This document shows positions 1-64,000 of a stretch of 64,000 nt of DNA, in pieces. Position 1 is the first letter of the stretch. Every line of letters starts with the position of its first letter. Under the pieces are notes generated by a model. That model had not been told where the DNA came from. It searched no databases and saw only the letters and a list, made by a program, of their open reading frames with translations. Location of the stretch: NCBI GenBank assembly GCA_904063045.1, contig CAJFCJ010000032.1, positions 186,001 through 250,000 on the forward strand, read 5' to 3'. Made by a program: the position numbers and the translations under genes. Source of the DNA: Dimorphilus gyrociliatus. Taxonomy: Eukaryota > Animalia > Annelida.

Positions 1-84
1 ATGAGAATATGCATTCGTAAGACCCTTATTCACAAAAAAACGGTCATAACAAGAACCAATGACTACATACAAAATAGCATATAC

Positions 85-618
85 TTGATATTTGACTTTG
101 GTAAAGGCTTATATACTGGTCTGAACTTGCATCTAAGCAGAATGAGTCAGAATTTCTGTCTTTTTTTTTAGGCGATATCTAATGTTTGAGGGAACCAAAC
201 CATATGAGGACAATTGCCAAAGTCAGATATCTTGTATGCTTATTTTAATAGGTTAGCCACTCACTTGGATAGCGGTTCTTCCTCCGTTATTTTCTCTATT
301 ATCTTCGTATGGACCCACGTAAGCGTACGGTTCTGGACGACTTTCACCAATTTGGTTTTCTGTTATAAGTGGGGCCTCGTAGCCTTTTCCAGATTTCTTT
401 GCACTTCGATTCGTTTTGTTTGACGCGACAGACGTACTGACTACTTGGCCTATTGGTCGATTTCTCTTCCTGATTTTGTCCTCCTCCATGCGGGCCCTTT
501 GAGCATCTAGTTTTTGTTGACGAAGGTCCCGACCGGGAGTTGTTCCTCCACTGCCAACGCGATCATCCTCCGGATCGCAAACGGAGCCGGGAGGTCCCAT
601 CCACCCTCCAGACGACAT
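85..618 (-). CDS. TUB: Tubby-family (TUB/TULP3-like) protein, N-terminal exons; the rest of the gene lies outside the window
   Basis: Exon 618-265 translates MSSGGWMGPP...RDLRQQKLDAQRARMEEDKIRKRNRP...YEAPLITEN. This matches the tubby N-terminal IFT-A-binding helix (human [23 protein letters not shown]...EEQAPLVES). Acceptor ttttgcag lies 2 nt before the ATG and donor CAA|GTGAGT is at 264. A plausible in-phase next exon is 178-85 (ISPKKKDRNSDS...). A likely 5'UTR donor (AG|GTAAGT) is at 1929. The C-terminal tubby domain is not visible. Confidence 0.8.
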
Positions 619-1194
619 ATCTGCAAAAAATAAAGAATATTTAGAGGAAGAAGTAGAAGCACAAGAGGAATGAATAGATAGACGTTTTTAAATAGTGGAA
701 TAAGAATAAATAGTGCTTTAAGTCCCATTAAATTACAATCGTAAGCCGTATTTTCCTATCTCGTCAGCGCACGCGTAAACACTGTCATTCAAGCAATTTC
801 ATTTTCTATGATAAATATTTTATAAGAATTCCATAGAATATTCTAATCGCCATTAAGAGTAGTTTTTAAGACTGGAAATACTTATATTCATTTCCTCGTT
901 ATGTATTACGGTATGTATGAGTATTATTACGTATTCGGGTATTTAAAAATATCATAATAATAAAACATATCCAGATAAATTACGACAAAGAACTTTTAAA
1001 GATTTATTACGTTTCTGAGAGGTAGTCAAGCATACAGTTAAGGTAGCGAATATCAAAGTGAATATACACCTTTTTAATAGTCGCATATTATTAAAAGTAA
1101 GATATATTTCTTCTATATATTAATCAGTACATTATTAATACTCAGCCTATACTTATGTATAAATGCGTATCTGCACATATGTGTCTATAGATGT

Positions 1195-1198
<4 letters not shown>

Positions 1199-1231
<33 letters not shown>
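1199..1231. repeat. (AT)n microsatellite; similar tracts near 1346, 2428, 10486, 14147, 45025, 45428
   Basis: Directly visible perfect dinucleotide runs. Confidence 0.95.
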
Positions 1232-1236
<5 letters not shown>

Positions 1237-1340
1237 GTTTTTAAGCCTTAATTATCTACTTTCTCTCGAATCGACAGTTTATAGATTTTAATAAAAATTT
1301 GTTATTAATCAAACACGTCTGTCCAATGTGACTATGCCTA

Positions 1341-1379
<39 letters not shown>

Positions 1380-2869
1380 GCTTTTCAATAGATATTTCGC
1401 CCATTCAATTCTCTATATAACAAAAACTCTCAATATAATCAGACGCTCTTTTTTTTTCAGGTATATCGCGCAGCGTTACCAAGGAGACGTTTTTTTTCCA
1501 AGATATTGTCTAGCTCCAACTGTATAAAAGTCTCTTCCTTTGGCTAAGCTAAAAAATCGATATACTTTAATCGATCATCAATCAATAGGGCATTATCCTT
1601 GGCATTTTTGTCTACAATTCTACCTTCAACAACAAAAATCGGGCAGAGAAATAGGGGGAAAATGAAAATATAAAATATCTATTCAGCACTCTGCCTGCTT
1701 AATCATGTCCTTTTTTATATATTGAAATATCTAATAGTTTTTTTTACATTACAAAATCTAGTAGTTGTCCCGACTTGTTTATATACATATAAATCCATCG
1801 AATGAGTTACAAATAATAAGTTTAGATAATTAAAACTAATTCTGATTTGAATACAGATTTCTTTAAAAATATGAAACTATCAGCGAATAATACGGTAACA
1901 TAGATTTTCACGAGAAATTACAGACTTACCTCTTACATACGTTGAGAATCGTATGAATGCGAGTCTTGCAGTAAAATTTTCTTAGTATCTGATTGGTCGA
2001 TAAATATAATCGCTGAGCGCCAAATACAAATTTTCATAATATAAATCTTACAATCAATCTCATAAGATTTTTTTTATTTTGCGTTAAACAATATGACTGA
2101 ATGGGAAATAGATCAAAGAGGCGGGGAACGGTATAGTTCTCTATCAATATTCACAAAATATATTCAAATAATAAATGACGTGTTAACCATCTTCGTGGTT
2201 TCACATGTTATATACGACATATATTAAATCTCTTTAAATCCAAGGTATTTATTAATCCGATTTCATATTTCAAATTTTGCTATTTTTTTCTATAAATGGC
2301 ACATGTTTCTAAATATATGCGCAAGTGTATTCGAACACTAGGTCTATTTTTAACAGTATATTAATCTACATTACTTAATTCAAAGCAAACATTGCGGAAA
2401 AGTAAAAAGAAACAATATATATACCATATATATATATATATATATATAATTAGTTAGGCATTTCTATTTAGAGTACTCTTTTTATCTTATAATTTAATAC
2501 TACCCTTTTATTGATGGCTAATAAAAAACCAAATAAGCCTAGTCGCTCTATCTTCTGTCAAGTTTTCCTAATTTTCTATTGTCTCCATTTTCCATATTTT
2601 TCTCTTTTTCTCTCTTGTTTTCGATACAAAAATACAATAACCGTTTTATTAAAATTTTCTACTCAAAAAATCTCTTGTAATATGTAGATAAAAGACGGAA
2701 CAAAAAGAAAAAACAACGAGAACGAACATCGAGCTTACTAAAACCAGTCTGATTCAGCTCGATATATTATGTGGAGTTTGCGGTCTTACTAAAACAAATC
2801 TTCTTCAGTCCGCAACCCATTTTTCAATTTTCATAATAACCGTAATAACAACAAATTTTCAAAATTAAT

Positions 2870-5168
2870 TTAATTACTCGATGGATTTTTTGTCGAAGGT
2901 TTCTCAGGAATATCATATTCATAGTCTACCCACCCCCTGCGACTTTGTCGAAAACCTCCGTTGTTTCCATTACCAGTTCCTCTAAAGTTGTTGTAGCTTC
3001 CTCGACCGCCACCACGTCCCCTATATCCTCTTCCCCCTCTGAAGTTTCCTGAGCCCGGTCGGAAACCGCCCCCTCTACCCCGTCTAACCGAAGATACCCC
3101 AAAAGTTTCAGAATTCAGCTTTCGTTCTTCTCTCCAATTGGGTCTTTCTTTGTCCTCACCGGTGTCGTCGCAAAGATTATCGAAAAAGCTTTTCTTTTTA
3201 TCATAATAAACAGATTCTTCTGTTTCTTTACCTTCTTCTTCCTTAGTTTCTTTTTCACCGTCGGTAATTGTTAACTTTTTCTTTATTTCTTCTTCCAATT
3301 CTTCTTTACTGAATTTAGCATTTGCTTCGTCAAAATCGAAATCTGAATCAAATTTGCTTCTTTCTCTCGAGTCTCTTCCTCCACGACCAGCACTGGAACC
3401 ACCTCGACCTCTTGGGCCACTTTGTTGTCTATATACCTGACCTCGAACTCCCGAAAAGCCTCTCATATTATTACCGCCACGCCCACGATTGGGATGCCCT
3501 CCCCTTCTTTGCGAGTCGTCTGTTTTCATTCTCTGATCTCTTTCTGTATATTTTCCTCCGTGGTGTCCACTACTTGAAACTAAAAGCAAACAAAAAGAAA
3601 ACCATCAACGATTATTGAAAAATCCTCAATAATGTCCTCCGTGAGCCAGATATTTAATATTTTTATGAAGATTTTATTGTCGTTGTCAAACCTTTAAATG
3701 GAACTCTCATGCTAACTTGCACACCTTGATCGAGGGTTGGCTTAAAAAACTTGACCGCTGTATTAATGTTTTAATTATTTCCTTATATTGCCGAAAAAAC
3801 CGAAAAAAATGTTTTGTCAGAGAAGCGCAAAATTAGTAAAAAAGGGGGCAAGTTAGCTGAGCCTGTCTTTTAAATGATCCATAGATATAACCCAGACATG
3901 CTCCTGACAAAAAAATTGATTTCATAATGTCTTTTCTTAAAATGGTCAAATAGATTGAAAAAAATTTTTTCTTCATAAAAAAATTCTGAATAAGGAATTA
4001 CTTCTTTTATATATATATATATATCTTGTTAATTTTTTCAACAATTTATATAATTCCATATTCATCCTTTCTTGTCTATAAAACAACTTGTAAACCACAT
4101 TTTTTTATATAATTAATAGAGTGGCATTTAATTAAAACAAGTTCATTTTTGGTTATGTCTATGGAGAATAAATGGTAATATATATACTATATTTAGGAAG
4201 TATATTGTTATTCTCTTAAAACATGAAAATAACTTTATGCTCTAAGTAAAGAATATATGTTTCGTTTGGTTTTTAAATTTATAATTAAACAAAAAAAGAT
4301 TTTTGCAGGAAAGCCACTTAGAGACAGTAAGCACTTCCTTATATAGTATATAGTGATATACCAAGCTAAGTCCTGTACCTGGTGATTGAACCTGGGGGGG
4401 TTGTTGCGGGGAAGAAGGGATGGGGGGAGCGTATTCCGACTTATCGCGACTTTGCAAAGGGCTTGTCGCGTTAGACGCACCGGATGCTGCTGCTGTTAAA
4501 CCAGAAGGTGCAAAAGTAGGTTGTGCTGGCTGTGACGACTGAAAAAAATTATCAAAACATCAGTTAATTTACACAATCATTGGGTTGAAATTGTGACAAG
4601 GCAAATTAAATTCAAGACTTTTTACACATAGTTATTAATTAACATGGAATTTCATTCTTAGTATGTACGCATATGTGCTCTACTGGATTTATTATCTATT
4701 TAAACTTTATTTCAAGAATTTCTACTATCGGTTCTACTTAATTTTAAAACTGAAAGCGTCCCAGTAAATGGACAATGAAATTTTACCTTAACAATAGCTG
4801 GATCGTGAGGTAAAGATGCATGAGGAAACGGACCTTGTGGCTTTGGTGGTTCACAAACGTGTATATCTTTTATATCAGATCCTCGGAAAATTATATATTC
4901 GTATATTTCTTCTCTAGGAGGTACTGGTCTATCAGTTGGCCTATCTTCTGTTCCGTATGAGCGCACTAAAGAGAAAAATTGACACGTTCTTGCATTAAAG
5001 AATTAATAGCTTTAATTTACAGCACTAACCTTTAGCCAGAGCAACAGTAGATTCGTTGGGATCAATTGTGTATAGTATACCATCATATCGAATTTGTGCT
5101 TTTGATATGAGACTGATTCGACTACCCAAATATGGAATTCCGGCTTGTGATTGCTGAGATGCAGCCAT
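2870..5168 (-). CDS. LSM14: LSM14/RAP55/Trailer hitch P-body protein, 4 exons (5168-5030, 4965-4787, 4538-4379, 3579-2870)
   Basis: Lsm domain ([26 protein letters not shown]...[10 protein letters not shown]), DFDF box ([12 protein letters not shown]), FFD box ([11 protein letters not shown]), TFG box ([10 protein letters not shown]) and RGG repeats. All introns are GT-AG and phase-consistent. Confidence 0.97.
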
Positions 5169-5729
5169 TTTTTACAGATTAATAGTTATACAAGAGATTT
5201 TTTCTGATTTCTTCCTCCTGCTCTCACTTCTTCTTCTGCTTTGCAAAATGGCGATGAGGGGGTTTTTACATGAGAATTCCTTTGTTATGAAATATGGTAT
5301 CCAGCTCCCTTAAATTTTTCATTTATTCGAGAAAATGAACTAGGAGCTTTAACCAGTCAATGGTGCTTCCCGAGATTGTCTGGAATAGATTGTACAGTGG
5401 TCCTCTTTATATAGTTTGAGCAGAATAGAATAGCTTTTTGTGATTGGACGGGAGCATTATTTCGATTTTAGATTATGTAGAGGGCGTTATCAATAAATTT
5501 GCTAGTTTTACTTCTATGAGCGATACACATGGAAAGACAAGTCTAAGATTAATTTAATTAAGTTAATTGATTTTAAACATCATCCTTTTCCTGATTAATT
5601 CAGGAAAGAGTTTCTAGTAGAACACTGCAATTTGAAGAAAGAAAGAAAAAATAATATATAGTTTGTTTACTGATTGAATTGTCATTATAAGCTTATCAAT
5701 ATCACGATTTTTTTACAGTAACTTTCGGA

Positions 5730-8098
5730 ATGAGATCAAATTTATCTAATAGAGAGTTCACATCGATATCTATAATTTCCAACGGCACGAATCGGCCGAA
5801 ACGTCAAGCAGTATGGAGGGTAAATATTTCTTTTTTGCAGAAAGTCTAACTATACCTTATCATTTATATTTGGCAATATTACACTTTCAAAAATAAAATA
5901 TAACTGAAAATTTATTCTTATTTTTAAATTTTAGTATTGGAATCGACTTTCAAGTTTACAGAGGAGTATTGTACTCGTAATGCTTATACTGGGTCTTATA
6001 TCAGCTATCTATCTCATTCCTACAATAAAAAAGGAATATTTTAGTTTAGAAGAGAGTCAAATCCAAGTTAGCAAATAGAAGCATATATTTATTAAATATC
6101 TTACTAATTGATGTACATTCAGAACGTAAAAGACAATATAAATAATAAAGAAAACGAAATATCTGTAAAAGAGAAAGAACCAAAAAAATTTAAAAAAAGT
6201 GTTGCAAATCGGCCAGAAGAAGTAAAGACAGTTAAGGAAAAATTACCTGAACGAGTACGTAAGACAATATATAAGAATATATTAGTTATCCTTTTTTTTA
6301 TGTCCATTTAGAACGCTGGGGAGAATGTACGTATTGCTCCTCCTATTTTACAAAAGAGACGAGGAAGGGGCTTAAGTGTTTGTACTTTCGTTTTTGAATG
6401 GCAATTCCTCAGTTTTAATAATCAAAACATTTATTTAATGCATAAATAGGATGAGAAAGAGCAAGAATTAATTAAAAAAGGGCCGCAAAATGAAAAACAA
6501 CGAGCAGTAGTAAATGCTTTCAAATATTCTTGGAAAGCTTATAAAACTTTTGCTTGGGGTCATGACGAACTTCGTCCTTTGACTAAATCGTCTAGTGAAT
6601 GGTTTGGTGTTGGCTTAACTTTAATCGATTCTCTTGATACTATGTATATAATGGGATTGCATGACGGTTAGTAAAATAGACATACTCTCTTACATATATT
6701 TATTATGATTGTTGTTGTTTAAAGAATTTAACGAAGCCAAGAATTGGGTTGCAAAGGAATTAACTTTCGACAAGAACAGAGATGTCAACTTTTTTGAGGC
6801 CACAATAAGAATCTTAGGCGGACTTCTTAGTGCATATCACTTATCAAAGGAACATGTATTTTTAGAGAAAGCTACAGACATTGGGGATAGACTACTGGGA
6901 GCTTTTTCATCTGGTAGTGCCATACCATACTCTGATGTAAATCTTAAGACTCGCATAGGTCATGCACCTCGCTGGGGTCCAGATAGTAGTGTATCAGAAG
7001 TAACAACTGTACAGTTAGAAATGAAAGATCTGAGTAAACTTACTGGTGATAATAAATATGCAGTTTGTATTTTCAAACTTTGCTGTAATATATGATTTAT
7101 TTCATTTACTATTTGTCTATCCTTATCAGACTGCCGTAGAGAAAATTAGCAATCACATCTTACAACTTGGTAAGAAAGATGGTCTGGTTCCGATGTTTAT
7201 AAATGCAAGAACTGGTCAATTTCGGTCAATGTCAACTATTACTCTTGGAGCCAGAGCTGATAGTTATTATGAATATCTTTTTAAACAATGGTTGCAAAGC
7301 AACCGAAAGAATGAAGTTATGAAAAATGAATATTTACAAGCTGTTGAAGGAATGAAAAAACATTTAATGCGAGAAACAGTTCCAAATAGATATTTGTATT
7401 TTGGCGAATTACTGGGAAGCCGAACTTTTAGTCCTAAAATGGTTTGTCTTAAAATTGCTTGGAAATGCTTAACTTATAATACTATAATCTGTATTCTGTT
7501 TATATTTAGGATCACCTCGTCTGCTTTCTAGCAGGTACATTCGCTTTAGCTGCTCACAATAATATTGGAAAAGATCATTTAGATCTTGGTAAGAGATTAG
7601 GAGAAACTTGCTACAAAATGTACGAGACAATGCCGACACATTTAAGCCCTGAAATTGCTTACTTTAACCAAGTTGAGGGTGCCACTGAAGATATAATTGT
7701 AAAACCAGCTGATACGCACAATTTACAAAGACCCGAAACAGTTGAAAGTTTAATGTACTTATACCGAATTACTGGAGATGCAAAATATAGAGAGTGGGGA
7801 TGGAAGATCTTTGAGGCCTTTGAAAAATATACTAAAGTCGAAAATGGCTACAGGTAAATGTTTAATTGGTATTAAAATAATAACAATTTCTAACAATTCT
7901 CTGTAAAAAAAAAACAGTTCAATCGACAATGTAAAAAATCCATCAAATGTGGGATATCGAAATAAAATGGAGTCATTCTGGACGGGTGAAACTCTCAAAT
8001 ATCTTTACTTGCTGTTCAGTGATGATGTCGAACTAATGAGTATTGATAAATGGGTATTTAACTCTGAAGCTCATCCTCTACCCATATGGAATGACTAG
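5730..8098 (+). CDS. MAN1B1: ER alpha-1,2-mannosidase (GH47), 9 exons (5730-5819, 5935-6066, 6123-6254, 6312-6377, 6450-6666, 6725-7062, 7130-7441, 7510-7853, 7918-8098)
   Basis: Type II membrane anchor ([27 protein letters not shown]). GH47 motifs [73 protein letters not shown] and NSEAHPLP. Phases are consistent; the exon 4 donor is less certain. Confidence 0.96.
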
Positions 8099-9095
8099 TA
8101 AATTAAATAATGAATGAATACAGTCTTAGAGAAATGAAAATGACTATATTTTTGAACATTCAAGAAATATTCTACATTTCTATTTAAATTTTGCTAGTTT
8201 TGCTAACGTGTGATGATGGTTCTCAAGTGTTCATCGAACTAAAATCATAAAAACAAATGAAATCGAAAAGATTTTTACATTCCGAGTAAAAAAATCCTTT
8301 CTACTGATTTTAATAATATATAAAAGAAAACTGTTCATCCCTTTTTCTTATAGTATTTTATATGAAAAGATTGTTTTGTGTCTCTAGTTTTTCTAGGCTA
8401 CAAAAGCTAGTATACCTTTTTCAATTAAGTTTGCGGTGCAATAAATGCTTATAATTATTATTTAAATAATTTTCTTGTCTATTTACATAATAAAAGAACC
8501 TAATAAATAATTATACTACATAATACTAATGTCTTTACGGTTTTAGTCAGCAATTGTCCAACTAAAAATACGGCGGTAAGGTGATCGATCTTTAGTTTGC
8601 ACTTGTATATAAAATATGTACAGTTTTCAAGGAATCTTTGTTATTCTTCCAATAAACTGCAATTTATTTAGCATTGTACTACAAATGAAGAATACTTAGC
8701 GGATAATCTATTGAATAAATGCTGGTATTGAATATTTGAATTAACGGCTTTTTCGATCATCTGCTTATGAGGGCTGTTTTTCATGTTACTTAATTATTTC
8801 CTGGATATAGAGAACAAACAGTCAATGTTAAACGCTTTGTGCAGCTGTTCATCTATTTTAAATGAGAAATTATTGAATAGAATTTAAGGATATAGTACTT
8901 TTTCATTGCAATAACAACTGATTATAAACACGACAGAATAACAGATCCAAGTTTTTTAGAAGTTACGAACTACTATTTTGTAACCCAAACTATTTATTTA
9001 CGGGCTTTTCTTTACCGTTTTTAACGTAAATTTACCTTTGTACTTTGATCTTACACGGAACGGTAACCAGTTTCCATTCTCGTAGTCTCACCTTT

Positions 9096-9138
9096 GCGCA
9101 TGCTCAAAAACGCTAACATGGCGTTGTCGCGCATGCGC
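9096..9138. promoter_or_regulatory. NRF1/EWG-type GCGCATGCGC palindrome(s) in the TAF4 promoter
   Basis: Perfect GCGCATGCGC at 9129-9138 and a partial TGCGCATGCT near 9096, about 90-125 nt upstream of the TAF4 ATG. Confidence 0.55.
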
Positions 9139-9221
9139 ACTTTATTTCTCGTTTGGCATCGACAAGACTAGGAATCCGAGCGAAATTTGCTATAAATTTT
9201 AGGATTTGGATCTAAGCTAAC

Positions 9222-12200
9222 ATGTCTGCGACTGGCCTAGAGGAATTCTTAAATTCTGATTCCACTGACGATGGCCGTTTTGATAGTTTGGTGAGAAGTA
9301 GTACACCAACAGCCGCAAAAGAGATTCCTAGTAATTCAGTCAACAATAACCACATTGAAGAATTACAGAATGCTGAAATTGTGACAAAAAATGGTAATCA
9401 ACCGATAGTTGTATCAGCCAAGACTAACCCTGTACTAGTTAATGTCGGATCTACGAATGTTGGGACTCTTCCAACTAGTATGCTAGCTCAATCCAGGTCT
9501 CCTACTCCGAAAAAAGTGACTGGTGCAATCAGATCGCAAATTCAAATTGTCACTGTTGCTGGTGGAAATACGATTGGAAATAGGAATTCTCCAAATACCC
9601 CACAAAGAGTTTTAGCTCCACGGACTGTTACCAGTGCTCCAATAAGGATTGCACCACAAGCTAGGCAGCAGACTCCGGGACTCGTCTTACCTCAATCCTT
9701 GGGGCAGAATGCTCTCATAATGAAAAGTGAACAGGGACAGTGGGTTCTTCTGCAAGGTCAGACTGGTGCTCAAATTCAACAGCGTCCTGTTACCACAACA
9801 ACTGTTCGCGTAAGTTTTCCCTTAGGACACAAGCTCTGATTCTAGGATGTAGAATCTTTTTTAAAAAAAAAATGTAGAGACTCTACTCAATTGTTTATTT
9901 TAAAGAAAAAAAAATAGAATGTATGCAATTTCTTTTTTTATTCTGATTGTAATTCATCAACAACTTCCGAGAATCTTTATTCTTGCATTCTTGAAATTAA
10001 TGTTGTGAATGCGTTTCTGGATAGATATATTAAAGATTTTGTTGTGCGACTAAAATATAGTGCATGTATTATATTGTGTAGCAAAACGTCATGATGTCGT
10101 CACCAGTGCCCGCTCGAACGCAACTACCCGTCCGTTCCGCCGTCAATAGTCGAGTGAGTGTTGTTTTAATTAACAATTTTACTTTATTCATTTTTACTCT
10201 TTTAGTTATTTTACTTTTATTTTTTTACTCAGTTTTTTTTTTGCTAATTAACAATCTAAAGACCTTAAGCATCGTTAAAGTGACTGTTTTAATACGTGTA
10301 ATGTCTCTATAGTTTTTATATAGCATTGGTTAAATAACTAATTAATGGAGTCTCATTAGAACTATTCAACAAGGTTATCTTAGCTAATTAAATATTTCAT
10401 CCTTTAGTGAACAAAGTTCATTTAGAGTACCATGCCGTCAAAATTCCAATAAGTAACAAATGTCAGTTGGCGAAAACCCCTGAGGATATATATATATATA
10501 TATATATATAAATACATATAAACATATGTACCAAAGCTAAGTTTTATTTTAGTAATAACTTCCCTTGTTTATATTCTGATAAAATGAGGGGGTCAAATGC
10601 TGTATGCACATTCGTTCATTGCCCTAAGTTATTTACATTTATACCACCAGATGTCGTTAGTTCTTGGTAACAGAAAAAGAAAAGAGAGAGAAAGATTGAA
10701 TTCGAAAAGAAACTACACGGTTCTAGCAGCAGCAGCAGCAAAAAGTGTTAAATTTTTTTTACAAATACTATAAATATTCCATTGACTTTCGTAAAGTTTA
10801 ACAGAAACTTTAAAATAAAGAAAGATAGAAAAGAGAATTTTATAAAATCGTATATGCAGTTTAAATATTATTATTTCAGTGATTTTAACATGCTTTAACA
10901 AGATGGTCTTATTAATTAACTTTTGCTAGCAAACAAACAAACAAAAACTGCAGGCATTTGCATTTTGCCCAACGTTTTTTATTGAATAGTGGAATGCATA
11001 AATATATATAACTGTGAAAGAAACCTATTGTTTGCGTTTAGTTCGGTCTTCCACCACCCCAAGCCGCATCGATCCCCGTTTCTCATCAGCAACAACATGC
11101 AATGCAGACCAGAGTAAGTTGGACGACGAATTTCACTGCCTTTCGGCATAATCTTGCTAAAAAAATGTGTTTGTTATGCTTAAAAATCCTTTTATTTTTT
11201 TTTGAATGCCAAAGCTTCTGCTGTTCTTTTAAATGTGTTTTATTGTTTTGAGTCACACCAAAGTATCCTTTGTCATCTCAATTATTTTGAATTGTGAACG
11301 TTTAGCCTAAAGAAACTATTTGATTTTTTCTCTTTCTCTCCTATATAGATATATTTTAAAAAAAGATATTTTTTGATAAAGAATAACTATTTAAAAGAAT
11401 AGTAACAAAACTAAATCAGTAACAAATATGCTGAACGATCATAAATCTTAATATAAACAATTTACAAACAATTCGATTCGCTAACTTCTACTGATGTTAC
11501 ACAATTATCCATAAAAAACGACGTTTGTAATAATTTTAATAATTTTCTATAGCCTGTTACTGCAGTCGTCAGACAACAGACTCCGACTACAATCCGACCC
11601 GTTAGGCCTTCTCAACAAATTGTGAGTAAACGATTGAAATGGAGTTATTTACAAAACTATTTGATGCAAAAGTGTAACAATGTCTATTGTTTCAGCACGC
11701 AAGCCCAGCTCAACAGGAGAATATGAAAAAATGCAAAAATTTTCTCCAAACTCTTCTAAAATTAGCAGCGAACCAGCCAGAGTCTACTGTTAATAACGTC
11801 CGTCAGCTTATACAAAATTTAATAGATGGAATTATGAAACCCGAAGAGTTCACTCAACGACTACAAAGCGAATTGAAGTCCTCGCCTCAACCTTATCTAG
11901 TGCCTTTTTTAAATAAATCACTCCCCCTGCTTCGTAATGCCATGCATAATCAGAATATGATAATAGAAGGAATAAGGCCGCCTAGAACTATACAACAATT
12001 AAGTACACAAAGAGTAGTAAGACCAAATATAGCGGGTGGAAGCATCGACAAAGTTTCAGCATTATCAACGCTTATGAAGCCAATCCCTCCTACAATAGGT
12101 TCAACAAGTCCAGTTCGAACAAAAAACAAATATGAATCGTCGAAGTACGTTATCAAATTAGTATATATACTGTATATATAGTATATATGTATTTATTTGT

Positions 12201-13259
12201 CAAACAGAGGTTGATACTCTTTAGTAGTTTTGTTGAAAATTATTATTTATAACTTATATAGTTAGCTGTGTAAAAATGCAACCTCGGCTTGTCAAATGAT
12301 ATACAGAATATATAGTAGTACTGAATTAACTTTATAATCTATTAAGCATAGCAGGAGTAAGTGCTATAATAACATTTCTCTTTAGGGATGACGACGAATT
12401 CAATGACGTTGCTACTATGGGAGGAGTTAACCTTACGGAAGAATCCCGAAATTTAGCGGCGGCAAACGATTTAGGAACATTAAGGTCGTATAAAGACGAA
12501 GCACTGCTTGCCCAACCTTCCCTTCAGACTTATTTAAATTCTGTTATGAGAAAGCACGGGTTAGATACTGAGCAGGAACAATCCGATATAACAAAATTGA
12601 TCTCTCACGCCTGTCAGTTACGGTTAACACAAATGATGGAAAAGTTAATCGTACTTTCTGAACATCGGCTTGAATTATATAGGGGACAATATAATCTAGA
12701 GATGACATCGGACGTCAGGACTCAGTTAAAGTTTATTGAAGATATAGATAAAGTTGAGAAGAAAAGACACGACGAAGTTGAACGTGAACAAATGTTACGA
12801 GCGGCAAAAAGTCGATCAAAGAATGAAGATCCAGAGCAGGTGAAATTGAAGCAGAAAGCTAAAGAATTTCAGCAATTACAGGCTGAGGAGTTGCGACACA
12901 AGGAAGCAAACGAAACAGCATTGGCCGCCATAGGAACTAGAAAAAGAAAGTTAGAAGAAGAGAGTAGACTAGCCAATTCTCCAGTATCAAACTCGAATTC
13001 AAACGGACAAAATCGGGTTCCGCAAAATCTGGTTAGTAAATTATGAATATTGTTTTTTCGTTTAATAGTATAAAAAAAATCGGACAAAATAGATGATTAG
13101 AGATGATAATTTTGGCTGTTTTTATTAAGTTTTTCCTCTTTAATTTAGGCTCGAAATCGTAAGAAGCGTATTACAGCAAGAGAAGTTATTCATGTTATGG
13201 AAAATGATAGACATCTTAGCAAATCGAAATTATTATATAAGACGGCGTTGAAACAATAA
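9222..13259 (+). CDS. TAF4: TFIID subunit TAF4, 7 exons (9222-9809, 10082-10153, 11042-11113, 11553-11621, 11696-12144, 12386-13031, 13149-13259)
   Basis: TAFH/NHR1 domain (KKCKNFLQTLLKLA...FTQRLQSELKSSPQPYLVPFLNKSLPLLR), DDDEFNDVATMGGVNLTEE, histone fold with ELRHKEANETALAAIG, and C-terminal REVIHVMENDRHLSKSKLLYKTALK. The three small middle exons rest on splice signals and open phase-0 frames only. Confidence 0.95.
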
Positions 13260-14142
13260 GCCACTAGTTTGTTGCTGTGATATTTGACATTTTTTGATAA
13301 AATTCTAATGTAAAACAATTTGCAAACTTCCCTCCCCGTAAATTGTTGAGAGAGAGAGAGAGAGAGGAAATATGTATGTAGTATACTTACAATTGCTTTA
13401 TGTATACTTATATACATTCAATTTTATAATTATAAATGTTCATAATGAATATGCATAAGTAAAAGGTGTAAAAAGTTTATTTATGCTATAAAAAGAAAAA
13501 GTTTAAGCTTTAAGGAGTCGTATATATATGTATATATATATATATGTATAATTAATGATTCAAATGTTTATATACATATATATATATATGTATATATTAC
13601 AGTTTGTTTTTTTTTTTCATTTTGTAAAATATTTTATCATACGAAATATAACAAAATGTATATGCAAAAAAAAACTTTAATAATTGTACATACAAATTTT
13701 GTAGTCTGTTATTGTGTTGTTCAACAAGCAGAGACCTTTTTGTTTTATTTCTATCTTTTTTTTTTTTTAAAAAATGAAAAAGAAATTATTGCTTGCTGTT
13801 CGGAATTTATGTATTAAGAATTAAATGATCTCAATACAAATTCCTTTATAAATGTTACATTGGAGAGGAAAAAATTATAATATAAAGATGTGTTTTCTTT
13901 GTTTTTTCTATGAGAAAATTTTCATTCTTTTTTTTTTTATCTCGGAACGAAGCAACAAAAGGAATAGTTTGTATTTCTTGTTTTTTGAAAATAAATTAAT
14001 ATATATGTATATATATTTATACATATATAGTTATACAAGTATATAAATATAATATATACGTATACATAAATATATGTACAGTACGTATAATACTATGCAT
14101 ATGTATTTAGATATCAATATTAATCTATTCATGATGCATATT

Positions 14143-14182
<40 letters not shown>

Positions 14183-14424
14183 TATATACATAAAATATCT
14201 TTACATATACCGTTCAGACAGCATAGAGTTACATTTATACACACTGTATACCAATTTTGCTGTCATTTTGTACAATTTTTTCTCTTTAGATAATATATTT
14301 TACATACTCGTTAACATATACAGACAGTGAACGCACAGAGAGAGAATCGAGGAATGAGGAGGCGGACTAGATAAATCTGGCTAAAAAAATAAAACAAACA
14401 AAAAAAATGAAACAAACAAAAAAT

Positions 14425-17400
14425 TCAACTAGTTTGACTGAGCAACGTCTGAGAGACTTCGGAGTAAGAAAATCTGGCAGGTGCCAAACAATCAGTATGA
14501 TGATAATTAGTACCTGTATAGTCTGGCCAATCGTAGGCACTTGAACAAGTTGGCCACGATTTAACAACGGGTACTGCAATAGCACCTGATTTCTCTTTGT
14601 TCTTCGTTTGTATCACTGATGTCGCTGTTGTGGCGGACGCGGGCGATGAGTTTGAAGAAATGGACGTACATAGCGCTACAGCGTCGTCTAAACCGTTTTT
14701 CTGTTCGCAACAGGCGCTTCGAATAACTGTTGAGTGACGTTGCCGGGCGTCGTCGGCCGTAAGACCGTAATAGTTTTCGTAATGCTGTCGTCTCAGATCC
14801 AAACCATATCCATCAGTGTAAGGTGCATATCCGTAACCGTATTGGGAGGCGGAGAGAGGGTACTGTGAGTAATAGGCATTGTCGTAGACGCTCATATAAT
14901 TAGTCCTATAGATATCCGCTGTATCCAGTGGATAACTGGCATAAGGAGAATAAACCAAGTCAGACGAATAGCCGCTTGGAGGATATGGTGGGTTGTTTAT
15001 TGGAGCATACGTTGTTGGAGTTTTTCGTTTCCTACCAGTATGGAGGTATTCTTTTAGTTGTGCTTTAGGCTTTTTTGTTGTTGTTAGGGCAATATTTTTA
15101 TCATCCTCGAAAGCGTTACTCGAAGGATCCGAGTCGATTAAAGGATATGGTAATTTGAATTCGGTTCCACGTTTCGTTACTAATTCTCGTCCTTCGTCGT
15201 CTGTTAAGTGCCTGTGCGTGCACATAACATAATCGGGCTTGCTGTTCTTGTAGACAACTTTAGAACTGGATTGAAGCCAGAGCCATCTATAGTCCTTCGT
15301 TAGCATTCTATAGGCTATTAAACCGGAGCTACCGGTCTTAATCATCTCTTGATGAGCTGCAGCGTAGTAGTTGATGTCGTCGGGATGAATTAAATCGTAG
15401 CCCCCCTTATCCAAGAGATCTCTGTCTGAATAGCCAAAGAGCAACCGGCCTCTATGATCTATACTTAACGGTGCCATGTCCATTTTATGCTTTGTTTTGA
15501 AAGTGTAATCCCTAGGAGGCATATCCAGGATAGGCAGGGGTCCGAAAGGAGAACACATGGCGAATAACGCCACCTGTTGTTGATCTTCACCTCTTAAATT
15601 TTGACCAAGTAACGCTTTCATGTGGCCGGTAATTTCCAAGGTCTGAAAGTTGTGAAAAACAAGTTACATGTAGAGTTCTTTCAATTTCTCTTAATTGCTT
15701 TTTTAATAAGACGAAAATAAAGTAAAAAGAAGGAAATGAAGGAAAATTATTTTTCAAAAGTCATTAATAATTTTGTAGTCTCAATTAATTAGCGCCATCT
15801 GTTGCAAAAAAAGAACTTACGATGAAGCCGGAAGTATTATCCAGTAAACACCTAAACCGAACAGTGAACGAACGCGTCATGAGCTGGGAATTTTCGGCCT
15901 GCAAAGCATCGTGCAGAGACATGTCGTGTCGGTCAGCGGGCAATTGGGAACGCCAGTTGAGCTGACTCTTAAACGCCTCCCTATCTTCTGAATGGATCAA
16001 TTCGAGGGCGCTTTGATGTATAATGTCGGATTGGTGGAAGCCTAGATATTGTTCCACAGTTTTGGAGGCAAAGAAAACTTCGCCATCACAAGAGACAATA
16101 AAAAGGAAACCATTTAACGCTTGCAGAACACTGTCGGTTTCTGTGAAAGACGCTTCGGCTCCGCCGTAGTAGTGATGGTGGGAGGCGTACCTTTGATTTT
16201 GTAGCACAGCTGTATAGGGGAAAAAAAGAAAGCTGGTGCTAATTAATTGTATACCATAAAGTGTACATTAATACTGTAAACAGACATTTTCTTTCTTTCT
16301 GCCTGTCTGTCTTTCTTTCTTTCTTTCTTTCTTTCTCGCTTTCTTTCTTTCATTCATTTAGCTATTCATTCATTCACTCATTCATTCATTTACCCTTTTC
16401 CTCTCACAGACTACTTATCTATAACTCTCTTAACTAGTTATTTTTTAGCAGAGGATTTTTTGAGCTTAATAAACAATTACATTAAATATACACGTAAGGG
16501 AAAAACTAGGTCGTAGCGCATGCGCAGAATAGTTAAAGAGAAGAAGAAAGTGGCGAGGTCTAATTTAGGTATAAATAATTGAGTAGGTGCCTGTCACGTC
16601 ACGATAATAGACGCAGGCTGCGCCACAATAAATTATGTCGCTTCTATCTGTCACTCATACGATCGACGGAGGAAGAGAAAAAAATCAATAAAATTGGCGT
16701 GTTGTCGGCTTTTCGATGGAAAAAATAATTGATTTTAATTATACAACTTGGCTCTATATGGTGAGAGAAAAGAAAAAAAGGAAAAGAGAGAGCGAGAGGA
16801 ACGAGAGCGGCGATGCGCGTTAAACGCCTTAAATCAGAACGTCGCCAGGCCGGTCCAGTGGGAGAGAAGGCGATAAGCGACTAGTCACGCATAGATCAAA
16901 CAATTTTCAAATTTACTTCCATAGTTACCTATAAATTAAAAAAAAAGATAACTTTTTCATTATTCGCATGAGAACCTCTTGTAATTATATCGGCAAGTTT
17001 CGTTGAAGAGATTTTTTATAAGAATAACTTAAAAAATTCACACCAATAAGCAGGTACTTATAGATCTGGATATATACGTACAACCTACACTCGCAAATTG
17101 TCCTCCTCTCCCGTTCGACCTATACAAATAACAAGCAGGGCACAAAGAGAGGAGAAAGGAAAATAAAAGAAAATGGAAAGCCTGCTTATAAATGTAGGAT
17201 GAGTAGAAAGAGGGTATGAATTATTAAAAGCTCTCAGAAAATATTTCAAGCTCGACGATAGCAAAGAGAGAGAGAGAGAGAGAGACAGGTAGCGGCGGGC
17301 GTCAGAGGCGGCACACGAACAGATGTTCTTATGCTTAATTACAGCAATTAACCTGTCTTGATCCATGCATTCTTCATTAATTACTGCAAAGCCGGTCGCA

Positions 17401-20400
17401 CATATTGTATTTATATATAGTTTTATCATCTACACCAAGTCTTTGATAGAGAAAAGAGTATGTACCTAGAGTAATCAGTCAAATACTGTTCTGACATGGT
17501 GTAATTATATAGGGTAAAGCTCCGACCTACTGGGGGAAATTCGCCTTTTCACCACCACCATATACAGAGGATTTACTTTCTGCCTAACCAGATCCGGTTC
17601 CTTTCAATATTTTGACAGATTGGAGACTTTTCAGAAGCTATTTCGGACGGCTGCTTGGGTGAAAAAACCCATGGAAAGGGTTCGACTAAATCAGATAACG
17701 TTAGATATTGACTGTAGATAGGACTCAGAAGGTAACAATACGTTCCAATTCAGCGTGCTGACACTTCATTTCGAACAATCTGATAGATTGGAAAATGTGT
17801 ATGGAGGAAAAAATTACGGTTATGATTTAAATCTGTCGGTTAAAAAGAGCCCAATGGTACTATCTATCTCTAGTAGATCTCTCTTTTTTCAACTATAATT
17901 TTTACATATTCTATACGTTTTATAATAAATACATGTGTTTATACTTAATAAAGTTAAGCGTATATTATTTAATTGGCGCTTTCAAAATTTATATAAGGAA
18001 ATACTAGAAGAAATAGGAGAACTTAACGCTAATTATGCGAATGCCACCGCAGGGTTAGTTAATTCAATTAGTGAACAATAAGACAGTTTTAACGATTTCA
18101 TATAGAGGCTCATAAGTGTTGAAAAGTTTTACATGAATATGATAAATTATAAGCGGGCAGCGCGTGTGATTGATTTAAGTCTCGCCAATCAAGCGTCATT
18201 GAAGCGTCTCTGCATTACACTGGCCCGAAACGTTCACAATCAATCTTTTTATTCAATAATTCTTGTCGACGCGTTGCGTGACTCAATTCCCTTACAGATA
18301 TTCGATATTCAGGCCTATATAGACGGTATATAAGCTTACTATTTTAGTTCCCTTTGCTAACCCGTTTTTCCTTTTTTTTCCTTTATTTTTTTCATTAACT
18401 TTTTCTTATTTTCCTTCTATCAACATCATATTTATTTATGGTAGTTTTGCCTTAAATGATTAACTCGGTGGGGAGTTGCGTCGTGACCTAATTACGCTTA
18501 TTCTTTTTTCCAATTATAATACACTTTGCGAAAAAATCCACTTTGTCCTATTAAACGTAGAAAGAATTTTACTACGCACCCCTGATCTTAAACACCTTAT
18601 TGTATATACTATATATATAGTATATAGAACATAATGGTATTTCATTTAAAAATGACCGTTAATATTAATAAAAAATATTCGAGAAGGAGAGCCAATAGGA
18701 TTTTGAGTTCTTCATCTTCTATTTCAAACGGATAATTTACGCGCAAGAACATCTTCTACCTTAAATCTGGTGTTACGTGCAAATAATAATGTTGTTTAAA
18801 GCAATTTTGTTGTCAATTTGTAGAAGGTTAAAAAGAGAAAATTGCGATCGAAATCAGTAGACATACGGATGAAAGAGATCGCATTTTTTTTCTTGCCCAT
18901 ATTTATCATTTCGAATTCAAAAGAGAAAACAGTAATTTGGCTGTTGAACTATATATACAGTATATATATACTAATATATAAGAAACACCCCCCATACATC
19001 TACAACACAACATAAAACTCTTTGAAATGTCTTACTATTAAAAAAAAATAGATGATTATTAATAGACAGAGTAGTCGGGTTTTTTTTGTTGGTATTTTAG
19101 TATTTTGCATGACTTACCGAATTACACGGTAAATGAATGTTTTAACAAAATATAAAAAGAATAAATAAAGGTTGAGCTTATTAAATTTTACAACTTTTTA
19201 TGGTAGGTTTTTTCCCGATGGTTAAGCGTGTAAAGGGGAGAAAAGGGGGAGCGGGGGAAGGGGGGAAGGTATAGCGGGAAAAGAAATAGGGAAATTTAAA
19301 AAAAAGAAAAGCTTGTTTCTTTGTTTTCACAACGCAAATTCTAGTCAATTTAAACATTTCCAATCTATAGTACACTTGAACATTTTTTCTCTCACTAATT
19401 GCTCTTGGACAATATGGCCCTCGACTGTTCAATAGCCCTCAACTAAGGCACTCGAAAGCCGTTTTTTCCCGCCAACCGTTCGTCCGCGCAGTCGGTCTCT
19501 ATGACTGTTTTAACGTCTTACGTCATATACATTTTGTGACATCATCGTGCATTATGGTCAATTGCGTAACCGACATAAAGAAACGCCTTTTCGTAACAAT
19601 AAGAAGAAAAAAAATTGCGTGATCTACGGTCGCATAAAGTGACGCAGGTGACGTTCCATTCTTATCAACGCTTATCAGAACTCGTTATCGTTTCTTCTCC
19701 TTATAGTTGCGTGAGCGTTACGTTCTAAAAGCGTGTCGGATGACAACGGCCAGTCGGACAAGTGATATCGAGTAACGGTTGGGCGGAAGCCATTTTATAA
19801 ACAAGATGTAAATCATATACGCATGTACTGCATTTACTGCATTTGTTTTGCTTTGTTATTGAAAAGGATCCTAAGAGTACATCTATACTTTTCAGCACCT
19901 CTAACTATAAACGAAACAGTATCATGTATCAAAAAGTCTTGCGTTATTCCCGTCTTGTTTTCCTTATCCATTTTCACATACCTAGACTCTTTCGAAAGGA
20001 AATACAAGTATATTATCAGTTGACTTTACTGTCGAGGAATTTTGTCAACTTCCAGACGTTTTTTTAACAATAAGAGTGAATTCTTTTGTCGATTACGTTA
20101 AAAATATGATATTAATTATCATAGAACACACGTATGTATATATTATGTATACAAATGTGGCATCTGGCGTTCGTCACAAGTAGCACTTTACTTATTGTTC
20201 ACTTGACACCGACGCTTGATCTATGGATACTTTTCTGCTACAATTTGTATTTGAGAGAGGAAACGCCGTAGAGTTCACCCTCTTTCTCTCTTTTTTTTTA
20301 TTTTCTTCAACATACCCAACATGCAGCGCGATGTCGTTCGATCGGAAAAATCACCAGGAGATTACGCAACGATTATAACGCCGTTGTGAACGCGAAAACG

Positions 20401-23400
20401 CGATCGAAAGTGACGTCAGAGAGAAAAGAAGATTATGAGATGAAAATTTTTTTCTTACCGTGGAAGTAGCTTTTCGTTCGCAAGTAGGAGACGGCTAAAC
20501 GGAGAATGCTAAGCTTATCCAACTTGGAAATGACGCTTTGTTCGAATGGTAATAAGTTAGCCAAATGGTCCAATTCGGCGTTAAGACGTTCCCTATGACG
20601 TTTACTAGGGTTACTTTTCGGAGGTTCTTTAGGTGGAGGTTTGACACTGTAAAGAAAAGAGAGAAAAGTTAATGCTTTATTAATTTATTATAAAACAGAA
20701 AGAAAAAGAAGACAAGATCGATAAACAATAAGTTCAATAAGTAATTTGAAAGACAAACGAAAAAGCGAAACAACGTTTCTTTAACTTTAAATAACATGTA
20801 TATATTTCAGATATTAATACAAATATAATATTAAAATAAAAGAAAAAAAAGCTCTTTAACCTATATTCCATCTTAAGAAGACTTTCTAGGACGTCACACG
20901 ACAAGGTGACAGACTTTATAAAAAAAGAAAAGAAAAGGAGAAGGCGCCGTTCAAAACGAGGCTGACCTGCATCGAACGGCGCACGAAATGTTTCGTGAGC
21001 ATTGCCATCTGCACCACCTTTACACATGCCCTATATTTTCAGTTTACATAGACGTGTGTTCTATCAGTATTTCAGGTGCATAAAAAAGAAGTTTATGAGT
21101 AAACATGATTTATTAACGAAAAAGTTTGTTTAACGACGATATTACGTAATTTTGAGGAAGAAATTGCAAACTCTAGCTCCGTCTCATCTTTCAAATCAAG
21201 TGAAATAATACAATTGTTAATGAAAGTTAATGGACTTTTAAGTAGACATGGTCGTTATCATAGTTCGTTTATTATCAATTTAATTCATTTCGTTAAAGAA
21301 AATTGAACTTGACGTTTCGCTAAGGCCTCAAAAAAGGAAAAAAGTTAAAAGGCAACAAAAAAAAAGATCTTTTTTTTTTAGGCGTCTCCTCACTAATAGA
21401 GAAAATCCAATAGCTTTGTTCTCCTGAGAACACTCGATTCTGAAGAGAATTGAAGAGCCGAGGGAGAATTTTGCTAATTTACTTATATTCATTAAAATGG
21501 TTGTATTAAAAAAGAAAGGAAAAAGTAATAAAGAAATTAAATAAATAAAAAAGAAGGAAAGAAAGATAAGAATTAATAGAAAACCAGAAAATGATGAAGA
21601 GAAGAATAGGTATTAGATTCAAGAACGGAAATAATTTTTCAAACTCTCTAAACTGCCTGTGGCAGGAGCTATTTGAATCAGTGTGACAAATATACAGTTT
21701 TCAGTATAGAAAAGTGACGTTTGAATTGAGATTGTCGAACAAGATATTCTCGGCTGAGAAGGTTTTCGAAATAACTTACAGGCTCGACCATATATACATA
21801 TATATATACTGTATGTAGTACATAAGGGTATTCCTAAACAAATGAGTACACAAATGCTTAAATGCGCTATGTATATAGAATAGTATATATATAAGACTAC
21901 CTATAGGCATAATCTCACATGTATTTATACGCTTGTAGAAAAAAAAGATAAAAAAGTTAGGGAAGTGACGAAAAAAAAGACTTTAGATCAATTTTTTTTA
22001 CCTGGTTTGTTGTTGATAGAATATTGGTGGAAAATTCGACGGTCGGACGGTATGCATGGCGTATCCGAAAATGACGCCCCACCTCTCGAATTTTTTGACC
22101 ATACGGCTGACCATGTGACGCCAGCCAATGAACACTCGGCGTTTTTTCTCTACATAAAATTGTTACGGAGAAAGGAAACGCACGGGTCGGTAACAAAGCT
22201 TCAAAGAACTTGTGCCAGTATGAATATAACGCGTTAGAGAGTAATTAGTGAAAGAAACGCGTGCCATAGGAGAAGCCGAATAAAAGGAAAAAGTTTGTCA
22301 ACATTCGTTAAAATCTGATTCTCCTCCTCTGTCGCTCTCTCCCTCCCTCTCTCTTTCTAATTTTTTAAGGAAACTAGCTGTGTCCCTAAGTATGGGCGTA
22401 TTCTCCCTATTGTATATGGCCCCAAAGTTTTTTAAGCGAAAGAGGGTACAAGTTTAATTGTTAACGCCAGTTTCGTGGTTATATAAGTGGCGGGAAGCCT
22501 TGGAAGGGACGTCACAGTTTACAACTTGGTACGAAAAGGTATAACAATGAAAAAAAAAGAGGTGAGATTGAGTTAGTTGAATCATAAAATTGTAAAATGA
22601 GAGGATTTTATGCTTTTTTTTGTCTCTTTTATATTTTTTCGTTCACCGTTTTAAAAGTAGACAACAATTTTTTTTGTTGTTTATCTTTTTCCTTCTTCTC
22701 TCGTTTCTGTACTTTTAAACGTAAGATAAAGGAAGAGAGAGAAAGAGATAGATAGACAGATAGAGAGAGAGGACAGATACTTAGAAAGAAACGGAGACAG
22801 GGAGAAAAGAAGGTAAAAAAAAAATACCTGCCGTTTACTATGCATAAATATTTCATACATGATTTAGTCGCGTGATTCGACCACGTGACAGCTTGATAGA
22901 GGAATTAAATGAATTTTTATTAAAAAAATATATTCGAAAATTAGGTGGACTGGTTAGGGACCGTTATAATTGAAGATGATATCGTTTACGAGACTTTGAC
23001 ACTCGACCCATCTTTACATTTTCACCTTCAATTAGTTGTGATTGAGAAATCAACGGGAATTATATAATGTTTGCAGCGCCACCGTCATTCATTCGGCTGC
23101 GTACAGATGCACCTCCCAAGCTCGTGTTCACCCGACTAGAAGATGGATTTTGACAAGAAAATCAGTCGACACTTCGCGCTATTACACAGCGAATTGAACA
23201 GAATGAAAAGGAGAATATACTCCCTGCCTGCGTCGCACTCTCCTCTTCCTTATCGTCCCTACAAGCTTGACCTTTCTGGACGACACGGCGATAAACACTG
23301 CCAATATTCCTTTAGTTTCCACGCGGCTTTCGTAAGCCGATTAGTCGGCAGGAAATGATCACGCGGAAAAAATCTGCGCATACCATCGCTCGGACTTTCT

Positions 23401-23979
23401 CTTACCACAAAGCGGGATTATCTACAGTTTTTTTTTTATACCTTTCTATTTCGGTTCCTTATCAGACAATCCTAATTAAGGAAGAGGAGGGAGGAAGGGA
23501 GGGGGGAAAGAAGAGTATAGACCTTTATCTCTACTTATTGGATAAATCTAGGATACATTGTATGTTGTATATAGATTAATATTTTTTTATCCATCAACTG
23601 CAAGCTGACTCTCTACCGCTTCTCTTGCTTAATCAGTCGACTGCAAGAGAAATTAAGCTCGGACAATCTGACATATCCATAATATACTTATTTATACACC
23701 ATTAGAAGTTCTATAAAAGTCTAAATACTGTTTACACTGTGTACTGGATTGGTATACAAACATGCGCAAAAACAGTAAAACTATCAACTGCAAAAAAATT
23801 CCTACAATCAAGTTGATTGGTGAAATTTAGGGGTTTGCGGTGCAAGATAATAGCTAGACGTAACTCGAAATGTCCTTTCTAGGTGTTTGAAGTCGGAAAA
23901 CACGCAAATATGTATTGTTGCAGTCGGCGGAAGAAACTGACCTTTTAACGCTGCGTCTTCTACGCTTCGTTGCGTACAT
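14425..23979 (-). CDS. AHR: Aryl hydrocarbon receptor (spineless/ahr-1 ortholog), 4 exons (23979-23942, 20646-20459, 16209-15821, 15642-14425)
   Basis: Exon 1 [12 protein letters not shown]. Exon 2 is the b[55 protein letters not shown], absent from the ORF track. Exon 3 is PAS-A (LQALNGF...[12 protein letters not shown]). Exon 4 is PAS-B (FKTKHKMD...[10 protein letters not shown]...[11 protein letters not shown]...[10 protein letters not shown]) plus a Tyr-rich tail. Phases 2/1/0 are all consistent. Confidence 0.97.
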
Positions 23980-26900
23980 TGTGTCCGTAAAGGAGAACAC
24001 CCGCTGCGAACTAGTCCTTCTCTCCGATAAGCTCCGCTCGCACTGTCCGAATTCGCTTCTCGGTTTTATTCTCCGCCCACCCGACTTGTCAATCAAACAA
24101 CCTCTAGCGACCTCTAGAAAGAGCTACAAAATTTATATACTTTATAATACCAATTCTCATACCACCTTCCCAACGTTAAACGGTTCTTTTTTATATATAT
24201 TTTCACCAGCCTGCAGGCCTATGATTCAGTTTTTTTTTTATATAGAGCATATATCAACAATAAAGCACAGAAGAGACTGTCTGATAACTAATTGTTGTAG
24301 TGTACATTATTAAAGGGTCTATTCCAATTCTCTACTACTTCAGTCCTTTTTCTTGTACGAATTGATTATATACGTCGAATTTAGCTGAAATAAACCAGTT
24401 ATTTATCATAATAATTATTACTTTTATTATTATTATTAAGATAATGAGCATAAGAGTTATGGGAAAGGTAGAAGTGGGAAAAGAATATAGATTATCCTCT
24501 AATTATTTACATTTTCTGAGAAGGGGGAGAGAGGAGAGAGAGAGAGAGAGAAAGGAAAGTCTTTTAAAGAGTAAATGCAGAAAAGTTCACAAGTTGTTAC
24601 GAATTTATGCAAAAGTATAAATTGGGCAGAGGTGAAACGAAGTGTATAACGTAAGGTACACTTGGAAAAGTTAGATCGTGATAATTTGATTGCGGGTAGG
24701 AAGATGGCGGCCAAAGGCAATATAAGCCGACGATATCGGGTGTTAGGCAGCTCTTTGCTTGATTGAATTCCCGCTGCTTTCGGTATGCGAGCGGTTTTGA
24801 ACAGGATGCGAACGAAATTATAGCCAATTCGTCGAGGCAATATAAAATTTTTCAAGCAGCTGCTGCCGCCATTTTCTTTCATCTTTACGGTGTACGCATC
24901 TGCATATATATCTGGAAAAATCACTTCAATCGGTTGCTCCGCCGCAAATCTGCAAAAATTGCTCGCGTGTCAAATCGTCAAATAAGCTTTGACTTTTATC
25001 TAGTTAAAGATTTATCTATAAGCTCTGTCATCCTATTCATTTGGTTTGCTTTTGAAGTGACCGCCGCCGTCTCGAGTCATTTTAAGTATAAATTTCGTAA
25101 AGGCTTGTTGAAACAGACGACGAGAATGACGTCGAGAGCAAGTATCCGAATGGTACTCTATGTACAATATGTACTTATATTTTTTTCTCTACTTGATATG
25201 CACCATCGTTACATTGTATAAAGAAGGCTCAGCTGCACAATTGCTGCATGCATTTTATATAGTTTTGCCTCAGGCATAATCCATTACAATTCAAAATTGT
25301 CAATATTCATGATACGCAAATGTGGCTGTTGTTTTAAGCCAATCGGTAGTTCGTTTATACTAACAGTTATAGGTAATTAGCTAACGAGATGAGAGGGACA
25401 AGAAAAATTGAAATTATTCCGTGATTATAAAGCTCATTAATTCCACTTTGTACGGTGTTATTTGCTTATCCTTTGGGAACAATAACATTGTATAAATGTA
25501 TATATTTAATCCTTTCTTGTGCTTTCAATACCGGTACTTATACCAGTCCCAAGTAGCGATGATATTTAACGTTCGTTCAACTTTAACCTTTTTATTTTTA
25601 AAATTCGTATAACTCTTTTATTATGGAAATTAGCGGAAGGACGACTGACCGTTGAATTTTGCAGTCAGCGCGTCAAATGTCAGCAATCTTGATGTCAACT
25701 CTTTCAATTGCTTAATCGTTCAAAGTTTATAAACGATAAATACAGGTTACATGTAGGGAGAGTATAACAAATGCGACGCTTCGACGCCGTAAAAAGTTTT
25801 TTTATGTGAAAAAAAATTGTGCGTGCGACAGCATCTAGTGGCGGCGTCGAATATCAGTAAACAGCAAAGTGCCCGTCTTACAAATTGCTTCACAAATGGT
25901 AACGTACGAGGCCGACTGTTTATGTATAAAAAAACTCGCCGCCGGGCAAACATCAAAGTGGTAAAGCGTCGTCGGTGGCCGCCATCAGAGATTTGCAGTA
26001 GATGTGATTGCACATGTTGAGGAGAAACGACTTTTAAAAACAACGCCCCTTAATAACTGTTGTTTGTTTAAGGCAAAAAAAACATGGCGACCGTTCGGTC
26101 GTTTTTCATCATGATCGTGTATGTAGCGCACTTTACCTGCGTAACAACATTAATTTGCAGTCGACGACGAGACCGAAAGCTTGTTAAATTCGATTTGTGC
26201 ATGTAAAGTTTACGTACAATAAAACTGTCGTGAGCTAACAACAGATGCTTTTGAGGAGGTAGCAATGTATTTATATAAATTTATTTTTTCACTTTTCAAC
26301 ACCTAATCTATTTTAAATAGAAATTTATACTCTCTTTACAAACACAATATAAATATCCTTTATCTTGATAAATAAAGGCCATACAGCAAATTTTCTACAT
26401 AATTTATTACTTATTTGCAGTTTGGAAAGTATGCTTTTGTAAATTATGAAAATGACTGCAATAATTTCTATCAGATATAAAAAATTATCTGCGACTGTTA
26501 AATAGACTTTGAAAGGGATAAAAAGAAAACGAACGTCTCCCACTCGACATTTGCACTCGCTTTTTAAGCTAGACTAAGAAAGTAAGAGGAAGACATATAG
26601 CCGCTGACCCTTCACCCTCATCAGCACTGGCGACACTGGGGAAGGAGGAGTGATGGATTGGGAGTAAATGGAGTAGGACTTGTATCGCTTACCCATCTCC
26701 GTCGGAAACTTCAAAGGAAGACTAAAAAAAAATTATTTTTTTCCCCTTTCCTATAAAAGTGCTGGGTGTGCGGGCGTTGCAGCTTGTTATATTCGGTGCT
26801 GTAGACGCTTCTCAGCACGACTTCTTCTGGCTCCATTACGCTCGTCACAACAAGCGTCACTAGAACTTCCGTTCGACCGTCATTAGGCGTTGCCCATTAC

Positions 26901-29900
26901 CGACGCCTCTTAAGTTACTGGTTATACGTAAGGTAGTAGTATAGGATAAGTTTTGATGGAAAAAAGCCCCTTTGTGTTCAAATTTTAATGGTGTGAGTGT
27001 GTGTGTTTTTTATTTTTTTTTAAATTCAGAATTTTTTAAGTGTTGATAAATTAAAGGAAGCAGACAATAGGGCAGCAGAGGCTTTGCTGAAAACAATCGA
27101 TAACAAAAGCAGATGATATTAAAGAGAAAGAGGATGAAAAACGCAAAAGGATGAAGAGAGCGAGAGAGAAAGAGAGAGAGAGAGAAAAAATTGAACAAGA
27201 TAGAGAGATAAATAGATAGATAATTAGAGATAGAGAGATAGATAAACAGATAGAAAATACAGTTACTAATGCAAATTCTTGTTTATATTTTATTAATGAG
27301 AAAATCAAAATATAAACAACAAACAATGATACAACAATGATAGCCTAAAGAAAAAATAAGAGTATCAACGAACATAAACAACACAGTAGATATTCACGGG
27401 CGTCGTAAATTAAACGAAACGTTGCAGTAATTGAGAAGCAGCAACGCTTGTAATGGCGCCTGATTGATCGCATGTGTTCTTCCAAGCCTACATTTTCTGT
27501 TCATAACCACGCATAGATTCGTTTTTTATTCAATTATGCAAAAGTGAATATCTATGCATGTATCATAAAAATATACATCTGGAGAGACTGCATGAACTCG
27601 TATGAATGAATAATGAGTATTGACGAAGCGAGCGCGAGAGGAAAAGAGAGGCGAATTAGGCGGTGGGTGCCGGAGAATGGCGTCCCGCCGTCTCTCACGC
27701 CATACTCGCATTTGCACCGATGCACCGACGCTCGAAATTCGTCCATGTAACGTGGCGTCATACGCCAAACTCTCTCTCTCTCTCTCCATTATATGGCAGT
27801 CTTCATCTTCCGCTTGGAAAATTAGGTGTGAAAATGGTTGAAGGCCTTATCAGTGAGAAAATTTTCCTTATGCACGAAGAGCAATTTTAGGATAAAGTAT
27901 TTTTGTTTATTTTGTACAGAATTTTATTACCCGTTCACTTGTCCGTGATGCACTCCCACTAACGCCATTCAATACAAATTGTACAACGATAGAAAAACGC
28001 CCATTATACAAAATAAAAAAAATAGGTTATAAATCAGGAAACTTAATGGCATTGCCCGAATTATATTCTAAGACGTCACCAATTTCTAAACTCTCTTTCC
28101 GTATATGGATTTATAAAAGAAAATAAAAGAACAAGAAAATATTGCATGACTTATTTTGTGGCCGATTCGTGACGAAGCTTGTCCGCAACGCGAGTTTACG
28201 CTGCACCGCACCTGTCCGCACCGACGTCTAGTCACGCTATGGTTTTGTATGCATAAGCAGTGTTTTGATTTTGCCGATCGCGTGCTTTTGCTGTGTTTAC
28301 ATATCTCTATAACACTTTAGCTTTAATTCAATATCTTTAAACTTGTCCATTGTACAATTAAGAAACAACTTGAATGTAATAGCTAAATAAACAATCCCAA
28401 TATTGACATACCTGTGCAGATAGGAAAAAAGAAGAGGGAGAATTATAAGGAAGAGGAGGGGAGGCGCATGCAGGTATAGATTTTAGCCAAATTATATTTA
28501 TGTCAATAAGTATATATTTACAGTTTGATGATTAGGCCTATCTACCAAATGTTAATCCATGTATGTTTTATAAAAAGAAAATAATGGAATTTCTAATAGG
28601 CAGTAGTTATTTCTCTCTCTCTGTCTGTCTCTCTCTTAGTAGGTCAATTAAATTAAAAAGGTTGTTAAACCAATTTAGAATTCAATATAGTAATCATCAA
28701 AAGAATTTGGACATTTTCAAAGTATATTCTATTTAAAGTATCATTTTTAATTATAATGTTAAGAAATACAATTAAAAGATAATTTAGAATAGAAAATAAA
28801 TCTTTTATGATTCTTCTTTTTCTTATTATTATTATTAATAGTAGTATTAATATCATTATTATTATATAAAGGTATTACCAATCTCTCTCTCTCTCTCCCG
28901 CTCTGTACTTTTAGTACAGTAGTACAGTATAGAATTTAGTTTCTATTCTTTTTTGGGCAAGAACCTTTAACAACATAAGCCGGAAGAAAGAAATTATCAA
29001 TGCGTAAAGTTAATTAAAATTTATATCAAATTATAAAGAGAATGCGTAACAGAAAAAAGGTTACCTTGTCTTCTATTTTTACTCTTCTTCGGCTTTATTA
29101 TCATTAATATCATTTCAAACGTAATTAACTTTCAATAATCTTGTTTAAGTTTTGCTGTTGTGCCGCTGTTGTTTTGTTTAAAGAAATAAGGAACGATGGA
29201 GAAGGAAAATAGAGAGATGGATTGATAGAGAGAGAGAAAGCGGAAAAGAAAGGAAGACTAACAATTATTAATCGAAATATAAATCAATGGATCTTATTTC
29301 GATATTCTAAATAAAAATTTTGCCTCAATTAGATTCATCGAATGATGTTTTGGAAGAGAATTAAAGAATTTACTATTTTCGTATAAATATGATTATTTAT
29401 ATATATTTCGATTTATTTCTGCAATGATTTTCCCTTTGAACTCGGCTTGTTTGTCTAAAAAATAGTTAAATATACAAATTTTTTCCGAGAAACTTAAAAC
29501 CAACTAAAATGGAAATCTTATGAGTCTTTTAGATCGAATTATTTAGCAAGTCTCTTCAGTCATTTTATTGGATTTCCAGATATTTTTTTAGAATAGACTA
29601 GCGCCATCTGTCGTTTCGGTTCATTTAACTTTACTTTGTAAAATTCCGGTCGAATAAATGCTAATTCGTTGTTGGCGTATTTCTGTCTGCTTATTAAACT
29701 CTTCTACCCTTCATACTTCTTTTAGATGGTTCTTTTTTAGGGTACAATTAGAAGATTTCCATCAGTCTCCATTTCCATTCCAGCATTCATAGATTGCGTG
29801 TTTCCCATAATACTTTTACCCATCGTGTTACAAACAGGTTATACGCTGCATGTACTAAACATAGTAAATTATACGTACACACACATATATATATACATAT

Positions 29901-32211
29901 TTTAACAGATCAGCTGAAGAATATTGTTTTCTTCCTCTTCTTCTTCTTTCTCTCTTATTTCGTCCGACTTAAAATAGTGATTTGTTTTAATCCGATTCAA
30001 GCTGCCAACAATTAATTTTAACTCGTTTAAAGTACCTACTAAATGCTCTTAAATTAGAAAATTTTAGATGTTTTATTTCTTCCTTTCTCTCTCTCTCTCT
30101 CTCTCTCTTTTTCTTATTTTCTACTTTTTTCCTCTAATGAATGATCGTTGAGGCTTCTTAATAATTGAGAAAAAAAACATCGATAATTAACTCTAGGCAA
30201 ATTAGTTCGTTATTTCTTTATTAAGCCATTACATGAACTATATATATATATAGTATATAAAGTGTATATATCCATTGGTTTTGAAAGAGTAAATGGCGGA
30301 TAGAAAAGAAAAAGAAAAGGAATAATAACTATTAAACAGATTGGAGTTTGCTACATTCACGCTGTTACTCTGACAAAATATTAATTGCTTTGAATATATA
30401 TTTGCTATTTGCCACTTGAACTCTGGAATCCAACTATATATTATACAAGAATTGCGTATATAATGTATATAAAAAGCATTTTATTACCCATTTATCATTC
30501 AACTGTACTTAATGCAGTTTATATATTCAACGATAGATGGCGCTTAATTTTAACAATAATAAAAGCTAATATATTGCTCTTTTGTACTCTGCTTCCTTAT
30601 CGTGCTGAATGAAGACCATTTGTTTTATTCAAAAATGAAATTCAATCTCCCGTTCATAATTTATAGGAATATTTGTTTTTGAAAGATGTATACGAAAGTG
30701 ATAAATTATATACAACTAGCAAAATCATTCGTGATGGCTTGTTAACTTCTAGACCTGATTAATATTAAATTTAAAAGAAATAGTCTAACAGGTGGGGAAT
30801 GAGTCAGTCTGATGGATATTAATTAATTAATTCGTATTAGAGTAATTATTGACCAATTATTTTACTTACTCTTTAGCTCTCTGTCTCTCTTTTTCTTCCT
30901 CTGATTTAGTCTGTCTGTCTGTCTGTCTTTTCCTCTCTGTTCTTCACTGTCTCTCTCTCTCTCTCTCTTTACGAATCTGTCCTCCTCTATCTTCCTCCAT
31001 CATTTTCAATCTCTTATTGTCTTATTTGTATGTAGAGAGGGAAAGAGGAGGAAAATTTTCTTATCCTATCAAGATCTTTTAACCTTTTGTATTGCCTTAC
31101 AAATACGCGCGTTTTCCAAATCTATTATTATTACGATTAAGTTTCTAATAGATTAGACTTAATTTCCGTTAAATGGAAAAAAAAATCCATCTTCCTCGTA
31201 GATTTTCCCTAAAACTAAAAGGAAATAATAGAGAAATAACTAGAAGTATGTCAATAGAGTTAAAAAGGGTTGACTTTGAAATGTGACCGAATTCTCTCTG
31301 ATCGCGTGTTATGTCGTTATACTTTATATTTAGGAATTTTTATAAATATGTTTTTGCCTTTAGCGTCTATTTTTTCTGGAGAAAAAAGAAGAAAGAAAAG
31401 AAGAAAGAAGAGAATGCATAATTCTTTTCTTTTTTCTTTTTAATTGATCTTCTTTAAAAAGAAAATGATTTATATTAAAAAAAGAAATGTTACATTTCTC
31501 TTTTTCTCATACTTTCTCTTTCTCCCCTACCTCCTCCTCTTTTCAAATATATAGTACCTTTGATATGCCTAGATATTGATTTTCCTAAAAGTAGATATAG
31601 CGAAAATAATATATCAATAGATATATATATATATACATAGATAGAGTGTTAATACATTCTTTTCCAGCTAGCCAGCTAGTACCATATTTTATATATGAAT
31701 TGTTTTAATTAATAATTTGTAACAGTTTGTCTAGTTAATGAAATGAAAAGAAATTCAAATTTAACGATAATAAAAATAATAATAATAATAGTTTCTTATA
31801 CAAGAAGAGTAGGAAGAGGCAATATAATCGATAAATGTAACAGATGTTTTATAAAATATGTTTGTTGCACATATATTAGTGATAGAAAATATTAAATATT
31901 ATTTCAATCAAAAGGAAAAGAAAAATGTAGTTTCACGCCTTTCATACGAATTTATAGTATTGTATTTATTATAGAAACGTTTCATAATAAACACGTTACT
32001 ATTCTCTTCTTCTTCTTCTTCTTCTTCGTCTTATCCGAGTTGACTTCTAACCGTCTTTGTTCTATCTTAAAACCAATATACTATGCTATACATTATACAT
32101 CATGCGCTGTATTTTTATGTATTTTTAAGTCTATTTTAAACATTTTTTAGCCTATTTTCAATATTGATTCAGTGAATGAGCGCGCTCCCAGCTGCTACAA
32201 AATATTTAGAG

Positions 32212-33666
32212 ATGTCTACCGTAAAAGATTCAGCAATAAGAACGATTGTTTTGTACTTATGCTATTTTGCAACGGTAAGATTGAATAGAAAAATAAGTAT
32301 CCAATAGGCGTCTAATCTTTGTTCATTCTACACCATTCTAACTAAGCCTTTTAATTTGAATTTGTTTATAATACAGGGTATTCACGTGATTATTCTACCA
32401 TGTAGTCTGGTTGAAATTGGTAAATATACTTCATCGACAATCTCTGAAGTAACTCTATTGGTTACTCTAAGGGCTGTTGGAGACATCTTAGGTGGTTTCA
32501 TAGCTGTACCTCTACTTGAATATGTTAATCCGTATTTTTATATGACAATAACCGGACTAGTCGCAGCTATCTTCCAGTCAATCGGAATTTGGTTTAAAGA
32601 TATTACGATAATGGGATTATTTATGGGCATTGGTTCACTTGGTCATTCCACTTTAATTATTGGTTCAAATGCTGAAGTGTTACGAGAATGGGACACAAAA
32701 TCAGCCGGATGGATACAAGGTTTGCACGGATCGTTTGCTGTAGGTGCTCTCGTTGCACCTTTAATGATTCAACCTTTCCTTACAACATCAAAACTTGCCA
32801 AACATGTTGTCATTCAAAAAGCATTTTTGATTGACGGTGCAATTCTACTATGTGTTTGTGTATTTTTATTTACTGTATGGCTATACTACTACAGGACTAT
32901 TAAATATGTTAGTGCTCACCAAAGCTCTTTAAAAGAAATGTTCTTTAATGTAATAAAAGCAATTGGATTTAATAGGAAATTCTCTTTCATGGTCGTTGTA
33001 ATTCTCTATTTCATATTGGAAGTCGGAATGGAAGCAACGTCTATTAGTCTACTAAGTCACTACTGTGTTCACTATCTGGCCTGGAGCGAGCACAAGGCTG
33101 CTCTACTAGTCTTTGTTTTGACATTATTCTATTCAGTTGCCAGATTTTTCAATGCAGGAATAACAAGATGCTTGAAGACAACTATTCTCCTGGTCGGCAG
33201 TTTCCTTATTTCAATTTTTTCCATGTTTCTATTATCGTTTAGCTATAAGCATGAATCTATCGTTTGGATATCTGTAGCATTGATGGGTGTTGGAAGGGCA
33301 GCGTTATATCCTGGTTGCGTTGTCTTTGTCGATCATTTTCTGCCTGTTAGACAGTCTTTAGGCATCGTCTTTCACCTAAGTGCAAGTATAGGAAGTTTAA
33401 TATTACCTCAAATCGCAGCTCGTATTGTCCAATCATACGGCTATCAGTGGTATGGAGTTGCCCTATTGGTTATAACTTCTCTCATGTTTATTTCATTCAA
33501 TATACTTATTCTGATAAGTAAAAATATGAAACCTCAAAATTATGTCTCCGACGATCTTAACGAAAAAATCATTATGTCCGAAGAAAAGAGTTCAAAGAAT
33601 GAAACAGACGAAGCGAGTATCCATTCAAGTATTAACGACACTAATATCCCTTCATACTCCAAATAG
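32212..33666 (+). CDS. MFS transporter, MFSD4/Na-dependent glucose transporter-like, copy 1 (exons 32212-32274, 32377-33666; in-frame alternative ATG at 32176)
   Basis: About 12 hydrophobic segments. MFSD4-type motifs include WIQGLHGSFAVGALVAPLMIQPFL and YFILEVGMEA. Donor ACG|GTAAGA and acceptor atacag. Confidence 0.88.
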
Positions 33667-33856
33667 CGAGTAATGATAAACGTGAAGAAATTAAAGACAT
33701 ATGAAGTATTATAAACTAAAAGAGTTTAATTATTTTTATGTTTTATTCTACTTTTAAATTAAAAGATATTTATTTTCATTATGCTCAAAATTTTAGCGAA
33801 AAGAAGGTTAAAAGTCATCGTTAGTCGCAAGACCTTCTATTATTCAATTCTTCATA

Positions 33857-34674
33857 TAGTACCGTCGGTAAGTCACTGTTACACCTCAAAAAAATAATAT
33901 TTTCTTGATTTTTTCTCTTTCCGTACTTAAAGAATGAAAATGAAGGATATTATTATATTTAATAATAGTATTTTATGTGCATACCCTTAGCTTCTACAAC
34001 TGCCCTAAGCCTTCTTTCCATTGTCTCATATAAGAATTGAATTTCCAGTTCTGAAATTTTAAAAAATTTCTCTCTGAACATCTCCCACAGCTCATCCTTG
34101 TTTCTTGGCTTATGTGCCATTAAATGTTTTTTGCATATGCCCCATATTTGCTCAATAATGTTCAGGTCTGGGCTGTTTGCTGGCCATGGATCAAGTGTTT
34201 CCACTTCCTTTCTTTTGAGGTACACTTTTGTTATGGATGCTGTATGACAGCTAGCCCCATCCTGCTGGAAAATTTCCCCTCTCTTATAATTTGAAACAAG
34301 ACGACTGCTTAAAATTTTGATATAGTCTGAAGCTGTCAAGCAATTAGACACTAAAGTTAGGTCCCTATCTTTGTCAACTGTTAGATTACACATAAATGAC
34401 CTTAAAATCTGGTTAAAAGTGACACTACTCAATGGTCAGGGTAAATTTTTGAACATAACTGATGCTTATGCTTTTCCATAAATAGGTCTATCACTTTAAA
34501 GCGATCGTATTTCGGAAATTTAAAATGAAAAACATATATTTTCTTTCTATAATGATAAGAAGAATATTATTAAATATAATAATATCCTTCATTTTCATTC
34601 TGTAAGTACGGAAAGAGAAAAAACCAGGAAAATATTATTTTTATGAGGTGTACAATGACTTTTCACCGATATTG
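33857..34674 (-). mobile_element. Internally deleted Tc1/mariner DNA transposon (~818 bp) with ~110 bp imperfect TIRs and TA target duplication
   Basis: 33857-33967 is the inverted complement of 34565-34674, for example acacctcaaaaaaataatattttcttgattttttctctttccgtactt vs aagtacggaaagagaaaaaaccaggaaaatattatttttatgaggtgt. TA flanks are at 33855-56 and 34675-76. ORF 33959-34432 carries FQQDGASCHT and WPANSPDLNIIEQIW (second D and E of DDE) but lacks the DNA-binding domain and first D. Confidence 0.93.
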
Positions 34675-35280
34675 TATATGATATTGATATGCAAATATAC
34701 AAATATTGTACAATTTAAACACTTTTTAAAGCTAAACATTCCAAAAATGACTTAAGTTTATTTGTTGTTTAAGTTACCCTTTCAATTCAATTTATGATAC
34801 AATCAGCTTACTTGAACATAAATTCAGAAGATGTAAAATTACATAGGCAAGAACGAAATAATGTATAAATTAATAAAAGAACAAATAATACTTACATATT
34901 ATCTCCTACAGTGAGGTTATTTAGGACACTTTACAACTAGTTTTATCATGAATAGCTTTTTTGTCATTTTCTTTACAAAATTATGACTAGGAAAGAGTAA
35001 ATTGAATGGCTAAATGTAGGAATGCAAGTATACAAAGAAAACATATGAAAAGGAGGGGGCAGATCTTCACAAATAAATAAATACCGTAGGGGAAAAAGAG
35101 TACATTTTCTATTGAATATTGAAAATATTCTTCACAAACTTATTTCTAAAATATATACAGTATAAAATAGTATTGAGCTGGAACTGTCATCATAGTTATA
35201 ATGACTGCACTTGCCCCAACTCCAAAAGATATCACCTCAACAATGTCTACAATCTAAATTGTTTATTAAAAAGGTGAAAA

Positions 35281-36747
35281 ATGAAAGAAAAGAAACACGT
35301 TGTTCTAAGAACATTTTCAATATACGGAATTATTCTAGCTCAGGTAAGATGAAGAAATTGAACTAATTAACTAGTTTATTGTTATTATTATCTAATTTCT
35401 AAAATTCTCTTGTAGAGTCTTTACACTATCTTGCCATCATATGCCTTAATTGAATTACAAAACTATACTAATTCAACATTATCATCTATTACCAATGTAA
35501 TTACTATAAAATCATTTGGAGGAATTACTGGGAGTGTTCTAGCTGGATATCTTCTGGAAACTGTTGATCCATACTTTTTTATGTCTATATCTGGAATAAT
35601 TGCAACTATTTTTCAAGTAATAGGAGTATATTTTCATCAAGTTGTGTGGATGGCCATATTTTTACACATTAGCTGGATGGCCTCGTCAGTGATATTCATT
35701 GCAGCTAATATAGAAGTTTTAAGAGAATGGGATAAAGAGGCCGCAAAATGGTTACAAGGTCTCTACGTAGCCTTCGGTATTGGTATTACTTTAGCTCCAA
35801 TTATCATTCAACCTTTCCTAGCAAAAGATATTGGACCCGAAAATGTTCAAATTCAATACTCTTTCTTAATAAGTGGGGGATTATACGCGCTTTCGTCTAT
35901 AATAGTATTTGGAGTTTGGTTATATTATTCAAGGGAAATTGTTTTTAAAGGAAAAGAAAAAAAGAAAAGCTTTACAGAAAAAGTACAAACGCTGAAAAAA
36001 GAGTTTGGATTCAATCGGAAGTTATTATTCACGATATGTGTTTTCCTCTTTTACGTCCTCTGCGTGGGCATTGAATACGGTATATTTAGCCTACTGAATC
36101 ATTTTGTTGTAATTTATCTGAAATGGACATCGAAAGGAACAATTTATTTAATACTTTTAATGTCTGCGTGTTTTGCTGCAAACTCATTCTTTGGTGCATT
36201 ATTAGCAAAGTATATAAAAGTAACAACATTATTGGTATGTTCATTCTTCCTCTGCTTCTTTTCCATGATACTGTTGTTATTCTTTAAAGATGAGAAAACA
36301 ACTTGGGTAGCAGCTACTGCATTTGGTTTAGGTATATCCATTATCTATCCATGTGCAATAGTGTTCATTGATAAATATATAGGTGTTAGGAAATCTTTAG
36401 GCTGTATTTTCCATTTAAGTGGACAAGTTGGAGTCATAGTTTTGCCTCAAGTAACAGCAGATGTAATGGAACTTGAAGGTTATCAGTGGATGCCTATTTT
36501 GATGTTAGTGTATATTTGCTTGAATTTTTTGATTTTCGGTATAATGATATGGTTAAGCTATGGATTAGAAGAAATTGATTATTCTTCCTTGGAAAAAGAA
36601 GAAGAGGAAAAATCCGAAGATAAAATCAGTTTCGCTAAGGATATTAATAAAGTTATTTTGAACAATAACAAATCTGAATTTACGCCAATAATTTCAAATT
36701 ATAAGAAAATTTCTTATGATGTGATCCAAACTATAATAAATCATTAA
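35281..36747 (+). CDS. MFS transporter, MFSD4/NaGLT-like, copy 2 (exons 35281-35343, 35416-36747)
   Basis: Paralog of copy 1 (LLETVDPYFFM vs LLEYVNPYFYM; EVLREWD in both; LAPIIIQPFL). It has the same 63-nt first coding exon and phase-0 intron. Confidence 0.88.
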
Positions 36748-37373
36748 TCTTATTAATAATGAAAACTCGTTCTATTGGAATATTTTATTAATGATTGAAG
36801 CTTTTAATGTAGGATATTAAACTATCCCTTTGAAAGTAGCCTTAAATAGTAAAGTAGCAGTAAAAACTGGTTTTTGTCCCGCCTAGTAACATGACAATGG
36901 TATTTTAATAGCGGGGATAAAAGAAATCAATATTTATAGTGAAGAAGGATCGGGTTTAGAAGAAAATTTTGAACATTTGATGATCCATTTATTCACTATA
37001 CACAATTGAAAGAATCTAAGCAATTTTGTGGTTAACTACAAAGAGAAAAAGTGATTCAATATCATAGAGGTTCATTGTATTACATAGGAAATTTATCAAT
37101 CTAAAGTATGTATTTGGATTTTAAACGACCACATTTTTTTGATTAATTATTCCTCTTTTATCCCATATTCTACAAGTTTCGACTAAGTTTTTCAATAAAA
37201 TTCTATGCTATATACAAAAGAAAATGAAAATGTTCCCAATGTTCCTAAAACTTTTTAACCCACTTGTAACTTCAATTGTATTCATAACTAGCCTTTAAAT
37301 TTGAAGAACAACAAGACATGAACATGAACAAGAGCAAGATTATTTCAATATTCAATAGCCTTTTACTCTCAAG

Positions 37374-38670
37374 TTAATCAATAGATGTTGCCGCATCGAT
37401 GACTAATGTACTTCCATTAGTTCCTCTTGCGGAATGCGAGCAGAGAAAAGCTATCATCTCGGAGATCTTTTGAAGAAGAAATACTTCAATTATTACATTG
37501 TATTTGTAATTTACAGTATAAAGGTATATTAGGAAAAGAAACAAACGCTTTCGACGGGAACCCAGTCCTTGGAGGGAAATTTGTCCATAGCTTCATGTAG
37601 TATTTTCTTCTCGCGAATTCCGGAAGTTTCCGACATGACCTTGATATAAGTCATGAAAACTGTTCCATAAAGACTATTGTTAAATACACCATGTATATCA
37701 TAACCATTTGATTCACTTACGTGGAGTTTTAACAGCCCCGGGACATATTACATTACAAGTGATGTTAGCTTCCGCAACCTCCAGTGCTACAGCTTTCGTT
37801 AAACCTATAATACCGTGTTTTACCGAACAATATGCCGCTTCGCCAGTAGATCCTAGTGATCCTAGGATGGAAGATACATTGATTATCCTTCCAAATTCTT
37901 CGTCTCTCATTTTAGGAAGGAAAGCCTTGAATTAATTTGAATAATTGAATGAATTAGAGGAAAAAGATTTGTATATGTATCGTATATAAACCTTAATCAA
38001 TTTAAACGGAGCAGTTAGCATAACATCTATATTTTTTTGCCAGTTTTCAATTGTTAAATCTTCAATTTCGGCAGATTTTTGGAAACCTTTGATAGTATTT
38101 TTATGAAATGATAAATTTGTTTTAGCTTTTTCATTATCAATGAAATATAGGTAAACGTTTACCTGCATTATTAACTAGAATATCAAGTGTTGGACAAAGA
38201 GAAAAGACTTCTTGGACTAAATTATCAATATCCTCTGCCTTGGCTAAATCACAATAGCAGTAATGAACAGTCACGTCATAATCGCTGAAACGTTGGAATT
38301 TCACCATTAACTTGCTGATCTTTCTCTCTCTCTATTTTAGAATATATATTACCTTTGAATAGTTTCTTTAATTTTATCAATTTCTTCTTCACTGCCAAAT
38401 CCATTCAAGATAACGTTACACCCTTTAACGGCCAAGCTTTTCGCTATTGCTATTCATAAATAGGATTCTTTTAAATACCAAAACGATAAAGGTAGACAAA
38501 TTTGAACTATAAAATAAATAGATTGAATCTACATATTATTACCTAGGCCAATGCCGGATGTAGATCCAGTTATTAAAGCGTACTTTCCCTGCAAATCTAA
38601 AAAAATACCACAAATGACACAAGTAATTTAGTTATGTAAACATCTACAAACATTTTTGAGTAAGTTCCAT
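37374..38670 (-). CDS. Classical SDR resembling bacterial-type D-3-hydroxybutyrate dehydrogenase, 8 exons (38670-38652, 38596-38543, 38449-38353, 38284-38163, 38086-37992, 37925-37721, 37659-37547, 37466-37374)
   Basis: Spliced product [43 protein letters not shown]...DILVNNAGFQK...GRIINVSSILG...AAYCSVKHGIIGLTKAVALE...NVICPGAVKTP...TLVIDAATSID. It has TGxxxGIG, NNAG and YxxxK motifs plus the LNGFG motif typical of bdhA-like enzymes. All phases are consistent. The first exon is less certain (alternative ATG at 38690). Confidence 0.9.
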
Positions 38671-41600
38671 TCTGTTAAAACAGCATTCATCGAATGAAAA
38701 TTTAGTGGCCAAAGAGAGTAATGAAAGATAAAGTTGAAAAAAAGCTGGCCATCATTATGGGGAAATGAATTTTGCATACAAATTCATATAAGGGTACCTG
38801 CAACAGCTTGCAATTAGATGAGATTGTTATCTTAATTAACAATTGTTGTATAGCTGCCTTGTGATACAAATTATTAAAATTTATTTCCTATGATTCATAT
38901 ATAATTAACAAAGATGATTAGAATACAATTGCAAACAACTTTATTAAACAATTAATAAATTTCACTCTATTTAATTATATTTTTTTAATTCTTTGTCGTG
39001 ATTAATTAATGAATAATAACTAATTCGAATTATTATTATTTGTTACTTAAAAGCTTAGGAATAGCGAGAAAGAGTCTATTAAAATATTTTACCCAAGATA
39101 ATTCCTCTTTTAGAGTACAGATGGTGTTACTGTCGCCTTTTTTTTCCTAATTTATTCTAGGGTTTTAGGCTGAAGAGTTTAAAGTGTTTCTTATAGAAAA
39201 TCGAAAATATTTAAGTAATAAGGATCTAATTCAAGCTACTAAGTACTCAATTGCAAAAGCAAGGGAACGAAGAAGGGCAATATTAAATGAAAACAAAGAA
39301 GAAAGTGATATGGATAGGTAGAGAGATACCTATTTCACATACACCATATACTGTATATATTGACTGTAAATGAATAGGCTAACGAAGAGAAAGGGGGAAT
39401 GGTATAGAGAAAGCGAGACGAGAGAGAGAGAGAGAAAGAGAGATACAGTGAGAAGGCGAGAGATGGAGAGAGACAGAGATTGAGAATACAGATTGATAAA
39501 TAAAGAAAAAGGTAGTTATTCGCACGTGCACCTTTTCCGACGCAATCAAAGGGACAATTGTGGAGCAATAAAGATAAGACTACACAGTTTGTAAACGTTT
39601 TGAGTAGGATTCAAGAGCGGATAGTAAATCATCATGAATATTCAAAACAGAGTTAAGGAAGGAAAAAAAGTGCACCTGGCCCGTAATGTTGACCTTTCTA
39701 TATTTTTTGCTCTTCAGTACCTTTATTTAAACATTGGACTATAATGGCAAACACTTTCTGGTGCCGGTGGCCTATTAGGAATAGAATCGGAATCAAAAGG
39801 ATCAGATGGAGCCGACATTTGTTGACTGTCTGGATTTATGCGTTTTAAGATGCGGATATCGTGTGCCGTCGGTAAGGAATAAAGAAAGAGAAAAAAAGAG
39901 CAGAGAATGTTAGAAAGATGAAGAGAATAAGAGAGAGGCGTAAAGGTAAAGGCGGAGAGCTAACAACAGTGTTGAACTAAAGGCATTCCATAGGGAAAAA
40001 TGATTTTTTTATTAAATTTTAATTTTTATCTTTTATCGATATTTTCAATAGATTTTGTTTAATTAAGCGTGTCTTGATAATCCTTAATAGATCCTATCAT
40101 AGGATTATTATATCATCAATAGTTATGGTTAGGAAAAAACTATTATTGACAGTAAAGATTTGTCTAGAGTCGCACGATCCGTGCATCGGATGAAAATGAG
40201 CACTGTCAGCGGCGAATCGCCTTTCGGTCCTGTTGTCTGACCTGTCCCAGTTCTTTGTCTAGCTGACGTCAGTCGACGCCCGTGTCAACGTAAGTGTAAA
40301 CTTAAGGGGTTATGAATTTCTAGTACCTAATGTTTACATCTTCTAAACGCTTCATAGTATTTTGTATAGTGACGTTTCAATAGGGCGACGTATTCCTTCA
40401 CTGGGAACTTTTTTCCCCAGTTATTAGACGACGGCGTTCTTAGGAAATCTTCTTTTTTTCTAAGCGTTTTTTTTATGATGCGTCTCAAGTATGTTTACAT
40501 TTTTTTCAATCCTCTGCTTATAGCCGAGGAGAAAAAAGTGACGGTTTGCCAAAAATATAGAATAAAAACAGATAATCATACAATATTAGGGCTAATTATA
40601 CGTAGAAAAGATCCTAATGACAGCTGTGTAGAACTCATCTTACTTAAGAAGGCGACTTGTGAAGATAAAACTTGAAAAGGAGAGATAAATATTTCTTATC
40701 ACTTTACTCGGATACACATTAAACACATTTGCTACTCTTTAACCTATACTTTTTTCTATCAGCTCCTCAATTGTTTAAAGTAGAGATTAAACGGCGCCTA
40801 AGACAAGCGAGTTTCATTCATCATCTCACTTGTCCTTCTTAGCTGAACATTCTGTTTACAGAACGACTTGCTTCTTTCACCTCTCTTTGTGTCCAGTTTC
40901 CGTCATTGTTAATGTCCAGGAAACAATGAATGCTAAATGTTTGTTTGTTGGAAAACATGCGGCCTGCTGTTGAGTCGCGTGTCTGCGTGTATAGCTCACG
41001 TGCGCCTCTAGCGGACGATCTACAGGGGTTCGTTAAACGAATCGTCCCCTCTGGGGAATTAGCCATGATTTTCAAATCGCTTTTCCTATTTTCCTATTAG
41101 AATTAAAAGTAGTTTTGTTAATTAAAACAAAATTATGTATCTCTTCGGATAAATAGTTCTTTTTTGGGTAGAATCAGATAGCGTGCTGAGAACGGCCCTT
41201 CTATTATGATTTTGGCACGTCACGTCAATAAATGAGCATTGATTATCTTTTTTCAACTCGGAACACGCCCATAATAAGTTATACGCGATGTAACATGTAG
41301 CAATTATATAGTAAGGTTGTATACAACGACGTGCGCACACACACACACGCTCGCCTCCCCTCAGGAGGAGAAAAAAGAAAAGAGAAAAGAAGGACAAGAG
41401 CATTGTACCGGCTCTTCTAGTCAAATAGCATACACTCTTTACATAGAATCAACTTATTCAGATAATGCTCACGTTTTAAGAATTTTCCATTCGAATGTGG
41501 TTCAAGTTTATTTAGGTTATCTATTAAAATATTTCTGCTATCATTCTTCTTATAATAATAGGCCTTTCTCCACAGTAATCTCCATCTTCCAAAAATTTTC

Positions 41601-42763
41601 TAACCTACTGATGACAATACTCTTTCCATAGACATTCAGCTTGCACGCGCCTTAAATATAACCACTTACAACAATTCCATAACCCTCGAGGCATATCTGT
41701 TAAAGGGTCACGTGACACCTTATGTAACGTCGCGTGAATATATATTGAAGGGGTTGTTCCCTCCGATATGCGTGTTAAACAATTTTCATGCACGCGGCCG
41801 TCCTTCACTTCAAAGGGAGTCAGCTGAGTTCCGTACTCTTCTTTCGCGCAGTCAGGTACCTTTGCGATATTCTAGATGGTTTCCTTCCTTACGCAATTTT
41901 TGGAATGCGTCCGTGCATCACGTAACGGAAACTACGGTGATTATCGAGAGATTAGTGTCATATCCTACGTAAGATACTTGTAAACACATATATATTTATA
42001 TCGAGGGCCTATGATAAAAGAGCAAGAGAGAGAGAGAGTGAGAGGGAAAGTAAGAGAAAGGCCCAACATATGAAGATAGAGAAAGAAACTCTTCAATTTA
42101 AGATATATTTATATTATTTTTCCATTATAAATAAAAAAAATAGATAAGAAAAAAAATAGTCTATAGTCTCATTTGTTTTTATAACAAACACATAAAAACG
42201 ATAGCCATAAAAAAGAAAGACAAGAAGAAGACCCTCTTTTTACAAAATACTATATTTTTAAATGCTAAAAGAATATAAGAGAAAGAACATTTTGCGAATA
42301 AGATTCCGTTACAATGCGAGAGGAGAAGAGGAGAGGAGAAATCGTATATTAGCATGGGTTTTTGTTATTTCGTCAGGTTGTCCTCTTACTGATGACGCAG
42401 ACAGACTACTTAAGAGTACGCTTGGTCATTTACGGCAAATATTAAGTGTTGGAAGTCTAATAAGATTGGTTATATGCATTTGTACATTATATATATATAT
42501 CATGGTTTATATATTAAAAACATTTTTCCAATATAAACGTCAATTTTTTTTATTCTATTTCTTTACTTCTGTTTTGCTTTATTAGGATAGACAATCTTCT
42601 TCGAAGTTATATAAACCTATCTGTATTTAAAATACAATCAATCCACGTGTCTAGTACTCGACAAATGTTATCTCTCACAGATAAAAAAAATTCATGTATC
42701 TAAGTCAGTACCATTGATAAGGAGAGTAAGATAAGTTTATCGAGCTAGCTCCACCCGTAAAAT

Positions 42764-42826
42764 GGGCGGAGCTTATTGCTGGTGGCTAAATGTTGATTGG
42801 TCGAGCGTCTACACGCTTCTATAAAA
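42764..42826 (+). promoter_or_regulatory. Core promoter of the Ptf1a-like paralog: GC box, CCAAT box (ATTGG), TATA box
   Basis: GGGCGGAG at 42764-42771, ATTGG at 42796-42800 and TATAAAA at 42820-42826, about 40 nt before the ATG at 42864. Confidence 0.65.
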
Positions 42827-42863
42827 CTCTATTCGCGTGCATAGCACGCTCGTAAATCATAAA

Positions 42864-43822
42864 ATGGAGACCATAGATTTCTCTTTCACAGATAGTTTTT
42901 ACTGGGAAGATCCACTAAGTGTCGACTTTGGATGGAATTACGAAGAAAACTATATACCCTGCCAAGAATTAGAAAAGAAAGGAAGAAAACGTGTAAATCA
43001 ACGGCACGCGGCAAATTTACGAGAGAGGAAACGTATGAGAACGATTAATGACGCCTTTGAAGGACTTAGGGCGAGAGTTCCGGCCGCTGATAAAAAATTA
43101 TCGAAAGTCGATACCCTAAGGCTGGCAGTACGTTATATACAACATTTAGCAAATATAGTAGAAAGCTGTGGAGGTACGAATAATAAAAAACAGAAGAAGA
43201 CGGAAACGAATGGCAAAGTGATTTTAAGATGCTCTCAATATCAACAAGTTCAAGGTACTTTTAGTTTTTATTAGTCTTTTACTGAAAATTTCAAGACTGT
43301 TTGATGTCGAAACGAGCAGTTAATTCAGGCTACTTATAAATGTCACGCTATATTGATGAAATGCACCGATATATGAGAAATGACCATATTTCTCTTCCGA
43401 GGCCATTTTGGAGTAATTTTCACTTCAATATTTAAGATAAAATACTATGTAGGTCGGCGACACGTGAACTTGATTACTATTCAAATTTTTCACGCATTTC
43501 AAAGAAAGACAATTAGTTAGACATTGTAAAGAATAACGTTACTTTATATACAAAAGTAGGGTAGAGACGCTTCAGCACTAAAAAAAATCCATTAAGCGTC
43601 ACTTTGAAGGTGGTTGCAATTTTCAAAATCAACAAAGAATCAATTTCAGCAGGTGAATATCCACTATCATCCGTCTACGGACATTCTTTATCGTGGACGT
43701 CCGAAAAAGAGATTGAAGAAGATCATTTTAGTGAAAGGAAAAAATCTGCAACATTATGGATACCGGAACAATTATGCCCTGAAGAACAAGCCGAACTTTC
43801 TTCGCAATCCCTCCGCGCTTGA
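42864..43822 (+). CDS. Ptf1a-like bHLH transcription factor, divergent paralog (exons 42864-43254, 43653-43822)
   Basis: b[31 protein letters not shown]...[19 protein letters not shown], then KVILRC. Exon 2 carries [10 protein letters not shown] and ATLWIPE, the two PTF1a RBPJ/Su(H)-binding Trp motifs. Phase-1 intron. Confidence 0.9.
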
Positions 43823-45021
43823 ATGAATAGAGATCAACATTCAAGAAAATACAAAAACTCTCACATTTTGCTCAAAAAGAAAATCTGTGCTTTTTTGCCA
43901 ATTGTAAAGTATATTTAAATTGTTACGAATCTATTACCTTTTTTAACGAGCTATCAATTCTCGCATTTCCTTTAAGATGGTACGAAGTGTTATGTAATCA
44001 AATTACATAATAGTACTCTTAACCGTTGTAATTAGTCAGTCAGCGATATATTTTCCGGCTTTAGCTGGTTAGCTCTTTTCTAAATATAGTACGGCTGATT
44101 GATGAAACTCTTCACTTAGCCATTTATATTAAATAAATTATTTTTATTATTGAACATTTTGTCGTTTAAATGCATACACAAATAAACATATATACGGTAT
44201 ATAGAGAATATACAGTATTATTATTATATACCGTATATTTTTTCCATATCCTGCGTAATTCGTCTTTCTTTTGTCTTGTTCTCTTCTTTCTTAATGACTG
44301 AATGCTGTCTGAAAAAATACGTTATTTAAAGGTATTAAAGGGAAAACGTATAATAGGCGTACGCCCGAATTTAATTAGACAAACATGAATATTTTTTCAA
44401 TATACCCCTGGACAAAAGTTGACAAAACGTTGTTGATTTAATTGCCCATCGATTTCCGGCCCGATCAAGACGACCCTTTTAGAAGCAAAGAAAGAAAACG
44501 GTCGGCTCTCCTCGCCGTCTATTGTCCCTTCGTACCACCAACCGACAAAAGGAATGTAAATAAAATCTGTATGAAAAAATATGAAAGAGAGGACATGTAC
44601 AAAAAAAATCTGACAAGTTTTCTACCTGGAATACGTGGGGCTAGATAATTGAGAATGGTCAGTGACGCTTAATGTGACGCCGCTTTACCCTCGGGCGTCT
44701 ATTTGCTCGTCATGTCTTTATATAGTTTTCCAACGTTATATACGCTCAGTTGGGGGGAAGAGGAAGGAGGGAAGGGCTTCTTACCCGTTCTAACCACCGA
44801 CAACTTATGCCTTAACAAACATTTTTAGTTACAGACTCGTATGCAAATTAAAGAAAGAGTAAATAATGAATATTAATGAGCTTTCAATAAATTTATTTTT
44901 CTCAAATAGAAATCTATGAAAAAAAAAGAACGGAGCAGAAGGTAAGATAATTTTTAAACAATGATAAAAACAGTTATAATATGTTTGATAATTTCTATCA
45001 AAATAATTCATAAATATGGCA

Positions 45022-45059
<38 letters not shown>

Positions 45060-45424
45060 TAGGATTTAGTATTTACAAAGGAAAGGATAAATAATAAAAA
45101 CGTCATATAGTAGAGACGCTTAGGCATTCGATGCGAATTGTGAGAGAAACGCCAGGTGCTCTTTTTTATCGAGCGAACTGTACATACGAAGTGCAGTTTT
45201 TTTCCTATTCTCTTTAGTTGAGGTTATACGTTACGAAAACGAAAAAAAAATTTCGTGGTTTTGTAACCTCATTAATAGAAATAAACATGAAAACGAGATA
45301 AATCGACAAAATGTAACAAGATTAGAATACACTTAGTCATTTGGCGTTTTGATAAAAGTATAATGTATATTCATACTTATATAGTAAATATAGTAAATAG
45401 TAAATATATACATGTATACATATA

Positions 45425-45467
<43 letters not shown>

Positions 45468-48400
45468 AATATTTCTTTTTTTAATATACTATTTCTCTTT
45501 ACTCGGTTATCTCTTTCGAAATCCTCTTATAATCATATCGCTATATTAAACGTCTATTATCCGAAAGTATTGGGTGATAAGCTTCTAAGTCTTTTATAAA
45601 AAATGTTCACTTTATTAACTAAGAACAGACAGAGACGAAGGTGAAAAGAAGAGAGGAAAAAGGAAAAGGAAGTAGGATGCTATTACACGATGAAGATTCC
45701 TTAAAGCCTGTCAAACGCCACCGATATTGTTTTTATCTGATTGAATTAATAGATTATCTTAATACATCTATGTAGCTTATCTAAAGCTAACGGAAGCTGG
45801 GAGATCCTACACCTTTTAAGATAATCAAATTGATAGATGATACACATCGAAGCTTTTTTATACAAATATCCAAAATAAACGAGTAAGTATATAAATAGTG
45901 TTTTTATAGAATGTATACAATAATATATACTATTTGCAATATGAGTATATTACGTAACTTCAAACTACGCGGATATTCAATTCTTAATAACGGCTTTATC
46001 TATCCTCTTTAATATCCTTCATAATCAATAATAGAAAAAACGATTGGGAAAAAAAATAGGATTTCCATTAGCTCTATTCAGCCATAAAAAAACTGTTAGC
46101 TGGAATAGTCTCTATACCTTAATGGTAAACTCTATATTGTATAAGAAGATGAGGGAAAAAAGCGATATTTTTATTATTTATTTATATTTATTCAAGAGTC
46201 GAGGTGTAATTAAATTCGTTTGTTCAACTGATAATTAGCTTTATATGACAATAGAGACATCTTACCCTGATATCTCTCCAAGATAAGCTTTTATATAAAG
46301 CGATCGAATAACATGTAATGATTGCAATAGAAAACGATAAGAAGGAGGCGCATGTCCCTATCAGGTGCCGCATGTTACGTAACCCTTGCCCACGTGGGTG
46401 GTGCCCAACGCCCCGGTCCGTGTCACCTTACGCCACAGCAGTTTCTAATTGCGTCATTAAAAATAACCTGGAAAGATTTTACTGCAAGCGTGAAATTCAC
46501 ACTGTTTTTGAGAAAGCTAACCCTCCCACATCTTTTTAGTTCTTTTCTTCCGCTTCCTCACTACTCTTTCTCGTTCCATTATTATTCTTCGTTGAAATAC
46601 GCGCAGAGCAGCGGGAGGAGGATTTGAAGGACGCGAGCGATAAGAAACCGAATGAAGTAGATGGTAAATGAAGTATTAGCTAAGCATAAAAACGTCTCTT
46701 AACCACTTCATAGATAAAAGACAAGGAGCGGAAAGAACGGAGGCAAAGAAGAAAGTAAAGGTGAATAACAAGCGACTTATTATATAACACATACTCTGGC
46801 AATTAAAGGTCGATTGAGCAGGAAAAAATGTGTTCTCTTTTATTGATAGGACAGAACAAAAGTTAAATAAAAAAGAATATAGAATAAAAGAAAGAAACAG
46901 AATGGGCAGTTCATTAATTCTTTCTTTTATCATCTTCCTCATTTTCTTCGTCAAAATGTGAATGAACGTATAGAAAACTGAACAAAACGAAAGCACTCAG
47001 AATGTCCGTTAAAGAGTTGGTTACAAGACAACGATTCACTATACCTAAAAACCGGAATATGGAACTTGTTATTGATTCCTTCCGTCCGGTTCCGTTACCT
47101 TTTTCCGTTCGTTTCTTATCCTCTTTTCTTTTGTCAGGACCGTTCAAAGTTCTTAAAAGGTTAACTTCGCCACCCGCTAGATGGCTCGATCGAACGCTTC
47201 CGGGCGGAACGTAAGGGATCTTATTCGAAAATCGAATATGTCGCTCTTTGTTCTTCTTTTCCTCTGTTCTTTCAACGTTACCGTCACTGTCGGTCGACTG
47301 ATCTCGCATTGACGTTGGTGGTCGATTTCCCATAGAACAGTATTGCCTAGCAGAGCTACCAGTCACTAGTTATTGTATATTATATCTATATCCGTCTTAT
47401 TATTATTTATTAACATTAATTATTACTATAATTTCTTTAATGAATTAAAGCCATTAGGCCGATATTTAAAAGCTAAGGGCTGGGTTTTTAACAACATTAA
47501 CTAAAAATATCATTCAATACATTTCGGAGATATAAGCTAGCTGGTTTATAGGGCTAAGAAAAGACTTTGAATGTTCAGAAATTCTTATCTGTTGAGTGGG
47601 AAAAAAGAAAACAAAAGACGATGATGTACATGGGAAGAAAAGCAAATGGCAGATTGATTTTTACATATAAGGTATTACGAACATATCTAGCTGTTATTCT
47701 TTAATTAACCTTATAAAATAATAGATATATTGGTGTAATTCTAGGAATAATTGACAATTTTTTAGGTTCATAAATTAGGCGAATGGAGATAGATACTCAG
47801 ACTGGAAACTCTACCAGATGCTTGAAGGTAGATAATTCACAGAATCGGCTGATGTATAACAATTTCTATATTCGCAAGTTTGTTGTATTGATAGCCAACT
47901 GATTTCCCTATTAAATAAATTTACTTTAGTTTTTCCTTTCTTTCTTCTCTTTTTTCTTCTTCTTAGATTAATAGATTTTGTTGAGCTAATTTGAAGCGGA
48001 AATTCCGATATTTCCGGATAAAGATTCGTATATGTTAAAGTGTCTTCTTCCGAGTCAATTATTTTCCAACTGGCTGCCGACGTATTCTTCTCATTTAACT
48101 TTTCCAACATAATGAACTTTCAACGAGAGGAAGCAATATAGATATTAGCATTAGATTATCAATGTTGGCCGTCCTTTCTGTTATCAATTTTTGAATTGAT
48201 TTATGACGACATTAATGGGAAAAGGAGTTGGATTCGTTGAGTTTGAGTGAAGCGTCTAATCGATACAGGGCGTTTATGTTTGTCTTAGTACAAAAAAAAC
48301 TTCCAAAAATGAACGGGCCGAAGGCGCTTGGACTGAATAAAATGGCGGCGGGTCAACAGTAGAGATCAAAAGTAATCAATCAGTGGAAAAATAGCAAGAT

Positions 48401-49152
48401 AATTCCATACAACACGTGCCGAAAGGGAAACACTAGCGAGCACAGCCTTTGATAGAGGCGTTTGTCAATAATGCGTCTATGGCAAACGTTTTTGAGAGTT
48501 TGCTTAAATTTACCTACGTAAATATATTCGAAAGGGCTCAGGTGTACGATAAGTTTGTAGATAATAATTTTTTCATAAAGATAACCATTTCTTACAAAAC
48601 AGGGATATTTTTAACAGGAGAAATATTGCATATAACGTCTATGTATATATATATACTGTATATAAAAGGCCAAGTTCAATTATAGGTCATACGATTAAAT
48701 AACTAACTATTCGGTTATTGGCTTAAAAATTAAATAAATATAAGTGATTCTATAAGCTGAATATATATATAATGATTCGGAAAAAGAGTAAAATATGATC
48801 GCTATTCAAATACAAACGAATATTCGAAACAGTTTGCTTAAGTTTGCCTATACAAACACGATTTATTCAATACAATATTCTTAAATACGTGTATAGTATT
48901 AAGGCCCACTCTAAAATATACATGATATATGTATATATACTGTATATTTATATATAGTCTCCTCTAAAAAATAGATACCATGACTTATTCCTTTGTTTAT
49001 CATTTAAGGCAGTTAATGTATATTATAATTAAGATAACGTGACTAGAAAATAGTTGAAGTCGGTTTTTAAAAGAGATTTCGAAATGAGGTTATAAAGAGA
49101 TATGGTCATTTCTTAGTTTGTTCTTCAGTTTTTGCTGCTTTTCGCCTTTCAA

Positions 49153-50783
49153 TCACAAATCCAAAGTTGTATTTAAAAGCGATGAACACTCTGTAGATAC
49201 CGGCTTCATTCTTGGATCTTCAGGTGTCCATATTTTTGCAGTCATTGTGTTATTCGGACCCAAACTAGATTTCTTTTCGTCTGTCCACGATAATGAATGC
49301 CCGGTAAGGGGAGGATAACCGTAGTGTTGCTGATCCGAGTCGGGTACTGTTGAAGGATTATTGAAAATTAATTAGCCGTGTGTTGACGACGTGTCATTGG
49401 TCATGCGCCAATTGTGCTGCCAGTCAGCGTCATAGCCGGATTACAAACAAAAGTTTTGTTTGTTATCGTTAATGAGAAATTGATGAATATTATTTGATAA
49501 CGCATGACTGCTGACTAAGTGGTCTTTATAATTTAATTGGCCATTTAAAATCAACTTAGGAAAACAACATATTTAGAATTATTCTTAAAATTTATTCAAA
49601 GCGCTCATCCTATTCATATCGTTATAGGCTTTATTACACTTAATGCAAATATATCTCATTAATTATTTATTACTTATGCTTGTAATTTATTTCTCTTCTT
49701 CTAGAATGAAAGCATAAATCAACAAAAACAACAACATCAACAATTACGCCCCCTAGCATAGTCGATTTTTCTCTATTTACAGATAAGCTTTGGGCGATGA
49801 ATCCGTCGTATTATGTAATAATTTAAGAAGAGCTCTCTTATCCTTTTTACTATGTGTACTCTGAATTTCCTTTCGGTAATTATATTCAGCACGCGAATTC
49901 ATTGTTAATCGAAGATTACTCTACATTTACCTTACAAACAGCCATACAATTATATACGTTCGCCAAGTAATTACACACGTTCACTACACTAACCCGAACG
50001 GAATGTATAGTAAAAATTGATACAATTTCTCCGAAGAAATACCAAGTTTCTTATGCCATCATATCAAATAAGAACAATACTTTTTAACTATATAACCAAA
50101 GATTTAATAAAAACATAATTAAATTAGGGTTGGTTGCACACACATACCCATTTATAAAACTCCTCTTCTACATATTAGAGGGTCGAACTTACTGAACCGA
50201 GAAATGATCAAAGCATTGGGGGGAAAGAAGAAGATAAGATAACTTTTAATATTTTATTAATTAAGTTAAATATTTGAGTGATAAGGATAAAATTTACCTG
50301 AATAAATAAGATCTACTTACTTTTGTTATTTCATAAATGATACAAATTAAAATTTCTAAATTGTTAGGAAAACTAATGGGGAAATGACAAGGGAGCGCAA
50401 GAAATAAAGAAAACAATAAGAAAGAGAAAGAGTGCAGGGAGGGGATTGAAGGTTTTACCTGAATGACAGTGGATTATAACCTTCCTTGGCTGCTCGGCAA
50501 CTCTAACAGCTTCAGGGGAAGTTTCATCAGATTGTATAAGTTCGGATAAGAAGGAAATGTATCCAATGGCCAAACGTAACGTATCAACCTTTGACAATCT
50601 TTTTTCATAAGGTAAAGTAGGAATCCTGGCCCTGAGACCTTCGAATGCTTCGTTTATACTTTGCATTCGTTTTCGTTCCCTCATATTAGCTGCTTGACGT
50701 TGATGTTGCTGCTGTTGAACGCCCTTCCGTTTCCGGCGTCTTTTTTCTTCACTAAATTCACCGTTTGTTAGGAAATCGCGCAT
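49153..50783 (-). CDS. PTF1A: Pancreas transcription factor 1a, canonical copy (exons 50783-50459, 49346-49153)
   Basis: [52 protein letters not shown], then KVIIHCH. Exon 2, read by hand on the minus strand, has [10 protein letters not shown] and [10 protein letters not shown]. Phase-1 intron. Confidence 0.96.
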
Positions 50784-50858
50784 ATTTTCAGTGATGAAAA
50801 GAAGCCGGAAGAGTTTGATTTGCGCAGCAAACGTTCTTTGCTGCCAATACTTTTCCTG

Positions 50859-50896
50859 TTAAATAAGCGCCACGTGCGCGAGCGCCGTTAGCCAAT
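50859..50896 (-). promoter_or_regulatory. PTF1A core promoter: CCAAT box, CACGTG E-box, TATA-like TATTTAA
   Basis: ATTGG on the minus strand at 50896-50892, CACGTG at 50871-50876, TATTTAA on the minus strand at 50865-50859. Confidence 0.5.
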
Positions 50897-52959
50897 CAGA
50901 GGGCGAGCTTTGCAAGAAGGGCGTGCTGATACACTTGACACTGAATAAATAATTTGTTGGCAATTAGTTGCTGATAACCTTTTTTCGGGTTTTTTTGAAC
51001 GGAACGTTTTTTTCGCTACGAGATGCTAATTGAAGGATTGAATTAAATGGGTTTCTTATTATCCCTTTTTTCCGGTTACATAATTGTACAAGTGGCAATC
51101 GGAAGAGTTTAATTTTCATTGTAACCTATCAATTAATCTCAACTGTACTTTCCCTCCTTTTGTTTATTTATTGGAGTGGGAAGGAAGAGGTGGAGGAGGA
51201 GGAGGATGTAGAAACGAATCTAAGAAACGTATCAGATTTTTTCAAGTAATGTTCTTTAATTTTAGTACATGACTGTCAATCACCTGTGTATACTTTGCTA
51301 TCGATTTACAATTGCAATACAAATTTCTTTTATATTTACTATTATTCTCTTTATTCTATATATTTCTCAAGTGTTCTAACGTCATCAAAAGAGTAGAAGC
51401 TGGCTATGATTATTAATATTCAAATATATACAGTATGCATAGTATAAAAATTATATACTGTATAATGGATACGGCTGTACGTAGTGTTTGTTACCGTTGA
51501 ACGTTGAAGAGAGAATAGGAAAGGTATGTAAGGTATATTGCATAATTGGCACGTTTCGTTTCTTTTCCCTTAATCTAGCTAAAGTATTGGAGAATTTGTA
51601 AATTTCTTTATTGAATATACAAATAGAAAACTAGTTGCGTAAGAAGCGTTCACATGACCCCGAGTTGGGTTAGAGCAAACACTATCCACTTTTGTTCAAA
51701 ATCACAATACGGTACATACGTTGTATAATAATAATAAAGGGCCACGCGACGGGCACGTTTCCATCGTTTTCTTTTGCTTATTTAATAAGTGACGTAACAT
51801 TATAGGCGTCACTTCCATGCCCAAACTAAATAAGTACCATTGAGTAGAGTACGTTCGCGTATAATTGCTAACTGCCACATGACGTCACGAAGGTCGCACC
51901 TCAAGGAGACCGCCGTACGTGCTTTCTTCTTTTATAATTCCTTTCGAAGAAAATCGAACAAACGTCTGCAAATATCTTAAAACAGAGTATTTTCAAAAAT
52001 AATGTATATAGCATGTGCTTCTTGTTGAATTTTTCACTTTGTTTAAATATCAACACAACATGACGTCAGCTGCGCGATTTTTCGTCTAAAATATCAAAAG
52101 GACGCCGCTTTTATTTCAAAAAATTCTTAAAAGCCTCTAAAAGTTTAATTAGTCACTTTTTCCCTATCAACAACAACCAAATCTATTGCTTATAAAAACG
52201 GTCTTAGTGGCAAGCGTTCCCTCGGGTATCGATACCAAAAGAATCGGTAACAAGTAACTCATTACGCAACCAATTAGGCCTAACATCAAAGGACAATAAT
52301 TAGCCCACGTTTTGTACCACACGGGGAGAATTTGTAAAAGTTTCACTAAACATCCTTTCCGTTTAATAGTTGGCGCCTTGCCAATCTGTAAATAGTTTCT
52401 TCCCAAAATACTTCCCGAATATCTATCAGAGTTTAAGCAGGGTTGAGTACTACGACTTTCGCAGCAACTGCAAAAGAAGAAAGAAATAATTTGTACAAAT
52501 ACCATAAGGAAAGAGACTTTAACGCTTAAACTGGAAAGGTTGGAGGTTGAGGGGAAAAGGATAAGAAAACCATACAAGTATACTAATAGATGGCGCTTGT
52601 TTTTCTTTTTTTTATACCCAAAAGAAACGTAGTGGGGGAAGTGTGGGTGAGCGAGATTAGAGAATAGAGAATGGCAGTAGGAGGAGAATGGGGTGGTGGG
52701 CGGACACAGAAAACTAAATTAAATAAAGATTAACATACTAAACACTAACAATAGTCTTTAAAAATTCAAAATTTTTATAATAAAGTATCTAAAAATTAAA
52801 TATGGATGTTTATTTTCTATTGAATATGTAGGCCTACATTCATTAAAGATAATTATTCGACCAAATCAACTGTTTTTTCTCGAGTGAACTAGAACTTTTT
52901 TCTTCTAGATATTAATAAAAAAATTCAGTTAGAAATATAGATACCCTATTCACACGGAT

Positions 52960-53041
52960 GCAGTCGTGGCCGAGTGGTTAAGGCGATGGACTAGAAATCC
53001 ATTGGGCTCTGCCCGCACAGGTTCGAATCCTGTCGACTGCG
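52960..53041 (+). tRNA. tRNA-Ser (anticodon AGA), 82 nt
   Basis: GCAGTCG/CGACTGC acceptor stem, A box TGGCCGAGTGG, anticodon arm ATGGA-CTAGAAA-TCCAT, long variable arm, B box GGTTCGAATCC, and a downstream T-run terminator. Confidence 0.98.
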
Positions 53042-53767
53042 CAATTTTTTCTTTTCATTTTTTATTTTTCGCTTGCCATGTAAAACGTTACTCATGAGAA
53101 CAACAACAGCCATGTTTCCATGCTCTTAATAATTAATCTTACGTATTTCCAAAAAAGATTTAGTGGTTCTCAAATCGATAGATGGCGCCCTATTAGTTTT
53201 GGTATAAAGAGAGAATAACAGTTCTCTTTTTAGTAAACAAAATACTTGTTAATAAGTGTTGAGTAAGGAAAAGAAGAGTTTACGTTCTAAAAACTGATAT
53301 ATAAACTTTTGAAAGGGAAAAAGAAAGCGAGAAGAACGACTAATAATTGTTACATTTTCTTTCAATTACCTTAGAGGAACTCTTTGTTTGGCGCCATGAT
53401 TTTTATATAATTCGTTTCTATTCCGACTATAAGGCATAAATAAGGAATTGATGGGAGAGCGATGATTTATCGATATAGTTATCCATTTGATACGATACCA
53501 ATCCTTGTAGTTTTCATAGCCACAGCAATTATTAATTAACTGTATATAATTAAATAGTTAATGTTACAAAAACAGCTTTACTAATATGTAAAAATTATAC
53601 ATAATTAAAGATAGTTTATACTTGAAACTTGTCTATTTCATTACTCATATTTTCGTAATTAGGGTAACCGTAATTTTTCATATTTTCTTTAAAACCCCTT
53701 TGTATATTTACTGGAAAAGTTTTATTCAAGTAGACTAAAGATAGAAATGTTGAAAACTTTCAAAAAG

Positions 53768-53798
<31 letters not shown>

Positions 53799-54485
53799 AA
53801 ATGTTAGAACATTATGTTTTAATATCAAACAATAGCAACACTCTTTTCTAACTAACTTGCAAGAAACATTGAAAGTATAGAATGAATCGCGAAATTTGCA
53901 GTGTTTTTATCGAATGCTTCCTTTGGTCTATATCCTTAAAAAGCTATTTTTAGAAAGGAGAAAATGATGATCATCATAGAGATGGATAAGAGTAATATAA
54001 TCTTACTTGAATACCGTAAAAAGTTAATGAACAAGCAATCAATGAGGAAACATTAGCAATAGCCAATAAGAGGAAAAAATATTTAATGAATACATTATTG
54101 GTGAATCTTTGAAACTCTATAAGTGGATAATAAATTGTAGAAAATTGAAACAGTTCAAATACAAGTAACATAAGAGTTATTATGCTAATGTTAAGACAAA
54201 TTAAAACTCTTATATATCGACCTCTCTCGGTAATCTGTTAAGGAGGCTATTTTTAATAATGGGAAATTAGCTTTAAGTACTTTTTACTTGAATTTTCTTT
54301 GACGTTTTCGCATTCTGTTCAATATTTCTTTTAACCATTTAAAATATATGTTTAAATTCAAAACTCTACTAAGACTTTTCATCTATTTATTTTCCTTTTA
54401 TTTAAAAAAAAAAAGACATCACTCTCTTGTATTAAAGATAGAAATTTTTGTTTGTTTGTTTGTTGGTTTGTTTTTTACAGCTATT

Positions 54486-54896
54486 TCAATCGTAATAACA
54501 AGCAAAAACGATTGATACAGCAACAATTGTTTTATTTTCGTATTTGTGGCTTACGTACGAATCGTTTGACGGTCCCCATAAACATCTGGAAGCCATTTGT
54601 CCTTGATTTCTCTTTTCACCGATTGTTGTATGGACAATTAACTTGTATCTCTCAGAAACTATATCCTTGACCTTAGATTTGATACTTAAGCTAATTTCAG
54701 TTGCTAGACTAGCGGCTTTATCGGCTTGATAATCGTTATTCGATATGAGATCAGTCATAACATCTTCGATAATAGTTTGAACCTTCTTTTCGGAAAATCT
54801 TTTAAAATCACCGTTGTTATTAGATGAAACAGTCTGCTGAGATGGCTTAGACTTTCTTCGCCTATCTTCCATTTGAGCTCGCGTGGGCCTCCTCAT
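54486..54896 (-). CDS. Tctex1-domain dynein light chain (TCTEX1D/DYNLT family)
   Basis: RYKLIVHTTIGE...MASRCLWGPSNDSYVSHKYENKTIVAVSIVFACYYD matches the Tctex-1 fold C-terminus. An acceptor-like tcttatag just upstream (54901) suggests a further 5' exon. Confidence 0.88.
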   Translation of the reverse strand: MRRPTRAQMEDRRRKSKPSQQTVSSNNNGDFKRFSEKKVQTIIEDVMTDLISNNDYQADKAASLATEISLSIKSKVKDIVSERYKLIVHTTIGEKRNQGQMASRCLWGPSNDSYVSHKYENKTIVAVSIVFACYYD

Positions 54897-55427
54897 TCTC
54901 CTATAAGACTATTGAAAGAAGAAATATAGATCTAAATATTTATATATTGATAAAGAGAAGACATATTTATCCTGTTAATAGACGAAAAGCGGGGGAGAGA
55001 GAAAGAGAGAGGGCGACTGAGGAGAGGGGGCAGAGGACTTGAATAGAGAAATGTGTAATTGACTAAAGAATAGAACTTGTTTGGGAAAGGATTTATAAAT
55101 TTATATACTGTATATGTATATATATATATATAGTATACTATATATATAGATAAATGACATATAATATATATTTATATATACATATGATACGATATGTTCT
55201 ATATATTTATAGAAGGTATACGAGTTAATGGCAAATATTTGTTTCATTTATTGAAAAAGCTTCGAGAGCTGTTTATTATAGTAGAGTTATAATTAGTTTA
55301 ATATTTTTATAGCTTAATCATGTCGAGTTTAAAACAAATAGGAAAAAGAAACGAGTGAGAGAAAGAGAGAAGGGAGAGGGGGGGGAAGGTCACGAACTGA
55401 AAGAGGAAGTAAAGGAGAGGTGTAGGT

Positions 55428-55434
<7 letters not shown>

Positions 55435-55473
<39 letters not shown>

Positions 55474-55588
55474 AATATATTTATCCATAAAGAGCAAGAG
55501 TGAGAGAAAGACATACATATATACATATATACATGCATACATACATACATACATACATACATACATACATACATACATACATACATAC
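55435..55588. repeat. Compound (AG)n and (CATA)n microsatellite
   Basis: (AG)n at ~55435-55469 and (CATA)n at ~55536-55588. These generate the spurious MCMYV ORFs in the track. Confidence 0.95.
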
Positions 55589-58097
55589 ACATACACACAT
55601 GCAGGTAGAGAATGAGAAAGGGAGGAAGAAAGAAAATAATAGAGAGAAGAAATTTAATAAATTGATCTACTAACTCCTTTCCTATCCTTCTCGCTCATTT
55701 TCCGTTCGATATCTAAGTAACCTGTAGTCGATACAACCGATTCGAGCGCTGTATATCGTGCAAACACTATTTTTTTGTAGTCATAAGCCTATAAAATATA
55801 TCACATGTACTTATAATCCAACCGTAAAAAGGCTAGCTTGCATACTATTGTTTATTAACATAAATAATGCTATCAAGTTGAACATTAGATGTAATTAATA
55901 ATTCAAATATTTCATTTAATTCGTAGAATAGGCAAGTTGAAAATTCAATCTTTTCCCATTGTTTAATGATAGACATACGGTACATAAAACAAACTAAAGT
56001 TTTTCAATATAATAATAATTAAACTTAACAAAGTCATTTACGAAACAAAAATTACTTTCTCTCTCTTTATTAAACACTATATATATCGATCTAATAATCG
56101 ATGTATATCCCTATATGTAATAAGTTATTTTCATAATAAGTTCTCTATATGTATAAATCGAATTTATTTGTTGAATCAAGTACGACTATATTGATTTTAA
56201 TTGATTCATCAATCTGTTTAATTATTTCTCTTGAAAGAGAAGATTTATTATGAATATAGAATATATACTATACGATATACATTCTTAAATATATACTGTA
56301 CACACATATGCACGCAGGGTGTTTATTCTATTTTACAGTTAGCTACCCATCTCTCAATCTATCATTCATTCATTCTAACATTCATATATTCATGTATCCA
56401 TACGCTCCACACAGTGAAATTTCCTTCTTCTGTGTTTCCTCTTTTTAGTTGGGCATGTTAAAAACATGTACAATTACTACTTAAAAGATAATTAATACAC
56501 CAGCTATTGTACTCCCTTTCAAGATTCCTTAAATAATTACATGATCCATTGTTAATAATTTGTTTAGTATGTGGGCGTTAAATATATATGTAAATATATG
56601 CTGTGATATATTAACTAAATGAGGATAATACATTTTCAACATTCTCTCCCCCTCTCTCTATCTATCTTTCTCTATTATTTCAATTGTTTGAATCTTTTTC
56701 AAAAAGAAATGAAATTGTTGCTAACTGAATTGAATGAGACAAAGGGAATGTGGCAATAATCAATGAATATTTCTCTCATTCTCTCTCTTTCCTTATATAT
56801 ATATATATATATATTTCTTGTATACAGTTATATATATATATATATAAACAGTATTTATATATACACCCACCCTCAATTTATCAATAACCTAACGACCTCT
56901 ACACCCTATTGCCTTAGTAAGTGCATATTGAAAATACCCAAAGTGATATATGTCATTACATATTTCCGGTTTTCTTTATTCCAACTATTTATAACCAAGA
57001 GTATTTCTAGAATTTGTTCATTCAATACGCTCTTTTCTTAGTCTTCCCTCTTTTCTCTATCCTTCGTTTTTAATTTCCTAGTATAGAAGAGAAGAAAAAA
57101 AGAAACCGAATCGATAAGAAATTTTCGTCTAATTTGGCGGTCCCCTAGTAATTTACGATTATAAAAGGGGATTAGGTTCAATATCAGGTTAATCCGAATA
57201 GGAATAACTTAAGAGAAAGTATTTATTGGGCCTAGGTACAATTACCTATTAATCAAATGAATTTTCCCCAATATATAAAGTTTTTTGGAAAATACTTTCT
57301 TTCATTAAAAGTATCAGAGAACATTGTCTATACATTCATTCATTTATTCTTTCTCTTTTCGTCTCTTCCTCCTTCCCTCTCTCTCTCTCTCCCACTCTCT
57401 TTGAATTGAGTAATAAAAAAAAGAAATGAGAGATATTAATGAAAAATACTTTTGTTATCTTTTTCTTTTTATTCATACTAAATAAATAACAAAAAAACTG
57501 ATATGATTAACAGTAATTCCTTTCATTTCTTAGATTCGTTTGTAATCTCTTTTTATTGTCTAATTTTATTTTTACAAGTCCTATTCAGTTTCTTCTTAAT
57601 CCGTTAACTATACAAGAAATCCCCTAATCCGCCAGCGTTGATTAATAGAAAACAATAAATGTTTACCTGTGTAAAATAATAGAGCAGAATCCCGGCTTAT
57701 CAGCTAATTATCAGTGTTTATATAGAAGTAATATGGACGAACTTTTAGAGCAAGGCCGAACTGAGCATTTTAACTGAATAAAGTAATCAATTAGCAAGTA
57801 CTACAAGCTTTGATGTTTTGTCTAGAATGTTTAATCGATAAGTCCCTTATTGAATTCCAACCCGTAAAATACTACTAAATGACAGTTTATAATGGGGAAT
57901 GCCAATCCAAAAAACATAGTATTACTAAGCATTGCGCGTAGCGTGATTTTTTTCTTTTTTTACCCTTTCTCAATGATAGTAAAAATAAACATACAATGAA
58001 TCAGATCTATTTTTAGACCCCTTTGACGCGTTTCTAAATTTTATATATAGTCGGCAGCACTGGCAGTGACGCTTCAAAAAGAAGTGGACGCCGAAAC

Positions 58098-59203
58098 ATG
58101 AAGAAAACGATGCTCATTGCACTTTTGTATTTAACTACAGTTATGGTTCTTTCTGGTTTGTTTTATTTCTGTTTCATATCTTATTTTTTTTATATGGAAA
58201 TAATTTCCTTTTAAAACACTTTCTAGTTATTTCCGGTTTTATTTTCCATCTTTTCTTTTTTCTGTTTGTACATATATATATATGCGTATTTTTGGTTGTA
58301 ATTGTCTTTCTTTCTCTTTCTCTTTCTGAAAGAATTCAGTAGAAAGACATGTTTTTCATTCATTTGTATTTAAAAATCATTGGAAATATGTCAATTTTTA
58401 ATTTCAATATTACTTTCAATTGAAGTAGAATAAAGAAAAGAAAGGAAAAAAGAGAAAGTTTACTATATAAAGATCATTTATAAAAAGTTAATAATCGAAA
58501 GAGAGAAAAAGAAAGATATAAAAAAAGAAAAAGGGAAAAAAAAGCAGTTGAAAAATTATCCTTGTCTTTTTTCTTCTAATCTTTCTTTATAACTCTTTGT
58601 CTCTCTCTTTTTTCTATTTGTTCCAATTTTTTCATCTATCCGTCTTTCTCTCTCTCTCTTCCATCTCCGCATCTTCCATTTCTTATTACTCATTCAACAG
58701 AAAATTTATTAAAAGACTACAAAGGCGGACAATAAATCGTACAATTGTATAAATTATATAAAACAATTTGGTTTGACTTTTTGATTAAAAGAAATTGTCT
58801 AAATTGAAATATTGTTATTTATTTTTCCCCAGACAAGAAAGAAATGATAGAAGCATTAGATAGATTGCGAACGGCAAAACGGTAAAGTATAAAATAATTC
58901 GCTGAAGCATGTAAATGACTGTAAAGTTTAACGATAACATAAAAACAAAAACAAGTTTATGTAAATAATGGATCATGTTTGATATATATTGTATATATAT
59001 TGTATATACACAATTTAAACGTTTATAGCGTTTATTAACAATATACATTTAAATATAATACTGTCAACAGGACGAAATGGTATCTGAAAAGTTTTTGCGG
59101 TTTAAGTGGAGAATGGTGCGGTACGTGCTGTGAAGGTTACACTTGCAAATGTAATTTATGGAACGCTAATTGCCGATGTCAGAAAAAATTATTTTGGGGA
59201 TGA
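58098..59203 (+). CDS. Agatoxin-like/agouti-like knottin neuropeptide precursor, 3 exons (58098-58155, 58833-58881, 59071-59203), 79 aa
   Basis: Spliced product MKKTMLIALLYLTTVMVLS-DKKEMIEALDRLRTAKR-TKWYLKSFCGLSGEWCGTCCEGYTCKCNLWNANCRCQKKLFWG*. It comprises a signal peptide, a KR site, an 8-Cys knottin with CxCNLWxxNCxCQ and a terminal WG amidation signal. TATA at 58042, aaacATG context, GT-AG introns in phases 1 and 2, AATAAA at 59316. Confidence 0.92.
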
Positions 59204-62106
59204 AAAATTGATGATTATTTATTCTATCCTTTTTCCTTTTGAACGTTTTTTCGTTCTATCATCGATTTTCTTTTTTGGAGAAAATTTTTTCGAAAAGCAG
59301 GAAAAAGACAACTAAAATAAAAGAATACACAGATAAAGCATATATTCAGTATACATTGCCTTTTTTGTTCATGTACTGTATATAATTCAATATATATACA
59401 GTATATATATATACATATATATACTGTATATATATATGCATGTATGTATATTTCTAAAGAATATTTTATGCCTTTAAATGAATATACAAGTATATAAAAA
59501 AGTGTATATAAAGTATATGTAGAATAAAGTTTAGTTTATGATTGTACTAAGTGCACTGTTCATATATTCCCCAAGAGCATAAAATGTTCCAGAAAGATAA
59601 ATTTGCTTTGCATTTTTTCCACTTAATTGTTTTCCTCTGATGGGCTGATATCTTTCTAAACTACACTCTGTCGACTTTTCTTCTATATAACTGTCTCCTT
59701 ATTTTTCTCACCTTAACCCCTTTTCACCTTTTGTCTAGTTGTTTCAAATTTGCTAAATTTTCTCCTTTGATATGAAATACACATTAGTTGTTATAGTATT
59801 ATTAAAAGATCGGGATTATCTATTTCACTTCTTAACTATATACCATTTCCCAATACCTCTTATTAAAGATTTTCCCTTTGATTTGACAATTTCATGGAGA
59901 CGGATAGAAAGAGAAAGAACAACCTTGGCAACGTGGCTTCTTTCCAGATATTTTTACTGTAATTATCTTTCAAGAAGAGATTTTGATTGGTACAAAATAC
60001 ATCAATTAGACTGAATAGAATCTTTGTTAAATCTACGATATTTGGGAATTGTTGAACGTGACCAAGTTCTATAGAGTTAAGGTTGTAAACTAGCATTTCT
60101 ATGAATCATTATCAAAAAACTTCCATCTTGTTCGAACACTTCGCTTTATCATTCTCTCATCTTTCGCTCTAGCAGATTAATTAAGAAATTTCAAGGAACA
60201 CCTTTATTGTTTCTTTTAAAAGGTTAAATAACAAAAGTTATCTATAGATAAATAAAAACTATATACAGTATACAGTATAAGGATAAAATGAATGCATAAA
60301 AAATACACTATAGTTTAAAATAGAACACATGTATATATATATCATATATTTTTTTAAATGCAGATGACCAAAACAGTTGATTATTGTTCATAAGAAGATT
60401 AATAATATCGTGTAATCATAACTTGTTATCTAATTTTTACTTATCACTTCGTTATTTAAGAAATTCATTAAAAAAAAGAACAAATTAAATATTTGCAAGT
60501 TTAAAAAAGACATTAAGAAAACAAATGCTATAAATAAATACATACAGTATATATATATATATATATAATTTGTATATATACTGAATATATATTAGATTTA
60601 AGTATACAAAAGTTACATTTCTTGTAACACTCTCTCTTCTCCCAATAGACTTGTAAACTCTGCCAAACTAATGAAAGAAAAAAGTCTGTCCTTGACACAG
60701 TCTTATATTATTCTAGGCCAAAGTAATTTTTCCAGTAGAGTAGGCTACTGATTATGATCGTCAACATATATTTTAATTGGTAACTGTCATTTAATTATCT
60801 TGTTTTTTCCTCCTTTCCAGCCTTCCTCTTTAATATGAGAGATTTTTCTACGCCCACGGAGAGGATAAAAATTGAATTATGACTAATAATAATCTATTTC
60901 GATACTTTTTTTTGGTTATTTTAATATCTAAAGAACTTTTACCTCAGGCTTGTACATCTTCTTCCAATCTTAATATAGAGCAATTAGAAAAAAATAGGAA
61001 AATAAAGGAAGTAAACTCTGTAAGATAATATTCCCAAGCGCTTAATACAGATCTAAGTAAAAAGACAATACATACAGTATATATATACATATATTCTGTG
61101 TATAAATTGCTTAATATCTCTTTGTATTGGTTTTTGTTAATGCTTTACATTGAATTTAGTATAGTTAATCATACGGCAAACCGTAGATAATAGGGTCTCT
61201 TAGTCTTTCTGCGTCAGACGAGTACAACAAGATTTTTAAGTGACTGGTAACAACTCGCACGTGTATTTATATTGGACTAGTACAATATACTCTAAAGTTC
61301 TCAGTATACAAGTGTACGTTCATATCTCTTGCATAACCTTTTAAGGTCAAACTTGTACTTTTTATGTACATTTCAATGAACTAATCTAGATTTTAACCTC
61401 TTTCTTTTCACTTAATAGGAATTTTCTTGGAAGTATGACACGAGTAAAGAAATATTACTATATTAACTTTGTAAGAGACGCTAAAGCATCAATTTGATGA
61501 CATTTTTACGGATAAATCACAATATGTGAGATGCATACTATGTAAACAGAGTCCGTCCTTCTTCCTGTTTATAAATAATATATATATTTTCCCACTCGCA
61601 ATAAACATTAATGTAATAAAGACTGTTGTTTGTTAATTATTTCCATCTTTTATTCTTAGTTGTAAATTATATATACTATACTACAAGAGACAACAGCAAT
61701 TTGAATGCTACGTGACGAACGAAAACAACACTTTCTTCAGTCAGTTCTAAATATAGGCCTTTATTTTTTAGTTAGTTTTTATTGTCAATATTATTCATTA
61801 AGAAGGAGGTTCGTGTTTTCATTCTCTCCCTTTTCTTGTTTCGATTAATGTTTTAAAATATTAATAGCAATAGAGAGATCATTATAATAATATAATGTAT
61901 TGATTGTAGTTAAATATTCATAAATTGATGTTTATTGATATGTAATGTTCGATATCTTCCCTTTAAGGTTTATTTACCATCAATGTATGAAGAATAGGTA
62001 ATATATTGAAATTCTATGACATGATTTTTTATTGAGATGACCGGTTTATTGAGATTTGTACACACACTCAGAGTTTCACTCTTTGTGCGTAGAGCGATAA
62101 GACGCT

Positions 62107-63223
62107 ATGGTTAAACTTTGTCTCACTTTCAGCTTTTCGTTCGTTAATTTCTTTACAATTTGCATAAAAGCCGATCAAGGTAGATTATTTTCTTTGATAA
62201 AAGTTAAGGAACCATTTCCACAACCCCAATCTAAAATAAATCTTCCGGGAGCGACACAAAATCCAGGGCTGTCATGCTTCAGTTACTGCAGATCGAGCTT
62301 GAAATGTTCATTTGTAACTTTCTCTTCGTCGGAATGTTTTTTATATGATAAGGATAGTTTGGCCGAAACCTTTTATCAGACGAATTCTCTTCAGGGAGAA
62401 AACTATCAATTGGCTTACATGAGTTTGTTCAATCCAATTTTTTTAATATTATGTTTCTATTTTCCCTTTATATTTAGCACTTCCTACACTGGTGGACGGT
62501 AGTACAATTATAAATACAAACTTTAAAGATGTGAAACCCGGTATGTTAAATACCAACTTGATGTTAACCGATTCAAGCAGTATCATGTTAACGTATCGAG
62601 TTGAGTGCGATGGTCGAACTAGAGGAATGGTAACCGGAATAGGCGGTATAAAGTTTTCCGAATCAGATTTAGTTTTACAGAATCAGTGTCGAATTAATTA
62701 TCAGAATTCTTTAGCTTCGTGGAGATCGTCAAATCCTAAAACGTTTTCCATCGAGTTGTGGTATAGGCCTAAAGATAATTTACATAGTAGCTATATTTTC
62801 TTATATCCAACTTTTTTTGGTATACTGAATGGAGAGAACGCAACTGATAAAATAGGACCAGCTTTCTTTATAGAGTCGTGTCCTAATGGAAAAATTTTCT
62901 ATACGAATAATAAAACGCTTAATTACGATAATACAATTCATCATTTGATTGTTACAGTTGATTTTAATTTAAAGGTAGTGAAACAATACCTGGATGGTGA
63001 GGAAGTTTCTTCACACGTTCTCTGCGATTATCCAAGCATTATAACTCGTCGTCAATCGATTCAACCAACCCTGCCTGGGGCGCCCAATGGTTCGACTAGA
63101 GATTATAGAGGAACAATATATTCTTTTCGATTGTTAAATAGAATATTACAAAGAGTAGAGATAAAACAGCTGAGTTTTCTCTATCCGAACGAAGTACAGC
63201 TTATACCAGAAACGCACCGCTAG
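62107..63223 (+). CDS. Secreted PAN/Apple + LamG (concanavalin-like) domain protein (exons 62107-62422, 62478-63223)
   Basis: Hydrophobic N-terminus, then C-x3-C-x5-C-x9-C (CFSYCRSSLKCSFVTFSSSEC). A 55-nt phase-1 intron joins in frame to a domain with FSIELWY, HHLIVTVD...QYLDG and YRGTIYSFRLLNRIL, typical of LamG-like folds. Confidence 0.72.
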
Positions 63224-63626
63224 TTAAACGTGAATAGTATCAAGTGTTCCAATGTGATTTCTCTCTATCCATCGGAATAAATAAATAAATAATTCATAGT
63301 AATATTTATTAATCATTTACTACAATTCATTGAATCTTATAGAATAATTACAAAGACGTTGCTCTTTGTAAGGAGGTAATTGACCTACTCCTGGGGTGTT
63401 ATTTTAAGGCACATTTAATTGATTATCTACTGTTAATATATATATATTTATATATATGTATATAGAATATTCAATAAACTTTATATGTACAACACATTGA
63501 ATATTGTGATTTAGTTTTCTTTAGATGTTAAGCATATAAAAGCAAGAGAAAAAGTTTATAAAAGTAACTTTGCTTCTTGAATATTTTCCATTTCAGACTT
63601 CGACAGCATAAAAATAAGTTTGAGAA

Positions 63627-63954
63627 ATGGAAAGTTTGTCATTGAATTGTTTATACATTTCATCATTTTTCATTACAATTTACTGTTCAGAGTTAAAAAT
63701 AAACTATTTTAAACTTATTCAAGTAACACATCCTCTACCATCGCCAAAAGAAAAGTTTACCCTAAATACCCTGCATCGTCAAGAGTCTATTCAGTTGGAA
63801 TGTTCTAGGAAATGTTTAATTTGTATGCAATTGGCATACTTTGCTTTTTCCAAGACAACTTGTTACTGTTACGGTGATGAACATCTTAAATTGACTTTTT
63901 TTAAACCAAAAAATATCATCAGTAAAGACACAGCCTTCTTTTTGGCTATAAGGG
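63627..63954 (+). CDS. Probable paralog of the preceding gene: signal peptide + PAN/Apple-like exon, truncated by the window end
   Basis: Similar layout (LIQVTHPLPSP vs LIKVKEPFPQP; CSRKC...CYCY). A phase-1 donor G|GTAATT at 63955 sits at the equivalent position. Confidence 0.6.
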
Positions 63955-64000
63955 GTAATTGTATATAATGTATATTTAGTCTCTAATTATATCATACGAT

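Follow-up and report, generated by a model that had tools for sequence, protein, structure and literature searches.

The plus strand of the window (the whole 64,000-nt stretch of Dimorphilus gyrociliatus DNA analyzed here) carries a small three-exon gene at positions 58042-59321, corresponding to approximately 244042-245321 of contig CAJFCJ010000032.1 and measured from a TATA-like run to an AATAAA hexamer. The contig record and the window agree over 21,467 nt with no mismatch. The TATA-like run (58042-58049) and the start codon ATG (58098-58100), about 50 nt downstream of it, were both read directly. The coding sequence of exon 1 (58098-58155; 58 nt, i.e., 19 codons plus 1 nt) accommodates the whole predicted signal peptide and is followed by intron 1 (58156-58832; 677 nt, 24% GC), which is of the GT...AG type. 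Exon 2 (58833-58881; 49 nt) specifies a charged propeptide that ends with Lys and the first two bases of an Arg codon. This codon is interrupted by intron 2 (58882-59070; 189 nt, 22% GC), which runs from GTAAAG to AG, and is completed by the first base of exon 3 (59071-59203; 133 nt including TGA), so that the Arg of the Lys-Arg site is split as CG and G across 58881/59071. From the lengths of the first two exons, the intron phases are 1 and 2, in that order. Within exon 3, the mature 42-residue peptide (59072-59197) precedes a Gly codon, the putative amide donor (59198-59200), which stands directly before TGA (59201-59203).

The splice sites differ in quality. The exon 1 donor (GT at 58156, sequence GTTTGT) is not strong, and the intron 1 acceptor AG (58831-58832) is preceded by a pyrimidine tract; intron 2 combines the GTAAAG donor at 58882 with an acceptor AG (59069-59070) whose tract is not strong. 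The GC content of the exons (33 to 39%) exceeds that of the two introns (22 to 24%), with surrounding DNA at about 28%. A first-pass annotation of the window had proposed this gene from the letters alone, and its exon structure holds to the base, GT/AG borders and phases included. It had also described the gene as invisible to the list of open reading frames, which agrees with an exon 3 frame that is open for just 54 codons and with the overlapping ORFs of at least 60 amino acids lying on the opposite strand or in another frame. The flanking signals that it had invoked are present but lend no support, as they occur at chance level. Runs like that at 58042-58049 are common in the surrounding AT-rich DNA, which makes this one a weak candidate for a core promoter, and the AATAAA at 59316-59321, 113 nt 3' of the stop codon, is only suggestive of polyadenylation, since the hexamer is found 246 times in the window versus 213 ± 14 expected.

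Judged by exon lengths, the three exons add up to a precursor of 79 codons in which a signal peptide and a short propeptide closed by Lys-Arg precede an eight-Cys peptide, Gly, and a stop. Translation exon by exon yielded a 19-residue hydrophobic N terminus, a 15-residue charged piece, and a 43-residue Cys-rich piece ending in Trp-Gly-stop, which bears out the earlier reading of a signal peptide, a propeptide terminated by KR, and a 42-residue peptide plus Gly. The predicted signal peptide, judged by eye, has a Lys-Lys n-region, a hydrophobic core, and Val/Ser at -3/-1. Toward its end, exon 2 encodes Ala-Leu followed by Leu-Arg-x-Ala-Lys-Arg; by eye, a similar motif is seen in the second exon of the CCWamide genes from Phoronis, Crassostrea, and Lottia and in the published D. 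gyrociliatus paralogue considered below. The eight Cys of the mature peptide are spaced C-x6-C-x2-CC-x4-C-x-C-x6-C-x-C, with a Trp within the Cys6-Cys7 loop, and the C terminus reads Phe-Trp-Gly-stop, so the Gly predicts a C-terminal Trp-amide. The loop between Cys2 and Cys3 spans only 2 residues versus 5 to 17 across the family members compared, and the other loops are not atypical. Correct knot formation is not guaranteed with so short a loop.

These features point to the CCWamide/agatoxin-like peptide (ALP) family as delineated by Thiel et al. 2021 (PMC8557429). In that description, a short precursor comprises a signal peptide, a nonconserved propeptide, a basic cleavage site, and a single C-terminal Cys-rich peptide. 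This peptide has eight conserved Cys and an aromatic residue in the Cys6-Cys7 loop, and its C terminus is aromatic and amidated. The signal peptide resides in exon 1 and the mature peptide in the last exon. A phase-2 intron between the second and third bases of the cleavage-site basic codon is a family hallmark, and a phase-1 intron occupies the place of intron 1 in all CCWamide/ALP genes of supplement 20 of the same study, with an exon 2 of about 16 to 23 residues. The window gene shows every one of these sequence-level defining features: the precursor layout (signal peptide by eye), the eight Cys, the aromatic Cys6-Cys7 loop together with the aromatic-Gly end, and both intron phases with the split basic codon. 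Comparison with the published splice tables of Lottia, Crassostrea, Notospermus, Phoronis, Tribolium, and Centruroides (Thiel et al. 2021) showed that the first intron is in phase 1 and the last in phase 2, as here, in 10 of the 10 patterns compared. Even the five-exon Notospermus CCWa-2 gene, which has two additional introns, retains these two phases (Thiel et al. 2021, PMC8557429). Sequence similarity is likewise evident from BLASTP to an ALP-type protein and from a shared Pfam match, both detailed below, whereas the named published CCWamides were compared by eye. Membership of the window gene in the CCWamide/ALP family is thus very likely, and the proposal of a spiralian ALP gene, in keeping with its annelid host, was well founded.

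Among the closest known counterparts are the spiralian CCWamides of Platynereis dumerilii, Crassostrea virginica, Lottia gigantea, Phoronis australis, and Notospermus geniculatus. They share with the window gene the precursor layout, the three exons and their intron phases, the CC-x4-C-x-C-x6-C-x-C core including a Trp within its x6 loop, the Trp-Gly end, and an exon 2 motif of the Ala-Leu ... Lys-Arg type. They differ in their Cys2-Cys3 loop of 8 to 17 residues, in their longer precursors, and in the trailing basic residue that the window gene lacks, its stop codon directly following Gly. Arthropod ALPs, the ecdysozoan branch of the family (Sturm et al. 2016, cited in Thiel et al. 2021), are represented in the comparison by Tribolium ALP and the Centruroides U8-agatoxin-Ao1a-like gene. 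These have the same three exons, phases, and split basic codon, as well as eight Cys, the C-x-C-N-L-W-x-x-N-C-R-C core, and an aromatic-Gly end, but their Cys2-Cys3 loop has 6 residues and their tail past the last Cys is longer. The window peptide is expected to adopt the same inhibitor cystine knot as omega-agatoxins IVA and IVB, its similarity to them being confined to the Cys-rich core. The omega-agatoxins are spider venom components acting on prey calcium channels, whereas the window gene belongs to a nonvenomous annelid and bears neuropeptide processing signals.

Database searches, which like the fold prediction were run exon by exon, support this placement. The Pfam family Toxin_9 (PF02819) was matched over residues 18-40 with 23.0 bits against a gathering cutoff of 21.3 (E = 1e-4), and pairwise BLASTP to the ALP-type protein P0003, which comes from a Logan assembly, gave an E value of 3e-8. 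The nearest library proteins (P0003, P0004, P0008, and P0009) also match Toxin_9, and the best matches of a sequence search of the PDB were omega-agatoxins IVA/IVB (1iva, 1agg, and 2ndb; E of about 0.04). An AlphaFold model of moderate confidence (mean pLDDT of 71.9) has two strands at residues 23-27 and 34-38. Its 32 Foldseek matches are nearly all knottins, including the antimicrobial tachystatin, but every E value is above 1 and none is significant.

A HMMER scan of 1.84 billion representative proteins returned 4 matches, none from D. gyrociliatus and none with a family name, and a word-indexed protein collection queried with the 54-codon frame around exon 3 (residues 12-54 scored) gave no candidate. 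Neither collection thus contains a protein with the exon 3 peptide, which agrees with the suspicion of under-annotation voiced at the outset; judged by its absence from these two protein collections, the gene is apparently unannotated. The class itself is nonetheless a recognized one. Spiralian counterparts of ALPs have long been named CCWamides, a 2021 study (Thiel et al., PMC8557429) reported that they are orthologous to arthropod ALPs, and a 2026 review states that the receptor and function of the family are still not known, in line with the first-pass suggestion of an orphan ligand. Family, ALP orthology, orphan status, and one D. gyrociliatus copy are therefore already in print, which corrects any reading of the gene as an unrecognized class.

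That copy is the only "CCWamide-like" entry, Locus_18800.0_Transcript_1, in the D. gyrociliatus precursor list, which was built from three transcriptome assemblies and gene models (Martin-Duran et al. 2020, supplementary file 5). The transcript, whose first publication is attributed to Kerbl et al. 2017, carries an "old transcriptome" identifier without a gene-model id (Martin-Duran et al. 2020). It is a different sequence from the window gene, which is absent from this list of three assemblies plus gene models and therefore seems to be an unlisted paralogue. By eye and from the text of the paper, about 27 of the 43 mature positions are identical. Both precursors end their propeptide with Arg-x-Arg-Thr-Ala-Lys-Arg, begin the framework with C-x6-C, share it again from the CC pair onward, and have Gly directly followed by the stop. 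They diverge in the Cys2-Cys3 loop, which has 6 residues in the published transcript versus 2 in the window gene, and at the C terminus, where Phe-Gly (Phe-amide) in the former contrasts with Phe-Trp-Gly (Trp-amide) in the latter. The window gene would thus lie nearer the C terminus that gives the family its name. When each exon was searched against the window by tblastn, no tandem paralogue was found. The window gene seems to be a second CCWamide/ALP copy that the published list lacks. The reading that we favor, with a probability of roughly 0.85, is that the locus is an intact three-exon CCWamide/ALP precursor gene, the second D. gyrociliatus paralogue beside the published transcript. The gene is probably expressed and functional. 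More tentatively, and at somewhat less than even odds, the true Trp-amide CCWamide of D. gyrociliatus may be encoded by the window gene rather than by the Phe-amide transcript, and the two paralogues could represent a split into two signaling peptides that differ in their cells of expression or in their targets.

The strongest competing explanation is that the expressed CCWamide-like gene was duplicated recently and that the locus is the resulting paralogue, intact in appearance yet hardly or not at all transcribed. With the paralogue as a BLAST query, the window gene ought to have come up in the transcriptomes, but it is missing from the list derived from them and from all protein collections searched, and for this reason it may be weakly, rarely, or never expressed. 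Its weak exon 1 donor and a loop 2 deletion that is unusual against all relatives compared are also what such a decaying duplicate might exhibit. However, the frame is open across the three exons, the four splice dinucleotides and both phases are kept, and so are the Lys-Arg site, 8 of 8 Cys, and the Gly-stop. Retention of every functional element despite differences from the paralogue at about 37% of mature positions argues for selection. Moreover, the published paralogue itself lacks a gene-model id, so tiny peptide genes are easily missed in D. gyrociliatus. On balance, we regard a silent or decaying duplicate as improbable.

For a functional CCWamide/ALP gene, maturation would presumably follow the general course of precursor processing. 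The signal peptide would be removed upon entry into the endoplasmic reticulum, the peptide would fold into an inhibitor cystine knot with four disulfides, a prohormone convertase would cleave after Lys-Arg, and the C-terminal Gly would be converted to an amide. The predicted product is a 42-residue Trp-amide peptide that may be secreted from peptidergic neurons. Our working guess is that it acts as a diffusible ligand for a membrane receptor; a second possibility is that it modulates an ion channel directly, like the spider venom relatives. A secreted knottin with a glandular, defensive, or antimicrobial role outside the nervous system is very unlikely. Relatives have indeed been recruited to venom in spiders and tachystatin appears among the Foldseek matches, but the Lys-Arg site, the C-terminal Gly signal, and the gene structure are those of neuronal CCWamide/ALP precursors, and CCWamide/ALP has been treated as a neuropeptide in nonvenomous protostomes (Thiel et al. 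2021, PMC8557429; 2026 review).

Membership in, or direct homology to, the vertebrate agouti/AgRP family has even poorer prospects. The "agouti-like" label attached earlier to the gene reflects a shared-fold resemblance: the agouti/AgRP C-terminal domain is likewise a small disulfide-knotted secreted ligand, both groups comprise Cys-knot peptides, and ASIP (2kza, rank 2) and AgRP (1mr0, rank 27) are among the Foldseek matches. This resemblance is nonsignificant, with all E values above 1 and about 30 unrelated knottins scoring alike. The Pfam Agouti model (PF05039) gave no match up to an E value of 10, whereas Toxin_9 exceeded its curated threshold, and the PDB sequence search retrieved no agouti chain up to the same E value. 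Kinship to agouti was thus rejected at the sequence level. Finally, the very short exons and the chance frequency of the TATA and AATAAA motifs might lend some credit to the idea that short open frames of AT-rich DNA merely line up by chance. In our view, this explanation is already refuted: the framework C-x6-C-x2-10-CC-x4-C-x-C-x6-C-x-C occurs once across all six frames of the window versus never in 200 block-shuffled windows, the Pfam match lies over the cutoff, the phases of the two introns and the split of the Arg codon are exactly those of the family, and the GC content of the exons is higher than that of the introns.

Few neuropeptide families that span the protostomes still lack a known receptor and function; CCWamide/ALP is among them, and it is also the endogenous counterpart of a spider toxin class. 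As a structurally distinct second paralogue from a miniature model annelid, the window gene contributes a single data point on the diversification of the family and is a further example of tiny multiexon peptide genes evading both ORF lists and automated annotation. It leaves the family picture unchanged and opens no new way to test the receptor question. If the Trp-amide/Phe-amide split is true, D. gyrociliatus, with its 73.8-Mb genome and very small nervous system, would offer a compact system for mapping the sites at which a protostome-wide, orphan knottin neuropeptide is produced.

In the surroundings of the gene, an Rfam scan of positions 55000-62000 gave no match, and a gene-record look-up found none for the adjoining Tctex ORF at 54486-54896 on the minus strand. 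The tandem repeats of the two introns are low-complexity runs only, those of intron 1 being A/G- and C/T-rich. Elsewhere in the window, an MFS ORF is 99% identical to DgyrCDS14293.

The three-exon candidate CCWamide/agatoxin-like peptide (ALP) gene of Dimorphilus gyrociliatus spans window positions 58042-59321 (+), i.e., ~244042-245321 of CAJFCJ010000032.1 (window position 1 ~ record 186001). Inspection of 57800-59600 and separate translation of each proposed exon agreed exactly with the exon coordinates of the first-pass annotation and indicated, at the sequence level, an intact gene with an open frame free of breaks. The exon 1 coding sequence (58098-58155, +; 58 nt, from ATG) meets donor GT at 58156; intron 1 (58156-58832, +; 677 nt) has a T/C tract before its acceptor AG; exon 2 (58833-58881, +; 49 nt) has donor GTAAAG; and intron 2 (58882-59070, +; 189 nt), with acceptor AG, leads into the exon 3 coding sequence (59071-59203, +; 133 nt, TGA included). 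These exon lengths set introns 1 and 2 in phases 1 and 2, respectively, and thus split the codon for the Arg of Lys-Arg as CG/G. The 19 residues of exon 1 combine Lys-Lys with a hydrophobic segment and Val and Ser at -3/-1, a predicted signal peptide as judged by eye; exon 2 specifies a charged propeptide, and exon 3 a 42-residue peptide whose Cys framework is C-x6-C-x2-CC-x4-C-x-C-x6-C-x-C, followed by Gly and a stop. The proposed signal peptide, Lys-Arg propeptide, and 42-residue peptide plus Gly are all recovered in the exon translations.

The gene had been described as invisible to the ORF track, which is explained by an exon 3 frame open for only 54 codons and by the lack of any in-frame ORF of at least 60 aa over any of its exons. 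Across all six frames, the window contains the family Cys framework a single time, versus no occurrence in 200 block-shuffled windows, and GC content is 33-39% in the exons versus 22-24% in the introns. The TATA and polyA signals noted earlier exist as a TATA-like run and an AATAAA, but they add little, the latter motif numbering 246 in the window versus ~213 expected. TA, GA, and ACAT microsatellites at 55094-55600 and 56794-56863 create spurious Cys-rich ORFs at 55329-55598, which are the probable source of the remaining open 43-codon stretches in the window that have at least eight Cys.

Spiralian CCWamides and arthropod agatoxin-like peptides are orthologous, and the family is recognised by its short precursor with eight Cys, an aromatic residue in the Cys6-Cys7 loop, and an aromatic C-terminus that is amidated, together with a conserved three-exon structure whose last intron separates the second from the third base of the basic codon at the cleavage site (Thiel et al. 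2021, PMC8557429). In the accompanying splice tables, the genes from Lottia, Crassostrea, Notospermus, Phoronis, and Tribolium and three from Centruroides all begin with a signal-peptide exon, which a phase-1 intron separates from an exon of 10-23 residues; a phase-2 intron then precedes the exon for the mature peptide (PMC8557429). The window gene reproduces every one of these features, down to the two intron phases and the interrupted Arg codon, and by eye shares with exon 2 of Phoronis, Crassostrea, and Lottia an Ala-Leu ... Leu-Arg-x-Ala-Lys-Arg type motif. In searches run exon by exon, the exon 3 peptide matched Pfam Toxin_9 (omega-agatoxin type) with 23.0 bits (curated cut-off, 21.3) and nothing else noteworthy; its top matches among solved structures were omega-agatoxins IVB and IVA (E about 0.04). 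When HMMER was run exhaustively over 1.84 billion representatives, only four hits emerged, none with a family name. Of these, P0003 and P0004 have ALP-type Cys-rich domains, are both Toxin_9 positive, and match the exon 3 peptide with a pairwise E of 3e-8. On sequence-level criteria, the gene is thus a CCWamide/ALP family member; the Toxin_9 match, precursor layout, Cys framework, both intron phases, and the split codon bear out the initial ALP inference, and the source animal, a miniature annelid, fits its spiralian label.

P0003 (176 aa, Logan assembly) is itself a precursor of ALP type in which one chain bears two Cys-rich domains of Toxin_9 type, whereas family-defining precursors hold a single peptide. 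P0001 (2096 aa, ENA) and P0002 (1022 aa, Haliotis cracherodii XP_071094808.1) each contain 6-8 separate CCWamide/ALP-like Cys-rich core stretches, which suggests that the knot domain also serves as a repeat unit within large proteins, in molluscs and in other animals.

An AlphaFold model of the exon 3 peptide, built on an alignment of four relatives, had a mean pLDDT of 71.9 and a beta-hairpin (23-27/34-38). Foldseek against the PDB gave 32 matches, nearly all knottins (spider, cone-snail, and remipede toxins, tachystatin, ASIP, AgRP) and all with E above 1, a value in line with the small size of the domain; these results fit, but do not prove, an inhibitor cystine knot. Given this mixture, and with Pfam Agouti unreported even at E up to 10, the earlier "agouti-like" label describes resemblance of fold class and is not evidence of kinship.

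The family, its ALP orthology, gene structure, and orphan status, and one D. gyrociliatus copy are already published. That copy is the single "CCWamide/Agatoxin-like" entry in the neuropeptide precursor list of the genome paper (PMC7854359, supplementary file 5), a transcript-derived 88-residue precursor without a gene-model id, and it is also the only D. gyrociliatus CCWamide sequence in the accessible parts of the supplementary files of Thiel et al. (PMC8557429). Comparisons with published sequences, made by eye from the paper text, showed that this transcript and the window gene share the propeptide end Arg-x-Arg-Thr-Ala-Lys-Arg and ~27 of 43 mature positions. They differ in the Cys2-Cys3 loop (2 residues in the window gene versus 6) and at the C-terminus (Phe-Trp-Gly versus Phe-Gly). 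Loop 2 has 5-17 residues in the other family sequences compared, so that of the window gene is the shortest seen. Since the gene differs from the single listed entry and has no second copy within the window, it is apparently a second, unlisted and unannotated paralogue, as judged by sequence comparison. What is new here is this paralogue, with its unusually short loop 2 and predicted true Trp-amide end.

The suspicion of under-annotation likewise holds: among proteins of 30-94 residues, a word-indexed search yielded none with words in common with the exon 3 frame, and the 1.84 billion representatives, scanned without a length limit, included no near-identical protein. Because the searched collection includes the NCBI proteins of GCA_904063045.1, we infer that the gene is lacking from the public protein set. 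Its absence from a list built on three transcriptome assemblies (PMC7854359) is the main argument that it might be weakly expressed or silent; however, every functional element (an open frame, all four splice dinucleotides, the two intron phases, the Lys-Arg site, all eight Cys, and Gly-stop) has been kept despite ~37% divergence from the published paralogue.

The processing signals present in this apparent second paralogue suggest, by general neuropeptide biosynthesis, that the signal peptide would be removed co-translationally, four disulfides would form by oxidative folding, a convertase would cut after Lys-Arg, the C-terminal Gly would serve amidation, and a 42-residue Trp-amide peptide would be secreted in a regulated way. 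The first-pass remark that a receptor may be lacking accords with the literature, in which no receptor is known for the family (Thiel et al. 2021, PMC8557429) and neither receptor nor function is determined according to a 2026 review. Our first guess for the target is a membrane receptor; the second, by analogy with venom relatives, would be ion-channel modulation.

Outside this gene, the window has the ordinary character of compact animal gene space, with an FDF-domain protein (2870-3589, -), GH47 mannosidase (6709-7531, +), TAF4 (TAFH plus TAF4 domains; 11687-13046, +), a PAS-domain protein (14425-16207, -), and a PAN/laminin-G-like secreted protein (62107-63223, +) as ordinary neighbours. 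Tandem MFS transporter ORFs (32356-33666 and 35431-36747, both +) flank an oppositely oriented ORF that resembles a DDE_3 transposase (33959-34432, -), probably a DNA transposon remnant. The second MFS ORF (438 codons) is 99% identical to DgyrCDS14293, a public D. gyrociliatus model of 290 aa that spans only 34% of this uninterrupted frame; the ORF alone matches the MFS_1 profile nearly end to end, and the annotated model may have been truncated or spliced too heavily. The locus fetched for this model (L001, where the region corresponds to 10001-11467) belongs to contig CAJFCJ010000032.1 of GCA_904063045.1 and agrees with the window over 21,467 nt with no mismatch, which gives the placement of the window on that record. 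Two exons for bHLH transcription factors are found on opposite strands, separated by ~7 kb (42837-43274, +; 50373-50783, -), the former annotated in L001 as a 187-aa HLH gene. A complete Tctex-type dynein light chain ORF (PF03645; 54486-54896, -; 136 codons) has no gene record in the contig look-up and is in the protein collection as P0006; P0007 (89 aa), 82% identical to it, is from a Logan assembly, perhaps of a related dinophilid and a possible source of orthologues.
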